Assembly (NCBI RefSeq): GCF_049645325.1 | Contig: NZ_JBARTQ010000245.1 | Location: 4,447-68,446 of the forward strand | Reading direction: 5' to 3' | Source: Pseudomonas sp. | GTDB lineage: Bacteria; Pseudomonadota; Gammaproteobacteria; Pseudomonadales; Pseudomonadaceae | DNA length: 64,000 bases | In this document: piece by piece, positions 1 to 64,000 of the stretch | How positions within the stretch are numbered: position 1 is the first letter of the stretch | Layout of the letters: each line of letters begins with the position of its first letter | The notes under the pieces: model-generated | Told to the model about the DNA's origin: nothing | Seen by the model: the letters and a program-made list of their open reading frames with translations, nothing else | The model's database searches: none | Made by a program: the position numbers and the translations under genes

Positions 1-1
1 G

Positions 2-1099
2 CCGGCCAACGTCAAGCTGTACGGCCTGGCCGGCTACGCGCTCACCGCCACCTTCGGCCCAAGCCTGGGCACGCCGCTGGCGGCGCTGTGGACCGAGTAT
101 GTCGGTTGGCAATGGGCGTTCTGGCAGATCGTCGCGCCGTGCCTGCTGGCCATGGCCGCCGTGGCCTACGGCCTGCCGCAGGACCCATTACGCCTGGAGC
201 GCTTCAAGCAGTTCAACTGGCGTGGCTTGCTGCTGGGCTTTCCGGCGATCTGCATGCTGGTGATCGGCCTGTTGCAGGGCAACCGCCTGGACTGGTTCGA
301 GTCGGGCCTGATCACCTTCCTGCTGAGTGGTGGCACGCTGTTGCTGGTGCTGTTCATGTTCAACGAATGGTCGTGCCCGGTGCCCTTCTTCAAGCTGCAG
401 ATGCTCGGCCTGCGCAACCTGTCATTTGCCTTGATCGTGCTGGCCGGCGTGCTGATGGTGCTGACCTCGGTGATCATCATCCCGTCGAGTTTTCTCGCCC
501 AGGTGCAAGGTTATCGGCCGCTGCAAACCGCGCCAATCATGCTGCTGATGGCGTTGCCACAGTTGATCGCGCTGCCGCTGGTGGCGGCGCTGTGCAACCT
601 GCGCCGGGTCGATTGCCGCTGGGTATTGGGGATCGGCCTGGGCATGTTGGTGTTGTGTTGTGTGGGCAGTTCGCAACTGACCTCGGCGTGGATTCGCGAC
701 GATTTCTATGGCCTGTACCTGCTGCAAATCTTCGGTCAGCCCATGGCCGTGCTGCCGCTGCTGATGCTGTCCACCGGCAGTATCCAGCCGATGGACGGGC
801 CGTTCGCCTCGGCGTGGTTCAACACCATCAAAGGCCTCGCCGCCGTGATCGCCACCGCCGTGCTCGACACGCTGACCACCCAGCGCCTGCACTTTCACTC
901 GACGGTGCTGGTGGACAACCTGGGCAACTCGCCCCTGGCCGACGGCGATGCGCCGGGCCTGGCCCACAGGCTGCACGAGCAGGCCGTGGTACTGACCTCT
1001 TCGGACCTTTATTACGTCATGGCCGCTGTCGCGGTGGCGTTGATTCTGCTGATTTTCTGGATGCCCACGCGGATTTTTCCGCCCCGCGCTCCGACCTAG
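2..1099 (+). CDS. MFS (DHA2/EmrB-type) efflux permease, C-terminal part; the 5' end lies outside the window
   Basis: The frame is open from the window edge (PANVKLYGLAGYAL...WAFWQIVAPCLL) to TAG 1097-1099. The translation is very hydrophobic and multi-TM. It is the first gene of a pump/adaptor/OMF triplet. Confidence 0.8.
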   Translation, partial: PANVKLYGLAGYALTATFGPSLGTPLAALWTEYVGWQWAFWQIVAPCLLAMAAVAYGLPQDPLRLERFKQFNWRGLLLGFPAICMLVIGLLQGNRLDWFESGLITFLLSGGTLLLVLFMFNEWSCPVPFFKLQMLGLRNLSFALIVLAGVLMVLTSVIIIPSSFLAQVQGYRPLQTAPIMLLMALPQLIALPLVAALCNLRRVDCRWVLGIGLGMLVLCCVGSSQLTSAWIRDDFYGLYLLQIFGQPMAVLPLLMLSTGSIQPMDGPFASAWFNTIKGLAAVIATAVLDTLTTQRLHFHSTVLVDNLGNSPLADGDAPGLAHRLHEQAVVLTSSDLYYVMAAVAVALILLIFWMPTRIFPPRAPT

Positions 1100-1114
1100 C
1101 CACAAGGAATTCTC

Positions 1115-2173
1115 ATGAAACGCAAAGACAAAATCGCCGTCGCCGTTATCACCGTGTTTGCCGTCGGCGTGCTGGTGTACCTGGTTGCGCCGGGCCTGCT
1201 CGGCAATAAACGCCAGACCACCAACGACGCCTTCATCGCCGCCGACTTCACCCTGGTGGCGCCACGGGTGGCCGGGTTCATCAAGGAAGTGCTGGTGGAA
1301 GACAACCAGCGCGTCAAAGCCGGCCAGTTGTTGGCGCTGATCGACGACCGCGATTTTCGCGCCGCCGCCCAAGCTGCCGACGCTGACACGCTGGTGGCCC
1401 AGGCCCAACTGAAAAACGCCATCGCCACCCTTGAGCGCCAAAGCTCGGTGATCGCCCAGGCCCAGGCCACCGTGGCGGCAGACCGCGCCGAAGTGGCGTT
1501 CGCTGAACACGAGTTGAACCGCTACAACCACCTTGCCGGTGTCGGCGCGGGCACGGTGCAGAACGCGCAGCAAGCCAAGACCCGCATCGACCAGGCCACC
1601 GCGCGCCTGGCCAATGCCACGGCGGTGCTGGCCGCCGAACGCAAGCAGGTGGAAATCCTCACGGCTCAGCGCGATGCCGCCGAGGGCGGCCTCAAACGAG
1701 CCCAGGCGGCGCTGGAGATGGCCAGTTATCAGCTGTCATACACGCGCATCGTGGCCCCGGTGGACGGCATGGTCGGTGAGCGAGCGGTGCGGGTCGGCGC
1801 TTACGTGACCCCGGGCAGCAAGATCCTCGCGGTAGTGCCGTTGGCCGAGGCTTTTGTGGTGGCCAATTTCCAGGAAACGCAGCTGTCGCATATGCACGCC
1901 GGCCAAGCCGTGCAAGTGCGCGTCGACAGCCTTGACGGTGAACTGCTCAACGGCCATCTGGAAAGCCTCGCGCCGGCTACCGGCGTGACCTTTGCTTCGG
2001 TCAAACCCGACAACGCCACCGGCAACTTCACCAAGGTGGTGCAGCGCATTCCGGTGAAAATCGTGCTGGAGCCCAACCAGCCGCTGACCGAGCGCCTGCG
2101 CGTCGGCATGTCGGTGGAAGCCAGTGTCGACACCCAGCCGGTCGCGCAACAACGTGAGGTGGCGCAGCAATGA
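1115..2173 (+). CDS. HlyD/EmrA-family membrane fusion protein
   Basis: 352-aa ORF with AAGGAA just upstream. It has a single N-terminal TM (IAVAVITVFAVGVLVYLVAPG), lipoyl-like motifs (VAGFIKEVLVEDNQRVKAGQLLALID; IVAPVDGMVGER) and an Ala/Gln-rich coiled coil. Confidence 0.9.
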   Translation: MKRKDKIAVAVITVFAVGVLVYLVAPGLLGNKRQTTNDAFIAADFTLVAPRVAGFIKEVLVEDNQRVKAGQLLALIDDRDFRAAAQAADADTLVAQAQLKNAIATLERQSSVIAQAQATVAADRAEVAFAEHELNRYNHLAGVGAGTVQNAQQAKTRIDQATARLANATAVLAAERKQVEILTAQRDAAEGGLKRAQAALEMASYQLSYTRIVAPVDGMVGERAVRVGAYVTPGSKILAVVPLAEAFVVANFQETQLSHMHAGQAVQVRVDSLDGELLNGHLESLAPATGVTFASVKPDNATGNFTKVVQRIPVKIVLEPNQPLTERLRVGMSVEASVDTQPVAQQREVAQQ

Positions 2174-3624
2174 GACACTTTGCCTGGCTCACCTTGAGCC
2201 TGATCAGCCTCAGCGCCTGCACCGTCGGGCCGGACTTCCAGAAGCCTCAGGGCTCGCCAGTCACCCAGTGGAACGAACCCCAAGGCCGCCAGGCGGCCAG
2301 CCGCGCGGTCACCGACCCCTTGCAGGAGCGCTGGTGGGACGTGTTCCACGATGAGCAACTCTCGGCCCTGACGCGCCGCGCGCTCACCGACAACCTAGAC
2401 CTGAAACTCGCCAGCAGCCGCCTGCAACAAAGCCGCGCCGTGCGCCAGGTGACCACCGCCGAACGCTACCCGAACGTGAACGCCACCGGTGACTACCTGC
2501 GCCAGCGCAACAGTGCGAAGGGCTTGAGCGACCCGTCCAACAACAATGGCCAGTCCGCCTATAACCAGTGGGACATGGGTTTCTCCGCCGCCTGGGAGCT
2601 GGACTTCTGGGGCCGGGTCAAACGCGAAACCGAAGCCGCCGACGCCACCCTGCAAGTCGCCGAAAACGACCGCCGCGCGGTGTTGTTATCGGTACTCGCC
2701 GAGACGGCCCAGGACTACATCCAGCTGCGTGGCGTGCAGAACACCCGCGCCGTCACCGAGCAAAACCTCGACGTTGCGCGCCACAGCCTCAAGCTCTCGC
2801 AACTGCGCCTGGCTGACGGCGTGGCAACGGATCTGGACGTCGCCGAAGCCGCCGCCCAGGTGGCCGCCATCGAAGCGCGCCTGCCGGACTTGCAGCAGCG
2901 CCAGGACCAGTTGATCAATGCCCTGAGCCTGTTGATGGGCGCGCCACCGCAAGCGCTGCATGCGCAATTGTCCAAGGACGCCGCCGTCCCGCAAACCCAG
3001 CGCCAGGTCGCGATCGGCCTGCCGTCGGAGCTCGCTGAACGCCGCCCGGATATCCGCCAGGCCGAGGCGCGTTTGCATGCGGCCACCGCCAACATCGGTG
3101 TGGCCAAGGGCGATTTCTACCCGCGCATTACCCTGTCCGGCAGCCTCGGCTCGCAAGCCCTGCAACTCTCGGATTTCGGTTCGTGGGGCTCGCGCGCATT
3201 CGCCTTCGGCCCGCAATTCAGCCTGCCGTTGTTCAATGGCGGGCGCCTGCAAGGCATGCTCAACCTGCGCGAAGCCCAGCAACAGGAAGCGGCGCTGGCC
3301 TACCAGCAAACCGTGCTGCGCGCCTGGCATGAAATCGACGACCAACTGACCCGCTACAACGCCAGCCAACTGCGCCGCGACAGCCTCGCCGAAGCCGTGC
3401 GTCAGAACCAGATCGCGCTGACCACTGCGCAACATCAATACGTGGAAGGCGTGGTGGATTTCGTCAACGTGCTCACGGTGCAAAGCGCACTGCTGGCGAC
3501 GCAAGAACAATGGGTAGAAAGCTCCACCGGCGTGTCGCTGGCCATGGTGGGGTTGTACAAGGCGCTGGGTGGCGGGTGGGAGTCGGTGTATCCGCTGCAA
3601 ACTGCCGGAAATAAGTTGTTGTAG
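2170..3624 (+). CDS. Efflux outer-membrane factor lipoprotein (NodT/OprM family)
   Basis: 484-aa ORF. The ATGA overlap with the adaptor stop (2170-2173) indicates coupling. It has a lipobox (LISLSAC) and a two-repeat OMF sequence ending ...LYKALGGGW. Confidence 0.9.
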   Translation: MRHFAWLTLSLISLSACTVGPDFQKPQGSPVTQWNEPQGRQAASRAVTDPLQERWWDVFHDEQLSALTRRALTDNLDLKLASSRLQQSRAVRQVTTAERYPNVNATGDYLRQRNSAKGLSDPSNNNGQSAYNQWDMGFSAAWELDFWGRVKRETEAADATLQVAENDRRAVLLSVLAETAQDYIQLRGVQNTRAVTEQNLDVARHSLKLSQLRLADGVATDLDVAEAAAQVAAIEARLPDLQQRQDQLINALSLLMGAPPQALHAQLSKDAAVPQTQRQVAIGLPSELAERRPDIRQAEARLHAATANIGVAKGDFYPRITLSGSLGSQALQLSDFGSWGSRAFAFGPQFSLPLFNGGRLQGMLNLREAQQQEAALAYQQTVLRAWHEIDDQLTRYNASQLRRDSLAEAVRQNQIALTTAQHQYVEGVVDFVNVLTVQSALLATQEQWVESSTGVSLAMVGLYKALGGGWESVYPLQTAGNKLL

Positions 3625-3931
3625 GGGCTTTCCTTATTTTAGCGACGTTGACCGTTTTGCGGGTTGGGGGCAGTAGCCTTTCAAGGCTCAACCTCCAGAG
3701 TTCTACGTATGCCTTTTGAAAATCCCTACGCGCCGCCGCTCGCTGAGTTGGCCCCGCCGAGCACTAAACACACCACGTTCTTTGTCGTTGCGCCTCTGGC
3801 CTGAAGATCCAGGCTGATCAATTTGAAGAGAACAACGATGTCTTGACTTTTTATTCTTAAGAAAACCTGAGTGTCCTCTGTCCTCTGTCCGCGGACAGAG
3901 GACAGTTGCTTTCATAGCGTTGACCCCCCTG

Positions 3932-4636
3932 TCAACGATTCTGCAAAAACACCACATACCCGCGAAACCACTCATTCCCTTGCAAATACCCCGGCGCCTC
4001 CCACTCCCCGCCCTGAATCAATCCGACCTTGAACGGCACGCCCAGCCGGTTCATGCGTGGCAAATACGCCGCGTAATCCGGGATGCTGTGGCGCCCTTGA
4101 TACGTTTGCACCACCACTTCATCCACCACGCCTTTGAGTTGGGCAATGGCGGCCGGATCGGCGTTGCTGCTCCAGTCCATCAGGCCGGTGATGCTCAGGC
4201 GCAGTTCAGCGGGCAGGCGTTGGCGCAGGTCGCGCAGGAAGTCGGCGTATTCATGCAGGTATTGGGTGCGGGCGTCGAAGTCGATCTGAATGCCGACCAC
4301 CGGGTTGCCCGCGTCACGCCAGCGTTGCACTTGGCCGAGCAGTTGGCTGTAGACCCGCTCGGGCCAATGCAGAGTGTGGGCGCGGTAGACCACCCAGATT
4401 TCGCCCTGTGTCAGGCGCGGCACGCTCATGCCCTGGGCGATCAATTGCACGCCGCGCTCGGGTGCGCGGCGGGTGGCGTTGATCTGGCCCTGGAGGATGT
4501 ACAGGGTTTTCGCCTGTTTGAGCACTGGCTGGGGCGTGACGCCACTCCACAGCCAGAAGGCGTCGTAGTCGCGGGCGTCGACGGCGCCGAAGGCCGGGCT
4601 TGCCAGCAACAGCAAGCCAAGCCACAGGGGCTTCAC
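3932..4636 (-). CDS. Secreted DUF3142-like protein of unknown function
   Basis: The ORF is 3932-4663. GTG 4636 overlaps the upstream gene's TGA by 4 nt (GTGA), which indicates translational coupling. There is a signal-peptide-like N-terminus (KPLWLGLLLLASPAFGA). The family call comes from recall of DUF3142 sequences (DYDAFWLW...LYILQGQI). Confidence 0.65.
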   Translation of the reverse strand: MKPLWLGLLLLASPAFGAVDARDYDAFWLWSGVTPQPVLKQAKTLYILQGQINATRRAPERGVQLIAQGMSVPRLTQGEIWVVYRAHTLHWPERVYSQLLGQVQRWRDAGNPVVGIQIDFDARTQYLHEYADFLRDLRQRLPAELRLSITGLMDWSSNADPAAIAQLKGVVDEVVVQTYQGRHSIPDYAAYLPRMNRLGVPFKVGLIQGGEWEAPGYLQGNEWFRGYVVFLQNR

Positions 4637-6798
4637 CAGTAATACTGCAGCGATTTGCCCCACTGGGTGTCGGCAAAGCCGCTTTTGAGCTGGCGGAACC
4701 AGGCTTTGCGCACGGCCGGTTCGACGTCAACGCCACCACAGCTGTTATAGCCGGACGGTGAATAGCAGTTGATGGCGCGAAACAGGGCGTAGGCCTTGTC
4801 AGTCTTCGGCGCCTTGGCGTTGGCGATCACCTGTTTGTAGCCGTCCAGCCGCGAGAAGGTTTCCCCTGGGAACTGCGAGGCGGTGCTGCCCAGGCTGCCA
4901 GCGGCGCGGGCCTGTTCCAGTGGCATGCCGTCCAGGCCATTGCGCAGGATGAACTCGCCAAAGCAGTTGAGCCCCTGCGGGTTTTTGGGATCGTTCTGCA
5001 AGGTGGCGGCGGTTTGCGCGATGCTCGGGCAGGCGTAGCCGGACTCGGCTTTGTCACCGTTCCACTGGAACAGCTTCAGGCTTTGGCCGCCGCTGTAGAC
5101 GTAGCCCAGGCTGGTGCCGAGTTTGTCGTCCGGCGCTGCCGCCGGCAATTGCTTGAGGTCGTCGGCGAAGGTGGCGAACTGGCCGCGCAGCAAATCTTTG
5201 TACAGCAGCACGAATTGCGCGGTCTGGCGTTCCACAGGGTCGCTGGCTTTGGCGATCTGCTGGCGCAGCAAATCAGGACCGGCAACGTTGCGCAGCAGGA
5301 TGTAACGCACCTGCCTGGCACTGATCGGCGAGTCGGCGGCGAACACCTTGGCCAGTTCGCCGCTGCGCTCGTAGTTCATCGCCAGGGCCAGTTCCAGTTG
5401 GTCGCGTTGCAGCGCCCATTTGGCCAGCGGCAGCAGTTGCAGCCACAGGTCCTGCGCACCTTTGACGTCTTGCTTGGCTTCGAGGGCGAGGGCGCGCAGG
5501 GTCTGCTGGCTGAAGGCGAAGTAATTGAGGCTCGACGGCACATTCTGGGGCAATTGCTTCAGGGCGGCGTCTGGCTGATGCTCGATGTACAGCGCGTTTA
5601 CGGCCAGCAAGTAGTCGTAGAGTTGCGGCTCGCCGGAGAACGCGGCTTTCTGCTTTTCCAGGTCGGCGCGGCTGAGGGCCGGCTGGCCGCCGCCGCGCAT
5701 CACCATCAGGTCGCTGACGAGCTGGATCATCGGCGTCTTGACCGTTTCACTGTTGACCATCAGCAGCTTGAGGTCAGCTTCCTCCACCAACTCATCCACG
5801 CTCACGTTGCGCTGTTCGTCCGTCGCCTGGGTCAGCTGCCAGGCATACGCCTCGGCGAGTTTGCTGTTGTCGTTGGCCAACCAGTACACCCGGCGCAACA
5901 GGCCGCGTGCCGAGGCCGCGTATTCGCCCTGTGGATAAGTTTTCAGGTAGGCGTCGAAGCCTTGCTCGGCGTCAGCCAACGCCGGCTTATCCACACGGTC
6001 GAGCTGCGGCACGCCGTCTTCGCCGTAGACATTGTCCTGGGCCAGGTTCAGCGCATTACGCGCGGTCATGTACAGCGCGGTCTCTTTCAGCCAAGGCGAA
6101 GCGGCACTCTGGGTGGCGACGAAGCCAGGCCCGGCGTAGGTAAAACGCCCGGTGTAGAAGTCGGCAGCGGCTTGCAGGTAGGTACGCAACAGCTGGCCTT
6201 CGGGCGAACTGATGTCTTGCGGCGGCTCCACGACCGGGCCCACCCATTCACACGTGGTGAGCAATTGCAGGCGCGCTTTCACCAGCAGGTCGCGTTCGGC
6301 GGTTGGGATGTCGGCGTTGATGACCTGGTTGATAAACGCGCTGGCGCTGGCCTCGTCGTTGCTGCGGCAGCGGCTGCCCTCGCCGTTGAGGAAGGCATCG
6401 CCGGCGGCTGTTTTATCGGCGCGCTGAATGCCCAGCGGCTCGATCAGTGCGTCGAGCGGGGAAGCCTTTGGCGCGTCTGCGGTATTGACCGGCTCCACTT
6501 CACCACGCGGGGCGAGGCGGTACACCGGAAACGGCACCGGGCCAAAACCCTGGGACAGGTCATCTTCGCTCAGGACGTTGGGTGTCAGCGGCGTGTTCTT
6601 TTTGTCGGCCAGCAGCAGGCGCAAGTTGACCCGGCTGTCATTGCCCGGGCTCAGGAAGGGCAGGTTGCTGCATGCGTCCAGCGTGTCACGCGACACGCGC
6701 CAGTCGGGGTAGCACGAGTCGTCCGAACTGGCCTGGGCCTGTAGGGGGATTCCGGCAAGCAGGGCCAGTGCCAGAGGTGACAGAAAACCGATGCGCAT
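4633..6798 (-). CDS. Large secreted hypothetical protein (~721 aa) with a BamD/YbgF-like TPR-type segment
   Basis: The ORF is 4633-6876. I prefer ATG 6798 because AAGGA lies 7 nt upstream and the N-terminus is a clear signal peptide (MRIGFLSPLALALLAGIPLQAQA). The protein is Cys-containing and shows coding-like compositional bias. No named family was recognised. Confidence 0.7.
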   Translation of the reverse strand: MRIGFLSPLALALLAGIPLQAQASSDDSCYPDWRVSRDTLDACSNLPFLSPGNDSRVNLRLLLADKKNTPLTPNVLSEDDLSQGFGPVPFPVYRLAPRGEVEPVNTADAPKASPLDALIEPLGIQRADKTAAGDAFLNGEGSRCRSNDEASASAFINQVINADIPTAERDLLVKARLQLLTTCEWVGPVVEPPQDISSPEGQLLRTYLQAAADFYTGRFTYAGPGFVATQSAASPWLKETALYMTARNALNLAQDNVYGEDGVPQLDRVDKPALADAEQGFDAYLKTYPQGEYAASARGLLRRVYWLANDNSKLAEAYAWQLTQATDEQRNVSVDELVEEADLKLLMVNSETVKTPMIQLVSDLMVMRGGGQPALSRADLEKQKAAFSGEPQLYDYLLAVNALYIEHQPDAALKQLPQNVPSSLNYFAFSQQTLRALALEAKQDVKGAQDLWLQLLPLAKWALQRDQLELALAMNYERSGELAKVFAADSPISARQVRYILLRNVAGPDLLRQQIAKASDPVERQTAQFVLLYKDLLRGQFATFADDLKQLPAAAPDDKLGTSLGYVYSGGQSLKLFQWNGDKAESGYACPSIAQTAATLQNDPKNPQGLNCFGEFILRNGLDGMPLEQARAAGSLGSTASQFPGETFSRLDGYKQVIANAKAPKTDKAYALFRAINCYSPSGYNSCGGVDVEPAVRKAWFRQLKSGFADTQWGKSLQYYW

Positions 6799-6957
6799 GA
6801 CGTGTCCTTGATCCTGAGTCCTTGGAAGGCGCCAATCATAGCGTGATCCGGCGGCGGCTTCGGTGAAGGCCTGCACAAATTGCTGATTTGTTCGATTTTC
6901 GGTAGTGGCAATTTAACCTCGCTGCCCTAGACTGCGGTCATCGTCAGGGAGGATCGT

Positions 6958-7731
6958 ATGAAGCAATTGCGAATAGGGATGTTGAGTCTTGCCTGCCTGA
7001 TGGGCTTGGCCTTTGTGGCCAGGGCGGACGACCCGCTGCTGGATCATCCGCCAGTGCCTGCTGCCGGCAATGACAGTGACGCGCGAGGCGTACTGCGCGC
7101 CCGTGACCAAGCGATGCTGGCCAGCGAGTTGTCGGGGCGCATCGTCGAATTGCCCTTCAGCGAAGGCGAGTCGTTCAAAAAGGGCGACACCCTGGCGCGT
7201 TTCGATTGTTCGGCCTACCAGGCCCAGCTGAATGCCGCCCAGGCCGCCAGCCGTGGCGCCGGTGAAGAGCTGGCCCACAACAAGCAACTGGCCGCGCTCA
7301 ATTCCGTGGGGCGTTTTGAAGTGGCCCGCGCCGAAGCCAAGCTCACCGAAACCCAGGCCCAGTCGCAGGTTTACCAGGTGCAGGTCAAGCGTTGCAGCGT
7401 GCTGGCGCCGTATGACGGCCAGGTCGTGCAGCGCAAGGTCCAACGTTATGAAAGCGTGTCGGCCGGGGCGCCGCTGTTGGAAATCGTCGACAACCGCAGC
7501 CTGGAAATCCACCTGCTGGTGCCGTCGCGCTGGATGAGCAAGCTCAAGCCGGGGCAGACGTTCAACTTCACCCCCGATGAAACCGGCCAGGCGTTCAGCG
7601 CTACGGTCAAACGCCTCGGCGCCCGTATTGATGAGGGCAGCCAGACCTTGTTGCTGGTCGCTAGCTTGCCCAACGCTGCAGGCCTGATGGCCGGCATGAG
7701 CGGCACCGCCCACTTTGCGCAACTGCAATGA
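6958..7731 (+). CDS. Periplasmic HlyD-family adaptor with a cleavable signal peptide
   Basis: 257 aa with GGAGG upstream and a signal peptide (MKQLRIGMLSLACLMGLAFVARA). It carries lipoyl motifs (LSGRIVELPFSEGESFKKGDTLARFD; VLAPYDGQVVQRKV) and a short coiled coil. Confidence 0.85.
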   Translation: MKQLRIGMLSLACLMGLAFVARADDPLLDHPPVPAAGNDSDARGVLRARDQAMLASELSGRIVELPFSEGESFKKGDTLARFDCSAYQAQLNAAQAASRGAGEELAHNKQLAALNSVGRFEVARAEAKLTETQAQSQVYQVQVKRCSVLAPYDGQVVQRKVQRYESVSAGAPLLEIVDNRSLEIHLLVPSRWMSKLKPGQTFNFTPDETGQAFSATVKRLGARIDEGSQTLLLVASLPNAAGLMAGMSGTAHFAQLQ

Positions 7732-9047
7732 ATGCACCGATGCCGGGCAACACTGAACGCGTGTTTGCGCAGTTCCTCGACCTTGAGCGCCAGACCCGCG
7801 CCGCGCGCACCACCGAGCAACTGGCCTACAGCCTGGTGAATGACGGCCAGCCGTTGTTCGGCTATCGCCATGCCGCGCTGTTGATCGCTGGCAAAGTGCA
7901 GGCGGTGACGGCGGTGAGCAGCGTTGATCCGAACGCGCCGTTTGTAGCCTTTGTCGAGCAGGCCGTCGCGCAGTTGCACAAACAGGCGTTGAGCCAGACC
8001 GCCCGCGTGGTGCCGGCTGAACTATTGAGCGACGCGCTGCAAGCCGACTGGCAGAGTTTGTCCGCTGGCCAGGTGTTCTGGTTGCCATTGATAGACCCGC
8101 AAGGCCGTGTTTTCGGCGGCCTGTGGATTGCACGGGACACGCCCTGGAACCCGGCCGAGCACGTACTGCTGGCGCAGTTGGGCGACACTTACAGCCACGC
8201 CTGGCTTGCGCTGCAGCCGCGCCAGCCGTGGCGGTTGCGCCTGACGCGCAAGCGCCAGGTGGCCGTGGTGGTCGCGCTGCTATTGATGTTGCTGATTCCG
8301 GTGCGCCAATCGGTGCTGGCACCCGCTGAAGTGGTGCCGCTGGCCGGGCAAGTGGTGGCGGCGCCGTTGGATGGAGTGATTGCCGAATTTCTGGTCAAAC
8401 CCAACCAGTCGGTGAAAACCGGCGACCTGCTGCTGCGCTTCGAAAGCACCACGCTTACCGCCCAGGCTGACGTAGCGGCGCGGGCCTTGGGCGTGGCCGA
8501 AGCAGAGCTGAAGGCCAACGCCCAGCGGGCGTTCGCCGATGCCGAATCGAGTTCGCGCATCGACCTGCTCGCCGCGCGGGTCGAGCAAAAGCGCGCCGAG
8601 CGCGACTACGCCCGCGAACTGCTCAAACGCAGCGAAGTGCGCGCCGAGCGCGACGGCATCGCCGTGTTCGCCGACGCCGAACGCTGGACCGGCAAGCCTG
8701 TGCAAACCGGCGAGCGCCTGCTGCAGATTGCCGACCCTGGCCAAGCCGAATTGCGCATCGAATTGGCCGTGGGCGATGCGATTGCCCTTGAGCCCAATGC
8801 CCAAGTGGCGCTGTTCCTCGACAGCGATCCGCTGCAACGTCACCTGGCAACCCTGCAACGCGCAGCGTATGAAGCGCAGCCCACACCGGGCGGCCAGTTG
8901 GCCTATCGCCTGGACGCGCAGTTCGACGAAGCGCCGCCGCGTATCGGCCTGCGTGGCACGGCGAAGATTTTCGGTGACCGCGCGCCGCTGGCGCTGTACC
9001 TGCTGCGCCGACCGCTGGCCGGCCTGCGCCAGAGCGTTGGTCTCTGA
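7728..9047 (+). CDS. HlyD-family adaptor with a ~170-aa cytoplasmic GAF-like N-terminal domain and one TM
   Basis: 439 aa with an ATGA overlap with the upstream stop. The N-terminal soluble domain (...VFWLPLIDPQGRVFGGLWIARDTPW...) is followed by a TM (VAVVVALLLMLLIPV) and HlyD motifs (VAAPLDGVIAEFLVKPNQSVKTGDLLLRFE; VRAERDGIAVF). Confidence 0.8.
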   Translation: MNAPMPGNTERVFAQFLDLERQTRAARTTEQLAYSLVNDGQPLFGYRHAALLIAGKVQAVTAVSSVDPNAPFVAFVEQAVAQLHKQALSQTARVVPAELLSDALQADWQSLSAGQVFWLPLIDPQGRVFGGLWIARDTPWNPAEHVLLAQLGDTYSHAWLALQPRQPWRLRLTRKRQVAVVVALLLMLLIPVRQSVLAPAEVVPLAGQVVAAPLDGVIAEFLVKPNQSVKTGDLLLRFESTTLTAQADVAARALGVAEAELKANAQRAFADAESSSRIDLLAARVEQKRAERDYARELLKRSEVRAERDGIAVFADAERWTGKPVQTGERLLQIADPGQAELRIELAVGDAIALEPNAQVALFLDSDPLQRHLATLQRAAYEAQPTPGGQLAYRLDAQFDEAPPRIGLRGTAKIFGDRAPLALYLLRRPLAGLRQSVGL

Positions 9048-11143
9048 TGAACCTGCCCAAACTGCGTGAAGACTTGCAGCTGTCCAGCGCCGGCGCGGCC
9101 CTGGACGGCTCGCCGCGCTGGACCTTGGCCGACCCGGTGCGCGGGCGCTATTTCAAGCTCGGCGCAAGTGCTATTCGCTTGCTGCGGCATTGGTCCCTGG
9201 GCGACCCGGAAAAAGTCCTGCAAGCCGCCAACCGCGAGCCGGGCTTGCCCTTGGGTGGCAGCGAAGTGGATGAGCTGTTGAGCTTTCTGCGCGCCCACGA
9301 CCTGATCGCTGCCCTCGACCCGGAACAGCGCGCCAGCTATGTCTATAAAGCCGCCGCGCAAAAACACAGCTTGTGGCAGGTGCTGCTGCATCAATACTTG
9401 TTTTTCCGCATTCCGCTGTGGCGCCCGGATGCTTTTCTGAACCGGGCGTGGCCGTGGTTGGCGCGCTTCGGGCCGGGTTTGCTGCGGTACGGGCTGCCGA
9501 CAGTGTTGGTGCTCGGCGTGTTTCTGGTCGCGCGAGATTGGCAGCGCTTTCTGGCGACCTTTCCGCATTTGTTCAGCCTGGGCGGTGCCCTGGCGTTCGG
9601 TGTGGCGCTGTTCTTTGCCAAGCTGTGCCATGAATTCGGCCATGCCTTCATGGCCAAGCGCGCCGGGTGCCGGGTGCAGAGCATGGGCGTTGCGTTCATG
9701 GTGCTGCTGCCGATGTTCTACACCGACGTGAGTGACGCTTGGCGCGTCAATGACCGTCGCGCGCGGCTGATGATCGGTGCCGGCGGGGTGATGGCCGAGT
9801 TGTTGCTGGCGTGCATCGCCCTGCTGGCCTGGTCGCTGTTGCCGGACGGCCCGGCGCGCACGGCGGCGTTCATGCTGGCGAGCGCCACCTGGCTGACGAC
9901 GCTGGCGATCAACCTCAACCCGTTCATGCGCTTTGATGGTTACTTCCTGATCAGTGATCTGTGGGGTGTGGATAACCTGCAAGCTCGCGCCTTTGCGTTG
10001 TGCCGCTGGCGTTTGCGTGAGCTGCTGTTCGGCTATGGCGAGCCGGCGCCGGAGCCGTGGTCGCCGGTGATGCAGCGGCGGTTGTTGGCGTGGGGCTACC
10101 TGGCGTGGCTGTGGCGCGCGGCGCTGTTTTTGGGCATCGCATTGGCGGTGTATCACCTGTTCTTCAAGTTGCTCGGGATCTTCCTGATGCTGGTGGAATT
10201 GGTGTGGTTCATCTTCCTGCCGATCTTCAAGGAATGGCGCGAATGGTGGAGCCGCCGCAGCCAGGCCCATGCACCTCGGGTATTACTCAGCAGCCTGGGT
10301 TTGGTGCTGATCGTGCTGGCGCTGGTGGTGCCATGGCGCAGCGCAGTGGAGTTGCCGACCATGCTCGAAGCCGGGCGCGCCAGTGCGCTGCATGCGCCGG
10401 TGGCGGCGCGGGTCAAGGCGTTACACGTGGTGGACGGGCAGGTGGTGACCCAGGGGCAGGTGCTGATCGAGCTGGAGTCGCCGGACCTGGACGCGCGGCA
10501 AAGCATCGTGCGCCGCGAAGTCGACATTCTGCAGTTGCAGATGCGCCGTCAGGCCGGGCGCAGTGAAACGGCGGCGGATGCCGGCATCAATGATCAGCGC
10601 CTGTCCCAGGCCCTGGCGGAATACCGTGGCCTGGCTGCCCAGCGCGAACGCCTGCTGCTGCGCGCACCTCATGCCGGCACCGTGCGCGATGTGCTGCCGC
10701 AATTGAGCGTGGGCCGTTGGCTGTCGCCCAAGGACCCGCTGGCGCAAGTGGTGGAAGAGGGCGCACGCCTGCGTGGTTACGTGGCGGAGGCCGAATTATG
10801 GCGCGTGGCGCCGGGGGCGACCGGGCGGTTTATTGCCGATGACCCGATGCACGCGGCTATCTCGGTGGAGTTGACGGATATCGACGCCAACGGCGTGGCC
10901 TACCTGGACCAGGAGGCGCTGACCTCTGACCACCACGGGCCGATTGCCGTGCGCCGGGATGAAAATCAGCGCCCGGAGCCGGTGCAGGCCCAGTACGGCG
11001 CACGGTTGAAAAGCCTGCAAGCGATCGAGACGCCCCGTCAGCCGCTGCGTGGCGTGACGGTGTTGCAAGGGCGCAGTGAATCGGTGCTGGGCGTGGCCTG
11101 GCGACGTGCGGCGGCGTTGGGCGTGCGGGAAAGCGGGTTCTGA
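9047..11143 (+). CDS. Fusion protein: PqqD/RRE-like N-terminal domain, polytopic M50 (site-2-protease family) zinc metalloprotease, and a C-terminal HlyD adaptor domain
   Basis: 698 aa with a TGATG overlap with the upstream stop. HEFGH is at 9629-9643 and NPFMRFDG at 9917-9940, the two M50 signature motifs, both embedded in TM segments. The C-terminal third has HlyD lipoyl motifs (VKALHVVDGQVVTQGQVLIELE; LRAPHAGTVRDV) and a coiled coil. The RRE call for the N-terminal ~100 aa is pattern-based only. Confidence 0.8.
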   Translation: MNLPKLREDLQLSSAGAALDGSPRWTLADPVRGRYFKLGASAIRLLRHWSLGDPEKVLQAANREPGLPLGGSEVDELLSFLRAHDLIAALDPEQRASYVYKAAAQKHSLWQVLLHQYLFFRIPLWRPDAFLNRAWPWLARFGPGLLRYGLPTVLVLGVFLVARDWQRFLATFPHLFSLGGALAFGVALFFAKLCHEFGHAFMAKRAGCRVQSMGVAFMVLLPMFYTDVSDAWRVNDRRARLMIGAGGVMAELLLACIALLAWSLLPDGPARTAAFMLASATWLTTLAINLNPFMRFDGYFLISDLWGVDNLQARAFALCRWRLRELLFGYGEPAPEPWSPVMQRRLLAWGYLAWLWRAALFLGIALAVYHLFFKLLGIFLMLVELVWFIFLPIFKEWREWWSRRSQAHAPRVLLSSLGLVLIVLALVVPWRSAVELPTMLEAGRASALHAPVAARVKALHVVDGQVVTQGQVLIELESPDLDARQSIVRREVDILQLQMRRQAGRSETAADAGINDQRLSQALAEYRGLAAQRERLLLRAPHAGTVRDVLPQLSVGRWLSPKDPLAQVVEEGARLRGYVAEAELWRVAPGATGRFIADDPMHAAISVELTDIDANGVAYLDQEALTSDHHGPIAVRRDENQRPEPVQAQYGARLKSLQAIETPRQPLRGVTVLQGRSESVLGVAWRRAAALGVRESGF

Positions 11144-11158
11144 CAGGAGTTGAACACA

Positions 11159-11674
11159 ATGTTGAAAAAGGAGGGCGCCTTGGCGCAAGGCCTGGTGGTG
11201 CGCCCGTCACACAGCGCAGACGGGCCCTTTTTGCAGGGCCTGTACCGCTCGGCGCGCGCGGATCTGCAGTGGATCGACGGCGAGCAGGCGCTGGTCGAGG
11301 AGGTGATCGCCCAGCAATTCCAGGTGCAGGAAAAGGGCATGGATGAGCATTTTCCTGGCGCCCTGCACTACGTGATCGAGAAACTGGGCACGCCCATTGG
11401 CGCGTTGAGCGCTGACTTCGGGCCCAATGAAATCCGCGTGCTGTACCTGGCGTTTATCCCCGCCGCGCGAGGCCAGGGTTTTGGTCGTGCGGTACTGCAA
11501 GGCGTGCAGCAGGCCGCTGTGCAGGTGGTGTGCCCGGTGACCACGGTGGTGTGGGCGAGTAACCCCCACGCGCGCCAGCATTACCTGGCGCTGGGGTTTC
11601 GTGTGGAGCAAGAGACGCCCGCCGCGCAGCGCTTGGTGTGGTACCCGTCTCAGTTGAACACGATGCAGAAGTAG
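11159..11674 (+). CDS. GNAT-family N-acetyltransferase
   Basis: AGGAG lies 9 nt upstream of ATG 11159. The acetyl-CoA-binding-type motif is present (LAFIPAARGQGFGRAVLQGV). About 171 aa. Confidence 0.75.
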   Translation: MLKKEGALAQGLVVRPSHSADGPFLQGLYRSARADLQWIDGEQALVEEVIAQQFQVQEKGMDEHFPGALHYVIEKLGTPIGALSADFGPNEIRVLYLAFIPAARGQGFGRAVLQGVQQAAVQVVCPVTTVVWASNPHARQHYLALGFRVEQETPAAQRLVWYPSQLNTMQK

Positions 11675-11958
11675 CCGCGCCCGGCGTCGCGGCCCATGGC
11701 GGGCTCGCGGGACACAAAAACGTGCTCCAGGCAGGTGTCCGCCAGTGGCAAGCGGCATAAACCGTCGATGAAATCCGTGGGCACCAGGCTTTCGAGCAAC
11801 ACGCTGAAGGCGCCGCGCGGGCTGCCCGGCAAGCTGGCTTTAGGGGCATCGGTCAGGCGTTGGACCTGTATCGGCAACGCTGAACCATCGGGCAGATACA
11901 GCACGCTGGTTCGCTCCAGCAACGGGCGAAAATGTTCGAGGGTGACCAGGTTCAACAT
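11650..11958 (-). CDS. Small conserved hypothetical protein (~102 aa), partner of the tail-collar gene
   Basis: GGAG lies 6 nt upstream of ATG 11958. The gene sits 38-50 nt downstream of the tail-collar gene on the same strand. The translation (MLNLVTLEHFRPLL...YFCIVFN) resembles a DUF family I recall pairing with tail-collar proteins, possibly DUF6916, but I am not certain. Confidence 0.55.
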   Translation of the reverse strand: MLNLVTLEHFRPLLERTSVLYLPDGSALPIQVQRLTDAPKASLPGSPRGAFSVLLESLVPTDFIDGLCRLPLADTCLEHVFVSREPAMGRDAGRGYFCIVFN

Positions 11959-12007
11959 GCAGGGCTCCACGTCAGAAGTGCCGGGGCTTGAGGGCCCCGG
12001 CCGGGGG

Positions 12008-12598
12008 TTAGTTGCGCGATGGAAAGATCCCGTTCAAGGCAATGCTGAAGTTGATCGCCAGGTAGGGGTTCATGGTCGCCATGGGCTGACCTTGGCCGGC
12101 GGGGCTGATCGCGCCTCCGCTGACGGCGGTGCTGACGCCCTGCAGGGCCACCGGCGTGGCGCCCTGTTGGTCGGAATAGATCGCAGCACTGCCCGGCCCG
12201 GCGCCTGACGCGCCGATAAATGAGTTGGTGGCGGTGGGTAAGGTCACTGGGTTGCTGGCGGGCACCGCCAGTTGCACGGCGGTGGCGACAGTGATCGGCG
12301 TCATGGCATGCGTGTGGTTGGGAAGATTAAGCAGCGTAGCGGTCACCGACTCCGTGCCCGAGACCTCGCCGATGACCCGCGTCGACAGGCCCGCGCCGGC
12401 GCCCTGGCCGATGGGCATGCGACCTTGCAGGTTCGGCAGCATGAAGGTCGTTGTGCCATTGCCGCCGTAAATGATGCCGAGCAGCGAATAAAGCGCCTGG
12501 TACTGGCTGAGCGGCAAGGTTTGACCGGCGCACAGGGCCCAGTCTCTGGGGGCGAAATCAAACGCAAAGGGTTGGATGGTGCCAATGAAAACTTCCAT
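12008..12598 (-). CDS. Phage tail collar domain protein (MdpB / microcystin-dependent-protein family)
   Basis: 196 aa. It has the hallmark N-terminus (MEVFIGTIQPFAFDFAPRDWALCAGQTLPLSQYQALYSLLG..YGG.G.TTFMLPNLQGR.PIGQG) and C-terminus (MNPYLAINFSIALNGIFPSRN). Confidence 0.9.
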   Translation of the reverse strand: MEVFIGTIQPFAFDFAPRDWALCAGQTLPLSQYQALYSLLGIIYGGNGTTTFMLPNLQGRMPIGQGAGAGLSTRVIGEVSGTESVTATLLNLPNHTHAMTPITVATAVQLAVPASNPVTLPTATNSFIGASGAGPGSAAIYSDQQGATPVALQGVSTAVSGGAISPAGQGQPMATMNPYLAINFSIALNGIFPSRN

Positions 12599-12798
12599 GG
12601 ATCGTTCATCCTTGTAATGGGTTTAACAGGGTGTGACGCCAATCGATCTGGTGTCATCGCAGAGCGTAGTCGCAGGTTTTACGCGCCGCCCGACGGTTGC
12701 AAAACAGCAAGCGAAACCGGGGCTTTTGTCCTAGAGTGGCGCTTGTTTGCGGATGTGCAGGGTTTGCCCGAAAAACGGGCAGTGTCAGGGGAATTGAG

Positions 12799-14412
12799 GT
12801 GCGACGGTCTGTGGTAGAACAAGACGACAAAGTGGCGGCATTTCCCGCAGTCAATCGCCTTTCGGGGGCTTGGGAAGGCGCCGGCTGGCTCAGCCGGTTA
12901 TGGTGGGTGCCGATCCTGGCGCTGGCCATGGCCGCGCGCTTCTATGGCCTGACGGCGGCGGCGATCTGGGGTGACGAAGGCTCGAGCCTGCTGCTCAGCG
13001 AATACGCCATGGACGACCTGTGGTTTCACGCCGCCCATGATGTGCACCCGCCGCTGTATTTCTTCATGCTGCGTGGCTGGATCGAGGTATTTGGCGACAG
13101 CATCTGGTCGATTCGGGGCATGAGCGCCATTCCCGGTGTGGTCGCGGTGGGCCTGGGCATCTGGCTGACGCGCACGCTGTCGACCCGGCGCGCCGCCCTG
13201 CTGGCAGGCGTGCTGCTGGCGCTGTTTCCCACCGCGGTGCGTTACAGCCAGGAAGTGCGGATGTACTCGCTGCTGGCCGTGTGGTTGCTGGGCGCCACGC
13301 TCGCGCTGGTGTACTGGGTGCGCCAGCCTGCGCGCACGCGGTACCTGGCGGTTTACGTGCTGCTGATGGCTGCCGGGTTCTACACCCATTACTTCACAGC
13401 GTTGTGCGTGCTGGTGCATTGGCTCTATCTGGGGCTGTTATGCACCTGCCAGGCACCGGGCCAACGCTTGATTATCCGCCCGTCGTGGTGGTGCGCAAAT
13501 ACCGCGATTGTGGCGTTATACCTGCCCTGGCTGCCGAACCTGCTTGACTTGACCCAGCACATTGATCAGCTCAAGGTCGGCGGTGACATAGGGTGGGAAG
13601 ACCCGGTTTCGCTTATTTCCGTACCGTCGATGATCTGGCAGTTCACGCTTCAGGATGAAGGCATTGGTTTCTGGCCGCCGTTGTTCTGGCTGTTCCCACT
13701 GCTCTTGATCGCTGTCGTGGTTATTACTGCGTGGCGTGATCACGATCGCTATCGTCCGGCTTGCCTGATGGCGTTGTTCCTCCTGCTGCCACTGCTGCTG
13801 GTATACGGGGTTTCGTTTATTTCCCCGGTCTTTATCGAGCGCTATCTCACCGTATACGCGCTGGGTTTGCCGCTCCTGCTGGCGCTGGCCATCGATCGTC
13901 TGCCCAAACGCCTTTCGTGGCTGGGCGCAGTGTTGTTTGTGCTATTTGTCGGTGTGGAGCTGCTGGGGTTGAAGAACAACGCCACCGTGGACGTGCATAA
14001 TCAATTCAATGTGCCGGTAGAGTTCGTTAACCGCAATTATCAGGAGGACGACCGTATCGTCCTCAGCGACATGCTGTGGTACCTCCCCTACGTGTATTAC
14101 GACCAGACCGACGCGCAATTGCAGCTATACACGCCGCCCAAACCCGACGGCACATCAACGCGGCCAAACGCCTATGGCTTTGGCACCCTGGTGGACCAGG
14201 ACGGCGGCCGCATTTACCTTGACCGCCTTTCGGCATTGCCGGCGGATACACGTCGCGTCTGGCTGATCAGCAGCAACGAAATGCCGGACGATTTCGCGCC
14301 GATTCCCGAAGGCTGGCGACAATTGTTGCAGCAGGACGGTGGCGGTGCGCGGGCACGGTTATTTGTACTGTGCCGCGGGCCAGAGCCCTCGCAGCCTGAG
14401 GGCTGCCACTAA
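12799..14412 (+). CDS. Glycosyltransferase family 39 (PMT_2/ArnT-like, polyprenyl-phosphate-sugar dependent) membrane protein
   Basis: The ORF is 12697-14412. GTG 12799 is preferred because AGGGGA lies upstream. The protein is polytopic with a loop-1 DE motif (IWGDEGSS; GAC GAA at 12973-12978) and HPPLYFFMLRGW, followed by a ~150-aa C-terminal soluble domain. The start is uncertain by about 12 nt or more. Confidence 0.8.
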   Translation: MRRSVVEQDDKVAAFPAVNRLSGAWEGAGWLSRLWWVPILALAMAARFYGLTAAAIWGDEGSSLLLSEYAMDDLWFHAAHDVHPPLYFFMLRGWIEVFGDSIWSIRGMSAIPGVVAVGLGIWLTRTLSTRRAALLAGVLLALFPTAVRYSQEVRMYSLLAVWLLGATLALVYWVRQPARTRYLAVYVLLMAAGFYTHYFTALCVLVHWLYLGLLCTCQAPGQRLIIRPSWWCANTAIVALYLPWLPNLLDLTQHIDQLKVGGDIGWEDPVSLISVPSMIWQFTLQDEGIGFWPPLFWLFPLLLIAVVVITAWRDHDRYRPACLMALFLLLPLLLVYGVSFISPVFIERYLTVYALGLPLLLALAIDRLPKRLSWLGAVLFVLFVGVELLGLKNNATVDVHNQFNVPVEFVNRNYQEDDRIVLSDMLWYLPYVYYDQTDAQLQLYTPPKPDGTSTRPNAYGFGTLVDQDGGRIYLDRLSALPADTRRVWLISSNEMPDDFAPIPEGWRQLLQQDGGGARARLFVLCRGPEPSQPEGCH

Positions 14413-14518
14413 TTACAAATCGGCATTAGACGAATGCCAAAATAGTGGCAAATGCCCACTAGTCGACACTGCAATCCTCAGCTACGCTTCGGCCACAAAT
14501 GGATTTTTGGCCTACAAA

Positions 14519-15364
14519 GTGGTGAACGGATTGCAGTATCACTTCATCTCGGGTTTGCCGCGTTCCGGATCGACCCTGCTCTCTGCCATTTTGTTGCAGA
14601 ACCCGCGTTTTCACGCGGGCATGACCAGCCCGGTGGGGTCACTGTTCTGCAGCGTACTGGACCAGTGCAGCGCGGGCAGTGAGTTCGGCGCGGTGATCGA
14701 TACCCACATGCGCCGTCGCCTTCTGCGCGGCCTGTTCGACTCCTATTACGCTGACAAGGCCGATAAACCGGTGGTGTTCGACACCAACCGCCTGTGGAGC
14801 TCGCGTCTTCCGGCCATCAATGATCTGTTCCCTCAGGCCAAGGTCATCGCCTGCGTGCGCAATGTTGCGTGGGTCATGGACAGCCTGGAGCGTCTGTACC
14901 GCGCCAACCCCTTCGAAAACACCAAACTGTTCGTTGATGCCGCCGAACGCAACACGGTCTACAGCCGTTGCGAAACCCTCGCCCAGCGCAACCGCCTGGT
15001 CGGGTTTGCGTGGGCAGCGCTCAAGGAAGCCTATTACGGCGAGCACGCCGACTCCCTGTTGATCATCGATTACGACTTGTTGAGCCAAGCACCGGAGCGG
15101 GTCATGCGCTTGGTGTATGACTTCATCGACGAACCGTGGTTTGAACACGATTTCGACAACCTTGCCTACGACGCGCCGGCGTTTGACCAGGCGTTGGGTG
15201 TCTCGGGCTTGCATAAGGTCCAGCCCAAGGTCCGCTTGCAAACGCGCCGCACCATCTTGCCACCTGACCTGTTCCAGCAGTATGCCGAACTGTCGTTTTG
15301 GCTGGACGGGTCAGCCAGCGCCGCCAATGTAATCCGTATGAAGGCCGACGCCGCGATCAGTTGA
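14519..15364 (+). CDS. PAPS-dependent sulfotransferase (Sulfotransfer_3/TPST-like motifs)
   Basis: The 5'-PSB-like motif GLPRSGSTLL is at 14558-14581 and the 3'-PB-like motif VRNVAWVMDS at 14855-14884. The ORF is open from 14339, but its first ~60 codons overlap or follow the GT39 3' end and look non-coding. The start is therefore uncertain (GTG 14519/14522 or TTG 14531). Confidence 0.8.
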   Translation: MVNGLQYHFISGLPRSGSTLLSAILLQNPRFHAGMTSPVGSLFCSVLDQCSAGSEFGAVIDTHMRRRLLRGLFDSYYADKADKPVVFDTNRLWSSRLPAINDLFPQAKVIACVRNVAWVMDSLERLYRANPFENTKLFVDAAERNTVYSRCETLAQRNRLVGFAWAALKEAYYGEHADSLLIIDYDLLSQAPERVMRLVYDFIDEPWFEHDFDNLAYDAPAFDQALGVSGLHKVQPKVRLQTRRTILPPDLFQQYAELSFWLDGSASAANVIRMKADAAIS

Positions 15365-15413
15365 TCGCGGCGTTTCTTTTCCCTCAAAGAACGTTCGACC
15401 CCGGGTGAGCCGC

Positions 15414-18400
15414 ATGTGGTGGAGCAATCGCAAGTCGCGGGGTACGCAAGCCTTACAGGCGCGGGTCTCGCCAATGATCATGCACCTGGAACCGCGCATG
15501 CTGTTCGACGGCGCAGTCGCCGCCACCGTGGCCGAAGCGGCGCAACCTGACAGCCATCCCACCGCCGACGCCGCCAAGCCGCCCACAGCCGATCACCCGA
15601 CCGTGAGCAAAGACACCCACGGCCAGGCCGATGCGCCTGCCGTTTCACCTGTGGCCGTGCCCGGGCAAACCGTGTTGTTTGTGGACGCCCGAGTCAAAGA
15701 CTCCGCCAGCTTGTTGCAAGGCGTGGCGCCGGGTACCCAGGTGGTCCAGCTGGACGCGAGCAAAGACGGCCTGCAGCAAATTGCCGACTACCTCGACACC
15801 CATCAGGGCGTCAGCTCGGTGCAGGTCATTGCCCATGGCAACGCGGGCGATCTCTGGCTCGGCACCACCTACCTGTCGGCCGACAACGTCGCGGCGCGCA
15901 GCGCGGTGCTGGGGCAGATCGGCAAAGACATGAACGTCGGCGGCGACATCCTGATCTACGCCTGCTACACCGCAGAAGGCCAGCGTGGCGTGGACTTTGT
16001 CGACTCGCTCGCCGCGTTGACCGGCCGCGATGTCGCAGCGTCCACTAACCGCACCGGCGTGGGTGGCGACTGGAACCTCGAAATCGCCACCGGCAGCATT
16101 GAAAGCGCCAATGTGCTCTCGACCAAAGCCATGAGCGAGTATCAGTGGGGACTGGCCACCTGGACCGCCACCAACAACCTCGACAGCGGGGCCAATTCCC
16201 TGCGTGCGGAACTGGCCCTGGCGCAGAACGGTGACATCGTCACGTTCAGTGCATCAATGACGGTTAATTTGAACAGTGAGTTGCTGGTCAACAAAAACAT
16301 CACGATCGATGGCGACCTTAACAACGACGGCGTTGCCGACGTCACGTTGAGCGGCCAGTACAAAACCCGGGTGATTGAAGTGGCGTCCGGCAGCACCGTA
16401 GTGCTGGATGGCTTGGTGATCACCAAGGGCTTGGCAGCCGGCGACGGTGCCAACAGTGGTTTCACCGCCGGTAACGCGTTGGGCGGCGGTATTTTGAACG
16501 CCGGCAACCTGACCCTGAGAAACGTCACCGTGACCGCCAATGCGGCGTCGGGCGGCGGTGGCGGCGGTGGCGTGACCCCAATTTACGCCGGCGGCTCCGG
16601 CGGCGGCGGTGGCGGGGTGGGTGGCGCTGGCGGCGGCAGCGGCGGTAACACGACAGCCCAAGGGCGGCCGACGTATTTTGGTACGGCTGGCGGCTCAGGC
16701 GCCGGTGGCATCGGCGGCAGCTATGACTCGGTCCACCTCGGTGGCCGAGGCGGCGCAGTCAGCGGTGCCGGCGGTACAGGCGGCACGTCGGGTGCGTCGG
16801 GCTACAGCGTTGGCGGCAACGGCGGCACCGCGGGCATCGGCGGTATCACCGTGGGCGGCGGCGGTGGCGGCTCGGGTTGGAACAAAGTCGGTGGCATCGG
16901 TGGCTCTGCCGCTGGCGGCATCTACAACTCCGGCACACTCACCGTGGTTGGCACTTCGCACATCACCGGCAACATTGCGGCTGGGGGCGGTGGCGGCGGT
17001 GGCGGCGGGTTGGCGAGCTATGGCGGGAGCGTCGACAACGGCGGTGCCGCAGGCCAGGGTATCGGCGGCATCTGGAACAAAGGCACGTTGCTGATCACGG
17101 CTGCCAACTTTTCGGCCTTGAGCGGTAACGTCGGTGGCAGCGGCTCGGGTGGCGGCGCCTCGGGTGGCGGTACCAATGGCAGCAGCCCGACGGCGGTTAC
17201 CAACTTGCGTAACGACGGCACCCTCAATCAAAACTTTATCGAACCGCCGACCGCAACCATCGTGGTGGCGGACACGACGTTGTCCATCGGCGAGACCTCG
17301 TTGGTGACCATCACCTTCAGCACGGCGGTGACCGGTTTCACCAACGCTGACCTGACTGTCGCCAACGGCAGCCTGTCGGCGGTCAGCAGCGGCGACGGCG
17401 GGATCACCTGGACCGCGACCTTCACGCCCAACTCGGCCATCAGCGACAACACCAACCTCATCACCCTGGATAACACCGGGGTGCAAAGCGTCACCGGCAG
17501 CGTGGTGGGCGTTGGTACCAGCGAATCCAACAACTATATCGTTGACACCATAAGGCCCACGGCATCCATCGTGGTGGCGGACACCTCATTGGTAATCGGT
17601 GAAACCTCGTTGGTCACCATTACCTTCAGCGAAGCGGTGACCGGCTTCACCAATGCCGACCTGACCATTGCCAACGGCACCCTGAGTAATGTCTCGTCCT
17701 CTGACGGCGGCACTACCTGGACCGCGACCCTCACGCCCACCTCCAGCGTCAACGACGCCACCAACCTCATCACCCTGAATAACAGCGGGGTCAACGACAT
17801 CGCGGGCAATGCCGGCTCGGGCAATACGGATTCAAACAATTACGCAGTCAATACTGTGCGCCCTACGGCAACGGTGGTGGTCGCCGACACCGTCCTGGCG
17901 ATTGGCGAAACATCGCTGGTGACCATTACGTTCAGCGAGGCCGTGACCGGCTTCACCACCGCCGACCTGACTGTCGCAAACGGCAGCGTCTCGGGTTTGA
18001 GCAGCAGCGACGGCGGTGTCACCTGGACCGGCACGTTAACGCCGACCAACAGCATCACTGACACCACCAACGTGGTGACGCTGGACAATACCGGTGTCAG
18101 CAACCAAGCCGGTAACGCCGGCTCCGGGAGTACCAACTCCAATAACTACGCGGTCGATACACAGCGTCCTACCGCAACGGTCCTGGTCGCCAACTCCAGC
18201 CTGGCGATTGGTCAATCGTCGCAAGTGACTATTACCTTCTCGGAGGCGGTGAGCGGGTTCACCAATGCCGACCTGACCGTCGCTAACGGTTCATTGAGCG
18301 CCGTCAGCAGCAGCGATGGCGGCATCACGTGGACGGCGACCCTGACGCCCAGCGCTGCCGTGACGGACAGTACCAACCTGATCACGCTGACCAACAGCGG

Positions 18401-21400
18401 TGTCAGCGATCAGGCAGGCAATGCCGGTGCAGGCACTACCGCCTCTAATAACTATGCGGTCGATACCACTCGGCCAACCGCGACCGTCGTGGTGGCCAAT
18501 GCCGCTTTGGCCCTCGGTCAGACCTCCGTGGTGACGATCACCTTCAGTGAAGCGGTGACCGGGTTCACCAATGCCGACCTGACCATCGCCAACGGTTCGT
18601 TGTCCGCCGTGAGCAGCAGTGACGGCGGCATCACGTGGACGGCAACCTTCACGCCGTCGGCAAACATCACTGATACCACCAATATCATTACGCTGGATAA
18701 CACCGGTGTCAGCGACACGGCGGGCAATGCCGGAACGGGCACCACCTATTCCAATAACTACAGCATCGACACCCAGCGGCCCACCGCGACCATCGTGCTT
18801 GCAGACCCGGTATTGACCGCCGGCGAAACCTCGCGGGTGACCATCACGTTCAGCGAGGCGGTGAGCGGTTTCACGAATGCCGACCTGACGGTTCCCAATG
18901 GCACCTTGACGGCGGTCAGCAGCAGCGATGGCGGTGTTACCTGGACCGCCACCTTCACCCCAACGACAGGCGTCAACGACGCCACCAACATCATCACCCT
19001 GGCCAACACCGGCATCGCCGACCTGGCCGGCAATGTCGGGTCGGGCACCTCAAACTCGGCGAACTACACGATCGACACCGTACTGCCGACGGCGACCATC
19101 GTGGTCGCGGACAACGCGCTGAACATTGGCGAAACCTCGCGGGTGACCATCACGTTCAGCGAGGCGGTGACCGGTTTCAGCAATGCCGACTTGACCGTTG
19201 CCAACGGCACCTTGACGGCCGTGAGCAGCAGTGACGGCGGTGTCACCTGGACGGCTACCCTGACGCCAACCACCGCCATCACCGACGCGTCCAACCTGAT
19301 CGTGCTCGACAACAGCGGCGTGCAGAACGGCTCGGGCAATATCGGCAGCGGCACCACGAACTCCAACAATTACGCCATCGACACCCAGCGCCCAACGGCG
19401 ACAATCGTGGTCGGCAACGATCACTTGGGGATTGGCGGTACCTCCACGGTCACCATTACCTTCAGTGAGGCGGTAAGCGGGCTCACCAACGCCGACCTGA
19501 CCGTCGATAACGGTATCGTCAGTGGCTTGACCACCAGCGACAACATCACCTACACCGCGACCCTGACGCCCACGGGCAACATCACCCAAGCCAACAACCA
19601 TGTGGTTCTCGACAATTCAGGCGTGGCTGATGTCGCCGGCAACAGCGGCGCCGGCACTACCAGCTCTAACGTTTACGCTGTCGACAGCGTAAGGCCGACG
19701 GCAACCATCGTGGTAGCAAGCCCGACCCTGGCTGCCGGGCAGACCTCATTGGTGACCATCACCTTCAGTGAAGCGGTTACGGGGTTCGACAACAGCGACC
19801 TGAGTGTGCCCAACGGCACCCTCTCGGCGGTGAGCAGCGCGGACGGCGGCATAACCTGGACGGCCACGTTTACCCCGACCAATGGGGTTCACGACACCAC
19901 CAACCTGATCACCCTGAATAACCCGGGCGTCAGCGATCTGGCCGGTAATACGGGCACGGGCGTCACCAACTCCGGCAACTTCACCATTGACACCGTACAA
20001 CCGACCGCGACTATCGTGGTGGCGGACAGCGCTTTGAAAGCCGGTGACACCTCATTGGTCACCGTCACCTTCAGCGAAGCAGTGAGCGGGTTCAGCAATG
20101 CCGACCTGACCGTTGCCAACGGTACGTTGACGGGTTTGAGCAGCAGCGACGGCGGCATCACCTGGACGGCTACCTTCACGCCGACCAGCAACATCACCGA
20201 CACGACCAACCTGATCACGCTGGATAACACCGGCGTGACGAACGCCTCCGGCAACGTCGGCAGTGGCACCACCGATTCGAACAATTACAGCATCGACACG
20301 CAACGGCCGACGGCAACCATCGTGGTCGCCAACAACGGCTTGAACATCGGCGCAACCTCGTTGGTGACCATCACCTTCAGCGAGGCCGTGAGCGGCTTCA
20401 CCAACGCCGACCTGACGGTCGCCGATGGCACCCTGAGCAACGTCAGCAGCAGTGACGGCGGGATCACCTGGACTGCCACCTTGACACCCGCCAATGGCGT
20501 GACCCACACCAGTGATGTGATCACGCTGAACAATGCCGGTATCAACGATCTGGCCGGCAACACAGGCGCGGGCACCACGACGTCCAACACCTACAGCGTC
20601 GACACCCAGCCACCAACGGCCTCAATCGTGGTCGCCAGCTCCACCTTGGCCATCGGCCAAACCTCGTTGGTGACCATCACCTTCAGTGAAGCGGTTACGG
20701 GGTTCGACAACAGCGACCTGAGTGTGCCCAACGGTACGTTGAGCGCGGTGAGCAGCAGCGATGGCGGCATCACCTGGACAGCGACCTTTACCCCGACCAG
20801 CAACATTCACGACACCACCAATGTGGTCAGCCTGAACAATTCCGGGGTCGCCGACCTGGCCGGCAACGCGGGTGCGGGCGTGACCAACTCGGGTAATTTC
20901 AGCATCGATACCGTGCGGCCAACGGCAACCATCGTGGTCGCCGACAGTGCGTTAAGCGTGGGCGAGACCTCATCCGTCACGATCACCTTCAGCGAAGCGG
21001 TCACCGGCTTCACCAACGCCGACCTGATCACCGCCAACGGCACCTTGAGTGCGGTGAGCAGCAGTGACGGCGGCATCACGTGGACGGCAACCTTCACGCC
21101 CACCAACGCGATCACCGACACCAGCAACGTGATCACCCTGGACAACAGCGGTGTGCAGAATGCATCCGGCAATGCCGGCAGCGGCACCACCGATTCCAAC
21201 AATTACGCCATCGACACCCAGCGGCCGACGGCAAGCATCGTCGTCGCCAACACTGGCCTGAACATTGGCGCAACCTCGCGGGTGACCATCACCTTCAGCG
21301 AGGCCGTGAGCGGCTTTACCAACGCCGACCTGACCGTCGCCGATGGCACCTTGAGCAACGTGAGCAGCAGTGACGGCGGGATCACCTGGACCGCTACCCT

Positions 21401-23294
21401 GACGCCAACCGGCGGCGTAACCCATACCGGCGACGTCATCACGCTGAACAATGCCGGTGTTAACGACCTGGCCGGCAACAGCGGCGCGGGCTCCACCCAG
21501 TCGAATGACTACAACGTCGATACCCAGGCGCCGACCGCCACGGTCGTGATCGCCAACCCGACCCTGGCCCTTGGCCAAACGTCCGTGGTGACCATCACCT
21601 TCAGTGAGGCCGTCAGCGGGTTCGACAACAACGACCTCAGCGTGCCTAACGGCAGCCTGTCGGCGGTGAGCAGCGCGGATGGCGGTGTGACCTGGACGGC
21701 GACCTTTACCCCGACCCGCAACATTCACGACACCACCAACCTGATCACCCTGAACAACACCGGGGTTGCAGACCTGGCCGGCAACGCGGGCACGGGCATG
21801 ACCGGTTCGGGCAATTTCAGCATCGACACCGTGCAGCCGACCGCGACCGTCGTGGTCGATCACAGCGCCCTCAAAGTCGGCGAGACCGCCCAAGTGACCA
21901 TCACCTTCAGCGAGGCGGTCAACGGTTTCACGACCGCTGACCTGAGTGTGGCCAATGGCAGCCTGAGCAATCTCGCTTCCAGCGACGGCGGCGTGACCTG
22001 GACCGCGACGCTGACGCCGACGGCCAACATCACCGACACCAGCAACATGATCACGCTGGACAACAGCGGCGTGCAGAACGCCTCGGGCAATGCGGGCAGC
22101 GGCACCACCGACTCCAACAACTACGCCATCGACACCCAGCGCCCGACGGCAACGATTTCTGTGGCCAACGGCACCCTTGGCATCGGGCAAACCACCACGG
22201 TTACGATCGCCTTCAGTGAGGCTGTCACCGGCTTCAACCTCTCGCAACTGAGCGTGGCCAATGGCGTGCTGTCCGGCCTGGCAAGCCTGGACGGCGGCAA
22301 AACCTGGACGGCCACCCTGACGCCAACCGCCGCCATTACCGACGCGACCAACCTGGTTGTGCTCGACAGCAGCCAGGTCAGCGACGCCGCCGGAAACGCC
22401 GGCAGCGGCATTGCGATCTCCAATAACTACGCAATCGACGGCGAACGCCCCACTGCGACCATCAGCATTGCCAACCCGAACCTGACTGTCGGCCAGACCA
22501 CCACCGTAACCTTCGCCTTCAGCGAGAAAGTCTCCGGCTTCAACCTGGATGACTTGAGCGTAGCCAGTGGCACGCTCTCTAACCTGGCGAGCAGCGACGG
22601 CGGCAAGACCTGGACCGCCACCCTCACGCCGACAGCCAACCTCAACGACCCGAGCAACTTCATCACCCTCGATACCCGCCTGGTGACGGACCTGTCGGGC
22701 AATGCGGGCAACGGCTATGCCAACTCCAATAACTACGCGATCAACACCGTCACGCTGACCGGCGACCCCCTGTTCCGCGTCACTGACCCGGCACCGCCCC
22801 AGGGCGCACCGAACGTGCCATTGCAGCCGATCATTTTTAGCCCGCCGGCGGGCAGTCTCGGCTCACCGCTCGGTTTCCCGCCGCTGTTCGAGCAGCGTGA
22901 AGTCGGCGCAGGGTTGCCGCCGATCGGCAGTATCTTTATCCACAACGGTGCTACGGCGCCCAGCTTTATCGCCCAGGTGTTCAGCACCAACGGCAGTGGA
23001 GACGGCAGCGGCAAAGGCTTCCTCGGCTTTGGCGGCGGCGATGGCGGCGTGTTTGGTTCAAGCACCTTGTCGAGTCTGTTCAACCGTGAAACCGGCGGCG
23101 AAAACAGCTCACTCAACGCGTTCGACAACAAACCTATCAAAGGCCAGGGCGACCCGGCCCAAGGGCTGCGCGGCGTATTCGGCGCGCCGACCCTCGGCCA
23201 GCAATTGCAACAGCTCAAAGACACCGAACAACGCCAGGTGATTGACCTGGCGAAGGCACTGCAACAGGTCGGCATCAGCGAAATGCAGGCCTGA
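15414..23294 (+). CDS. Giant (~2,626 aa) surface/secreted repeat protein: LEPRxLFDGA motif, DUF4347 domain, beta-helix-like and Gly-rich region, 18 bacterial Ig-like repeats, and a Pro/Gly-rich C-terminus
   Basis: This is a single uninterrupted ORF (GTG 15405 or ATG 15414). The LEPRMLFDGA motif is at 15486-15515. The DUF4347 hallmark is present (VLFVDARVKD...VQVIAHGNAGDLWLG...ILIYACYTA...LTGRDVAASTNRTG). There are 18 repeats of ~102 aa. No Sec signal peptide is present. Confidence 0.9.
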   Translation: MWWSNRKSRGTQALQARVSPMIMHLEPRMLFDGAVAATVAEAAQPDSHPTADAAKPPTADHPTVSKDTHGQADAPAVSPVAVPGQTVLFVDARVKDSASLLQGVAPGTQVVQLDASKDGLQQIADYLDTHQGVSSVQVIAHGNAGDLWLGTTYLSADNVAARSAVLGQIGKDMNVGGDILIYACYTAEGQRGVDFVDSLAALTGRDVAASTNRTGVGGDWNLEIATGSIESANVLSTKAMSEYQWGLATWTATNNLDSGANSLRAELALAQNGDIVTFSASMTVNLNSELLVNKNITIDGDLNNDGVADVTLSGQYKTRVIEVASGSTVVLDGLVITKGLAAGDGANSGFTAGNALGGGILNAGNLTLRNVTVTANAASGGGGGGGVTPIYAGGSGGGGGGVGGAGGGSGGNTTAQGRPTYFGTAGGSGAGGIGGSYDSVHLGGRGGAVSGAGGTGGTSGASGYSVGGNGGTAGIGGITVGGGGGGSGWNKVGGIGGSAAGGIYNSGTLTVVGTSHITGNIAAGGGGGGGGGLASYGGSVDNGGAAGQGIGGIWNKGTLLITAANFSALSGNVGGSGSGGGASGGGTNGSSPTAVTNLRNDGTLNQNFIEPPTATIVVADTTLSIGETSLVTITFSTAVTGFTNADLTVANGSLSAVSSGDGGITWTATFTPNSAISDNTNLITLDNTGVQSVTGSVVGVGTSESNNYIVDTIRPTASIVVADTSLVIGETSLVTITFSEAVTGFTNADLTIANGTLSNVSSSDGGTTWTATLTPTSSVNDATNLITLNNSGVNDIAGNAGSGNTDSNNYAVNTVRPTATVVVADTVLAIGETSLVTITFSEAVTGFTTADLTVANGSVSGLSSSDGGVTWTGTLTPTNSITDTTNVVTLDNTGVSNQAGNAGSGSTNSNNYAVDTQRPTATVLVANSSLAIGQSSQVTITFSEAVSGFTNADLTVANGSLSAVSSSDGGITWTATLTPSAAVTDSTNLITLTNSGVSDQAGNAGAGTTASNNYAVDTTRPTATVVVANAALALGQTSVVTITFSEAVTGFTNADLTIANGSLSAVSSSDGGITWTATFTPSANITDTTNIITLDNTGVSDTAGNAGTGTTYSNNYSIDTQRPTATIVLADPVLTAGETSRVTITFSEAVSGFTNADLTVPNGTLTAVSSSDGGVTWTATFTPTTGVNDATNIITLANTGIADLAGNVGSGTSNSANYTIDTVLPTATIVVADNALNIGETSRVTITFSEAVTGFSNADLTVANGTLTAVSSSDGGVTWTATLTPTTAITDASNLIVLDNSGVQNGSGNIGSGTTNSNNYAIDTQRPTATIVVGNDHLGIGGTSTVTITFSEAVSGLTNADLTVDNGIVSGLTTSDNITYTATLTPTGNITQANNHVVLDNSGVADVAGNSGAGTTSSNVYAVDSVRPTATIVVASPTLAAGQTSLVTITFSEAVTGFDNSDLSVPNGTLSAVSSADGGITWTATFTPTNGVHDTTNLITLNNPGVSDLAGNTGTGVTNSGNFTIDTVQPTATIVVADSALKAGDTSLVTVTFSEAVSGFSNADLTVANGTLTGLSSSDGGITWTATFTPTSNITDTTNLITLDNTGVTNASGNVGSGTTDSNNYSIDTQRPTATIVVANNGLNIGATSLVTITFSEAVSGFTNADLTVADGTLSNVSSSDGGITWTATLTPANGVTHTSDVITLNNAGINDLAGNTGAGTTTSNTYSVDTQPPTASIVVASSTLAIGQTSLVTITFSEAVTGFDNSDLSVPNGTLSAVSSSDGGITWTATFTPTSNIHDTTNVVSLNNSGVADLAGNAGAGVTNSGNFSIDTVRPTATIVVADSALSVGETSSVTITFSEAVTGFTNADLITANGTLSAVSSSDGGITWTATFTPTNAITDTSNVITLDNSGVQNASGNAGSGTTDSNNYAIDTQRPTASIVVANTGLNIGATSRVTITFSEAVSGFTNADLTVADGTLSNVSSSDGGITWTATLTPTGGVTHTGDVITLNNAGVNDLAGNSGAGSTQSNDYNVDTQAPTATVVIANPTLALGQTSVVTITFSEAVSGFDNNDLSVPNGSLSAVSSADGGVTWTATFTPTRNIHDTTNLITLNNTGVADLAGNAGTGMTGSGNFSIDTVQPTATVVVDHSALKVGETAQVTITFSEAVNGFTTADLSVANGSLSNLASSDGGVTWTATLTPTANITDTSNMITLDNSGVQNASGNAGSGTTDSNNYAIDTQRPTATISVANGTLGIGQTTTVTIAFSEAVTGFNLSQLSVANGVLSGLASLDGGKTWTATLTPTAAITDATNLVVLDSSQVSDAAGNAGSGIAISNNYAIDGERPTATISIANPNLTVGQTTTVTFAFSEKVSGFNLDDLSVASGTLSNLASSDGGKTWTATLTPTANLNDPSNFITLDTRLVTDLSGNAGNGYANSNNYAINTVTLTGDPLFRVTDPAPPQGAPNVPLQPIIFSPPAGSLGSPLGFPPLFEQREVGAGLPPIGSIFIHNGATAPSFIAQVFSTNGSGDGSGKGFLGFGGGDGGVFGSSTLSSLFNRETGGENSSLNAFDNKPIKGQGDPAQGLRGVFGAPTLGQQLQQLKDTEQRQVIDLAKALQQVGISEMQA
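17244..22751 (+). repeat. In-frame tandem array of 18 x ~306 bp (Ig-like domain repeats), with a 918-bp (3-unit) higher-order periodicity in its distal two thirds
   Basis: Each unit starts with (R/Q/P)PTA(T/S)(I/V)VVA and ends with SNNY.(I/V)DT. Antisense shadow ORFs recur at exactly 918-nt spacing (19673/20591/21509, 19889/20807, 20285/21203). Confidence 0.9.
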
Positions 23295-23335
23295 ACATAC
23301 TTAACTCAAGGCGCAGGAACAGGGGCGGTCCAAGG

Positions 23336-24850
23336 ATGAAAACAGGTCATAAATTGTTCGGCGCCAGCCTGCTGGCGCTGGCGATCAGCGGTTGTGCGGT
23401 CACCAGCGAGCCGATTGAACGCAGTGTCAGTGAGCAGCGAGCCCGCAGCGATCTGCAAGGCATGTACAAGGACCAGGAACCGCTGAGCGGCCCGCTGACG
23501 CTGCACCAGGCCATGGCCCGCGCCGTCAAGTACAACCTCGAAGGCCGCCTGAAAGTCATGGAGGAAGCCCTGGCCAAGCGCCAATCGGACCTCTCAAGCT
23601 TCGACATGCTGCCGCGCATGGCGCTGTCCGCAGGCTACGCCGGGCGCAACAACACCAACGCCTCCAGCAGCCAGAGCGTGCTCACCGGCACCCAGTCCCT
23701 GGAACCGTCGACGTCCCAGGACCGCGACCGACGCGTGGCCGACCTGACCATGGTCTGGAACGTGCTCGACTTCGGCGTCAGCTACATCAGCGCCAAGCAG
23801 CAAGGCGACCAGCGCCTGATCATTCAGGAACGCCGGCGCAAGGTGATCAACACCATCGTGCAGGACGTGCGCTCGGCCTATTGGCGCGCAGTAGCGGCTG
23901 AACGTTTGCTGACCCAGATCGACAGCCTGATGGCGCGGGTTGACCAAGCCCAGACCAACAGCCAGAGCATGAGCGAGCAGCGCATCGGCGACCCGGTGCA
24001 GGCATTGGGTTACCAGCGCTCGCTGATCGAAGCCACGCGCCAATTGCAGGAACAGCGCCGCGCCTTGTCGTTGGCCAAGACCGAACTCGCGACTTTGATC
24101 AACCTGCCAATGGGCACCGACCTCAAGCTGGCAACGCCCGATAACTACAGCGTGCCAGAGCTCAAGGTCAACCTGGCCAGCCTGGAGCAGGAAGCCCTGG
24201 CCAACCGCCCGGAACTGCGCGAGCAGGACTACCAGACCCGCATCAGCGCCGCCGAAACCCGCAAAGCCATGCTGCGCCTGCTGCCGGGCCTGGAGTTCTC
24301 GGCGGGCGGGCATTACGACAGCAACTCGTTCCTGACCGACAACCGCTGGGCCGACTACGGCGCCAAGATCACCTGGAACCTGTTCAACGTGATCTCCGCA
24401 CCCGCCGCCATCGATGTCGCCAAGGCCGGTGAAGAAGTCGCCACCGCGCGGCGCCAGGCGATGTCCATCGCCGTGCTGGCGCAGGTCTACGTGGCCAACG
24501 CCAACTACCAGGACGCCGTGCGCCAGTTCAAGACCAACGACCAGTTGGCCAACATCGACGGGCAAATCCTCACGCAACTGCGCAACCGCCACGAGGCGGC
24601 GGGCCTTGGCGAACTCGACCTGATCCAGGGCGAACTCAACACCCTGCAAGCTGACCTGCGCCGTGACCTGGCCTACGCCGACCTGCGCAACGCTTACGGC
24701 CAGATCTTCGCCAGCGCCGGGCTCGACCCACTGCCCGAACAGCTGGATTCCGACCGCGTACAGGCCATCGCCACCGCGCTGGCCAGTCGCGAATCAGCCT
24801 GGGCCGCCGGCAATATCACCCCGCCGGTGCCGCGTGCCGTCGCCCAGTAA
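23336..24850 (+). CDS. TolC-family outer-membrane efflux/secretion lipoprotein
   Basis: 504 aa, starting 41 nt after the giant gene. It has a lipobox (LALAISGC) and a two-repeat TolC-like helical/barrel sequence. Confidence 0.85.
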   Translation: MKTGHKLFGASLLALAISGCAVTSEPIERSVSEQRARSDLQGMYKDQEPLSGPLTLHQAMARAVKYNLEGRLKVMEEALAKRQSDLSSFDMLPRMALSAGYAGRNNTNASSSQSVLTGTQSLEPSTSQDRDRRVADLTMVWNVLDFGVSYISAKQQGDQRLIIQERRRKVINTIVQDVRSAYWRAVAAERLLTQIDSLMARVDQAQTNSQSMSEQRIGDPVQALGYQRSLIEATRQLQEQRRALSLAKTELATLINLPMGTDLKLATPDNYSVPELKVNLASLEQEALANRPELREQDYQTRISAAETRKAMLRLLPGLEFSAGGHYDSNSFLTDNRWADYGAKITWNLFNVISAPAAIDVAKAGEEVATARRQAMSIAVLAQVYVANANYQDAVRQFKTNDQLANIDGQILTQLRNRHEAAGLGELDLIQGELNTLQADLRRDLAYADLRNAYGQIFASAGLDPLPEQLDSDRVQAIATALASRESAWAAGNITPPVPRAVAQ

Positions 24851-24854
24851 CCTG

Positions 24855-25445
24855 GTGGCGCCGACGGCGAGCGTCACTCGCCGTCAACGCGAGGCGCGCA
24901 ACGGGCATCTCGGCGTGGCGATCCTGCTCACCGGGCTGCCGGCCTCCGGCAAGTCCACCCTGGCCCAGGGCCTGCAGGCGGCGCTGTTCGAACAGGGCCG
25001 GCAAAGTCTCGTACTCGACGGCGATGCCTTGCGCGGCGGCCTCAATAAAGACCTGGGGTTCGCCGACAGCGACCGCCTGGAAAACATCCGCCGCGCCAGC
25101 GAACTCGCGGCGTTGCTGGTGGACAACGGGCACATCGTGATTCTCGCGATGATCGCGCCGCTGGTCGAACTGCGCGCGGTATTCGCCGAGCGCCTTGGCG
25201 CGGATTATCGCGAAGTGTGGTGCAGCGCCTCATTGGCGGTGTGCGAAGGGCGCGACCCCAAAGGGCATTACGCACGGGCGCGCAGGGGCGAGCTGCCGGG
25301 GTTTACCGGTATCGGTTCGCCGTACGAAGCGCCGCCGCACGCGTCGCTGGTGCTCGACACTGGCGCGTTATCGGCGCAGCAGTGCGTCGAGCGGCTATTG
25401 GCCTGGCTGGCACCTGAACTAGACTCTGGGGAATCGTTTTCTTAG
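24855..25445 (+). CDS. cysC: Adenylyl-sulfate (APS) kinase, stand-alone
   Basis: The P-loop GLPASGKST is at 24933-24959, followed by LDGDALRGGLNKDLGFADSDRLENIRR, the APS kinase signature. GTG 24855 lies 4 nt after the TolC stop. The start is moderately uncertain. Confidence 0.85.
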   Translation: MAPTASVTRRQREARNGHLGVAILLTGLPASGKSTLAQGLQAALFEQGRQSLVLDGDALRGGLNKDLGFADSDRLENIRRASELAALLVDNGHIVILAMIAPLVELRAVFAERLGADYREVWCSASLAVCEGRDPKGHYARARRGELPGFTGIGSPYEAPPHASLVLDTGALSAQQCVERLLAWLAPELDSGESFS

Positions 25446-25454
25446 GAGTCCACC

Positions 25455-25700
25455 ATGGAATCGCCTGTGCACAGCTTGCCGTCACTGTTCAAACAGCTCG
25501 GGCTGCCGGATGACCCGGTGAGCATTGAGAAATTTGTGGCCGTCCATTCACCACTTAAACCGGAGCTGCACCTGGCGGATGCGTTTTTCTGGACGGATAG
25601 CCAGAAGGCGTTTTTGCGCGAGGAGATTTTGGAGGACGCGGATTGGGCTGAGGTGGTGGATGAGTTGAATGTGCTATTGCGCTCTGGGCGAAACTTGTAA
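25455..25700 (+). CDS. DUF2789-family small protein
   Basis: 81 aa, starting 9 nt after the cysC stop. The sequence (LPSLFKQLGLPDDPVSIEKFV..H.PL......LADAFFWT.SQ..FL) matches my recollection of DUF2789. Confidence 0.7.
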   Translation: MESPVHSLPSLFKQLGLPDDPVSIEKFVAVHSPLKPELHLADAFFWTDSQKAFLREEILEDADWAEVVDELNVLLRSGRNL

Positions 25701-25720
25701 GCACAGGGGAACGATAAAAT

Positions 25721-25808
25721 GTGGGAGCTGGCTTGCCTGCGATAGCGCACTGTCAGTCGACATCTACCTCGACTGATTCACCGCCGTCGCAGGCAAGCCG
25801 GCTCCCAC
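25721..25808. repeat. REP-type extragenic palindrome (copy 1 of 3)
   Basis: The left arm GTGGGAGCTGGCTTGCCTGCGAT (25721-25743) pairs with the right arm GTCGCAGGCAAGCCGGCTCCCAC (25786-25808). The same arms recur at 40044-40130 and 61766-61863. Confidence 0.85.
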
Positions 25809-25968
25809 AGGCATTTTGTATCGCTGAAAATCCAACACCCACGCTCAAACCCGCTTTACTTACCCACACCCGCGCACCACCCATCCTTAAATTTGTATCA
25901 AAACTTGACGGCATTGGATCCATCCACCATATTGATAGTTAGCAAACTAACTGTATGCGAACAATCCA

Positions 25969-26415
25969 GTGTCTCAAACCCTCGAACAACTCCAGATGAA
26001 CCTCAGCAGCAGCATGGTGGTGGGCGCCCGTAACTGGCGCAAAATCTGCCAGACCACGCTGGTGAGCTATGGAATTTCCGAAGCCTGCGCCGTGCCGTTG
26101 CTGATGATCGGGCGCTTGGGCGACGGGGTGCATCAGGTAAAAGTCGCCCAGGCGTCCGGGATGGAAAGCCCGTCGCTGGTGCGCCTGCTCGACCAGCTGT
26201 GCGCGGGCGGCTATGTGTGCCGCACCGAAGACGTACACGACCGCCGCGCCAAGGCCTTGAGCCTCACCGAGCGTGGCCGTGAGCTGGTGCACGCGGTGGA
26301 AGTGCAACTGGTGCGCCTGCGCCAGGAAGTACTGGCCGACATCGCCCACGATGACCTTGAAGCCGCGCTGCGCGTACTGCGAGCCTTCGAAGCGGCCGAG
26401 GTGATGACCCCTTGA
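25969..26415 (+). CDS. MarR-family transcriptional regulator
   Basis: 148 aa with a GTG start. The winged-helix region is present (HQVKVAQASGMESPSLVRLLDQLCAGGYVCRTEDVHDRRAKALSLTERG). It is the first gene of the FUSC efflux operon and overlaps the next gene by 4 nt. Confidence 0.85.
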   Translation: MSQTLEQLQMNLSSSMVVGARNWRKICQTTLVSYGISEACAVPLLMIGRLGDGVHQVKVAQASGMESPSLVRLLDQLCAGGYVCRTEDVHDRRAKALSLTERGRELVHAVEVQLVRLRQEVLADIAHDDLEAALRVLRAFEAAEVMTP

Positions 26416-28490
26416 ACGGCTTTTTTACCGGCATGCCCCCTGCGAAAGACTGGTTCTACGGCGTTCGAACCTTCGCAGCATCAATGATCGCCTTGTACAT
26501 CGCCATGCTCATGCAAATGCCGCGTCCGTATTGGGCGATGGCCACCGTGTATATCGTCTCCAGCCCGTTTGTCGGCCCTACCAGTTCGAAGGCGCTGTAC
26601 CGTGCTGTCGGCACCTTCATGGGGGCGGCCGCCGCGGTGATTTTTGTGCCGATGTTTGTGCAGGCGCCTTATGTGCTGGTGGTGGTGATTGCGCTGTGGA
26701 CGGGCATCTTGCTGTTCCTGTCCATGCACCTGCGCACGGCCAATAACTACGCGCTGATGCTCGCCGGCTACACCTTGCCGCTGATTGCGCTGCCGGTGGT
26801 GGATAACCCGTTGGCGGTGTGGGACGTGGCAGAGGCGCGGACCGAAGAAATCTTCCTCGGCATTGCCGTCGCCGCCGTGGTGGGCGCGATGTTCTGGCCG
26901 CGCCGGCTGATGCCGGTGTTCGACGACTCGGTAGCCAAGTGGTTTGCCGACGCGCAGGTCTACAGTCGACGCTTTTTGACCCGCAATGTGGACATTGAAG
27001 AAATCAGCACGCTGCGGGGCGGCATGGTCGCTACCTTCAACACCCTGGAATTGATGATCGGCCAGTTACCCCACGAAGGCGCGCGGCCGCAGACGGTGCG
27101 CAACACCAAGGAACTGCGCGGGCGCATGATTCACCTGCTGCCCGTGGTGGATGCCCTCGACGATGCGCTGTATGCCATCGAGCACCGCGCGCCGGAGTTT
27201 CTCGACCGCCTCGCGCCGATGCTGGAAGCCGCCGATGAATGGCTGGAAAGCACACAGGACAGTGCTCCGCTGGAACGCTGGCGTGCCCTGCGTGATCAAC
27301 TCGACGCGCTGCAGCCTCAGGGCGAAGCACTCGATGACCGCCACACGCTGCTGTTCTCCAACGCCCTGTACCGCCTCGGCGAGTGGATCGACCTGTGGCA
27401 AGACTGCCGCAGCCTGCAAGCCGCGATCCAGTGCGAAAGCCAGGACACCTGGCGCGCCGTGTATCGCCACTGGCGCCTGGGCCGGCTTACGCCGTTCCTC
27501 GACCGTGGCCTGATGTTCTACTCGGCGTTTTCCACCGTGAGCGCGATCATCGTCGCCTCGGTGCTGTGGATTCTGCTGGGCTGGACCGACGGCGGCAGCG
27601 CGGTGATCCTGGCGGCGGTGGCATGCAGCTTTTTCGCCACGATGGACGACCCGGCGCCGCAGATTTACCGGTTCTTTTTCTGGACCGCGATGTCGGTGCT
27701 GTTCGCCAGCCTTTATCTGTTTCTGGTACTGCCCAACCTGCATGACTTCCCGATGCTGGTGCTGGCGTTTGCCGTGCCGTTTATCTGCATCGGCACGCTC
27801 ACCGTGCAGCCGCGCTTCTACCTCGGCATGTTGCTGACGCTGGTGAACACCTCGTCATTCATCAGCATCCAGGGCGCCTACGACGCTGACTTTCTGAACT
27901 TCGCCAACGTCAACCTGGCCGGGCCCGTGGGCTTGCTGTTTGCGTTTGTGTGGACCCTGATCGCACGGCCTTTCGGCGCCGAGCTGGCGGCCAAACGCCT
28001 GACCCGTTTCAGCTGGCGCGACATTGTCAGCCTCACCGAGCCTGCGACCCTGGCCGAACACCGGCACATGGCCGCGCAAATGCTCGACCGCCTGATGCAG
28101 CACCTGCCGCGCCTTGCCCTGATCGGCCACGACACCGGCAGCGCGCTGCGCGATTTGCGCGTGGCGCTGAACCTGCTCGACCTGCTGGCCTACTCGCCGC
28201 GCATCTACGGCGTGCCGCGTGTGTTGCTCAACCAGGTGGTGGAAGGCGTGGGCGGTTACTTCAAGGCGTGCCTCAAGGCGGGTGAACGCTTGCCCGCGCC
28301 GAGCGGTCTGCTGATGACCCTGGACCGCACGCGCCGCGCCCTCAACGGCCAGGGCCTGCAAGACGAAGACGATACCCGCCTGCATTTGCTGCACGCACTG
28401 GCCGGCTTGCGCCTGTCGTTGCTGCCGGGCGTGGAATTTATTGGCGGCACCGAGATGGAAGCGCCGCTGCCTGATGGAGCGCCTTTATGA
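26412..28490 (+). CDS. FUSC-family (fusaric acid resistance / AaeB-like) inner-membrane efflux protein
   Basis: 692 aa with two hydrophobic blocks separated by a helical cytoplasmic region. Its context (DUF1656, HlyD and OMF genes) is typical of this operon type. Confidence 0.85.
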   Translation: MNGFFTGMPPAKDWFYGVRTFAASMIALYIAMLMQMPRPYWAMATVYIVSSPFVGPTSSKALYRAVGTFMGAAAAVIFVPMFVQAPYVLVVVIALWTGILLFLSMHLRTANNYALMLAGYTLPLIALPVVDNPLAVWDVAEARTEEIFLGIAVAAVVGAMFWPRRLMPVFDDSVAKWFADAQVYSRRFLTRNVDIEEISTLRGGMVATFNTLELMIGQLPHEGARPQTVRNTKELRGRMIHLLPVVDALDDALYAIEHRAPEFLDRLAPMLEAADEWLESTQDSAPLERWRALRDQLDALQPQGEALDDRHTLLFSNALYRLGEWIDLWQDCRSLQAAIQCESQDTWRAVYRHWRLGRLTPFLDRGLMFYSAFSTVSAIIVASVLWILLGWTDGGSAVILAAVACSFFATMDDPAPQIYRFFFWTAMSVLFASLYLFLVLPNLHDFPMLVLAFAVPFICIGTLTVQPRFYLGMLLTLVNTSSFISIQGAYDADFLNFANVNLAGPVGLLFAFVWTLIARPFGAELAAKRLTRFSWRDIVSLTEPATLAEHRHMAAQMLDRLMQHLPRLALIGHDTGSALRDLRVALNLLDLLAYSPRIYGVPRVLLNQVVEGVGGYFKACLKAGERLPAPSGLLMTLDRTRRALNGQGLQDEDDTRLHLLHALAGLRLSLLPGVEFIGGTEMEAPLPDGAPL

Positions 28491-28696
28491 TCGGTGATCT
28501 GGATATCAGCGGGGTGTTCCTGCCCACGCTGCTGGTGCTGATGGGCATTACGTACGTGTTGTTTCTGGTGGTGCACGGGCTGTTGACCCGCGTCCACTTC
28601 TATCGCCTGGTCTGGCACCGGGCATTGTTCAATGTGGGGCTCTACGCGCTGTTGCTGGGCGCGGTGGACTCACTCAGTCGATACCTGATGACATGA
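28487..28696 (+). CDS. DUF1656 (AaeX-like) small membrane protein
   Basis: 69 aa with 2 TM segments. It overlaps both neighbours by 4 nt. Confidence 0.75.
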   Translation: MIGDLDISGVFLPTLLVLMGITYVLFLVVHGLLTRVHFYRLVWHRALFNVGLYALLLGAVDSLSRYLMT

Positions 28697-29583
28697 AAAA
28701 ACCTTTTTTGACCATCGGCCGTGTAGTCCTGACGTTGTTGATCGTGACCTTCGCGGTCGTCGTTGTGTGGCGCATGGTCATGTACTACATGTTTGCGCCC
28801 TGGACCCGTGACGGGCATATCCGTGCCGACATCGTGCAGATCGCCCCGGACGTGTCCGGGCTGATCCAGCAAGTCGACGTGCGCGACAACCAGTTGGTGA
28901 CCAAGGGCCAGGTGCTCTTTGCCGTTGACCAGGACCGCTTCAAGCTGGCCCTGCGCCAAGCCCAGGCTGCCGTGGCCGACCGCCAGGAAACCCTGGCCCA
29001 GGCCAACCGCGAGTACAAACGTAACCGCGGTCTGGGCAACCTGGTGCCGAGCGAGCAACTGGAAGAAAGCCAGTCCCGCGTGGCCCGCGCCCAATCGGCC
29101 CTGGCCGAAGCGCAGGTGACGGTGGATTCGGCCCAGCTCAACCTCGACCGTTCGGTGATCCGCAGCCCCGTGGACGGTTACGTCAACGACCGCGCACCGC
29201 GTGCGCAGGAATTCGTGACCGCCGGGCGCCCGGTGCTGTCGGTGGTGGACAGCAATTCCTTCCACATCGACGGTTATTTCGAAGAAACCAAGCTCGACGG
29301 TATCCACGTCGGCATGGCTGTGGACATTCGTGTGATAGGCGACAACGCGCGCCTGCGTGGCCATGTACAAAGCATCGTCGCCGGCATCGAAGACCGTGAC
29401 CGCAGCAGCGGCTCCAACCTGCTGCCCAACGTCAACCCGGCATTCAGCTGGGTGCGCCTGGCCCAGCGGATTCCGGTGCGGATTGCCTTTGATGATGTGC
29501 CGGCGGATTTCCGCATGATCGCCGGGCGCACGGCGACGGTGTCGATCATCGGCGAAAAGGTTAAAGACGGAGACAAACAATGA
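28693..29583 (+). CDS. HlyD/AaeA-family efflux adaptor
   Basis: 296 aa with an N-terminal TM and lipoyl motifs (IAPDVSGLIQQVDVRDNQLVTKGQVLFAVD; IRSPVDGYVNDR). Confidence 0.9.
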   Translation: MKKPFLTIGRVVLTLLIVTFAVVVVWRMVMYYMFAPWTRDGHIRADIVQIAPDVSGLIQQVDVRDNQLVTKGQVLFAVDQDRFKLALRQAQAAVADRQETLAQANREYKRNRGLGNLVPSEQLEESQSRVARAQSALAEAQVTVDSAQLNLDRSVIRSPVDGYVNDRAPRAQEFVTAGRPVLSVVDSNSFHIDGYFEETKLDGIHVGMAVDIRVIGDNARLRGHVQSIVAGIEDRDRSSGSNLLPNVNPAFSWVRLAQRIPVRIAFDDVPADFRMIAGRTATVSIIGEKVKDGDKQ

Positions 29584-31022
29584 AGCAGCTTCTGGCAACC
29601 GCTGCGCTGGGGTTGTTGCTGTCGGCCTGCCAAGTGGTGGGCCCGGATTACAAGCTGCCGGAAACGTCCGCCGTCAACCGCGGCGACCTGCAAGGGCAGC
29701 TCGCGGGCGAAGGCAACAACGTGGTGTCGGCGCCCGTGCCGGCCGACTGGTGGAAGCTCTACAACGACCCGCGCCTGGATGCGCTGGTGCGCCAGGCCAT
29801 GGCCTCGAACACCGACCTGCGCGTGGCTGCGGCCAACTTGCAGCGCGCGCGTTATCAGACCGAACAGGCGGAGTCTGCCGGTGGCTGGAGCGTCGGCGCC
29901 AAGGCTGAGGCCCAGCGCCTGCAGGAATCGGGCGAAGCCTATCTGCTGACGGAAAAAGTCCCGGTGGCCAACATCGGCAGCGCCAGCATCAGCACGTCCT
30001 ACCAGTTCGACCTGTTCGGCACCTTGCAGCGTGGCATCGAAAGCGCTCACGCCAGCGCCGATGCGGCCCAGGCGGCTGCCGACATTGCGCGCATTACGCT
30101 GGTGGCGGACGTGGTGCGTTCCTACACCCAAGTGTGTGCGGCCAACGAAGAACTGGCGATTGCCAACGAGTCCCTCGACCTGCAAGCCCAGAGCACCAAG
30201 CTGACCCAGCGCCTGCGTGACGCCGGGCGTGGTGACGAAACCCAGGTAACCCGCTCGCAAACCCAATACAAATCCTTGCGCGCCGACATGCCGCGTTACG
30301 AGGCCGCGCGCCAGGCCGGGTTGTTCCGCCTGTCGATGCTGCTGGCCAAGCCGCTCGACCAATTGCCAGCGGGCACCGGCACCTGTGCCGAACTGCCCCG
30401 CATCGCCCAATTGCTGCCCGTGGGCGACGGCGCCGCGCTGCTCAAGCGCCGCCCCGACGTGCGCCAGGCCGAACGCCAACTGGCTGCGGCTACCGCGCGT
30501 ATCGGCGTGGCCACCGGCGCGCTGTACCCGGATATCAGCATCGGTGCCACCGTGGGCACCGTCGGTATTCTGGATGACTTGGGCACACCCGCCACCAACC
30601 GCTGGGGTTTTGGCCCGCTGATCAGCTGGACAGTGCCGACCAACGGCGCCCGCGCACGCATTCACGAAGCCGAGGCCGCCACCCAGGGCGCCCTGGCGCA
30701 CTTCGACGGGGTGGTGCTCAACGCCATCCGCGAGACCCAGACCGGCCTTGCGCAGTACACCGCGCAGTTGCAGCGCCGTGACGCGTTGGCGGATGCCGGT
30801 GCATCGGCCAAGGAAGCGGCAGGGCAGACGCATCGCTTCTTCCAGGCAGGTCGCGCGTCGTTTTTGGCCGACCTGCAGGCCACGCGCACCTACACCGATG
30901 TACGTGCGCAACTGGCGGCGGCCAACACCCAAGTTGCCATGAGCCAGATCGATCTGTTCCTGGCCCTGGGCGGCGGTTGGGAAAGCGGACGAACGCAAGC
31001 ATCACAGCCCGGCAAACCCTGA
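29580..31022 (+). CDS. Efflux outer-membrane factor lipoprotein (NodT family)
   Basis: 480 aa with a 4-nt overlap with the adaptor gene. It has a lipobox (LLLSAC) and the OMF C-terminus (LFLALGGGW). Confidence 0.9.
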   Translation: MKQLLATAALGLLLSACQVVGPDYKLPETSAVNRGDLQGQLAGEGNNVVSAPVPADWWKLYNDPRLDALVRQAMASNTDLRVAAANLQRARYQTEQAESAGGWSVGAKAEAQRLQESGEAYLLTEKVPVANIGSASISTSYQFDLFGTLQRGIESAHASADAAQAAADIARITLVADVVRSYTQVCAANEELAIANESLDLQAQSTKLTQRLRDAGRGDETQVTRSQTQYKSLRADMPRYEAARQAGLFRLSMLLAKPLDQLPAGTGTCAELPRIAQLLPVGDGAALLKRRPDVRQAERQLAAATARIGVATGALYPDISIGATVGTVGILDDLGTPATNRWGFGPLISWTVPTNGARARIHEAEAATQGALAHFDGVVLNAIRETQTGLAQYTAQLQRRDALADAGASAKEAAGQTHRFFQAGRASFLADLQATRTYTDVRAQLAAANTQVAMSQIDLFLALGGGWESGRTQASQPGKP

Positions 31023-31117
31023 GCGAAACGCTATGCTTTGACAGGCGGACCCCCGGGGTTTTTTAACCCACGGCATCCGCCTGCCACTGCTCGCGTTTGC
31101 TCATGGGGATTCCAATA

Positions 31118-31750
31118 ATGAAAAACCCTTATGCTCCCGCTTTCTGGTGCGTTTGCTTCGCACTGGTGTTGTTATCGGCTGCCTATTTCTACGGCGTCAT
31201 GCTTGCCCACCAAATCGACAAGGCCATGGTGTTTCTCGACAGTGCCTGTCTGGTGATCGGCACCTTGTCCATTGGCGTGGTCGCCTGGGCGTCCTATCAA
31301 AATCAACGTGTGAAGAAAAAGCTGCTGGAACAGGGCAAGACGCGCGTGGCGATCTGGGACACCAAAGTGGCGTTGCGCCGCGTTGAAACCGTGTTCGACC
31401 GCTATTTCTGGGGCAGCTATTGGCAGCCTGGGCGGACGTTTCAGGAAGTCATGGGCGAGCTGACCGGCACACCGCTTGAAAAAAGCCTCGAAGCCCTGAA
31501 AAAACAATGCGTGCTGCTCGACAAACAGGTGGCCGACGGCAGGCATTGGCTGAATAACGCGCGGGAATTATCCGACGTGGCCAACGCCATGGCCCGCGAA
31601 CGCTACCAGCTGGACTTCTGCGACCCCAAGTCCGACACCCCGGGCAACGCCGTGATACACCGCGAGTTTGAGGTGTTGGTGTACACCTGGACGGCACGCC
31701 TGAAGAGTTTTGATCATCAGCTTGATGAGGTTGAATTGGAGTACTCGTGA
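31118..31750 (+). CDS. Hypothetical 2-TM membrane protein with a ~130-aa helical cytoplasmic tail
   Basis: The ORF is 31097-31750. ATG 31118 is preferred because GGGGA lies 8 nt upstream. It has two N-terminal TM helices, and the gene is visibly AT-richer than its neighbours. No family was recognised. Confidence 0.6.
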   Translation: MKNPYAPAFWCVCFALVLLSAAYFYGVMLAHQIDKAMVFLDSACLVIGTLSIGVVAWASYQNQRVKKKLLEQGKTRVAIWDTKVALRRVETVFDRYFWGSYWQPGRTFQEVMGELTGTPLEKSLEALKKQCVLLDKQVADGRHWLNNARELSDVANAMARERYQLDFCDPKSDTPGNAVIHREFEVLVYTWTARLKSFDHQLDEVELEYS

Positions 31751-31898
31751 ACCAACTGCTGGCCTGACCCCTCTGAGAAAACTGGGCCGTACGCGGCTGC
31801 CAGTGCTAATCTTCCCCCGTTTTCGGCGGGCTTGAGCCAACCCCTTCGGGGTTCAAGGAAGACAGCCCACTTCTCACAGGATTTGATCAGGTCACTTC

Positions 31899-33395
31899 AT
31901 GAATAAGCCAGCAGTTGTTTTCTTGAGTTTCGTTGTCGCCGTTGGCGTCGTCAGTGCAGGCGGCGCCTGGTACACCGGTAAGCAACTGGAGCCGGTGCTG
32001 CAAACCGCGATCCAGAACGCCAACAAGGAACTGCAGACCTCCATGGCCGGAGTCGACGGCACCGTGAGCCTGGAGCTGGTCTCGCTGGACCGTGGCCTGT
32101 TCAGCAGCACCGCCCACTACCGCCTGAAAGGTCAAGGCACGGTGTTCGGTGAAGACAACCCGAACCCTGAACTGCTGTTTGTCGACCATATCGAACACGG
32201 CCCGCTGCCGTTCTCGCGCCTGGTGTCGCTCAAGTGGCTGCCGGTCATGGCCACCAGTCACTACGAACTGGAAAAGAACGCCACCACTGAAAAATGGTTT
32301 GCCGCCAGCAAAGACGTGTCGCCGCTCAAGGGCGTAGCCAACATCGGCTACAACCGTTCGGTCAACGGCAACGTCGAGCTGCTGCCCCTGGAGATCAAGG
32401 ACGACAAGTCCTCGGTGAGCTTCTCCGGCGCCAACCTGGACTTCGACGGCACCGCCGAAGGCCAGAAGGTCAAGGCAGAGGGCTTCATGAACAGCCTGAA
32501 GGTCTCGGCAATCGATGCCAACGGCGCGCCGTTCGAAGCCGAACTGGCTGGCTTGACCGTGGCCAGCAACCTGGAAAAATCCACCTTTGGTTTCTACACC
32601 GGCCAGAACACCGTTGAGCTGACCGACACCAAGGTTACCTTCGGCCCGCAGAAAGCCGTGCTGACCCTCAAGGGCTTCGAGCAGAAAGACACTAGCGAGA
32701 CCAAAGACAACAACCTGGCCGGCCGCGTCGACTACAAAATCGACGAGATTGGTTACCAGGGCAAGCCGGTCGGCTCGGCCGCCATGGCCCTGAGTATGAA
32801 GAACATCGACATCCCGGCCATGCTGGTGCTGACCAAGCTCTACCAGGACAAGATGCAGCCGATTCAAGCTGCTGCCGCTGCCGGCCAACCGGTGCCTGAG
32901 CTGCAACTGACCGAAGCCGAGCAAGCCCTGGCCGAAGCCAACGTCAACCAGGTGCTGGCTGCCAAGCCGCAAGTGGCAGTGGAAAACCTGTCGCTGAAAA
33001 CCACCCATGGCGAAAGCAAGTTCAACCTCGTCGTCGACCTGACCAAGCCCGCCTCCATGGAGCTGCCGCCGGTTGAGTTGGGCAAGCAAGTCATCGCGCT
33101 GCTGGATGCCAACCTGACCCTGTCCAAGCCGATGATCGGCGACGTCGCCGCCCTGCAAGCACAGGTGGGCGGTGTAACTGACCCTAAAGCCATCGAACAG
33201 CAATCGCAGATGGCGGCCGAAATGGTCAGCGGGATGGCAGTCGGTACTCAACTGGCGACCCTGGTCGGCACCGACGTGGTTTCCAAGCTGCATTACGCCA
33301 ACAATGAAGTGACCTTCAACGGCCAGAAGATGACCGTTGAGCAATTCATTGGCTTCGTCATGGCCAAAGTCGGTGCGGTCAGCGGCGCGCAGTAA
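31899..33395 (+). CDS. YdgA/DUF945-family periplasmic protein
   Basis: 498 aa with an N-terminal anchor (MNKPAVVFLSFVVAVGVVSAGGAWYTGKQLE), typical of YdgA. Confidence 0.8.
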   Translation: MNKPAVVFLSFVVAVGVVSAGGAWYTGKQLEPVLQTAIQNANKELQTSMAGVDGTVSLELVSLDRGLFSSTAHYRLKGQGTVFGEDNPNPELLFVDHIEHGPLPFSRLVSLKWLPVMATSHYELEKNATTEKWFAASKDVSPLKGVANIGYNRSVNGNVELLPLEIKDDKSSVSFSGANLDFDGTAEGQKVKAEGFMNSLKVSAIDANGAPFEAELAGLTVASNLEKSTFGFYTGQNTVELTDTKVTFGPQKAVLTLKGFEQKDTSETKDNNLAGRVDYKIDEIGYQGKPVGSAAMALSMKNIDIPAMLVLTKLYQDKMQPIQAAAAAGQPVPELQLTEAEQALAEANVNQVLAAKPQVAVENLSLKTTHGESKFNLVVDLTKPASMELPPVELGKQVIALLDANLTLSKPMIGDVAALQAQVGGVTDPKAIEQQSQMAAEMVSGMAVGTQLATLVGTDVVSKLHYANNEVTFNGQKMTVEQFIGFVMAKVGAVSGAQ

Positions 33396-33396
33396 G

Positions 33397-33513
33397 ATTT
33401 CTCACTGCATTGAGAAATAAATAGTGGGGGCGTCGGGTTGCCCTGAGACAGCGGTCAAACAGCTGGCGTACAGGCCATCTGTCACTGCTCAGATCAGGCA
33501 ACTCGGCGCCCCC
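33397..33513 (+). terminator. Structured 3' region after ydgA: an 8-bp AT-rich hairpin followed by a long imperfect GC-rich stem-loop
   Basis: ATTTCTCA-CTGCAT-TGAGAAAT lies at 33397-33418. GGGGGCGTCGGGTTGCC...GGCAACTCGGCGCCCCC lies at 33426-33513. There is no clean U-tract, so function as a terminator is assumed from position only. Confidence 0.4.
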
Positions 33514-33694
33514 ATTGATTATTCTGCTCACAGCGCAATTCTGAACAATTGTTCTGAATTTGCCTTTCCCCTACTTTCCTAAGGGATAGTTCCTACAGGA
33601 AAGCTAGGCCGGGTCATTAGACGCCGGCACCCTGATGCAGTTTGCTCAGGACCACCTATCGTTACAGCTTTCCGTGTGTAAGGAAGCTCACGAT

Positions 33695-36175
33695 ATGCTG
33701 CGAAACCTACCACTCAGTGCTTCAGGCCGGTTGCGACTGCTCATCGGGGCGGCCTTGTGCAGCCAATTGCTGATGCCTGCATTCGCCCTGGCCGACCCGG
33801 CCTACGATGCCCTGATCATCCAGGCGCGTAACGGCAACTTCACACCCGCCCTCACTCAACTGCGCCAACTGCCGGCTGAACGCCAGACGCCGGGGCAGAT
33901 CAGTGATCACCTGGTGATTGCCGGTTGGGCCGGGCAAGACGCCGAAGTGCTCAAGGTGTACGAGGCGCAGGGCAAAAATCGCAACCTGACCACCCAGGCG
34001 CTCGCCACGGTGGCCCGTACCTATCGTAATCAAAAGCAGTGGCCGCAAGCCTTGGCGGTTTACCAGCAGGCGCTGCTGCGCGAGCCGAATAATGTCGACC
34101 TGCAACTGGGCCAGGCCCTGACCCAGGCCGACGGCGGCCAAACTGATGAAGCGGTGCGACGCACGCGCGCGCTGGTGGCGGCCAACCCCAATGACCCGAA
34201 CCGGCGCATGGCCCTGGGCTATGCGCTGACTCGCGCGGGCCTGAATTACGACGCCTTGTTCGAATTTGACCAGGCTTTCATCCGCGCCGGCGACAAGCCC
34301 GAGGTGGTGCGTGAATATATTGTTGCGCTGCAAAAGGCCCGCTTGCCGGAACCGGCGCTGCGCCTGTCAGCCAAGCACCCGGGCGTGCTCGACGCCGTCA
34401 CCCAGCGCCGCTTGGAAGGCGACCTCGCCGCCGAGCGCGTGCGCATGGCCGAGTTCGCCACGCGCACCGAGAAAGAACGCTACGTGATCGCCGATCGCGC
34501 CCTCAGCGATTACGACCAACTGCTCGCCCGCTGGACCCCGGACGCGAGTGCGCATGACGACGTGGTGCGCTGGCGCATCGACCGCCTCGGCGCGCTCAAG
34601 GCGCGGGCGCGCACCGCCGACGTGATCCGCGAGTACCAGACCCTCAACGGCGAAGGCGTGCAGTTGCCCACTTATGCCCTGCGCTGGGTGGCCGCGTCTT
34701 ACCTCGACCAGCGCCAGCCGGAACAAGCCGAGCCGCTGTATCGCCAAGTGTTGAGCGCCCCGGATGCCGACGCCAGCTACCGCGTCGACGACAGCACGGC
34801 ACTGTTTTATGCCTTGCTGGAAAGCGACAAGGTGAACGAGGCACGTGTGGTCGCCAACGACCTCGCCAGCAGCCAGCAGCCGCGTGTCGAGCTCAAGGGC
34901 TTGCCGATCGGCAACCCCAACGACAATTGGATGGACGCCCAGCAACTGTCGGCCCAGGCCGGTACCTACGGCGGCGACTTGCCGGGCAGTGAAGCCGGCC
35001 TGGAAGACCTGGTGTCCAAGGCCCCGGGCAACGTTGGCCTGCGGTTGGCCCAGGCCGACATGTACCGCGCCCGCGACCTGCCACGGCGCGCCGAAGGCAC
35101 CCTCAAGGAAACCGAAGCCCAGGCCCCGCGTGATATCGGCCTGGAAGTGTCCCAGGCCTACACCGCCATGGACCTGCAGGAGTGGCGCCAGATGGACGCC
35201 CTCACCGACGACGTGCTCGCTCGCAACCCGGACAACCGCCAGGTGCAGCGGCTCAGTCGCCTGCGTGATGTACACGACATGGCTGAACTGCGCGTCGAGG
35301 CCTACACCGGTAAAAGCTTTGGCGGCGGCAACAGCGGCGACGCCGGCGCAGTGGCGGGCAGCCGCGACTGGGGCATCGAAAGCGTGCTCTACAGCCCGCC
35401 GATCAACGAGGACTGGCGCGTATTCGCCGGTGCCGGTTACGCCACCGCCGACTTCACCGAAGGCACCGGCCAGCATCGCTGGCAGCGCGTCGGCGTGGAG
35501 CAGCGCACCCGCGACATGACCCTGGAAGCCGAGGTGTCCAACCACTCCTACGGCTTTGGCTCCAAGCAGGGCGCGGCGGTGTCGATCGCCCGTGACATCA
35601 ATGACAACTGGCAGTACGGCGCCAGCCTCGGCTACCTCCTGGCCAGCACGCCGTTGCGCGCGTTGAATGCCGACATCACGGCCAACGGCGGCAGTGGTTT
35701 TATCCGCTGGCGCGAGAACGAAAGCCGCGAGTGGAAACTGTCGTTGAGCCCGTCGCATTTCAGTGACGGCAACAACCGGCTCGAAGCCTTGCTCACCGGG
35801 CGCCAAGGCATCTACAGCTCGCCCAATGTGCAAGTGGACCTGGGCCTGGAAGTCGGCGCCAGCCGCAACACCAAGGAAGACACGATCTACTTCAACCCCA
35901 AGTCTGACCTCAGTGTGTTGCCCACCGTCACGGTCAACCATGTGCTCTATCACCGCTACGAGACCCAGTGGAGCCAGCAGTTCCAGGTCGGTGCAGGTAC
36001 GTATAGCCAGCGGGATTACTCCACCGGTGGCGTCGGGTTGATCGGCTATGGCCAACGCGTTCGCTGGAACGACGTGCTCGAAGCCGGCGCCAACCTGAGC
36101 CTGATCAGCCGCCCTTATGACGGCGATCGCGAACGCGATCTGCGCCTGCTCGTCGACCTCACTTACCGTTTCTAA
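33695..36175 (+). CDS. pgaA: Poly-beta-1,6-N-acetylglucosamine (PNAG) export porin with TPR domain
   Basis: The ORF is 33635-36175. ATG 33695 has AAGGAAG upstream and a signal peptide (LLIGAALCSQLLMPAFALA). N-terminal TPR repeats are followed by a C-terminal beta-barrel ending ...VDLTYRF. pgaBCD follow. Confidence 0.9.
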   Translation: MLRNLPLSASGRLRLLIGAALCSQLLMPAFALADPAYDALIIQARNGNFTPALTQLRQLPAERQTPGQISDHLVIAGWAGQDAEVLKVYEAQGKNRNLTTQALATVARTYRNQKQWPQALAVYQQALLREPNNVDLQLGQALTQADGGQTDEAVRRTRALVAANPNDPNRRMALGYALTRAGLNYDALFEFDQAFIRAGDKPEVVREYIVALQKARLPEPALRLSAKHPGVLDAVTQRRLEGDLAAERVRMAEFATRTEKERYVIADRALSDYDQLLARWTPDASAHDDVVRWRIDRLGALKARARTADVIREYQTLNGEGVQLPTYALRWVAASYLDQRQPEQAEPLYRQVLSAPDADASYRVDDSTALFYALLESDKVNEARVVANDLASSQQPRVELKGLPIGNPNDNWMDAQQLSAQAGTYGGDLPGSEAGLEDLVSKAPGNVGLRLAQADMYRARDLPRRAEGTLKETEAQAPRDIGLEVSQAYTAMDLQEWRQMDALTDDVLARNPDNRQVQRLSRLRDVHDMAELRVEAYTGKSFGGGNSGDAGAVAGSRDWGIESVLYSPPINEDWRVFAGAGYATADFTEGTGQHRWQRVGVEQRTRDMTLEAEVSNHSYGFGSKQGAAVSIARDINDNWQYGASLGYLLASTPLRALNADITANGGSGFIRWRENESREWKLSLSPSHFSDGNNRLEALLTGRQGIYSSPNVQVDLGLEVGASRNTKEDTIYFNPKSDLSVLPTVTVNHVLYHRYETQWSQQFQVGAGTYSQRDYSTGGVGLIGYGQRVRWNDVLEAGANLSLISRPYDGDRERDLRLLVDLTYRF

Positions 36176-36187
36176 AAGAGCCTGACC

Positions 36188-38185
36188 ATGACTGTTCTCA
36201 GCCGTTGCTTATTGGTTCTGGGCGTAGTGCTCGCCGGCGCTTGCGCCCAGCAGCCCGCGCCCTACACGCCCCCCGCCGAGCGGCCCGTGCCTGCGCGTGA
36301 AGCGCCGTGGCCGAAAAACCATTTCCTGGGCATTGCCTACCACGACATCGAAGACCGTGACCCCGACCAGGCAGTGGTGGCGGTGCGCACCGAACGGTTG
36401 ATCGAACAGTTGGCCTGGCTGCGCGAAAACGGCTACCAGCCGGTGAGCGTCGACCAGATCCTGGCCGCGCGCAACGGTGGGCGCGAGTTGCCGCCCAAGG
36501 CCGTGATGCTCAGCTTCGACGACGGTTATTCAAGCTTCTACACCCGCGTGCTGCCGATTTTGCGCGCCTACAACTGGCCGGCGATCCTGGCCCCGGTGGG
36601 GTATTGGATCGACACGCCGCTGAACAAACCGGTGGACTTCGCCGGCACACCGCGCGCCCGTTCCGACTTCCTGACGTGGGAGCAGGTGCGCGAAATTTCC
36701 AAGTCGCCCCTAGTGGAAATCGCCGCCCACACAGACGCCAGCCACACCGGCATCCTGGCCAACCCCCAGGGTAACCTGGAGCCTGCGGCCGCCACGCGTC
36801 GTTATGATGCCGCCACTGGCAAATACGAAACCGAAGCCCAGTTCCAGGCGCGCATGCGTGCCGACGTAACGGCCATTTCCAACAAGCTGCGCGCCATCAC
36901 CGGCAAGGCGCCGCGTGTGTGGGTGTGGCCTTACGGCGCCGCCGACGGCACCTCATTGGCAGTGGTGGGTGAGCAGGGCTACCAGATGGCCCTGACCCTG
37001 GACGACGGCCTTGACGACCTCGCCAACCTCAAGAGCAGCCCGCGCTTTTTGGTGGCCTCCGACCCGGATGGCGAGCACTACGCCAACGCCATCGTCGGCA
37101 CCCAGTCGCGGACCTCAATGCGCGTGCTGCACGTGGACCTCGATAACGTCTACGACCCCGACCCCGCCCAGGAAGCGCGCAACCTCGACCTGTTGATCCA
37201 GCGCGTGGTGGACATGGGCGCCAGCACCGTGTTCCTGCAAGCCTTCGCCGACCCCAAGGGTGACGGCCTGGTGCATTCGGTGTACTTCCCCAACCGCCAC
37301 CTGCCGGTGCGCCAGGACCTGTTCAACCGCGTGACTTGGCAATTGCGCACCCGTGGCCATGTGGCGATCTATGCGTGGATGCCGGTGCTCAGTTTTGCCT
37401 TGGACCCGGCGTTGCCGCGCGTCACCCGTTGGGACCCGAAAACCGGCCAGGTCGGCATCGACCCGGACCAATACAAACGCCTGTCGCCGTTTGATCCGAA
37501 GGTGCGCCAGCAGATCGGCGAGATCTACGAAGACCTGGCGCGTAACACCTCTATCGACGGCGTGCTGTTCCACGATGATGCGCTGTTCTCCGACTTCGAA
37601 GACGCCAGCCCCGCAGCGCTCAAGGCCTATGCCGCCAACGGCCTGCCGAACACCCTCGCCGCACTGCGCGACGACCCGGCAGTGATGCAACGCTGGACCC
37701 GTTTCAAGAGCCGCTACCTGATCGACTTCACCCAGGAACTGGCCGGCAAGGTCCGCGCGATCCGTGGGCCGCAGGTGCAGACCGCGCGCAATATCTTCGC
37801 CGAGCCGATGCTCAACCCGGCGAGCGAAACCTGGTTCGCACAGAACCTGGATGACTTCCTCCAGACCTACGACTGGACTGCGCCGATGGCCATGCCGTTG
37901 ATGGAAGGCGAGACGCTGAAGAACTCGAATGCCTGGCTGGAAAAACTCGTTGCGACCGTCAAGGCACGCCCCGGCGCCCTGCAGCGCACCGTGTTTGAAC
38001 TGCAAGCCAAAGACTGGCGCACCGCGGACGCGCCGAATATCGATGGCGCACAAATGGCTGAATGGATGGGTGTGCTCAAGCGCCAGGGAGTCAGGAGTTT
38101 TGGCTACTACCCGGACAACTTCCTGGAAAATTCCCCGGACTTGAAGACAGTACGTCCGGCCCTTTCCAACCAATGGAACCCTTGA
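36188..38185 (+). CDS. pgaB: PNAG N-deacetylase lipoprotein
   Basis: 665 aa with a lipobox (LAGC). It has a polysaccharide-deacetylase N-terminal domain ([14 protein letters not shown]) and a C-terminal hydrolase-like domain. Confidence 0.9.
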
Positions 38186-38187
38186 CC

Positions 38188-39528
38188 ATGTTCGACAGAA
38201 TCCTGGCTTTATTCGTGTTGGCGCTGGTATTGGGTGTGCCCCTGGGCCTGATCTTCCTGGTCACCGGGCAGTTCCTGATGGACTTCGTGTTCTTCTACCC
38301 GCTGTTCATGTCGGCGCTGTGGATCGCCGGCGGCCTGTACTTCTGGCTGCACTGGGAGCGCCACTGGCCGTGGAAGGAAGACACCCCGGCGCCAACCCTG
38401 GCCGGCAACCCGCTGATCTCGATCATCATCCCTTGCTACAACGAGGGCGATAACGTTGCCGACACCCTTCATGCGGCGCTCGACCAGCTTTACCCGAACA
38501 TCGAAGTGATCGCGGTCAACGACGGCTCCAAAGACAACACCGCCGCCGTGCTCGACGCCCTGGCGTTGCTGCACCCACGCCTGCGCGTGCTGCACCTGGC
38601 GCAGAACCAGGGCAAGGCTGTGGCCTTGCGCATGGGCGCCGTGGCGGCGCGCAGCGAGTACCTGGTGTGCATCGACGGCGATGCGTTGCTCGATAAAAAC
38701 GCCGCGGCCTATATGGTTGCGCCGATGCTCGACAACCCACGCCTGGGCGCCGTGACCGGCAACCCGCGCATTCGCACGCGCTCCACCTTGATCGGCCGCG
38801 TGCAGGTGGGCGAGTTCTCCTCGATCATCGGCTTGATCAAGCGCACCCAGCGCGTGTTCGGCCGGATCTTCACGGTCTCGGGTGTGGTGGTGGCGTTTCG
38901 CAAGAAGGCGTTGGACCGTATCGACTATTGGTCCACCGACATGATCACCGAAGACATCGATGTCAGCTGGAAACTGCAGCTGGACCACTGGAGCATCTTC
39001 TACGAGCCACGCGCGCTGTGCTGGATCCTCATGCCTGAAACCGTCGGCGGCCTGTGGAAACAGCGCCTGCGCTGGGCCCAGGGCGGCGCCGAGGTGCTGT
39101 TCAAGAACATCCGTGGCATCTGGCAATGGCGCCACCGCTACCTGTGGCCACTGCTGTTCGAATACTGCCTGTCCACCGGTTGGGCCTTCACCTTCCTGCT
39201 CTCGGTGATCTTCTGGGGCCTGGGTAAATTCATGGTGCTGCCACAGGCGATTGCCGTGGACTCGCTGGTGCCACCGGCGTTTACCGGGCTGGTGCTGGCG
39301 ATGGTGTGCCTGCTGCAATTTGCGGTGAGCATCCTGATCGACCGGCGCTACGAAAAAGACCTGTGGAAAACCCTGTTCTGGACCGTGTGGTACCCGATGG
39401 TGTTCTGGCTGGTCAGCCTGTTCACCACGCTGGTCAGCTTTCCCAAAGTGCTGTTCAACCAGCACCAGAAACGCGCGCGCTGGGTCAGCCCGGATCGCGG
39501 CATCAAACCTGCCGAAGAGGAGGCGTGA
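38188..39528 (+). CDS. pgaC: PNAG synthase (GT2)
   Basis: ATG 38188 lies 2 nt after the pgaB stop. GT2 motifs are present ([26 protein letters not shown]). Confidence 0.9.
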
Positions 39529-39530
39529 TC

Positions 39531-40013
39531 ATGAAACTGGTCAGAACTCGCCAGAACACTGTGATGTGGATCGTCGATGTGCTGCTGACGTTACTCGCGT
39601 GGGCCGGGTTGGTCTGGCTGCTGGTTCGCGGCATGAGCGCCATGCTCGAAACCCACGGCGGCCCGCGCCTGGAAGCGCCGATTTTTGCGGCGCTCAATAC
39701 CTTGCAGATCTACCTGTGGATCGCCCTGTTCAACGCGGTGATCCTGATCAGCTGGGCGCGTTATCAGCAACGTAAAGGGCGCAAATTCGCGCAGCGCCGT
39801 GCCGAGGCCAACGCGCTCAGCGACAAGAGCCTGAGCGAAAGCTTCAACCTGGGCGACGGCCACCTGGAGCAGTTTCGCAAACCGGGCGTGCTGGTGATCC
39901 ACAACGACGAGGACGGCGGCGTGGAAGATGTTAAATCCCACGTTTCCCGTGACGTCGAGCGCCCAGCCCTGACCCTGGTACCCGGCCAGGAAAAAGACAA
40001 AGGCGCCGGCTGA
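39531..40013 (+). CDS. pgaD: PNAG biosynthesis protein PgaD
   Basis: ATG 39531 lies 2 nt after the pgaC stop. It is a ~160-aa 2-TM protein in the canonical position. Confidence 0.8.
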   Translation: MKLVRTRQNTVMWIVDVLLTLLAWAGLVWLLVRGMSAMLETHGGPRLEAPIFAALNTLQIYLWIALFNAVILISWARYQQRKGRKFAQRRAEANALSDKSLSESFNLGDGHLEQFRKPGVLVIHNDEDGGVEDVKSHVSRDVERPALTLVPGQEKDKGAG

Positions 40014-40043
40014 AACTGGGTCTGGAGCACATCCAGGATCAAA

Positions 40044-40130
40044 TGTGGGAGCTGGCTTGCCTGCGATGGCATCACCTCGGTCTGACTGAAACACCGAAGC
40101 GCCCGCATCGCAGGCAAGCCAGCTCCCACA
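40044..40130. repeat. REP-type extragenic palindrome (copy 2 of 3)
   Basis: TGTGGGAGCTGGCTTGCCTGCGAT (40044-40067) pairs with ATCGCAGGCAAGCCAGCTCCCACA (40107-40130). It shares the internal GGCATCACCTCGGTC with copy 3. Confidence 0.9.
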
Positions 40131-40483
40131 CTTGCCAGCGCTTACATTCGACCTGCTGTGCCTGGTATTCCGATAAATGGGATCCAATTCACAAAACACC
40201 CGCGAACTTTTCTGTATTCCCCGGTACTAACCTATCTCGGCGCTTAGTTAGTGGCTAATTGATGGCTACTCAACTGCTATTTGCCCGATCGCTATCAAAA
40301 CTGTCGCCGCCTGTCGGATTAAAAGCTTCAGTAACAGGCTGTCACTCTTTTTTGATAATTTATAACTGTTATTTATCAACGGCTTGCAAACTTTATTCAA
40401 GCGAATGAGCCACTTGTCCAACGCCTTGGACCTGTGGAAGTTCGATGTTAGTTTGCCGCCCCTTGATTTTCGATGGATCGAAC

Positions 40484-42205
40484 ATGCCTTTGTTATTGCC
40501 ACGGACTCGGTATTTGCTGTGCACTTTCCTGCTCGCTTACTTGAGCCTGAACAGCGCCACAGCCGCCCCCACGCCAGGGGATCAAGACCTGATCCGCGAC
40601 CGGCAAAACCGCCTGCTCGAAGAGCAAAGCCGGCGCCTGCAGGAACTCCAGGACCTGCCCGGCAAAGAGGCCAAGCCCCAGGCACCGGCCACGCCCGCCG
40701 ACACGCGCTGCTTCCCGATCAAAGACATCCAGCTGCAAGGCGCCGACAGCCTGTCGGCCCCGGACCGCGAACGTCTGCTCAAACCCTACGTCGGCCAATG
40801 CCTGGGCGTCTCGCAGCTCAATGAACTGCTCAAAAACATCACCGACTACTACATCGCCAAAGGCCGCGTGACTAGCCGCGCCTACCTGCCGCAGCAAGAC
40901 CTCTCCAGTGGCCACCTCCAAGTGCTGGTGGTGGAAGGCAAACTTGAAGCCTTGAAAAGCGCCGAAGGCAGCAGCGTCACCGACCGCGAGCTGGCGATGG
41001 CCTTTCCCGGCAACGTCGGCGATGCGCTCAACCTGCGTGAGGTCGAGCAACTGGTGGACCAGTTGAACCGCTTGACCTCCAAGCAGGCGCAAATGGAACT
41101 GACCCCCGGCAGCCAGATCGGCGGCAGCGACGTGGTGGTCAAGAACACCCCGCAAAAGCCCTGGCGCGCCAGCCTGTCGCGCAATAACGACGGGCAGAAA
41201 AGCACCGGCGAACAACAATGGGGCGCAGGCCTTGAGTGGGACAGCCCGCTTGGCCTCGCCGACCAACTGGTGCTGCGCGGCGGCCATGACGCGATCAGCG
41301 ACCACCAGAAAACCTCGAAAAACACCCTGCTCTACTACAACGTGCCGTGGGGTTGGTGGAACTTCAGTTACACCTACAGCGAGAGTGATTACCGCGCGCT
41401 GGGTTACACCGACGCCTTCAAGTTCAAGCAGTCGGGCGACAACGAAAACCACCAGTTGCGCGCCGAGCGCGTGATCCATCGCGACGACGTCAGCAAGACC
41501 TCGGTCAACGTCGGCCTGGCCCACCTGCGCACCAACAACTACATCGACGACGCCCACCTTGAAACCAGCAGCAACCGCCTCAGCGAGTTGCAATGGGGCA
41601 TCAACCACGGCCGCCGCATCGGCACGGCCTTCGTCAACCTCGACGTGGGCATGCAAAACGGCATCGGCGCGTTTGACGCCCAGGCTGAAAACGAGCGCGA
41701 CAAGAACGGCAATCGCCAGCCCAGTGCGCGCTACCGCAAATACACCGCCACCGTCAGCTACTTGCAGCCGTTCAGCCTGTGGGGCGAGTCGTTCAGTTTC
41801 TCCAGCCTGGCCACCGGCCAACGCAGTGAAGACATCCTCTTCAGCCCGCAACGCATGAGCCTCGGCGGCTCGGCTTCGGTGCGCGGTTATAAAGACCAGC
41901 AGCTCACCGGCGACAGCGGCGGCTACTGGCGCAACGACGTGCGCTGGGCCCGCCCGGTGACCTGGGACTGGATGCGCCCGGCATTCGCCGAATACGGCGC
42001 CAGCGTCGGCTACGACCAAGGCGTGATCAGCAATGGCCGCTACAACGGCGACGTGCACGGCCGGGTGTCGAGCAATTCCCTGGAACTGTTCGCCCGTGGC
42101 AAATACGTCAGCACCAGCGTGACCTTTGCGCACTCTTTGGAACGTCCGGCAGTGATGAACGAGCGCGAAGCGCCGATCTACTTCCGCATGGATTTCTTCC
42201 TGTAA
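40484..42205 (+). CDS. cdiB: TpsB/ShlB/FhaC-family two-partner-secretion outer-membrane transporter
   Basis: The ORF is 40445-42205. ATG 40484 gives a signal peptide (MPLLLPRTRYLLCTFLLAYLSLNSATA). A POTRA region is followed by a beta-barrel ending ...YFRMDFFL. The gene lies directly upstream of the TPS exoprotein. Confidence 0.9.
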   Translation: MPLLLPRTRYLLCTFLLAYLSLNSATAAPTPGDQDLIRDRQNRLLEEQSRRLQELQDLPGKEAKPQAPATPADTRCFPIKDIQLQGADSLSAPDRERLLKPYVGQCLGVSQLNELLKNITDYYIAKGRVTSRAYLPQQDLSSGHLQVLVVEGKLEALKSAEGSSVTDRELAMAFPGNVGDALNLREVEQLVDQLNRLTSKQAQMELTPGSQIGGSDVVVKNTPQKPWRASLSRNNDGQKSTGEQQWGAGLEWDSPLGLADQLVLRGGHDAISDHQKTSKNTLLYYNVPWGWWNFSYTYSESDYRALGYTDAFKFKQSGDNENHQLRAERVIHRDDVSKTSVNVGLAHLRTNNYIDDAHLETSSNRLSELQWGINHGRRIGTAFVNLDVGMQNGIGAFDAQAENERDKNGNRQPSARYRKYTATVSYLQPFSLWGESFSFSSLATGQRSEDILFSPQRMSLGGSASVRGYKDQQLTGDSGGYWRNDVRWARPVTWDWMRPAFAEYGASVGYDQGVISNGRYNGDVHGRVSSNSLELFARGKYVSTSVTFAHSLERPAVMNEREAPIYFRMDFFL

Positions 42206-42236
42206 TTCAACGCCCCGCTGCAACGAGAACCTGAAA

Positions 42237-45200
42237 ATGGATGTTCGCCACTTTGCCTTTCTGGCCCGCCAACCTTCTGCTGCGCTGAAGCCGCGAGACA
42301 CGTTCTTCGGCCTGCCCAAGCGCGGCCTGGTGCTGATCCTCGCCAACGCGCTGTTCTGGCAGCCGCTGTTGGCCCAGGCGGAAGGCATTGTGGTGAGCAA
42401 CCCCGCCACCACCGTCGGCGCGGCAGGCAATGGCGTGCCCGTGGTGAACATCGCCACGCCCAATGGCAGCGGCTTGTCGCACAACCAGTTCAAGGACTAC
42501 AACGTCGGCCCCAACGGCGTGATCCTCAACAACGCCACCGGCGCCGTGGTGAACACGCAGCTGGGCGGCTACATCGTCGGCAACCCCAACCTCAAGGGCG
42601 GCGCCGCCAGCGTCATCCTCAACGAAGTCAACGGCGGCAACCCCAGCCAGTTGCGCGGCTACACCGAAGTGGCAGGCCAGTCGGCCAAGGTCATCGTCGC
42701 CAACCCCTACGGGATTACCTGCAGCGGTTGCGGCTTCATCAACACCCCCAACGTGACCCTGACCACCGGCAAACCGGTACTTGACGCCAGCGGCCAGTTG
42801 CAGCGCTACCAGGTCGATGGCGGCGCCGTGACCATCGACGGCGAAGGCTTGAACGCCAGCAACGTCGATCGTTTCGAAATCATCACCCGCTCGGCCAAGA
42901 TCAACGCACAGATCAATGCGCGCGAACTGACCGTGATCGCCGGGCGCAACGACGTCGATGCCAAAACCCTGACCGCCACCCCGCGCGCCGACGACGGCAG
43001 CGCCAAGCCGGAACTGGCGATTGACTCCTCAGCCTTGGGCGGCATGTACGCTGGCGCGATCAAGTTGGTGGGCACCGAAGCCGGTGTGGGCGTGAAGCTC
43101 GACGGCACGCTGGCGGCCAGCGGCGGTGACATCCAACTGGATGCCAACGGCCACCTGAGCATGGCGCAAACCGCTGCCACCGGTAACGTCAAGGTGACGG
43201 CGCAAAGCGTCAACCTCACCGACAAGGTCTACGCTACCGGCAACGTTCAAGTGACCAGCGCACAAGCACTGGTCAACCAAAAGAGCGTGGCCGCCGGCCA
43301 ACGCATCGAACTCAACGCGGCCAGCGTGAGCAACGCCGGCATCATCGAAGCCGGTGTAGCGCCAGACAACAGCCGTAACGCCAGCGGCGACCTGGTGGTG
43401 AGCGCGCAAACCGTCAACACCACTGGCAACCTGTTGGCCAGCCGCGCATTGGCGATCACCGCCGCGCAGGCGCTGACCAACCAGGGCAGCATCCTCCAGG
43501 GCAAAACCGTCAGCGTCAGCACGGCCAGCCTGACCAACCAAGGCGCCACTGCACGCATTTTCGGCGAGCAAAACCTGGCGATCAGCGCACCGGCCATCGC
43601 CAACCTCGGCGGCTTGATCCGCTTCGGTGAAGGCCAGGCCGCCACGCTCGACAGCACCTCCCTGGACAACCGTCAGGGCCGCATCGAAATGGCCGGCGGC
43701 AGCCTGGTGCTGACCAGTGGCGCATTCAACAACAGCGGCGGGCAAGTCATCGCCAACGTCCTGACCGTCAACGCGGGCAACCTGAATAACCAGAATGGCG
43801 TAGTGGTTGCCGGTGCCCTGACGGTCAATGCCCGTGACCTCGACAACAGCCTCAAGGGCCTGATCCAGGCTGACAGCGGCGCGCTGAACCTCACCGTCGC
43901 CAATGCCTTCAACAACAGCCAGGGGTTCGCCCAGGCCAGCACCGACCTCAACCTCAACGCTGGCAGCCTCAGCAGCAACGCCAATGGCGTGCTGAGCGCC
44001 AACACCGGCAAATTGACCCTCGTTACCGCGCAACAGCTCAACAACGCCCAGGGCCGCTTACAGGCCGGTCAGGGCGATATTGCGCTGCACGCGGCAAGCC
44101 TGGACAACCAGAACGGCGTGATCGTCGGCAAGCAACTGCTGCTCGACGCCAGCGGCGGTGATATCGACAACCGCGCCGGGCGCGTAGTGGGCGACCAACT
44201 CGACGTGCGCGCCTCAGGCCTCGACAACCGCAACGCGGGCCTGCTGGCCGGTGGCGCGCAGGGCGTCAGCTTGCTGCTCAAAGGGCCGGGCCAATTGCTC
44301 AATGCCCAGGGCCGCATTCAAAGCGAAGGCCTCCTGCAACTGCAAGGCGAGCGTCTGGACAACAGCGCGGGCATCCTGCTCGGCACCTCGGTTGACGTCA
44401 CCGCGCAAACTTTCACCAACAGCAACAAGGGTGCGCTGGTCAGCGATGGCGGCGACATCACCTTCAACGTCAGCGACCTGCTGACCAACGCTGGCGGCAC
44501 GCTTGATGCCGGCGAGCGCAGCCTGCTGGTCAAGGCCCTCACCACCCTCGACAACAGCGGCGGCACCCTGCGCGGCAAGCGCCTGGACATCACCGCGCAG
44601 CACCTGAACAACGACGCGGGCCAACTGCTGGCCGGCAACCAGGGTATGCGCTTCAGCGGTCAGGACGTGTCCAACCGCAATGGCCTGATCCTCAGCGGTG
44701 GCGCGCACACCCAGCTGGACGCGGGGAGCCTGAATAACCAGGGCGGCACCGTGCAAGGCGACACCCTGACCGTCACCGCCGACAACGTGGATAACGGCAG
44801 CGACGGCTTGCTGGCGAGCCTGGTGGGCGACCTGCAACTGACCGTCCAGGCCCTGGCTAACCGAGGCGGCAAACTGTTCGGCAAAGAACAGGTCACCGTC
44901 AGCGGTGCGACCCTCGACAACAGCGCGGGCGGCCAGGTCAGCGGCAACCTGATCAACCTGACCTCACGCGGCACGCTCACCAACCAAGGCGGCCTGATCG
45001 AGGCCAACAACGGCCTGACCCTCAGCGGCGGCAACCTCGACAACAGCGCCGGTGGGCAACTGCGCGCCCTGGCTGGCGCCAGCAGCAGCCTCACCCTCAG
45101 CGGCCAGGTGAATAACCAGAACGGCACCCTCGAAGTTGGCAGCACCGCCTTCAGCCTCAACGCCGCCAGCCTGAACAATCAGTCCGGCCAGTTGCAACAT

Positions 45201-48200
45201 GCAGGGCTGGGCCTGTTCCGCCTCAACACCGCCAGCCTCAGCGGCAGCCAGGGCACAATCAACGGCATGGGCAGCGCCGATTGGGCGTTCGGCAATGTCG
45301 ATGGCCTGGGGCGCGTGCAACTCAATGAAGTCCTGACCTACAAAAGCGCTCAGGGCCTGACCCTCAAGGCGGGCGACCGCATGGCCAGCGGCAAGGGCCT
45401 GATCCTTGACGTCGCCAGCCTGAACAACGGCGGCGAACTGCTCAGTGACGGTGACCTGAACATCACCACCGGCGACATGACCAACAGCGGCCGCGTGTCC
45501 GCCCTGCAAACCCTGACCGTGGCGGCCAATAACCTCAGCCAGAACGGCGGGCGCCTCGCGGGCCTGAACACCCAGCTCAAACTGGGCGGCACCCTGGATA
45601 ACCTCGGCTTTCTCACCGCGCGTCAGCAGCTGGATATCGCCGCAGCGCAAATCAACAACCGTGGCACCCTCGGCGCCCAGGGTGCAGTGAACCTCACCGC
45701 CATCAACGGCATCACCAACGCGGCCGACTCGCTGCTGTTCAGCGGCGGCGACATGACCCTGCGCGGTAACGGTTTCAGCAACCTGTATGGCGACGTCTAC
45801 AGCAAGGGCAACCTGAGCTTTGCAGCGGTGGATGGCGGCAAGGCGGTGCTGTTCAGCAACCGCTCCGGCACCGTGGAAAGCGAAGGCTCCATCGGCATCC
45901 ATGCGGGCTTTATCGAAAACGCCAAAGACGAATTTGAACTCGGACAGACGCTGACCACCGGCAGCCTGAGTTGGATCTGTCACCAGCACTGCGGCGAGAG
46001 CGACAACTGGGAGCGTGGCGATATCACCATCTACGAGACGTACCTTGAGGCGGCGACCAAGGATTCGGTAGCGGCGCGCCTGGTGGCTGGCAAAAACATG
46101 CTGGTGCAAGGCGACAATGTGCAGAACCGCTACAGCCTGATGGCCGCCAATGGCGACCTGAGTATCACCGCCGGTGACCTGCTGAACCAGGGCGCCGCAA
46201 CGCGCACGGGGCAGCGCAAGCTTGTTGTCAGCACGCCAGGTCACGTTTCCGACGATTTGTTTGAAAGCATGCAATATATCGACGTTCCAGCGTTCAATGC
46301 GGCCACGGCGGCTGGGCATTTCGATAAGGCGCGCTTCGAAGAACTGAAAAACCGCTCACCCAATAGTTGGCCTTTCGCCCACTCAAGCGACGTCACCACC
46401 TGGACCGACAACGGCGGCCCAGGCTACGCCGCCACGATGCAAGCCGGCGGCACCGTCAACCTCAACGTCGCGCGTACCCTGCAAAACGGCACGCTGCATA
46501 ACAACACCCTGGCGCAGTTGACTGGCACCCTTGGCGATGACCAGACCGGCATCCCTGTGGGCGGCATCAACATCAACCTGAGCACACACGCCAACGACCC
46601 GAGCGCGCAGGGCCCCGGCACTGTGTTGCCGGTTGCCGCCGTTGCCCCCGGCGGCGGCTTCGTGCCCGTGGACTACACCGGCACGCCGTTCGCCCCGGTC
46701 GACCCCACCACCGCCCCGAACTTCCAGCTGCCCAAGGGCGAGTATGGCCTGTTCGTCAAAAACCCAGACCCGACCAGCCATTACCTGATCGAGACCAACC
46801 CGGAATTTGCCACCACCTCGGGCTTCTTCAGTTCCGACTACATGCTCGGCAAACTCGGCTTCACCGATGACAACGCCTGGCGCCGCCTGGGCGATGGCCA
46901 ATACGAGAGCCGCCTGATCCGCGACGCCGTGCTCGCGCAAACCGGCCAACGCTTCCTCGCCGGCGGCCTCTACAGCGACGCCGACCAGTTCCGCTACCTG
47001 ATGGACAACGCCCTCGCCAGCAAAGACGCGCTGCGCCTGAGCCTTGGCGTGACGCTCACCAGCCAGCAGGTCGGCGCCCTGACCCACGACATCGTGTGGA
47101 TGGAAAACCGCGTGGTCGATGGCCAAACCGTCCTCGTGCCGGTGCTCTACCTGGCCCAGGCCGAATCGCGCAACGTGCGCGGCAACAGCCTGATCCAGGG
47201 CCGCGACCTCAACCTGGTCACCGGCGGCGACCTGATCAACGTCGGCACCCTGCGCGCCAGCAACAACCTCTCCGCCGTCAGCAGCGGTAGCATTTACACC
47301 GGCGGCCTGGTGGAAGCCGGCAACAACCTGAGCCTGCTGGCCCAAGAGAGCATCCGCAACGCCATGGCCGGCGAAATTCGCGGCAAACAAGTCAGCCTGG
47401 CCGCCCTCAAAGGCGACATCACCAACGACAACACCGCAATTCAAGTGCGTGACGGCGCCGGCATGCGCACCCTCACCGACGCCAGCGCCGGCACCATCGT
47501 CGCTCGCGAAAACCTTGCCATGGACGCTGGCCGCGACCTCACCAACCGAGGCGCACTCACCGCCGGCCAAGACGCCAACCTGACCGCCGGCCGCGACCTC
47601 AACCTCATCGCCGCCAGCGACACCAGCATCAAACACGAGTCCCGCGACGGCGGCGAAAAATCCAGCATCACCACCGACGTTAAAAACCTCGCCGCCAGCG
47701 TCACGGCGGGCGGCAACCTCAACATGAAAGCCGGGCAGGACGTCAACATCATCGGCAGCACGGCCACGGCCGGTAAAGACCTCACCATCGCCGCCGGCCG
47801 CGACGTCAACGTCGCATCCGTCAGCGACATGCACAACGTCGAGGGCAAGGAAAAGCACGGCAAAAAACGCATCAAGACCTCGGATGACCAGACTACCCAA
47901 GTGGCCAGCGTGCTGACGGCAGGCGGGGATTTTGTGAGCCAGGCTGGACGTGACACCACGATAGTGGCGAGCAAGATCAGCGCGGGGAATGAGGCTTATC
48001 TGTATAGCGGGGATAAGTTGAACCTGTTGGCGGCGCAGAACAGCACCTACACGCTCTACGACATGAAGGAGAACGGCGGTTGGGGTGCGAAGAAGACCAA
48101 GCGTGATGAAGTTTCTCGCGTCACAAACGTGGGGACTGAGATCAAGACAGGTGGCGACCTGATTCTCAAAAGTGGCGGTGATCAGACCTATCAACTCGCT

Positions 48201-50336
48201 AAGCTTCAGAGTGGCAAGGACCTAACCCTGGACAGTGGAGGGGCTATCACCTTTGAAGCTGTTAAGGACCTGCATCAGGAGAGTCACGAGAAGAGCAAAA
48301 ACAGCTTGGTTTGGACCAGTGCCAAGGGTAAAGGCACTACCGACGAGACGCTGCGCCAGAGTGAGTTGGTTGCGCAAGGGAAAGTTGTTATCAATGCGGT
48401 GGACGGCCTGAAGATTGACGTCACGCATGTAGATCAACAAACAGTCAGTCAGGCCATCGATGCGATGGTAAAGGCAGATCCACAGTTGGCCTGGTTGAAA
48501 GAAGCCGAAAAGCGTGGGGATGTCGATTGGAGAAGGGTTCAAGAGGTCCACGATAGCTTCAAGTATGACAACTCCAGCCTGGGGGGAGGCGCGGCGTTGG
48601 TGATTGCCATCATCGTCACTTATTTCACCTGGGGAGCGGGCGCAGGCCTCGTTGGTGCGGCCTCCTCAACCACAACCGGACTTGCCGCTAACTCTGTTGT
48701 TACTGCCGTGGCAGTAAAAGGTGCAACCAGCACGATTAATAACAGAGGGAATCTCGGTGATATCGCTAAGGACGTCACTTCCGGCGAGAGCCTTAAAGGC
48801 TACGCGATTGCGGGGTTGAGCGGTGCAATCGCTAAGTTTGCGGGCGTTACAGAAAGCCTGACGGCTTCAGACTTAGGTCGACAACTGGCCGTCAATTCTG
48901 CGTTGAGAACAGTAACGAGCGGCGGCAGCTTTACTAAAAATGTGGGTCAGGCAGCCATTGATTTAACCGCCAGCGTTCTTTCTGGAATGATTTATGAACG
49001 TGTTGGTACCGAATTAAGCGGAACAGGACTAAGCACCAAAGTGGCGGTGCATGCCATTGTGGGCGGATTGATCGCGGAGGCCGCAGGTGGCGACTTTGCA
49101 GCGGGCGCGATTGCGGCCGGTGCGAACAAGGCGCTCATACAAACATTCGGCGCTGAGATGTTTCCAGGCGAGGCGCATGGTCGCGTTCTTGCGATGACCT
49201 CACAATTAATCGGAATGACGGCTGCGGCAGGATTAGGGGGTACTGCGAAAGATCAGGAAGTGGCTGGGTGGGTCGCGCAACAAGGTACGGTTTATAACTA
49301 CCTTGAACATTCGGATGTAAAGTCTTTCGCGGCAGACATGAAAGGCTGTGGCAAGGACACTCAGTGTCAGCAAAATAAATGGAATAAAGAACGTTATAAT
49401 GAAGAAAGTATTTATAACACGGAGCATGCCCTTGGTATTAGCAGCTCGATGTTCGCCAAAGATAAGCTCCCTGGCGTAATTGTCGCGCTGGATGAGCTGA
49501 TGTCTATCGAGTGCCAGACAGATGTGTGTGAGGGATACAAAACCGAACTCATAAGTCGCTCTGTGCTCGTGGCCGGCCATTTGGCGAAACAGATTGCAGA
49601 CTGGGGCCCGTCCATGGATAGGCTGTCGTTATTAAATGGTGCTGCAACCGGTGGCGGTAAAGTCGAATCGAGGACACGTTTGCCGGGGGAGGTCGATCCA
49701 GCGGGTTTGGTTCAGCTTGAAAAGGCGATCAAGTATTTAAGGGATAATAAAGGCCCGTCTGGCTTGATTTCCGGAGAGACAAAAGTTGTCGGTACCGGCA
49801 AACCGGCCGCAAACGACGCGAGCTACAGTGTTCCCAAAGGATATACGCAGGGCAACGATGGGACTGTGACAGGGCCAGGCGGTGGGCTTTACAAGGCTAC
49901 CGGAACACTGGATGGCAATGGCAATCAGATTTACCTGGGCAGTAATGGCAACTACTACACCTTGACGGGCGAGCGATCAACGCGAATTGTTTCACCTAAT
50001 CCGTCGTCAGAAATCGGAGCAACAGGCAAGATAGGAGAAGACCTGCTCAGGCCGCTGGGTGGCCAGTCTCAAGTGACCTTTCAAACGACACAGGGAGCCC
50101 GAGTTGTCGACCAGTTAGCCCCCGGCAACATGGCTCATGAGTCCAAGGTGGGTTACACGTCGCTGGACGCCAATACCGCCCTTCAAGTCGCGAAAGATGC
50201 AGAGTTGCTAAGACGCGGTTTAGTCAATGGCGTAACATGGAATTTTTTCAAGAGCCCTGTTACGGGACGCGTTGGCCCTGCGGCAGCACTAGAAAAGGCA
50301 CTGACCGAGGCGGGCATTAAGATAAAGGTGCATTAA
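42237..50336 (+). CDS. cdiA: CdiA-like two-partner-secretion exoprotein (2,699 aa) with a polymorphic C-terminal toxin
   Basis: The TPS domain carries NPNL and NPYGI motifs ([44 protein letters not shown]). Long FHA-type repeats follow, then a DUF637-like pretoxin region, a VYNYL boundary at 49290 and a C-terminal PD-(D/E)xK-like module (VVD...HESK at 50109-50147). Confidence 0.9.
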   Translation: [2699 protein letters not shown]

Positions 50337-50338
50337 CA

Positions 50339-50917
50339 ATGAAGTTCACAACAGCCTATACGCCAGTTACAACAGCCTTTGCGTCTATGAGCACGAAGGA
50401 ACTCAATGGTTTTTATGAGGGTTTCATGCTCAATAAACCCTACTGCTTAGATGAATTAATTCAAGCAGTGTGGCAGACGCCTGGGTATGAGGATTGGCGT
50501 GCAGATTTCTCCCCGGAGTCTCTGGATCTATTAGCAGAGTGGTTGGCTTTTCAAATGACCAAAGTCAACCTGTCGTCAAAAGGCGACACACTCGCTGAGG
50601 ACTCAGTCGCCAGTGCGGCGGGCGTTGAGGTATCTGATATGTCCGATGAAGAAAGGTCTTTGGCTGTGTTAGTGGGTATGTATTATGGTGAGGTCGCTGT
50701 CAGAAATAACCCGTTACTTACGTGGTCTCAGTTGAAAGGCAATAAAAAGCAAGCGGATTATGGTCAGCCTGTTATCTCCGCCTCCGGGAAGCTCCCCACC
50801 AATCCGATGCGCGTGGTTAACGCATTCGCATGCGGCCTTGCTGACGGTTCAAGAACGAGCGCTCGACTTCGAGAAACCTATGATTATTGGATGGGGCTGA
50901 TAAATCAGGAGAAATAG
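50339..50917 (+). CDS. cdiI: Probable cognate CdiI immunity protein (192 aa, no recognised family)
   Basis: The ATG lies 2 nt after the cdiA stop. The gene is AT-rich like the toxin-encoding 3' end of cdiA. The call rests on position only. Confidence 0.6.
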   Translation: MKFTTAYTPVTTAFASMSTKELNGFYEGFMLNKPYCLDELIQAVWQTPGYEDWRADFSPESLDLLAEWLAFQMTKVNLSSKGDTLAEDSVASAAGVEVSDMSDEERSLAVLVGMYYGEVAVRNNPLLTWSQLKGNKKQADYGQPVISASGKLPTNPMRVVNAFACGLADGSRTSARLRETYDYWMGLINQEK

Positions 50918-50926
50918 AGTCGAATT

Positions 50927-50968
50927 AGGGGGCAGACCACGGTTTATATTAATGGCGGTCTGACCCCT
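50927..50968. repeat. ~42-bp imperfect palindrome, island repeat copy A
   Basis: AGGGGGCAGACCAC-GGTTTATATTAATG-GCGGTCTGACCCCT lies 10 nt after the cdiI stop. A near-identical copy is at 52204-52245 and a half-copy at 52660-52675. Confidence 0.85.
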
Positions 50969-51026
50969 ATTTCCTTATCAGTCGGATTATTGGAGGTTGC
51001 GGGCTCGGAGCGGGGAGTAATTAGAC

Positions 51027-51485
51027 GTGGACTATTCGAGAATAATTAATCTTATTAAAGAGTCGGATTTCGTTGAGTTTGCTGATTATGGTGACAGGAT
51101 TGCTGGTGAGTGGATTTATAAAGCTGAAACTCGTCTTGGGTTGAAGTTGCCTGATAGCTATAAATGGTGGCTGAAGTGTTATTCTGGCGGGGAAATATCT
51201 GGGGAGGAGATTTATAGTATCTACGAAATGGATTTTGATAGTGTAAGGGGTGGTGATATCGTTTATATATCAATCGTTAACGATCGAAATGGGTTGTGTG
51301 GGAAGGAAAGGCTCTTTATCTGTGAACCGCCGGGTGCAGGTGAATCATTTTATTTTGCCACGGACGATGGTCTTAATGATGGGGAGTATACTGTTTATAG
51401 GCTTGACCTTTCTGATCAAGCTTCTAGTTTGTATGCGAAAAACTTTATCGATTTTTTAGAAAAAAGAATAATTTCTTTCGGTTGA
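51027..51485 (+). CDS. SMI1/KNR4 (SUKH-superfamily) protein, orphan immunity-type
   Basis: 152 aa with a GTG start and GGGGAG upstream. The motif AETRLGLKLPDSYKWWLKCYSGGEI is typical of SMI1/KNR4. The gene is very AT-rich. Confidence 0.75.
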   Translation: MDYSRIINLIKESDFVEFADYGDRIAGEWIYKAETRLGLKLPDSYKWWLKCYSGGEISGEEIYSIYEMDFDSVRGGDIVYISIVNDRNGLCGKERLFICEPPGAGESFYFATDDGLNDGEYTVYRLDLSDQASSLYAKNFIDFLEKRIISFG

Positions 51486-51740
51486 ATAATGATTATTCGT
51501 TTAAAAATGGTTGAGAAGTTCTAGGTGCAAAGAACTGCGGAAAAGCGGGCAGATTTATTTAATTATCTTTGTTTAATTTACACAGATCTGTCCCCTTTTT
51601 TTGCCTCCAATGACGGGAGGTAAAGCGGCTAGCTATACTCCAGATCAGATCAGTACAGGGTTGCAAAAAGCCTACGGAGATATTGGCCGCCCTGAGCTTT
51701 TTAAATCGGTACAACATTTAATAAAATAGGGGTGTTTGTT

Positions 51741-52184
51741 ATGTCGGATAAACAAGTCTACGAACTGACCATTGATGATCTTGCTGATTTTGGTGTTTGG
51801 TTTTTTCCGATGGACGATACCGTAGAGGATGAGTTGACAGTGCGTCCTCTGGCCGAACAAGAAACTTGCTCAGATTTTCAGATTATTGTAAGAGCTAATT
51901 TTTTTGGAGTAAGTGGCTCTGTATATTCTGGTTATTTATATTGGGGTTCTGATTGTTTGGTTGAATACCTAAAGCCAGTTATCTTGTCGCAAGCGGGGGA
52001 AACCATCAGCTTTTGGAACGGTATAGTACAACCCACGTGGGATAGTTCTGATTTCTCCGATTTACTTAGATCCGATTTGCCAATTTCTTATGTTTCAGAG
52101 CCGCTCCTTAACCTTCCTTCGGTTCGTGGAAGGCTTGAGGGGCTTTATTATCTGGCTGGGGATCGAGTGTGTTGCGTAAGCTAA
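51741..52184 (+). CDS. Hypothetical acidic protein (147 aa), candidate orphan immunity protein
   Basis: AGGGG lies 8 nt upstream of ATG 51741. The gene follows an 11-nt gap after a short ORF stub, is AT-rich, and is followed immediately by palindrome copy B. No family was recognised. Confidence 0.55.
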   Translation: MSDKQVYELTIDDLADFGVWFFPMDDTVEDELTVRPLAEQETCSDFQIIVRANFFGVSGSVYSGYLYWGSDCLVEYLKPVILSQAGETISFWNGIVQPTWDSSDFSDLLRSDLPISYVSEPLLNLPSVRGRLEGLYYLAGDRVCCVS

Positions 52185-52203
52185 GGGGGAAGTTGAGGAA
52201 AAT

Positions 52204-52245
52204 AGGGGTCAGACCACGGTTTATATTAATGGTGGTCTGCCCCCT
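52204..52245. repeat. ~42-bp imperfect palindrome, island repeat copy B
   Basis: AGGGGTCAGACCAC-GGTTTATATTAATG-GTGGTCTGCCCCCT lies 20 nt after the stop at 52184. Confidence 0.85.
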
Positions 52246-52297
52246 ATTTCCTTCCTGTACGATAAATACCGCCCAGCAATTGAGTCGGAGAAAAAGC

Positions 52298-52633
52298 GTG
52301 AAAATTAATAAATGGTTTTTAATAGTATTGTTGTCGGCCTTGGTTGGTTGCGCACCTTCCCATTCCAATTGGGAAAATGGAATGAATCTCTGGATAGGTA
52401 CTCAGTTCGATTCCCACCTTTACAAAGGCTGCACGCGCGGATGTGGCGACTCATATTGGTCGCCTGTAAATAAGAATAAGACGTTTGATAAGGTTGTTGA
52501 TGAAAACGGAGGCAGGCGGTATTACATGACTTGGATTAGAGATTGTCGATATTCGGTTTTTGTCGCTGCGGATCGACTAATAAAGTCATGGAGATATGAA
52601 ACGTCTAACATAAAAGGATGTTATGTCTTTTAA
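52298..52633 (+). CDS. Small lipoprotein (111 aa), unknown function
   Basis: GGAG lies 7 nt upstream of GTG 52298. It has a lipobox (LLSALVGC) and is Cys-rich and AT-rich. The longer ORF from 52169 would read through palindrome B and is unlikely. Confidence 0.55.
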   Translation: MKINKWFLIVLLSALVGCAPSHSNWENGMNLWIGTQFDSHLYKGCTRGCGDSYWSPVNKNKTFDKVVDENGGRRYYMTWIRDCRYSVFVAADRLIKSWRYETSNIKGCYVF

Positions 52634-52659
52634 CTGCTGTCTTAAGCAGAGAAAAGTAG

Positions 52660-52675
52660 AAAATAGGGTCAGACC
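52660..52675. repeat. Half-copy (left arm only) of the island palindrome, copy C
   Basis: AAAATAGGGTCAGACC matches the GAAAATAGGGGTCAGACC arm and flank of copy B. It lies 27 nt after the stop at 52633. Confidence 0.6.
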
Positions 52676-52849
52676 CTGTTACGGCGGGAATCAATGATAT
52701 ACCTGCGCCGCTCAGAGGTTGCATTGCGGTGTGTGAATCGTTTGAATTTTCTGAACTGTCTTTTTGGCCCAGCGATTTGGTTGATACGTATTTTAGTCAG
52801 TTATATGTGTGACAAATAGCGAGGCCCACTGGTGTTGCGCGCATCAGTT

Positions 52850-52876
52850 GGGCGGCGCCAGGGCCGCCCGGCTTTT
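52850..52876. terminator. GC-rich hairpin at the right edge of the AT-rich island, possibly a bidirectional terminator
   Basis: GGGCGGC-GCCAGG-GCCGCCC is followed by GGCTTTTA on the + strand. It lies 3 nt beyond the stop of the convergent minus-strand gene. Confidence 0.45.
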
Positions 52877-52878
52877 AC

Positions 52879-53148
52879 TCAGGATGGATCGGCATTGAGC
52901 CTGCGACTGATGACGTCCAGCAAATCACACCCATCGCGCAGCGGAATGGCCAGCAAATGGGCGAAGTCTTGGAGCACTACGGCATCGCTGCTGAGCTGTT
53001 CGCGGAAGGCGAGGTTTTCCAGCAGTTGGGTGACGGCGCGAATGCGGAACACGGCGGCGTCGTGGAGGACGTCGAGGGGAGCTTGGGTGTCGATGAGGAG
53101 AGCGGGGACGGTGCAGTCGTGGCCCGTGAGGGGCATGTATTGATTCAT
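52879..53148 (-). CDS. Small hypothetical protein (~89 aa; possibly DUF3077/DUF6124-like)
   Basis: The ORF is 52879-53280. ATG 53148 has GAGG 7 nt upstream. The C-terminal helical segment (LDVLHDAAVFRIRAVTQLLENLA...LQDFAHLLAIPL) looks protein-like. The family call is tentative. Confidence 0.45.
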   Translation of the reverse strand: MNQYMPLTGHDCTVPALLIDTQAPLDVLHDAAVFRIRAVTQLLENLAFREQLSSDAVVLQDFAHLLAIPLRDGCDLLDVISRRLNADPS

Positions 53149-53566
53149 TTGAAACCTCGTTTTGATGGTTTGAGCCATCACCTGATCGTCGCCAAACGAA
53201 TAGGTGGCAGCTGTACGCAGGTTGGCGAACCGGAAACGAGTAACCGGCAGACCCGAAGGTCTCCCGCGCACAGCCGCCATAACAGCGACTCTGCAGGTGC
53301 AAAAAAGCCTGCAAAAAAAACGCAGAACGTTTTTGCACTCGTTATCGGGTCGCCAAACCCGATCGCCCTGTTTGGGCGACGGCCGGGACTATAAGCCCCC
53401 AACCCAAACCCACGCAAGGCGTCAAACTGATGGCACAATAACATCGCCTCACGTCTCCGCCATTCTTGCTGACACATTGGCGATGACTCAGCGCATCAAA
53501 GCACCCGCACCGGCCTCTCGCCGGCGCACCCAACCCGTTTCACCGTTAACCACAAGGAAGAAGTCC

Positions 53567-54043
53567 ATGATCAAGCTGTTCTGCAAAGCTGCTGTTGTAT
53601 TGTCCCTTGCCACCCTGTTTGGCTGCTCCTCGACGCCGTCGGTCGAGAAGATGCAGGCCGACGTGGCCAACTACTCGTTGCCCAAGGCCGCCGTCGCCGA
53701 TAAAGGCCTGGTCTATGTGGTACGCCCAAGCAACGTCGGGATGATGGTGCGCTTCAACGTGTTCCTGGATGACAAGGAAGCCGACTCGGAGATGGGTTAC
53801 AACCGTGGTAACCAGTACATTTATTTCTTCGTGACTCCGGGTCAGCACGTGATCAGCTCCAAAGCTGAAAACTGGGCCGACATGCCGATCAACGTCAAGG
53901 CCGGTGAGGTGGTTTACCTCAAGCAGGAAGTCGAAATGGGCTTCGCCGTGGCGCGCAACAGCCTCAAAGTGCTGAGCGATGTGGAAGGCCGTTACCTGGT
54001 CAAGGATGCGTCCCTGGGCACCGTGGCAAAAGAAAGCAAGTAA
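53567..54043 (+). CDS. DUF2846-family lipoprotein
   Basis: AAGGAAGAAG lies upstream of ATG 53567. It has a lipobox (LATLFGC). The segment GLVYVVRPS...FNVFLDDKE...VTPGQHVISS...VKAGEVVYLKQ is typical of DUF2846. The 5' extension of the ORF to 53204 is Arg/Pro/Thr-rich junk. Confidence 0.75.
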   Translation: MIKLFCKAAVVLSLATLFGCSSTPSVEKMQADVANYSLPKAAVADKGLVYVVRPSNVGMMVRFNVFLDDKEADSEMGYNRGNQYIYFFVTPGQHVISSKAENWADMPINVKAGEVVYLKQEVEMGFAVARNSLKVLSDVEGRYLVKDASLGTVAKESK

Positions 54044-54120
54044 TCTGAACAGGCGTTAAGCGGCCGGGCCCTGTGCTCGGCCGTTGTCGCTGTTAACTCC
54101 CCAAACATTAAAGGACTGAT

Positions 54121-54816
54121 GTGAAAAACCTCCTTTTGATCCTCCTCTCTACGCTCATCCTCGGCGGCTGCGTCAGCCAGCCTCTCACCCCCGAGCACCG
54201 CGCCCAGGTCAAGACCGTCAAAGTGCTGCCCGTGAAGTGGGAGTCGCAACAGATGGTCTACATGGGCCGCGAACAGGCCTGGGGCGCGGCGGTCGGTGCC
54301 GGGCTCGGCGCGGGCATCGGCATGGCGGCCGGGGCATCCAAGGTTGGCACGGCAGCATTGTCGGGCGCGGGGTTTGCGGCGGGCATGAAGGCCGGCGAGT
54401 TGGCCGCGTTGCCGACGCCTACGGCGATTGTCGCGCTGGTCAACGCCGAGCAGATTGATGTGGGTGTGTTGCTCAAACAGAATTTTATCGACGCCTTGGG
54501 CAAGACTTCGTCACTCAAGGTGGTAGGCGACGATGAACCCGCCGATGCGCAGATTCAGCTCACCGTCACGGAGTGGGGCTTTCGCCTGACCCAGGGCTTC
54601 AGCAGCGTGGTGTACCCCACGCTCACTGTGGTGGCGCGCATGGACCGTGGCAGCGAGATGCTCTGGCAAACAGTCGAGACGGTCACCCCGTTCAATGGTC
54701 AGAACGTCTACGGCTACACGCCAGACACCTATCGCACCGACCCTGTGGCCCTGCGCCGTGCGCTCACGGGGATTACGCAGATCTCCAGCGGGTATCTGGT
54801 GAAGGAACTCAAGTAG
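54121..54816 (+). CDS. Lipoprotein with a glycine-zipper segment, unknown function
   Basis: 231 aa with a GTG start and a lipobox (LILGGC). The segment GAAVGAGLGAGIGMAAGASKVGTAALSGAGFAAGMKAG is present. Confidence 0.7.
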   Translation: MKNLLLILLSTLILGGCVSQPLTPEHRAQVKTVKVLPVKWESQQMVYMGREQAWGAAVGAGLGAGIGMAAGASKVGTAALSGAGFAAGMKAGELAALPTPTAIVALVNAEQIDVGVLLKQNFIDALGKTSSLKVVGDDEPADAQIQLTVTEWGFRLTQGFSSVVYPTLTVVARMDRGSEMLWQTVETVTPFNGQNVYGYTPDTYRTDPVALRRALTGITQISSGYLVKELK

Positions 54817-54883
54817 CCCTGCGCGTGAATACGCCGGCTGCGTCATGAGCCGCAAGGCATCAACCCATCATCAAGGATGATCA

Positions 54884-55672
54884 ATGAAATCCAGCAAGTT
54901 CTCGCTCCTCGCTTTTTTGATGTCCTGCCTGGTCGCAGGCTGGGGGTTGGTGTACGTCGGGCGCATTCAATGGGCCATCCGGGTGGCGGCGCTGATGTAT
55001 ATCGGTGTTGTGCTGATGGGGGTGAGCGGGCTGGCCGCCACACCTGTCGGGCTGTATGTATTCATCGCTTTTATCATCACGCTCAAGCTGGCCTCCGCGA
55101 TTGCCTCCGCCGTGATTGCCCGCCATTACGACGGCCCGCCGGGCGTACCACGCAAGCGTTTCCATGTGCTCTACGTGGGTGTGTTGATCGTGATCACCTT
55201 GCTCATATTCGAGGTGTTCCGCGCGCCGCTGCTGGGCTTCAAAAACTACTTCATACCGTCGGGCTCGATGGCACCGACGCTGTCGGTCGGTGACTACATC
55301 ATTTCGGACTTGCGGCCAGGTGCGCCCAAGGTGGGCGATATCGTGGTGTACCGCTGGAACGGCACCGAGGCGGTCAAGCGCGTGGCGGGCGTTGGCGGCG
55401 ACACGCTGGCCATCGTCAATGGCGAGTTGATCCGCAACGGCGAGAACCTGGGGCTGTTCCACGCGCCGGCCGCGCGCGTCGAAAAGGACTACTCCCTGGC
55501 ACTGGCGCCACTGCGCGTCGAGCCGGGCCATGTGTACTTGTTGGGCGACAACCGTGATGTGAGCAATGACAGCCGCTTCATGGGCCAGGTGGCCGATGAG
55601 GACGTGGTCGGCAAAGTGACCGGCATCTGGTTCTCGGGTGAGCTGGGGCGCATCGGTACCACTTTCCCTTGA
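54884..55672 (+). CDS. Signal peptidase I (S26A) paralogue with an extra polytopic N-terminal region
   Basis: 262 aa. The catalytic boxes are present: SGSMAPTL (Ser codon 55265-55267), VKRVAGVGGD (Lys codon 55376-55378) and GDNRDVSNDSRFMG. About 100 N-terminal residues form 3-4 TM segments. Confidence 0.85.
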   Translation: MKSSKFSLLAFLMSCLVAGWGLVYVGRIQWAIRVAALMYIGVVLMGVSGLAATPVGLYVFIAFIITLKLASAIASAVIARHYDGPPGVPRKRFHVLYVGVLIVITLLIFEVFRAPLLGFKNYFIPSGSMAPTLSVGDYIISDLRPGAPKVGDIVVYRWNGTEAVKRVAGVGGDTLAIVNGELIRNGENLGLFHAPAARVEKDYSLALAPLRVEPGHVYLLGDNRDVSNDSRFMGQVADEDVVGKVTGIWFSGELGRIGTTFP

Positions 55673-55907
55673 TGCGTGAGGTTCGTGCGCATGGCCGGTT
55701 TCGACGAGAAGGGTTCTTCGGCTGCGTTGAGCACCCAATCGCAACGCTATGAAGTGGGCGAACTGGGCGCCGGTTTGCGTCTGGCGGGCAACCTGCCGTT
55801 GGGCGGCTATACCCCGGCGCGGGAGCGAAAGCACTTGAGTCCGGTGGGCAACCCCGTAAAATGCCGCCGCACTGGCAACATGCCACCTTTCAGGGACGAA
55901 TAAAGCA

Positions 55908-56489
55908 ATGCGTGTTTTTGCCTTTCTCCTGGCCATCTGCCTGATGGCCGGCTGCGCTTCCAAGCCGGACTACTACCTCTCACCGGCGCCGGTCACCCTT
56001 CCCAAGACGGCGACTTACTGGCTCGACACCTTCGACGTGGACGTGGTGGGCAAGAACGAGCGCTTTTTGCCGGATGCCAAGGTCCGCCAGCAACTGGGCG
56101 TCGACCTGGTCAACCGTCTGCTCCAGGCCAAGCGCTACGCCACCAGCAAAGACAAGGCCGATTACCTGCTGGATGTGAGCGTTATCTATACGCGGCGCAT
56201 CCAGGACACCCAAGGTGGCTTCATGACGGCCATCGTCGATGACAACACCATTCTCGCCAGTGTCGACTTCCACTATTCGGTCAAGATCAAGCAGGCCGAT
56301 GCCGAGATACTGCACTTTTCTCAAGCTCGCCAGGGGCTGATGCCCGCGGGTTACAGGGGCGACTGGCAGAACATGAAAACCATGGCCGGCGTGCTGACCA
56401 ACTCCGGCAATTCGAGCGTTGAGTCCTACTACACCGGGTTGTTGAGCCGGTTTATCGTCGACGACCTGCGCAACATTCCTTCCCGTTAG
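55908..56489 (+). CDS. Lipoprotein, unknown function
   Basis: 193 aa with a lipobox (CLMAGC). No family was recognised. Confidence 0.7.
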   Translation: MRVFAFLLAICLMAGCASKPDYYLSPAPVTLPKTATYWLDTFDVDVVGKNERFLPDAKVRQQLGVDLVNRLLQAKRYATSKDKADYLLDVSVIYTRRIQDTQGGFMTAIVDDNTILASVDFHYSVKIKQADAEILHFSQARQGLMPAGYRGDWQNMKTMAGVLTNSGNSSVESYYTGLLSRFIVDDLRNIPSR

Positions 56490-56532
56490 TTTTACTGCTG
56501 CAACGGCTGATCTCTCACTCTAGGAGCACCAC

Positions 56533-57216
56533 GTGAAAACACTGTCCAAAATCCTGCTGTCGGGCCTCACCGCCGCAGCGCTGCTGACCGTGGCCGGTTG
56601 CGCCACTGAAAGCAACCGCGCGCTGCCGGTGGAGCAAGTCGCCAGCGCCAACGTCGCCTATTCCGGCGTGCGCGTGCCGATTGCCGTGGGCAAGTTCGAC
56701 AACCGCTCCAGCTACATGCGCGGCATCTTCTCCGACGGCGTCGACCGTCTCGGCGGCCAGGCCAAGACCATCCTGATTACCCACCTCCAACAAACCAACC
56801 GCTTCAGCGTGCTGGACCGCGACAACATGGGCGAAATCTCCCAGGAAGCTGCGATCAAAGGCACCGTGCAGAAGCTCAAGGGTGCTGACTACGTAGTGAC
56901 CGGCGACGTGACCGAGTTCGGCCGCAAAGAGACCGGCGACCGCCAGTTGTTCGGCATTCTCGGCCGTGGCAAAACCCAGGTGGCTTACGCCAAAGTCGCG
57001 TTGAATATCGTCAACATCAGCACCTCTGAAGTGGTGTATTCCACCCAGGGCGCGGGTGAGTACGCACTGTCCAACCGTGAAGTGATCGGCTTTGGCGGCA
57101 CCGCCAGCTATGACTCCACCCTCAATGGCAAGGTCCTCGACCTGGCCATGCGCGAAGCGATCAACCGCCTGGTCGACGGCATCAACGCCGGCGCCTGGAA
57201 CCCGCGCAACCAATAA
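56533..57216 (+). CDS. CsgG/HfaB-family lipoprotein (curli-secretion-channel-like)
   Basis: 227 aa with a GTG start and a lipobox (TVAGC). The segment VRVPIAVGKFDNRSSY...LITHLQQTNRFSVLDRDNM...ADYVVTGDVTEF is the CsgG-family pattern. Confidence 0.8.
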   Translation: MKTLSKILLSGLTAAALLTVAGCATESNRALPVEQVASANVAYSGVRVPIAVGKFDNRSSYMRGIFSDGVDRLGGQAKTILITHLQQTNRFSVLDRDNMGEISQEAAIKGTVQKLKGADYVVTGDVTEFGRKETGDRQLFGILGRGKTQVAYAKVALNIVNISTSEVVYSTQGAGEYALSNREVIGFGGTASYDSTLNGKVLDLAMREAINRLVDGINAGAWNPRNQ

Positions 57217-57242
57217 TAAAAACGCCAAGGAGCAGTACACGG

Positions 57243-57605
57243 ATGAGCAAGGCAGTGAAGTTGGCGCTGATGCTGACAGCAATCGCGACGGTCGCCGGGT
57301 GCCAAACGGCGCCCCAACCCCTGTATCAGTGGGAAAGCTACCAGCCGCAGGTTTACGAATACTTCAAGGGCGAGCCCAAGGAAGCGCAGGTGGAAGCACT
57401 GGAGCGCGATCTGCAAAAGATCAACGCCAGTGGCCGCAAGGCGCCGCCGGGTTACCACGCGCACCTGGGCATGCTGTACATGACCATGGGCAAGGATGAC
57501 CAGATGGTGCAGGAGTTTCGCACCGAGAAGGCGCTGTTCCCCGAGTCTGCTTCCTACATGGACTTTTTGCTGAAAAACGCCAAGACCGGAGTCGCCACTA
57601 AATGA
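57243..57605 (+). CDS. DUF4810-family lipoprotein
   Basis: 120 aa with a lipobox (TVAGC). The segment PLYQWESYQPQVYEYFK...PPGYHAHLGMLYM..GK...FRTEKALFPES is present. Confidence 0.75.
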   Translation: MSKAVKLALMLTAIATVAGCQTAPQPLYQWESYQPQVYEYFKGEPKEAQVEALERDLQKINASGRKAPPGYHAHLGMLYMTMGKDDQMVQEFRTEKALFPESASYMDFLLKNAKTGVATK

Positions 57606-58252
57606 GCCTGTTAAAACTCACTGGCGCCTTGCTGGCCCTGGCCTTGCTCGGCGGTTGCGCAGCCCCCAAGACCATTGATTACACGGCGTACAAACAGGCA
57701 CGGCCCAAGTCGATCCTGGTACTGCCGCCGGTCAACGAGTCGCCCGAAGTGCAGGCGTCGTACAGCATGGTGTCGCAAGTCACCTACCCGCTGGCCGAAG
57801 CCGGCTACTACGTGTTGCCGATTGCCCTGGTGGACGAAACGTTCCGCCAGAACGGCCTGACCACCGCCAACGATATCCAGGCCGTGGCGCCGGGCAAGCT
57901 GCATGACATCTTTGGCGCGGATGCGGCGCTGTACATCACCGTCAGCGAGTACGGCACCAAATACATGCTGATCTCCAGCGACACCTCTGTGACGGCCTCG
58001 GCCAAACTGGTCGACCTGCGCACCGGCACCACCCTGTGGACCGGCTCGGCGCGCGCGTCCAGCGAAGAAGGCAACAACAATGGCGGCGGCCTGGTGGGCA
58101 TGCTGATCACGGCGGCGGTCAAGCAGGTGATCAACAGCTCCACCGATGCCGCGCACCCGATCGCCGGTATCACCAGCGCGCGCCTGCTGTCGGCGGGGCA
58201 ACGCACCGGCATTCTGTACGGCCCGCGTAACCCGAAATACGGCACCGACTGA
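57602..58252 (+). CDS. DUF799 (GNA1162-like) lipoprotein
   Basis: 216 aa with a 4-nt overlap with the DUF4810 gene. It has a lipobox (LLGGC) and the segment KSILVLPPVNESPEVQASY...YPLAEAGYYVLPIALVDE. Confidence 0.8.
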   Translation: MSLLKLTGALLALALLGGCAAPKTIDYTAYKQARPKSILVLPPVNESPEVQASYSMVSQVTYPLAEAGYYVLPIALVDETFRQNGLTTANDIQAVAPGKLHDIFGADAALYITVSEYGTKYMLISSDTSVTASAKLVDLRTGTTLWTGSARASSEEGNNNGGGLVGMLITAAVKQVINSSTDAAHPIAGITSARLLSAGQRTGILYGPRNPKYGTD

Positions 58253-58267
58253 TCTGTCGAAATGCAG

Positions 58268-58295
58268 CCTTTACTGGCCCCCCGGTCAGTAAAGG
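58268..58295. terminator. Hairpin between convergent genes, a candidate bidirectional terminator
   Basis: CCTTTACTGGCC-CCCC-GGTCAGTAAAGG is a 12-bp stem with 1 mismatch. It lies between the stops at 58252 (+) and 58306 (-). There is no U-tract. Confidence 0.4.
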
Positions 58296-58305
58296 CACCG
58301 GGTGA

Positions 58306-59574
58306 TCAATTCACCAGAATGTCTTTGGGTTTGATCACCTGCGTGCTCTTCACCAGGAAGTCCGGGTTTCGGTCGCCGGTCAGGTCTACGGCAATGAAGT
58401 AGCGATAGGTCTGTGGGTTGAAGCTCACGATTGTCTCCCCCGCGCGCCCGCTGAATGCGTTCACGAGGGTCAGGCGTGTATTCGCTTTTTTCTCGACGCC
58501 GCGCAGGTCAATGTTGTCTGTGCCGCTGGTGAAGTCCATGAGCTCATCCGGCGCTTCAGGCGTGGAGTCGCTGGCGTGGTGGTAGACGAACGTGTCGGCG
58601 CCCCGGCCACCGCGCAAGCGATCGGCGCCGCCGCCGCCCGTCAGCCGGTTGTCGGCGTCGTTACCGATCAGTGCATCGTGGCCTGAACCGCCAATCGCAT
58701 TTTCGACGGTGCAACCGCGCGCGATAGAGACATTGCCTTGCAAGCCGCCCACATCGGAAAACGAACCCGCCTTGAGGTTGATGACCTGGTTGTTGCCGTA
58801 CCCCGAGACGTCCAGCGTGTCGTTGCCGGCGCCGTCCCATATGCAAAACGCAGCGGTATCCCGGTGGTTTTTCAGGGTGTAGTAATCCCTGTCGTTGTTG
58901 GCATTGAAGCCGTAGGTGTTGTTCTCCCGGCGGGTCTGATGATTGGCGCCGTACGTGTGTTGGATGGCGCTGATGTCATCCATCATCGGCGCCTTTGGCC
59001 GCTCGCCTAGCTGTTTGCCGCTGCCTTGAGCGTCGAAATAGCTCATGACGGTATGGGCTTTTGAGTCTTGTGCGTAGACCCGCTGATCTTCCGTCGCCTG
59101 GCCGTTGTAGTGGCCCGGGTGGGTCAGGCCAAGGGTGTGACCGATTTCATGGGTTATGACCGTGCGCGCCACAAAATTGGGGTTGTAGACGGTATCGCCG
59201 CCTTGCACATGGGGGCTGGGATAGAAGCCTTGGGCGGCAACCTCGCTGTTGGAAATCCGAAAGGACAATCGCCCCTCTGCCCGGCTGCCGTTTTCAGTGA
59301 AGCTCAGGTTGGCCACATCGCTCCAGGACTGAATGGAACGCCGGGCCTCGTGTTTCTGCGCGTCGCTGAAGCTGCCGGCCGCGTCGTTTTTGAAGTGATA
59401 AGAAATCTCGGTCTTGCCGTTTCGGTTCCAGTCCTGCCAGGGGCCCGTGCTCTGCGTGAGTTGCTCAACGGCGCGTTGTTTATCAAAGGACTGTTTGTTG
59501 ATCCGGGTGATATGCGGGTCGTCCGCGCGCAGCGTGGGGTCAGCATTAGCCGGGGTTGGAGTGTGAGTGCCCAT
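58306..59574 (-). CDS. Serralysin-family (M10B) RTX zinc metalloprotease
   Basis: It has the zinc motif HEIGHTLGLTHPGHYN, a Met-turn (HTVMSYF), RTX nonapeptides (GGSGHDALIGNDADNRLTGGGGADRLRGGRGADTFVY) and a C-terminal DFLV...-type T1SS signal. The start is uncertain: ATG 59574 or TTG 59766. Confidence 0.85.
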   Translation of the reverse strand: MGTHTPTPANADPTLRADDPHITRINKQSFDKQRAVEQLTQSTGPWQDWNRNGKTEISYHFKNDAAGSFSDAQKHEARRSIQSWSDVANLSFTENGSRAEGRLSFRISNSEVAAQGFYPSPHVQGGDTVYNPNFVARTVITHEIGHTLGLTHPGHYNGQATEDQRVYAQDSKAHTVMSYFDAQGSGKQLGERPKAPMMDDISAIQHTYGANHQTRRENNTYGFNANNDRDYYTLKNHRDTAAFCIWDGAGNDTLDVSGYGNNQVINLKAGSFSDVGGLQGNVSIARGCTVENAIGGSGHDALIGNDADNRLTGGGGADRLRGGRGADTFVYHHASDSTPEAPDELMDFTSGTDNIDLRGVEKKANTRLTLVNAFSGRAGETIVSFNPQTYRYFIAVDLTGDRNPDFLVKSTQVIKPKDILVN

Positions 59575-60111
59575 CGCCGAGGTATCCGAACGGCGGTTGT
59601 ATTGAAGGGGTAAGTGTTGAGCCGGGCGCACAAACCGGTGCTGGCCGTGGGGGTGTATGAACGGTCGGAAGATGGCCCGGAACACGGAGGGCCGGGAAGC
59701 ACGGTGGGCCTGATGATTGGCCTGTGCAGGGGAGGGGTAGAAGAACGTTCTTAAATCGATTCTCAAGATGCCGATTCCTGGTGGGTATTTACGCTTTTCC
59801 TTACGTGATCACGTGTGCGGGCTCCCTTTTGCCAAGTGTAAAACTGCCAGTGCGACGTTAAATATCCAAAGGTCGATATGTGTCTGCGTAAATCTTTTTC
59901 GCTGGGTTTATAAGACGTTCAGGCAGGCGTGTGTTGGCTCACGCAATGTTTAACTTCAACGCTGGCCCCGGCGCTGTGGGACGCGCGACAGCCCAGGGAT
60001 TTGCCCGAGGCGCCCGCTCGGATTTTTCCTGCATTGTTGGCCGTTAACCCGAACCCCTGACGCTTTGCGTCTGACCTTGTGAGCGGTTTATTCATACACG
60101 AGGTTAAGCCA

Positions 60112-61752
60112 ATGTCCCGTCCTCTTCTGCAACTGCGTCCTGCTGCCCAAGGCGTCGCCGTTACCTTGCTGGCAACGCTGGCGGGGTGTGGGCTTTCTTC
60201 TTCCCGTGATGTACCAAAACCGGTTGAAGCCGCCGAGGTTTCAGCGCTGCACAGCGAGCCCGCCCAAGGCGCTCTGAGCAAACGCATGGCCATGCCTGCC
60301 CCAATGACCACGCGCCTGGTGATGCAGGATTCGGCAGCGATGCCCTACCGCAGTGAGCCGCGTGAGCAGTACGCCAACCTGCCGGAAAACCCGGTGCGTC
60401 GCGTCGCCGAAACCCCTGTCTCGACCTTCAGCGTCGACGTCGACACCGGCAGTTACGCCAACGTAAGACGTTTCCTCAATCAAGGCAGCCTGCCGCCCGA
60501 AGGCGCTGTGCGACTGGAGGAAATGGTCAATTACTTTCCCTACAACTACGCGCTGCCCACCGACGGCTCACCCTTCGGCGTGACCACCGAACTCGCCGCC
60601 ACGCCGTGGAACCCGCATACCCAACTGCTGCGCATCGGCATCAAAGCCTCCGACCGCACCGTGGCAAACCTGGCGCCGGCCAACCTGGTGTTCCTGGTGG
60701 ACGTGTCCGGCTCCATGGACCGCCGCGAAGGCTTGCCGCTGGTGAAAAGCACCCTGAAGTTGCTGGTCGACCAACTGCGCGACCAGGACCGCGTCTCGTT
60801 GGTGGTCTATGCCGGTGAGTCCCGTGTGGTGCTCAAACCCACGTCCGGCCGGGACAAAAGCAAAATCCGCGATGCCATCGACCAACTGACGGCCGGGGGC
60901 TCCACCGCGGGCGCATCCGGCATCGAACTGGCTTACCAGATGGCCCGCGCCGGGTTTATCGACAAAGGCATCAACCGCATCCTGCTGGCCACCGACGGTG
61001 ATTTCAATGTGGGCGTCAGCGATTTCGACAGCCTCAAGCAAATGGCCGTCGAGCAGCGCAAAAGCGGGGTTTCCCTCACCACCCTGGGTTTTGGTGTGGA
61101 TAACTACAACGAACACCTGATGGAACAATTGGCCGACGCGGGCGACGGCAACTACGCCTACATCGACACCCTGCGCGAGGCGCGAAAAGTGCTGGTGGAC
61201 CAGCTCAGTTCGACCCTGGCGGTGGTGGCGCGCGACGTAAAACTGCAGGTCGAATTCAACCCGGCCCAGGTCAGCGAATACCGCCTGCTGGGCTATGAAA
61301 ATCGTGCCTTGAAACGTGAGGACTTCAACAACGACAAGGTCGACGCCGGTGAAATTGGCGCAGGCCACACGGTGACCGCGCTGTACGAAATTGTGCCTAA
61401 AGGCCAGAAGGGCTGGTTGGAGCCGTTGCGCTACGCCGCCGCGCCGGCCGCTGTAAACACCTCCGCTGAGCTGGCGATGTTGCGTGTGCGCTATAAACCC
61501 GCGGCCGGTGGCGAGAGCCTGCTGATTGAACGGCCCATCAGCGCCCAAGCGACCCCGGCCAGCGACGACCTGCGCTTCTCGGCAGCCGTCGCCGCCTTCG
61601 CCCAACAGCTCAAGGGCGATGGCCGCTACACTGGCAGCATGCGTTTGCAGGACACCGCCGCGTTGGCGCGCTCGGCCCGGGGCGACGACCCGTTCGGGCT
61701 GCGCAATGAATTCGTGCAACTGGTGGAATTGGCTCAAGGCCTCAAGCGCTGA
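60112..61752 (+). CDS. von Willebrand factor type A domain lipoprotein (YfbK-like)
   Basis: ATG 60112 gives a lipobox (LATLAGC). The motifs VSTFSVDVDTGSYANVRRFLNQG.LPP..AVR.EEMVNYF and the MIDAS-type segment NLVFLVDVSGSM are present. Confidence 0.85.
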   Translation: MSRPLLQLRPAAQGVAVTLLATLAGCGLSSSRDVPKPVEAAEVSALHSEPAQGALSKRMAMPAPMTTRLVMQDSAAMPYRSEPREQYANLPENPVRRVAETPVSTFSVDVDTGSYANVRRFLNQGSLPPEGAVRLEEMVNYFPYNYALPTDGSPFGVTTELAATPWNPHTQLLRIGIKASDRTVANLAPANLVFLVDVSGSMDRREGLPLVKSTLKLLVDQLRDQDRVSLVVYAGESRVVLKPTSGRDKSKIRDAIDQLTAGGSTAGASGIELAYQMARAGFIDKGINRILLATDGDFNVGVSDFDSLKQMAVEQRKSGVSLTTLGFGVDNYNEHLMEQLADAGDGNYAYIDTLREARKVLVDQLSSTLAVVARDVKLQVEFNPAQVSEYRLLGYENRALKREDFNNDKVDAGEIGAGHTVTALYEIVPKGQKGWLEPLRYAAAPAAVNTSAELAMLRVRYKPAAGGESLLIERPISAQATPASDDLRFSAAVAAFAQQLKGDGRYTGSMRLQDTAALARSARGDDPFGLRNEFVQLVELAQGLKR

Positions 61753-61765
61753 TCTCAAACAGACA

Positions 61766-61863
61766 GGGAGCTGGCTTGCCTGCGATGGCATCACCTCGGT
61801 CAACTTCTCTACCGAGTTGCCTGTAGAGCGAGTTGCCGGAATCGCAGGCAAGCCAGCGCCCAC
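61766..61863. repeat. REP-type extragenic palindrome (copy 3 of 3)
   Basis: GGGAGCTGGCTTGCCTGCGAT (61766-61786) pairs with ATCGCAGGCAAGCCAGCGCCCAC (61841-61863). Confidence 0.85.
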
Positions 61864-61906
61864 CGTTAGATCGGTTTCGACTGTCAGAAAGGAGTTCGCC
61901 ACCGAC

Positions 61907-62479
61907 ATGGCCGTTCCAGATGATTTACCCAGCGACGAAGCGCTGCTGGCCCGCTACCGAACCGGCGACGCTGCCGCGTTCGAAGCCTTGTATGCGCGGC
62001 ATCGCCAAGGCCTGTACCGGTTTCTTGTGTCCCTGAGCAACAAGGCCGAGCTGGCTGAGGAAATCTACCAGGAGACCTGGCTCAGCCTGATCCGCAGCAC
62101 CACCCAGCCACAGGGCCGGGCGAGTTTTCGTACATGGTTGTTTCAGATTGCCCGCAACCGCCTGATCGATCACTGGCGCAAGCACGGCATCCACACCCCG
62201 CTGCACGACAGCTACGACGAACAGTTGCACGCGCAAGTCGACGACAGCGCCGGGCCCGAACAGCAATTAAGCCTGAGCCGCGACCAGGCGCGGCTTGACG
62301 CTGCCCTGCAAGACTTGCCCGAAGACCAGCGCGAAGTCTTCCTGCTGCGCCTGCACGGCGACCTCGAAGTGCCGCAAATCGCGGCCCTCACCCAAACCCC
62401 GCTGGAAACCGTGAAAAGCCGCCTGCGTTACGCCCAGCAGAAACTGCGCCGCCTGCTGGCCGAGGAGATATCCGTATGA
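61907..62479 (+). CDS. ECF-type RNA polymerase sigma-70 family factor
   Basis: AAGGAG lies upstream of ATG 61907. Region 2 (FEALYARHRQGLYRFL...EEIYQETWLSLIR...WLFQIARNRLIDHWR) and region 4 (LPEDQREVFLLR...ETVKSRLRYA) are present. Confidence 0.9.
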   Translation: MAVPDDLPSDEALLARYRTGDAAAFEALYARHRQGLYRFLVSLSNKAELAEEIYQETWLSLIRSTTQPQGRASFRTWLFQIARNRLIDHWRKHGIHTPLHDSYDEQLHAQVDDSAGPEQQLSLSRDQARLDAALQDLPEDQREVFLLRLHGDLEVPQIAALTQTPLETVKSRLRYAQQKLRRLLAEEISV

Positions 62480-63081
62480 CCGACTCCCGACACCCCCAGG
62501 ACTCCGACGACGTGTTGTTGCAACACTTTCGTCAACACAGCACCGATGAACCGCCGGCGTCCCTCGACGCCTTCATCCTCAACGCCGCCCGCCGCGAAGC
62601 CCCGGCGCCGCCGCCAAGCCTGTGGCAACGCTGGCTGCACGCGTGCCAGCGACCACGCTGGCAGATGGCATTTGCCACCGTCGCCGGTGTAGCGCTGCTG
62701 ATCGGCGTGGTCATGCGCTCACCCGTGTCGCAGCCGGACATCTCCACCGCGACCTTCACCGCGCTCCACCAGGAAGCCGCCCGCCCGGCGCCGCAAGCCT
62801 TCTCGGCCCCCGCGCCCATGGCCCGGATGGCCGCCGCGCCCAAGGCGGAAAGCGCGCCGGTTCAAGCTGAAATCGCCGGCTCGCTGGCGGATGCGCCCGC
62901 GGCGAAACTCAGCAAACGCGCGGCGGTGGCATTGCCGTCGCTGGAGCAAGGGTTGCAGGAAATTGCGAACCTGCGTCAGGCAGGAGAGGGCCGGTTGGCA
63001 GATGAAAAGCTGCTGGCGCTGTACAAACGCTTTCCCCAGGAAGATTTGCCGGCGCGGCTGGAGGCGCTGCAGAAGCGTTAA
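62476..63081 (+). CDS. Putative anti-sigma factor (single TM)
   Basis: 201 aa with a 4-nt overlap with the sigma factor gene. It has a central TM ([17 protein letters not shown]). The call rests on position and architecture. Confidence 0.6.
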
Positions 63082-63092
63082 ACGCCGGGCAC

Positions 63093-63127
63093 AAAAAAGC
63101 CCCAGGTCTTGCGACCTGGGGCTTTTT
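63093..63127. terminator. Bidirectional rho-independent terminator
   Basis: AAAAAAGCCCCAGGTC-TTGC-GACCTGGGGCTTTTT has an 11-bp perfect stem flanked by an A-run and a T-run. It lies between the anti-sigma gene (+) and the tRNA (-). Confidence 0.85.
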
Positions 63128-63137
63128 CATCTGTATC

Positions 63138-63214
63138 TGGTGCACCCGGCGGGATTCGAACCCACGACCCCTGCCTTCGGAGGGCAGTACTCTATCCAGC
63201 TGAGCTACGGATGC
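63138..63214 (-). tRNA. tRNA-Arg (anticodon CCG)
   Basis: The reverse complement is GCATCCGTAGCTCAGCTGGATAGAGTACTGCCCTCCGAAGGCAGGGGTCGTGGGTTCGAATCCCGCCGGGTGCACCA. It forms a 7-bp acceptor stem and a CTGCC/GGCAG anticodon stem with loop CT-CCG-AA. The TTCGAATCC T-loop and an encoded CCA are present. Confidence 0.9.
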
Positions 63215-63583
63215 TTGTGCGGGCGACATCATACCCATGTCGACCTTGGGCGTCCATGCTGGGTTTTGGCCGTTTATGGGTAGGAATTTGCCCCGCAGAG
63301 GCCCTGCGCCGTGTACCGGTGATCGATGCGCTTGAACCCGGCCGAAACACGCTGATCAGAAAGTTTCGGCAAATGCGCCGTTTTCGTTCTTTTTTTCGAA
63401 CAGACTATTGCCCTGTACCCCCATTGATCCTAGGATTCGTTTGAGATTTCAAACGCTCTGTCTCCCGCGTGCTTTTTTCTTCCCCGCGCGCTGGGGCTGA
63501 TTTCCCTGACGGCAGCCCACAAGGCGCCTTTCAACAACTCTAATTCGCTCCGCGTGCGCGCGGTGCTGTTAAGGAAAGCCGAC

Positions 63584-64000
63584 ATGCAGCTCAAAGATAC
63601 CCAGTTGTTCCGCCAGCAAGCCTTTATCGATGGCGCTTGGGTCGATGCGGACAACGGTCAAACCATCAAGGTCAACAACCCGGCCACGGGCGAAATTCTC
63701 GGCACCGTGCCGAAGATGGGCGCAGCTGAAACTCGCCGCGCCATCGAAGCCGCCGACAAGGCCCTGCCGGCCTGGCGTGCACTGACCGCCAAGGACCGCG
63801 CCAACAAACTGCGCCGCTGGTTCGAACTGATCATCGAGAACCAGGACGACCTGGCCCGCCTGATGACCCTGGAGCAAGGCAAGCCACTGGCTGAAGCCAA
63901 GGGCGAAATCGTCTACGCCGCCTCCTTTATCGAGTGGTTCGCCGAAGAAGCCAAGCGCGTCTACGGTGACGTGATTCCTGGCCACCAGCCGGACAAGCGC
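63584..64000 (+). CDS. gabD: NAD(P)-dependent succinate-semialdehyde dehydrogenase, N-terminal part; the 3' end lies outside the window
   Basis: AAGGAAAG lies upstream of ATG 63584. The open frame to the window end translates to MQLKDTQLFRQQAFIDGAWVDADNGQTIKVNNPATGEILGTVPKMGAAETRRAIEAADKALPAWRALTAKDRANKLRRWF...EQGKPLAEAKGEI, which is very close to Pseudomonas GabD as I recall it. Confidence 0.9.
   Translation, partial: MQLKDTQLFRQQAFIDGAWVDADNGQTIKVNNPATGEILGTVPKMGAAETRRAIEAADKALPAWRALTAKDRANKLRRWFELIIENQDDLARLMTLEQGKPLAEAKGEIVYAASFIEWFAEEAKRVYGDVIPGHQPDKR

Follow-up and report, generated by a model that had tools for sequence, protein, structure and literature searches.

What can three adjoining genes that all encode HlyD-type periplasmic adaptor domains be doing when no pump is encoded beside them? 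The genes lie on the + strand of a 64,000-nt stretch of Pseudomonas DNA (the window), as open reading frames at 6958-7731 (gene A, 257 aa), 7728-9047 (gene B, 439 aa), and 9047-11143 (gene C, 698 aa), and independent gene calls for the same sequence in a public assembly give the identical three genes. The original prediction described a translationally coupled three-gene operon whose products all end in HlyD domains. Both overlaps are present (ATGA at 7728-7731 and TGATG at 9045-9049), and HlyD_3 matches each product (E 2e-19 for A, 6e-15 for B, and 4e-11 for C). The coupling thus holds, but the limit of three probably does not, as a gene for a GNAT acetyltransferase (11159-11674, + strand; gene call, Acetyltransf_1 E 1e-8) starts only 16 nt past the stop codon of gene C. 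Because its position is conserved in Pseudomonas relatives, the transcription unit probably comprises at least four genes, with the GNAT gene as the fourth. GNAT is found in the same place in Pseudomonas, Stutzerimonas, and Marinobacterium loci and is a lineage-specific accessory of the Pseudomonadaceae and close relatives. The upstream spacer measures ∼159 bp, assuming that the divergent PA5441-family gene starts at Met-27, and contains no credible small ORF, in line with the earlier statement that no precursor-like gene is visible there.

The product of gene A is a periplasmic HlyD/MFP-type adaptor that also passes the TIGR01730 RND_mfp model (133.6 bits, cutoff 94.9). A cleavable signal peptide had been claimed for it, and a hydrophobic segment at residues 3-21 is indeed followed by A-R-A|DD; we read residues ∼1-23 (ARA|DD) as a putative Sec signal peptide. 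In gene B, a TM scan finds one TM segment (residues ∼178-196, positions ∼8259-8315) behind a 170-aa cytoplasmic domain (∼7749-8213) and ahead of the periplasmic HlyD/MFP domain (∼8325-9044). The AlphaFold2 (AF2) model of the cytoplasmic domain (pLDDT 88.4, pTM 0.82) has 124 PDB matches at E ≤ 1e-3 in Foldseek, mostly GAF domains with TMq of ∼0.5-0.66. The resemblance to GAF, first noticed in the last strands, extends in the model to the whole domain. Pfam GAF has no match in the window's own gene B sequence; a PF01590 annotation is precomputed for one gene B homologue. Judged by scores, this N-terminal domain is conserved in all loci of the 80-locus set described below.

Gene C is the most unusual of the three, with a cytoplasmic winged helix resembling RRE/PqqD (9047-9316), an M50/site-2-protease membrane core (∼9464-10231), a last TM segment (∼10280-10336, TM scan), and a periplasmic HlyD/MFP domain (∼10337-11140) in one chain. 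The match to Peptidase_M50 (PF02163) reaches 32.2 bits (cutoff 27.2). The active site is intact, as had been proposed, with HEFGH at 9629-9643 and NPFMRFDG at 9917-9940, and H195, E196, H199, N289, D297, and G298 are invariant among 40 relatives that are 35-63% identical. The family is large, with 2,731 clusters (50% identity) scoring E ≤ 1e-30, and carries the JGI label "putative peptide zinc metalloprotease". From the positive-inside pattern and the TM scan, we read the RRE-like domain and both catalytic motifs as facing the cytoplasm and the HlyD domain as periplasmic. Residues 1-141 have no Pfam match even at E ≤ 10, PqqD (PF05402) included. The AF2 model of the N-terminal domain (pLDDT 88, above 90 for residues 1-90) has the order b1-b2-b3-a1-a2-a3, and its nine best PDB matches in Foldseek are all RiPP recognition elements, among them TbiB1 and lasso B1 with leaders bound and the sactisynthase entries 5wgg and 5why. 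Probability is 0.97-1.00 for eight of these, and beyond the nine the list falls to noise; the E values are modest (2.5e-3) despite a probability of 1.00, and standalone RRE proteins give TM scores of 0.66-0.68, normalized to the target. The predicted fold and order of elements are those of PqqD-type RREs (TbiB1, lasso-peptide B1 proteins, and sactisynthase N-domains), from which gene C differs in being fused to a membrane protease and in its presumed ligand, the leader of a giant protein. The fold proposed for this domain is thereby borne out at the level of the model.

What the three genes work with can be read from their neighborhoods. In a set of 80 genome loci seeded with gene C, the order A-B-C is kept in about all, a gene A orthologue lying directly upstream of B, across Alpha-, Beta-, and Gammaproteobacteria, Nitrospirota, Desulfobulbaceae, and the streamlined genome of Pelagibacter. 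An order maintained over such distant phyla is far beyond chance. A TolC-family outer-membrane factor (OMF) is a same-strand neighbor of A-B-C in 43 of the 80 loci, and 39 have a giant protein next to the triad, in the arrangements giant-OMF-A-B-C, OMF-A-B-C-giant, and A-B-C-GNAT-Collar-giant. In the window, the giant and OMF genes lie 4-12 kb away from A-B-C, with other genes in between. The linkage also holds in reverse. When metagenome loci were picked by the LEPR+DUF4347 module of the giant proteins, A, B, C, or the OMF turned up in 50 of the 54 that span 12 kb or more and in 31 of the 33 that span 18 kb or more, and some of these loci carry the giant gene within the cassette (OMF-A-giant-B-C); in 4 of the 54, no cassette gene lies inside 10 kb. 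The system has five conserved genes (A, B, C, OMF, and giant protein) instead of the three originally described. It is widespread, and we found no earlier description of it in the literature.

The giant protein (∼2,600 aa; 15414-23294, + strand) lies just ahead of the OMF gene, and this conserved linkage makes it the probable substrate of a cassette for which none had been named. Its LEPRMLFDG motif (15486-15512, + strand) follows a basic leader, and DUF4347 (∼15672-16148, + strand; Pfam E 8e-49) comes next, as it does after the leader in all five of the other giants tested. Eighteen Big_12 Ig-like repeats (Pfam) and a conserved C-terminal motif, GAPTLGQQLQQL..., complete the protein. Every one of the 13 giants whose N-terminus can be seen, like the window giant, has LE[PQ]R..[FL]D[GA] behind a basic stretch; L28, E29, R31, and D35 are invariant in the leader alignment, and the Gly that follows the motif is not. 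Scores against NF012209 LEPR-XLL (cutoff 17 bits) straddle the cutoff: 19.1 for a Methylococcaceae giant, 16.0 for Nitrospira, and 14.6 (E 0.019) for the window giant. Translated in all six frames, the window contains the LEPR motif once, in this gene. The leaders lack the hydrophobic helix typical of classical S2P substrates, which speaks against the mechanism proposed below.

The OMF gene (23336-24850, + strand; OEP E 5e-39) is the TolC-family gene that had been noted ∼12 kb downstream, and synteny identifies it as cognate. All 45 cassette-adjacent OMFs from other genomes match it best rather than the window's two other OMFs, and in Pseudomonas-type loci it sits after the giant gene. Several accessory genes accompany the set. 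A 196-aa phage-tail-collar-domain protein (12008-12598, - strand; PF07484 E 8e-26) is a syntenic accessory, encoded between cassette and giant in 14 of the genome loci and in many from metagenomes, Pectobacterium and Marinobacterium included. A PMT_2-family glycosyltransferase (12799-14412, + strand; gene call, PF13231 E 1e-11), syntenic in Pseudomonas-type loci, possibly modifies the giant protein. The sulfotransferase gene directly upstream of the giant gene (14519-15364, + strand; Sulfotransfer_3 E 2e-14) adjoins it in the majority of Pseudomonas-type loci and in some that are more remote. An adenylyl-sulfate (APS) kinase (24663-25445, + strand), which would supply PAPS for the sulfotransferase, scores 193.9 bits against NF003013 (cutoff 163) in a match that begins at residue 62, and its true start is probably near 24846.

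Taken with the domain folds, these linkages suggest to us that A-B-C is the core, in the inner membrane and periplasm, of an envelope-spanning system of five components, completed by the OMF and a dedicated giant substrate, a reading to which we assign a probability of about 0.55. The cassette probably processes and exports the giant protein, with no ATPase encoded alongside, and most likely resembles a type 1 system that both secretes and processes, with the RRE-M50-adaptor fusion standing in for the ABC transporter. In the mechanism that we propose, the giant would be made in the cytoplasm, carrying at its N-terminus a short basic leader that ends in LE(P/Q)RxxFD(G/A). RREs dock RiPP leaders as an added β-strand, and the cytoplasmic RRE of C may dock this leader likewise, upon which the cytoplasm-facing M50 active site of C would cut the leader away. 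There is precedent for this step: M50 proteases are known to remove RiPP leaders, and EpeP is thought both to cleave and to export its peptide (PMC10885120). The three different HlyD-type domains of A, B, and C would form a mixed periplasmic sleeve joined to the OMF trimer, a conduit by which the giant could reach the cell surface in unfolded form. For the cytoplasmic GAF domain of B, a role as ligand-controlled gate is likely, and in Pseudomonas the GNAT, the glycosyltransferase, and the sulfotransferase (together with the APS kinase) may also modify the product.

The first framing of this locus was different, namely a device for maturing and exporting a RiPP or other small peptide, with a precursor gene not found. 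Its basis is real: the RRE fold, the JGI name, and a homologous M50 core shared with the RiPP leader proteases (the daptide MpaP-type, NF041824; YydH/EpeP/LiaK, NF058609; TglG and TmoG). With the daptide HExxH protease model, the homology spans both the RRE and the M50 parts of gene C (residues 32-390, E 1.4e-43). Gene C nevertheless falls below both NCBIfam cutoffs (149.5 bits against 300 for NF041824 and 26.9 against 225 for NF058609), and it differs from these proteases in its extra C-terminal TM segment and HlyD domain. Neither a conserved small ORF nor an enzyme that modifies RiPPs appears in 80 genome and 80 metagenome neighborhoods; daptide-type neighbors are absent from the genome neighborhoods, and no radical-SAM epimerase with a small precursor of the YydH/LiaK type adjoins the cassette. 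The conserved partners are instead the giant LEPR-XLL/DUF4347 protein, the OMF, and two MFPs, and the cassette occurs even in streamlined Pelagibacter, so that we regard a small-peptide device as highly improbable. We give equally little credence to a regulatory site-2 protease, in which C would carry out regulated intramembrane proteolysis of, for instance, an anti-sigma factor or another signaling protein, leaving the HlyD domains as mere scaffolds. M50 membership and a weak match to the RseP model (E 0.08) speak for it, but the neighbors include no sigma or anti-sigma factors and gene C has no PDZ domain; three MFP paralogues, an OMF, and a giant exported-type protein favor transport over signaling.

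The energy source is the harder question. No ABC, RND, or MFS gene adjoins A-B-C in the window, as originally stated, and no ABC gene lies beside the giant and OMF genes there. Elsewhere, orthologues are not invariably encoded next to a conventional pump, and none is a conserved neighbor: RND and MFS transporters are absent from the conserved neighbor clusters of the genome loci, AAA+ genes near the cassette are confined to one lineage, and ABC-like ORFs (Walker A + LSGGQ) occur within 10 kb in 15 of the 80 loci. With the RRE fold, the GAF fold, the invariant motifs, and the lack of a conserved pump neighbor, the earlier reading of gene C as a leader-recognizing intramembrane protease fused to an envelope adaptor, with no obvious energy source, still appears sound on the models. 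To our knowledge, all known tripartite systems have an energized inner-membrane transporter, which speaks for supposing that A, B, C, and the OMF serve an ABC transporter encoded elsewhere, with C an accessory leader peptidase and adaptor. As a point against our export reading, the shared C-terminal motif of the giants, G(A/K)Pxx(S/T)xQL..., could be a conventional T1SS signal for an unlinked ABC transporter. The ABC-like ORFs near some loci also fit the idea of a displaced pump. These ORFs are, however, mostly several kilobases off, inconsistent in position, and largely of one unrelated 300-aa type, and from Pelagibacter to Nitrospira the cassette forms a compact unit that is self-contained; we consider a displaced pump quite unlikely.

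An arrangement in which the cassette retains and releases the giant, which we hold to be unlikely, would also draw on an ABC transporter. Here the giant would be exported C-terminus first via an unlinked T1SS or another route while the RRE of C holds its leader at the inner membrane; the chain would thread the MFP/OMF tunnel until a GAF-controlled M50 cut frees the adhesin, a logic like that of LapA/LapG/LapD. The conserved C-terminal motif as a possible secretion signal, the missing ATPase, the cytoplasmic GAF sensor within the complex, and the resemblance of Ig-repeat substrates to adhesins would all find a place in it. The transporter that it requires is nonetheless conserved as a linked gene nowhere in 160 loci, profile searches detect neither RTX repeats nor a known T1SS C-terminal domain in the giant, and the cassette carries its own OMF and three MFPs, a full T1SS periplasmic and outer-membrane conduit. 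The control of LapA by LapD and LapG offers a possible analogy, in which a cytoplasmic sensor domain of nucleotide type (GAF here, a degenerate EAL domain in LapD) belongs to the machinery that controls N-terminal proteolysis of a giant adhesin. LapG is a periplasmic cysteine protease that acts on a periplasmic retention module, and nothing in the cassette is homologous to LapD or LapG.

Among the closest known systems are the type 1 systems for giant adhesins (LapA-LapEBC, SiiE-SiiCDF, and HlyA-HlyBD-TolC), with which the cassette has in common a dedicated OMF, HlyD-type MFPs, a neighboring giant Ig-repeat surface protein, and an implied envelope-spanning conduit. Of the defining T1SS components, the HlyD-family MFP and the TolC-family OMF are encoded, and the ABC transporter is not, nor is any other ATPase. 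The cassette further differs from T1SS in having three MFP paralogues in place of one, a candidate signal conserved at the N-terminus (LEPR-XLL with DUF4347) in place of a C-terminal RTX-type one, and an RRE-M50 protease as its inner-membrane component. With the peptidase-containing ABC transporters (PCATs), which are C39-domain exporters of bacteriocins and microcins, it would share the logic of a cytoplasm-facing leader peptidase fused to export machinery, an N-terminal leader being removed at export, with an MFP and TolC in Gram-negatives. Domain searches of the triad find neither C39 nor ABC: the cassette protease is a zinc M50 intramembrane enzyme with an RRE, fused to an MFP, whereas that of PCATs is a C39 cysteine protease fused to an ABC transporter. 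The candidate substrates also differ, being proteins of roughly 1,300-2,600 aa rather than peptides, and, as the Gly after the motif is not invariant, the LEPR leader does not belong to the double-glycine type. GlyGly-CTERM/rhombosortase and PEP-CTERM/exosortase pair a terminal signal of large surface proteins with a membrane-embedded enzyme. The cassette likewise combines a short conserved terminal signal with a genomically paired, putative processing enzyme, but here the signal is N-terminal without a TM helix, and the M50 metalloprotease is joined to an envelope adaptor and comes with an OMF.

The bolder form of the export reading, which we advance only tentatively and are inclined to doubt, is an unrecognized class of Gram-negative secretion system in which the RRE-M50-adaptor fusion, the GAF adaptor, the soluble adaptor, and the TolC-like channel together recognize and remove the LEPR-XLL leader and export giants without any ATPase. 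In that case, a function would follow at one stroke for the orphan LEPR-XLL signal, for the DUF4347 giants, and for the thousands of M50 fusion genes labeled "HlyD/biotin-lipoyl" that range from SAR11 to Nitrospira and Pseudomonas. We know of no precedent for a 2,600-aa protein crossing the inner membrane without an ATPase or PMF-driven transporter, which counts against both forms. The five-component reading itself, if true, would provide the LEPR-XLL signal, so far a mere annotation label, with a cognate machine. It would extend RRE-type leader recognition from small peptides up to proteins thousands of residues long and raises the question of how an MFP/OMF tripartite conduit might work with a protease instead of an energized transporter. 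Pseudomonas offers a genetically tractable host in which the system can be tested, and the system would be the likely route by which a large class of giant surface proteins is secreted or processed in environmentally dominant bacteria such as SAR11, Nitrospira, nitrifiers, and plant-associated Pseudomonas.

A, B, and C form a translationally coupled operon on the + strand, comprising ORFs of 257 aa (6958-7731), 439 aa (7728-9047), and 698 aa (9047-11143); the same gene calls were made independently on the public assembly of the same sequence. The ATGA (7728-7731) and TGATG (9045-9049) overlaps and the HEFGH (9629-9643) and NPFMRFDG (9917-9940) motifs of C, all described in the original prediction, were checked base by base and are present as stated. 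The HlyD-type adaptor (MFP) domains assigned there to all three proteins are likewise found, as A, B, and C each match HlyD_3 in Pfam; A also exceeds the TIGR01730 periplasmic-adaptor cutoff, and C matches Peptidase_M50 with a score over the Pfam gathering threshold. A, which begins with a hydrophobic segment followed by ARA↓DD, is a secreted MFP. B has one TM segment, placed after ∼170 residues, and C has a polytopic core in which the last TM segment precedes the HlyD domain. A GNAT gene (11159-11674) starts 16 nt past C and keeps this position in relatives, so the operon probably contains at least four genes. The closest homologues are from Pseudomonas fluorescens-group species, with 94-95% identity. 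Databases name these genes "biotin/lipoyl-binding protein", "HlyD family efflux transporter periplasmic adaptor subunit", and "putative peptide zinc metalloprotease", and NCBIfam holds no model dedicated to A, B, or C. PADLOC gave no matches, which rules out a known defence system.

Two genes at 3932-6798 on the - strand diverge from the operon, one for a DUF3142 protein and the other for a PA5441-family protein that NF053584 matches at 984 bits and that NCBIfam labels T4P-related; the pair is also found in one other compared locus, L018. The spacer upstream of A had been described as lacking a precursor-like small ORF, and it indeed contains no credible one; the small ORFs there are shadow ORFs only, overlapping the divergent PA5441-family gene, and leave no precursor candidate.

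When isolated, the N-terminal domains of C (residues 1-141) and B (residues 1-177) had no Pfam match even at E<=10, and their folds were therefore tested by structure prediction, both models being built from diverse alignments. The model of C residues 1-140 has a mean pLDDT of 88 (>90 over residues 1-90) and the order b1-b2-b3-a1-a2-a3. Its best nine matches in the PDB are all RiPP recognition elements (RREs), with a match probability of 0.97-1.00 in eight of the nine and 0.89 for the ninth, falling to <=0.21 from the tenth match on. Among them are TbiB1 and a lasso-peptide B1 protein, both solved with bound leader peptides, and the sactisynthase entries 5wgg and 5why; the target-normalised TM-score is 0.66-0.68 for standalone RRE proteins, and the identity to TbiB1 is 22-23%. 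The predicted fold thus argues for the RRE/PqqD-like domain that had been proposed for C. The GAF-like domain proposed for B is supported in the same manner: the predicted structure of residues 1-172 (pLDDT 88, pTM 0.82) has 124 PDB matches at E<=1e-3, mostly to GAF domains of phytochromes and other sensors, and one B homologue is already annotated with Pfam GAF.

Over residues 32-390, which take in both the RRE and the M50 core, C aligns with NCBIfam's daptide RiPP intramembrane protease model at an E value of 1.4e-43 and a score of 149.5 bits, under the cutoff of 300; the YydH/LiaK model matches weakly. C is homologous to these RiPP M50 leader proteases (daptide, YydH/EpeP) but scores under their cutoffs; their gene context is missing here, and C has gained a TM segment and an MFP domain. 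EpeP is thought to both cleave and export (PMC10885120). Against the PDB, the sequence of C has marginal matches only, to an MFP and to the MJ0392 S2P. A regulatory S2P is a highly improbable description of C.

Searched exhaustively with C, a set of 1.84 billion representative proteins yields 2,731 clusters (50% identity) at E<=1e-30, and the best 150 clusters are nearly all ∼700 aa and aligned over the full length. H195, E196, H199, N289, F296, D297, and G298 are invariant in 40 relatives with 35-63% identity, so the HExxH and DG motifs are kept across orthologues, and several residues of the N-terminal domain, including R7 and D29, are also invariant. Judged by this sequence conservation, the M50-HlyD fusion arose long ago and has been conserved with its active site intact. 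C unites a fold of the leader-binding kind with a live M50 site and an MFP domain; the positive-inside pattern, taken with S2P structures, would put the RRE, HExxH, and N..FDG on the cytoplasmic side and C's HlyD domain in the periplasm.

Gene neighbourhoods were then compared around C, using one genome per species, in 80 loci from Pseudomonas, Stutzerimonas, Marinobacterium, Pectobacterium, Phytobacter, Rhodospirillales, Rhizobiales, Burkholderiales, Nitrosomonas, Methylococcaceae, Nitrospira, Desulfobulbaceae, and Pelagibacter. A-B lies directly upstream of C, with the order kept, in essentially every locus extending far enough, and the GAF domain of B is likewise retained in those loci. Unbiased clustering of the flanking ORFs gave two same-strand families, a ∼520 aa protein in 43 loci and a giant protein (median ∼1,700 aa) in 39 loci. 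The shorter protein is an outer-membrane factor (OMF) of the TolC family, and each of its 45 members matches the window OMF at 23336-24850 better than the window's two other OMFs; the giant is homologous to the 2,629-aa ORF at 15405-23294. The order is OMF-A-B-C-giant in Nitrospira, giant-A-B-C in Pelagibacter, A-B-C-GNAT-Collar-giant in P. indica, and giant-OMF-A-B-C in Cupriavidus, Pectobacterium, others, and a second type in some Pseudomonas; the window has A-B-C-GNAT-(Collar)-glycosyltransferase-sulfotransferase-giant-OMF. The second Pseudomonas type is a divergent version of the system in L035 and L057 (Pseudomonas sp. C11 and Irchel 3E13), with a C ∼42% identical to that of the window and the compact giant-OMF-A-B-C order, so that two types exist within the genus. 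Five genes are conserved: A, B, C, a dedicated OMF, and a giant with an N-terminal leader. Where the original prediction left the substrate unknown and framed the operon in terms of RiPPs, the neighbourhoods supply the giant LEPR-XLL protein and its OMF as conserved partners, and these replace that framing; a RiPP exporter, for all the likeness of C to RiPP proteases, now has very little probability.

We also scanned metagenome contigs with the LEPR+DUF4347 module of the giant in place of C, which gave 80 further loci. A, B, C, or OMF is present in 50/54 loci of >=12 kb and in 31/33 of >=18 kb; when only the more distant matches are counted, 22/26 loci of >=12 kb contain genes of the cassette (A-B-C plus OMF). 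Giant and cassette are therefore linked from either starting point, and the linkage does not depend on the way in which loci were selected. Some cassettes are split by their own presumed substrate, with OMF-A-giant-B-C in L143 and L144 and OMF-A-giant in five more (L136, L151, L153, L158, and L160).

The leader has a constant layout. A basic Lys/Arg-rich start, then LE(P/Q)R(I/M/L)(L/M/V)(F/L)D(G/A), then an Ala/Val-rich segment are present in 13/13 giants whose N-terminus falls inside the locus (six lineages) and in that of the window. NF012209, NCBIfam's LEPR-XLL N-terminal domain, matches this motif: one giant exceeds the cutoff, and two fall slightly short of it, the window's among them. 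In a six-frame translation of all 64 kb the motif occurs once, at 15486-15512. L28, E29, R31, and D35 are invariant in an alignment of eight lineages. A double-glycine-type leader was considered and rejected, as the Gly after the motif is not invariant.

DUF4347 begins 40-60 residues past the leader in all giants tested (E 1e-49 to 1e-60). In this domain (window 15672-16148), H144-G145 and C187, the latter within "Y(G/A)C", are invariant across eight lineages, and the Pelagibacter domain matches Peptidase_C80 weakly (E 0.007). Because the His/Cys pair looks like a caspase- or CPD-like dyad, DUF4347 may act as an autoprotease, trimming the giant after its secretion. At the other end (window 23100-23294), a shared motif, G(A/K)Pxx(S/T)xQL, precedes a short amphipathic helix in giants ranging from those of Pseudomonas to those of Azospirillum, Cupriavidus, and Methylococcaceae; it might target or anchor the protein as a second signal. 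A LapA/LapG-like device of retention and then release is conceivable, if unlikely. A standalone 201-aa DUF4347 protein forms chain G of the multi-chain PDB entry 9qpe. This entry was rejected as a solved complex of the present system, since the window sequence matches it only weakly (E 0.5) and B has no match there. Chain G is probably of the standalone T6SS effector type, like PA0256, a small DUF4347 protein of P. aeruginosa reported as an Hcp-dependent T6SS effector candidate (PMC8262886). From PA0256 and 9qpe versus the giants, DUF4347 therefore occurs in two unrelated secretion contexts.

The reported lack of an ATPase with the operon was borne out, in that the 80 loci found via C have no conserved ATPase neighbour. 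ORFs with Walker A and LSGGQ motifs occur in 15/80 loci, mostly 8-9 kb off and largely of one unrelated type. The ABC-like cluster c4 was discarded as a hidden energiser, its position being inconsistent and its presence limited to just 15/80 loci, and so were the AAA+/DUF6638/DUF2333 genes downstream of C, which are confined to 3-5 loci of one lineage. Rhizobiales-like MAGs (L033, L037, L039, L044, and L066) carry a five-gene group after C, encoding a coiled-coil protein, an unknown protein, a 634-aa AAA+ ATPase, DUF6638, and DUF2333, which may be either an accessory peculiar to this lineage or a system of its own. The giant-adhesin T1SS shares with our system the OMF, the MFPs, and a giant Ig-repeat substrate, but the ABC transporter that defines it is missing here and the signal is N-terminal. 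A conventional T1SS with its ABC transporter encoded elsewhere seems rather improbable to us.

We instead favor, at a probability of roughly 55%, a model that combines leader docking, M50 cleavage, MFP/OMF export, and GAF gating. Once the giant is made, the RRE of C would dock its LEPR leader, and the M50 site of C would take the leader off. The MFP domains of A, B, and C would together build a mixed sleeve that joins the OMF and gives the giant a path to the surface, and the GAF domain of B would gate the process. The logic of this model is the same as in a peptidase-containing ABC exporter, except that the peptidase-RRE module is fused to an adaptor, without an ABC transporter. More speculatively, the energy might come from extracellular folding of the Ig-like repeats, acting as a ratchet. 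GlyGly-CTERM/rhombosortase is a pair of sorting signal and intramembrane enzyme with a logic similar to that of the leader and C.

A PMT_2 glycosyltransferase gene (12799-14412) and a sulfotransferase gene (14519-15364) lie upstream of the giant gene, and a PAPS-making APS kinase gene (24663-25445) follows the OMF. These genes suggest glycosylation and sulfation of the giant or of a polymer exported with it; the sulfotransferase gene is also found next to LEPR giants of more distant metagenome loci. The phage-tail-collar gene (PF07484; 12008-12598, - strand) belongs to a ∼190-200 aa family without the LEPR motif that is syntenic with the cassette in many Gammaproteobacteria (L012-L016, L041, and L117-L156), often on the same strand directly 5' of the giant gene and duplicated in some loci. 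The window also holds two more efflux-type modules, a HlyD + OEP pair at 1115-3624, preceded by a 315-aa ORF (152-1099) with no family match, and a FUSC (AaeB-like) + HlyD + OEP set at 26412-31022. Both are unrelated to the cassette, and their presence explains why the window has three OMF genes. The stretch 48001-54000, where G+C is 0.45-0.53 vs ∼0.63 elsewhere in the window and the GC skew switches, is probably a horizontally acquired island.

Full-text searching of freely accessible papers found no description of the system, and nothing that ties together M50-HlyD fusions, LEPR-XLL, and DUF4347 giants; LEPR-XLL itself is named in just two of these papers. The system is tripartite and T1SS-like; its inner-membrane component is without precedent, and its leader is N-terminal. 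Its interest lies in being very widespread, uncharacterised, and directly testable.

Follow-up and report, generated by a model that had tools for sequence, protein, structure and literature searches.

Which molecule is modified by a sulfotransferase whose gene lies directly in front of that for a giant, Thr/Ser-rich protein? The question is raised by a locus within a 64-kb stretch of Pseudomonas DNA (the window), where genes for a glycosyltransferase, a sulfotransferase, the giant protein, an outer-membrane factor, an APS kinase and a DUF2789 protein follow each other on the plus strand (12799-25700). All six reading frames and their Pfam assignments were confirmed. The gaps are as short as had been described in the initial annotation, being 106, 49, 41, 4 and 9 nt by coordinates (the second, previously given as about 45 nt, is 40 nt if translation starts at the GTG at 15405), and two minus-strand genes delimit the run on its upstream side. 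The initial annotation had treated the six genes as one candidate module in which the giant protein, or a glycan attached to it, may be glycosylated and/or sulfated before or during export.

The sulfotransferase (14519-15364, plus strand; 281 aa; Pfam Sulfotransfer_3, E 2e-14) is a cytoplasmic, PAPS-dependent enzyme of the RaxST type. When compared with the RaxST sequence of Xanthomonas (Xoo) as given in Fig. S6 of PMC6637879, it proved to be a full-length homologue (42% identity over 266 aa, E 3e-78), so that the previously drawn analogy to the Rax system is closer than was then known. The best sequence matches in the PDB are to TPST1, and the top 13 PDB matches found by Foldseek for the AF2 model (pLDDT 95) are TPST1/2 chains (E 1e-10, TM 0.65). 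The PAPS-binding motifs are invariant in the family, these being the 5'-PSB loop GLPRSGSTLL (with R15) and the 3'-PB residues R114 and S122. To our knowledge, RaxST is the only bacterial enzyme proven to sulfate protein tyrosine.

The giant protein (15414-23294, plus strand; 2,626 aa) carries a DUF4347 domain (Pfam E 8e-49) and 18 Big_12 repeats. Its composition (26% Thr+Ser), its repeats and its N-terminus, which has no hydrophobic signal peptide, agree with what had been reported. The N-terminus is disordered (AF2 pLDDT below 50 for aa 1-80) and contains the motif LEPRMLFDGA (aa 25-34, nt 15486-15515), followed by a disordered linker rich in Pro, Ala, Thr and Ser (aa 45-85). The adjoining DUF4347 domain (aa 87-245, nt 15672-16148; pLDDT above 90) has a clan-CD-like fold with invariant H141 and C184; 9qpe_G heads its Foldseek matches, with caspases and legumain next, and the fold assignment also draws on PMC13323088. 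Beyond it lie a Gly-rich region (about aa 250-610), the 18 Ig-like Big_12 repeats of 102 aa each (aa 611-2449, nt 17244-22760) and a C-terminal region of about 180 aa in which neither RTX repeats nor a Pfam match were found.

Sulfotransferase and giant protein form a deeply conserved gene pair. A one-genome-per-species scan yielded 362 confirmed relatives of the sulfotransferase, and the loci of the 80 closest (at least 55% identity; 28 from Pseudomonas, 52 from others) were compared. A DUF4347 giant is the next same-strand gene after the sulfotransferase in 58 of the 78 informative loci among these 80. Such pairs occur in Pseudomonas, Chitiniphilus, Pelomonas, Undibacterium, Massilia, Dokdonella, Thiorhodococcus, Microvirga, Methylobacter, Cellvibrio, Moritella/Photobacterium, Caulobacteraceae and cyanobacteria; RaxST itself and other distant homologues are found in different gene contexts. 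The pairing extends to DUF4347 giants with other modes of export or anchoring, for example a Sec signal combined with a C-terminal OmpA-like barrel, which indicates that the sulfotransferase goes with the protein rather than with a particular export route. Giant and exporter can do without the sulfotransferase, as both occur in its absence in one Pseudomonas sublineage and in several distant loci.

We favour a process in which cytoplasmic sulfation of the giant with PAPS precedes its export by an ATPase-less set of envelope proteins, a reading which, judged from sequence, we would give a probability of about one half. Of the initial proposal, the link between sulfotransferase and giant is the part supported by the conserved pairing and the RaxST homology, whereas the glycosyltransferase that accompanied it there is not a conserved partner.

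The enzyme might instead act on a polysaccharide, a lipid or a small molecule, and be encoded beside the giant only since both shape the cell surface. The fold family does include enzymes that sulfate carbohydrates and polyketides, with Foldseek matches to CurM/OLS and heparan-sulfate enzymes at E 1e-5 to 1e-7, and NCBIfam gives a weak match to the Nod-factor sulfotransferase NoeE. The catalytic Glu of TPST has no conserved counterpart when aligned with this family, so that acceptor specificity cannot be read from the sequence. Some loci have, close by, a gene of the Asp/Asn beta-hydroxylase family, to which lipid A hydroxylases such as LpxO belong, and pgaABCD is located 8 kb away within the window. 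However, no gene for glycan or lipid biosynthesis accompanies the sulfotransferase consistently in the 80 loci, and for this reason LPS or PNAG are unlikely targets. The closest characterised relative, RaxST, modifies protein tyrosine. Further, what adjoins the sulfotransferase gene is regularly a gene for a large secreted protein, and these proteins belong to several unrelated families: most exceptions to the DUF4347 pairing adjoin other proteins of this type, namely TPS (L031, L062, L063), RTX/cadherin (L074, L052), beta-helix or pectate-lyase-like (L064, L071) and Hint proteins (L081), and in one Methylobacter locus (L075) DUF4347 and sulfotransferase are fused in a single reading frame. 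We therefore regard a non-protein target as unlikely.

A second possibility is that the six genes are indeed one operon, in which the PMT_2 enzyme O-glycosylates the Thr/Ser-rich giant at the periplasmic face and the sulfotransferase then sulfates the protein or its glycan. The short same-strand gaps are in accordance with this, as are the features of the glycosyltransferase (12799-14412, plus strand; 537 aa; Pfam PMT_2, E 9.6e-12), a GT-C protein with multiple transmembrane segments and the previously noted DE motif (D59-E60 of WGDEG, 12973-12978). Its classification as GT39 stands at the level of Pfam PMT_2, on which the assignment rests, and not at that of a CAZy family. Where present, the gene always lies between the Collar gene and the sulfotransferase gene, directly upstream of the latter, and Pro/Ala/Thr/Ser-rich linkers like that of the giant resemble the targets of actinobacterial O-mannosylation. 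But PMT_2 was found in only 11 of the 28 Pseudomonas loci and in none of the 52 others, and many Pseudomonas clusters that lack it do not differ otherwise, even in the linker of the giant. It is a lineage-specific accessory and not, as had been assumed, part of the core. Also, sulfation of a PMT-made glycan would require a periplasmic sulfotransferase, because GT-C enzymes act in the periplasm, whereas this one is cytoplasmic. Nor do the genes obviously form a single operon, as a strong, GC-rich hairpin (12 pairs) with a T-run behind it (15347-15374, plus strand), resembling a terminator or attenuator, overlaps the stop codon of the sulfotransferase and separates it from the giant gene; in fluorescens-group loci this hairpin is conserved with compensatory (covarying) changes and the T-runs are kept. 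Finally, the DUF2789 protein (25455-25700, plus strand; 81 aa; Pfam E 8e-31), although adjacent, is a bystander that occurs in only one of the 80 loci, is absent after cysC in L001-L003 and has to be removed from the module. Taken in its full form, the six-gene scheme is thus quite unlikely.

Other genes accompany the pair more regularly than does the glycosyltransferase. A GNAT acetyltransferase gene (11150-11674, plus strand; Pfam Acetyltransf_1) is found in 35 of the 80 loci, including 15 of the 52 outside Pseudomonas, and is present in Rubrivivax. A phage-tail-collar domain protein (12008-12598, minus strand; 196 aa; Pfam Collar, E 7.7e-26), whose gene diverges from that of PMT_2, recurs in 37 of the 80 loci, 13 of those non-Pseudomonas, and in L036, L070 and L080 the order GNAT-Collar-sulfotransferase is co-directional. 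Paired with the Collar gene is a small minus-strand ORF (11650-11970) that matches Pfam DUF6916 weakly (22 bits, below the cut-off of 27); the gene at the same position in L001-L003 was called DUF6916. The APS kinase CysC (24855-25445, plus strand; Pfam APS_kinase, E 2.6e-48; NCBIfam TIGR00455, 188 bits versus a cut-off of 138.7) is a dedicated PAPS supply and a frequent accessory: cysC is nearby in 24 of the 80 loci, and in Undibacterium and Massilia it immediately precedes the sulfotransferase gene.

The partners of the outer-membrane factor were overlooked in the initial annotation; they are encoded further upstream (6958-11143), all on the plus strand. The channel itself is a TolC-like protein of 504 aa (23336-24850, plus strand; Pfam OEP in two stretches, E 5e-39), with an N-terminus ending in the lipoprotein-signal-like ALAISGC. 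Three genes provide its export partners. The first encodes a short HlyD-type membrane-fusion protein (MFP) of 257 aa (6958-7731; Pfam HlyD_3 and HlyD_D23; NCBIfam RND_mfp, 133.6 bits versus a cut-off of 94.9) with an N-terminal Sec-type signal. The second (7728-9047; Pfam HlyD_3) is an MFP of 439 aa with a cytoplasmic N-domain of about 170 aa (no Pfam match in aa 1-181), one transmembrane segment (aa 178-196) and a periplasmic HlyD domain. The third (9047-11143; Pfam Peptidase_M50 and HlyD_3) is a fusion of 698 aa between an M50 (site-2-protease-like) intramembrane metalloprotease and an MFP, with intact catalytic motifs (HEFGH at aa 195, and NLNPFMRFDG) and six transmembrane-like segments. 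Orthologues of the fusion (41-43% identical) are found within operons of the order sulfotransferase-giant-OMF-MFP-MFP-M50/MFP, as in Chitiniphilus and Rubrivivax; the Rhodanobacter contig is truncated, and what is visible of it has the same order from the giant onwards. In these three genera and in metagenome loci (many, for the OMF), OMF orthologues directly follow the giant, as the earlier reading of a channel beside the giant would have it, and precede MFP-MFP-M50, and homologues of the 257-aa MFP come after the OMF; the 439-aa MFP adjoins the fusion in distant loci too. Among 42 distant metagenome loci anchored on the M50 fusion, 28 are informative, and 23 of these have an adjoining giant ORF. 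No ABC transporter is encoded within the window, and ABC-like ORFs occur in only 4 of these 42 loci. We know of no precedent for ATPase-less export of a 2,600-aa protein.

The M50 domain most closely resembles proteases of RiPP maturation (daptide, YydH/LiaK), with a match to the NCBIfam family "daptide biosynthesis intramembrane metalloprotease" (E 1.4e-43; 149.5 bits, under the 300-bit cut-off), and RaxST is known to act on a peptide of 60 aa that leaves the cell through a leader-cleaving transporter (PMC6637879). It is thus conceivable that sulfotransferase and export set serve a small peptide or another protein in a RiPP-like manner, with the giant as a separate neighbour, and the frequent companion Collar would be a candidate. 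The spaces flanking the sulfotransferase (106 and about 45 nt) are, however, too short for a peptide gene, Collar is missing from the Rubrivivax and Rhodanobacter loci, and the constant neighbour, of the sulfotransferase as of the M50 set, is the giant gene and not Collar. Moreover, an N-terminal LE(P/Q)RxxFD(G/A) motif of the giants tracks with the M50/MFP/OMF set: it is present in 22 of 22 DUF4347 giants with a visible N-terminus in the M50-anchored loci examined (L106-L165), and in the sulfotransferase-anchored set motif and exporter are strongly associated (28/2/1/25; Fisher p 2e-12, uncorrected for phylogeny). A RiPP-like role apart from the giant consequently appears quite improbable.

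It is extremely unlikely that the adjacency reflects chance or shared ancestry confined to Pseudomonas, as, although many loci come from one genus, where synteny is weak evidence, the pairing was found from two independent anchors (sulfotransferase and M50 fusion) and recurs, with the genes rearranged, in alpha-, beta- and gammaproteobacteria as well as in cyanobacteria, which already contradicts such an origin.

Sulfation of the giant followed by its export might proceed as follows. The cargo would be the repetitive surface protein with its disordered, LEPRMLFDGA-bearing N-terminus. Before export it would be O-sulfated by the cytoplasmic RaxST-type enzyme, the DUF4347 end probably serving this enzyme for recognition or docking, with PAPS supplied in part by the APS kinase of the cluster. 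The acceptor is most likely tyrosine, although a search of the giants for a conserved, exposed Tyr in an acidic context found none. The best candidate is Y243, a Tyr in 91% of sulfotransferase-linked giants versus 30% of unlinked ones (only 10 unlinked sequences, non-independent), with Phe or Trp at this position in some linked giants. The lipoprotein OMF, the two MFPs and the M50-MFP fusion would together span the envelope, with the fusion as inner-membrane component and candidate leader peptidase, the 257-aa MFP as periplasmic adaptor and the OMF as exit duct; the M50 component is likely to recognise the LE(P/Q)R motif or to cleave there. The set itself includes no ABC ATPase, and an ABC transporter or another energiser may conceivably be encoded elsewhere.

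A literature search found no account of such a module of a sulfated giant and ATPase-less export, in agreement with the initial annotation. The pairing brings together a relative of RaxST, a surface protein of 2,626 residues and an unusual export set that lacks an ATPase. Because sulfotransferase and giant are found together in many bacterial groups, sulfation of large secreted proteins is probable, a modification that would be previously undescribed.

Six plus-strand genes that the initial annotation had described as a modification-plus-secretion module are present, as judged by ORFs and domain matches. They encode a PMT_2 glycosyltransferase (12799-14412; Pfam PMT_2, 45.8 bits against a cut-off of 26.1), a Sulfotransfer_3 enzyme (14519-15364, the sulfotransferase), a 2,626-residue protein with a DUF4347 domain and 18 Big_12 repeats (15414-23294, the giant), a TolC-like outer-membrane factor (OMF) lipoprotein with a match to Pfam OEP (23336-24850), an APS kinase (CysC, 24855-25445) and a DUF2789 protein (25455-25700). 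The gaps between them are 106, 40-49, 41, 4 and 9 nt, the DE motif of the glycosyltransferase (12973-12978) is D59-E60 of 'WGDEG', and the giant is rich in Thr and Ser (26% together), is built of 102-residue repeats and lacks a hydrophobic signal. The APS kinase is above the NCBIfam cut-offs (TIGR00455, 188 bits against 138.7; PRK03846, 193.9 against 163) and has the P-loop 'GLPASGKST'. A 12-bp GC-rich hairpin followed by a T-run (15347-15374) overlaps the sulfotransferase stop codon. It is kept with compensatory stem changes in fluorescens-group loci (L004-L025), the group from which the window derives, e.g. GCTGCGGTC...GACCGCAG in L015, and the T-run always follows. Because this hairpin is conserved, the giant gene and the two enzyme genes that precede it do not simply form one transcript.

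A second block of plus-strand genes lies upstream: a short membrane-fusion protein (MFP) with a signal peptide (MFP_a, 6958-7731), a second MFP with a cytoplasmic N-terminal domain (MFP_b, 7728-9047), a 698-residue fusion of an M50 intramembrane metalloprotease with an MFP (9047-11143), in which HEFGH and NLNPFMRFDG are kept, and a GNAT acetyltransferase (11150-11674). Two minus-strand genes, a weak DUF6916 ORF (11650-11970) and a phage-tail-collar (Collar) domain protein (12008-12598), stand between the GNAT end of this block and the PMT_2 gene. Further upstream, an MFP/OMF pair (1115-3624) is separated from the first gene of the block by minus-strand genes (3932-6876), one for a DUF3142 protein and one for a member of the PA5441 family (NCBIfam, 984 bits); in the related Pseudomonas loci L001-L003 the pair abuts the exporter genes directly. 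Downstream of the six genes, a MarR regulator, a FUSC/AaeB-like permease, an AaeA-like adaptor and a NodT-type OMF (25969-31022) form a separate efflux unit that is not related to the module. A pgaABCD-like PNAG locus (33635-40013), 8 kb downstream of the module, encodes a PgaA barrel with TPR repeats, a PgaB deacetylase/GHL13 protein and a PgaC GT2 enzyme. It is followed by a two-partner secretion (TPS) pair, an ShlB/FhaC-type transporter (40445-42205) and a 2,699-residue TPS/filamentous-haemagglutinin protein (42237-50336). At the 3' end of the latter gene and in the small ORFs beyond it (to ~53000) the GC content drops to 43-52%, and this end has the look of a CdiA-type polymorphic toxin tip accompanied by immunity genes.

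The sulfotransferase is a homologue of RaxST, which to our knowledge is the only bacterial protein-tyrosine sulfotransferase with biochemical proof. The two proteins are 42% identical over 266 of the 267 RaxST residues (BLASTP, E 3e-78; RaxST sequence taken from Fig. S6 of PMC6637879). The best sequence matches in the PDB are chains of human TPST1 (E 6e-4), and with the AF2 model (pLDDT 95) the Foldseek ranks 1-13 are all TPST1/2 chains (E 1e-10 to 1.5e-8, TM 0.54-0.66), with CurM/OLS and heparan-sulfate enzymes lower. In an alignment of 45 diverse homologues, R15 of the 5'-PSB loop 'GLPRSGSTLL' is invariant, as are R114 and S122 of the 3'-PB; R15 and S122 align with R11 and S118 of RaxST, which are essential there (PMC6637879). 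The position of the TPST catalytic Glu (Glu99 of TPST2) is occupied by T36 of 'MTSPV', according to residue counting along the TPST1 alignment, and no invariant His or Glu was found between residues 21 and 114 in the 45 homologues. E124 and H232 are invariant, and the catalytic base may be located elsewhere than in TPST. Since the TPST catalytic Glu is not conserved in the sulfotransferase, acceptor specificity can only be inferred.

A link between this enzyme and the giant is supported by synteny. Searching 1.84 billion cluster representatives gave 340 clusters at E <=1e-30, and after alignment of the 45 diverse members one genome per species was scanned. The best 80 of 362 confirmed relatives (55-92% identity, many genera) were labelled by ORF extraction with stop-to-stop calls, phmmer/HMM searches and Pfam spot checks. 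The initial annotation had raised the co-occurrence of the sulfotransferase with DUF4347 genes, and this proved to be the rule: in 58 of the 78 informative loci the sulfotransferase gene is followed directly on its strand by a DUF4347 giant gene, a count that ignores kinship, is confined to the closest 80 relatives and includes MAG-derived loci which may contain errors. Two further loci are also giant-linked (L061, which is frameshifted, and L036). Most exceptions adjoin other large proteins of secreted type, namely TPS/ESPR giants (downstream in L031, upstream in L062 and L063), RTX or cadherin proteins (L074, L052), pectate-lyase-like or beta-helix proteins (L064, L071) and a Hint-domain protein (L081). 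In a Methylobacter MAG the two domains are even joined: a single ORF (L075, 9314-10843, on one contig) carries DUF4347 (aa 48-191) and a RaxST-type sulfotransferase (aa 233-431), and a DUF4347 giant gene comes right after it. Within Pseudomonas the enzyme has many orthologues at 89-100% identity, for example in P. mandelii, P. jessenii and P. koreensis.

Other companions differ in how far they follow the sulfotransferase. Among the 80 loci, Collar genes were found in 37 (13 non-Pseudomonas), GNAT genes in 35 (15 non-Pseudomonas) and cysC in 24 (16 non-Pseudomonas). PMT_2 genes are restricted to 11 loci, all from Pseudomonas, and DUF2789 to a single Pseudomonas locus, so that these two members of the originally proposed module do not belong to the conserved system. 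Some Undibacterium and Massilia loci (L045, L053 and related ones) have companions of their own. In the region some 2.5-3.5 kb before the sulfotransferase, 9 loci have a gene of the Asp/Asn beta-hydroxylase family and 7 have a second Sulfotransfer_3 paralogue, alongside the sulfotransferase-giant pair, which suggests further modifications.

For the PMT_2 protein itself, the likeness to the PMT/GT39 enzymes of actinobacteria and eukaryotes consists of the Pfam PMT_2 match, the DE motif in loop 1 and a polytopic membrane topology. The Pfam family is broader than GT39 proper. The protein has only weak, sub-threshold matches to curated NCBIfam models (archaeal mannosyltransferase, 42.9 bits against a cut-off of 900; Agl23), matches no solved structure by sequence and is not conserved with the module. 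It may glycosylate something in those strains that carry it.

The upstream MFP_a, MFP_b and M50-MFP genes can be assigned to the OMF, since the same set is found around its relatives. In Chitiniphilus and Rubrivivax, loci centred on the OMF show an operon of sulfotransferase, giant, OMF, MFP (~260 aa), MFP (~445 aa) and M50/MFP (~705 aa), and in Rhodanobacter the order is giant, OMF, MFP, MFP and M50/MFP, with the contig ending within the giant gene. With the M50 fusion as anchor, a scan of metagenomes provided 42 distant loci (35-48% identity), and in 23 of the 28 informative ones a giant ORF abuts the M50 set; both anchors used, the sulfotransferase and the M50 fusion, are biased towards relatives of the window locus. 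The OMF has a good match to Pfam OEP. NCBIfam models returned nothing for it at E <=1e-3, unlike for the two further OMFs of the window that were checked, and it appears to represent a divergent TolC-like lineage. Pfam searches returned nothing for the cytoplasmic domain of MFP_b, for a 322-aa Chitiniphilus gene between giant and OMF, or for the Gly-rich region and the C-terminus of the giant.

Judged by the ABC transporter that defines type 1 secretion systems, this exporter falls outside that class. MFP and TolC-type components are there (HlyD_3 in three proteins, and OEP), and an ABC inner-membrane component is missing from the 64-kb window. ORFs of at least 150 aa with a Walker A motif and an LSGGQ-type signature are absent from the window, from 23 Pseudomonas loci and from loci L084-L086, and were seen in 4 of the 42 distant M50-anchored loci. 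The giant has no HemolysinCabind (RTX) match, and its last 186 residues are without a Pfam match; a non-RTX C-terminal secretion signal is possible.

Presence of the exporter goes with an N-terminal motif of the giants. It reads LEPRMLFDGA in the window giant, where it was recognised by eye, and LE(P/Q)R(I/L/M)x(F/L)D(G/A) was found in 22 of 22 DUF4347 giants with a visible N-terminus in the M50-anchored loci L106-L165. In the sulfotransferase-anchored set, tabulating motif against exporter gives 28/2/1/25 (Fisher p 2e-12, kinship ignored). The NCBIfam 'LEPR-XLL N-terminal domain' is a candidate family for this region; an NCBIfam scan of residues 1-129 of the giant produced no match at E <=0.01. 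DUF4347 giants that lack the motif have other solutions, for example a Sec signal together with an OmpA-like barrel at the C-terminus (Moritella, Cellvibrio) or DUF4214 (Massilia), and still have the sulfotransferase. Among the sulfotransferase-adjacent giants from Moritella, Photobacterium and Cellvibrio, a Sec-type signal peptide starts those of L067 and L070 and was not seen in the L080 ORF, and an OmpA-like beta-barrel ends those of L067 and L080, while the L070 contig stops before the C-terminus; their anchoring is unlike that of the Pseudomonas giant.

The reverse combination also exists. A Pseudomonas-like sublineage of metagenome loci (L106-L116, L123; M50 fusion 71-77% identical to that of the window) has the order exporter, GNAT, Collar, giant without a sulfotransferase gene, and its giants mostly have Phe in place of Tyr as the aromatic residue that follows DUF4347. 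Some distant loci likewise have giant and exporter without sulfotransferase. As loci with either one alone exist, the sulfotransferase follows the protein and the exporter follows the leader motif, each being separable from the other.

A search for the acceptor tyrosine compared giants with and without a neighbouring sulfotransferase. Residues 1-125 of the window giant contain no Tyr, and no 'DY' context is conserved among the giants compared. A weak Tyr-versus-Phe trend was seen at Y243; we do not claim this residue as the acceptor site, as some linked giants have Phe or Trp there. A gene for a RaxX-like peptide next to the sulfotransferase was also considered and rejected, because the intergenic gaps are too short.

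In an AF2 model of residues 1-300 of the giant, built with 45 homologues, residues 1-80 are disordered and the DUF4347 domain is confident. Foldseek ranks 9QPE chain G first for this domain, ahead of CED-3, legumain, caspases and C11 peptidases. The 9QPE structure is Tce1 (PA0256), a DUF4347 effector of type VI secretion and putative cysteine protease (PMC13323088). Of 32 sequences, all keep C184 and 31 keep H141, and both residues are invariant in 45 further homologues. The modelled domain, with its His-Gly and (Gly/Ala)-Cys pair after hydrophobic strands, has a caspase-like alpha/beta fold of the clan CD cysteine peptidase type and is a predicted peptidase. Tce1 shares the Pfam family, the fold and the invariant His-Gly ... 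Cys pair. It differs in being a 200-aa Hcp-loaded effector, whereas DUF4347 here is the N-terminal module of a giant; protease activity is predicted in both. An aromatic-xxx-Leu pattern (Y243, L247) is conserved after the domain. C80 peptidases cleave after Leu and, by analogy, one may speculate that DUF4347 processes its own protein at the end of the domain.

The closest known system is Rax of Xanthomonas oryzae (RaxST/RaxX/RaxABC and RaxPQ), with the same enzyme family and the same overall logic. The sulfotransferase is a full-length RaxST homologue with the same PAPS motifs at the same spacing (R15/S122 versus R11/S118), a PAPS-supply gene lies within the cluster (RaxP-RaxQ there, cysC here), export involves an MFP and a TolC-type channel, and a peptidase is joined to an export component. 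What sets the module apart are the substrate class and the inner-membrane component. In place of a 60-aa RiPP, the putative substrate here is the neighbouring DUF4347/Ig-repeat giant of 2,626 aa, and the window cluster has no raxX; an M50-MFP fusion with two more MFPs is found here and no ABC transporter or C39 peptidase-containing transporter, and the LE(P/Q)R motif replaces the Gly-Gly leader. Going by description alone, the enzyme also resembles the many orphan raxST homologues outside Xanthomonas, which are ~40% identical, of similar length and patchily distributed in Proteobacteria and Cyanobacteria in 'diverse genetic contexts', with substrates neither known nor proposed (Liu et al. 2019, PMC6637879). 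For the present enzyme, the closest 80 relatives are mostly found immediately upstream of DUF4347 giants.

The likeness to LapA-type adhesin export in Pseudomonas (LapA/LapBCE) is limited to the giant cargo, the MFP and the OMF: an acidic, Thr/Ser-rich protein with Ig-like repeats and no Sec signal, with dedicated MFP and OMF genes adjoining. Unlike in the Lap system, there is no ABC transporter in the cluster or the window, the giant lacks RTX repeats and has, in place of an N-terminal retention module, a clan-CD-like domain preceded by the LE(P/Q)R motif, LapG and LapD are absent, and the set includes an M50 protease fusion and three proteins of MFP type.

Building on the observed identities, folds and conservation, we propose that a cytoplasmic RaxST-type enzyme sulfates the giant, probably on Tyr, with PAPS that would be supplied in part by CysC, and that the giant would then be exported by the OMF, MFP_a, MFP_b and M50-MFP, with the LE(P/Q)R motif as a putative recognition or cleavage signal. 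That RaxST-type tyrosine sulfation of giant surface proteins and a new ATPase-less M50-MFP secretion system are both correct is a tentative reading, to which we assign a probability of about 0.3. For the sulfation half, it is possible that bacteria use RaxST-type enzymes on tyrosines of giant surface proteins. For the export half, the OMF, the MFPs and the inner-membrane M50-MFP fusion possibly form a previously unrecognised tripartite system without an ATPase, in which the fusion might recognise, and perhaps remove, an N-terminal LE(P/Q)RxxFD(G/A) leader, and the clan-CD-like DUF4347 domain might then self-process the exported giant. The chance that the exporter represents a secretion system of a new kind is substantial.

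The initial annotation had considered such a module to be undescribed in Pseudomonas, and nothing on it was found in PMC or bioRxiv, where DUF4347 turns up in three papers and LEPR-XLL in two, as passing mentions only, both being nearly absent from the literature; a match from P. fuscovaginae concerns CysNC and not this locus. RaxST homologues outside Xanthomonas had been left without substrates (PMC6637879), and synteny now offers a concrete, testable substrate class, DUF4347 giants and other large secreted proteins, that spans hundreds of soil, plant-associated and aquatic species. The ATPase-less OMF/MFP/M50 set that recurs beside LE(P/Q)R giants points to an undescribed export of very large proteins. 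If the sulfation reading is true, protein sulfation would be a widespread modification of bacterial surfaces and not a curiosity of a Xanthomonas peptide. In animals and plants, sulfotyrosine is a driver of protein recognition outside the cell, and sulfated bacterial adhesins could thus matter for attachment to hosts and surfaces.
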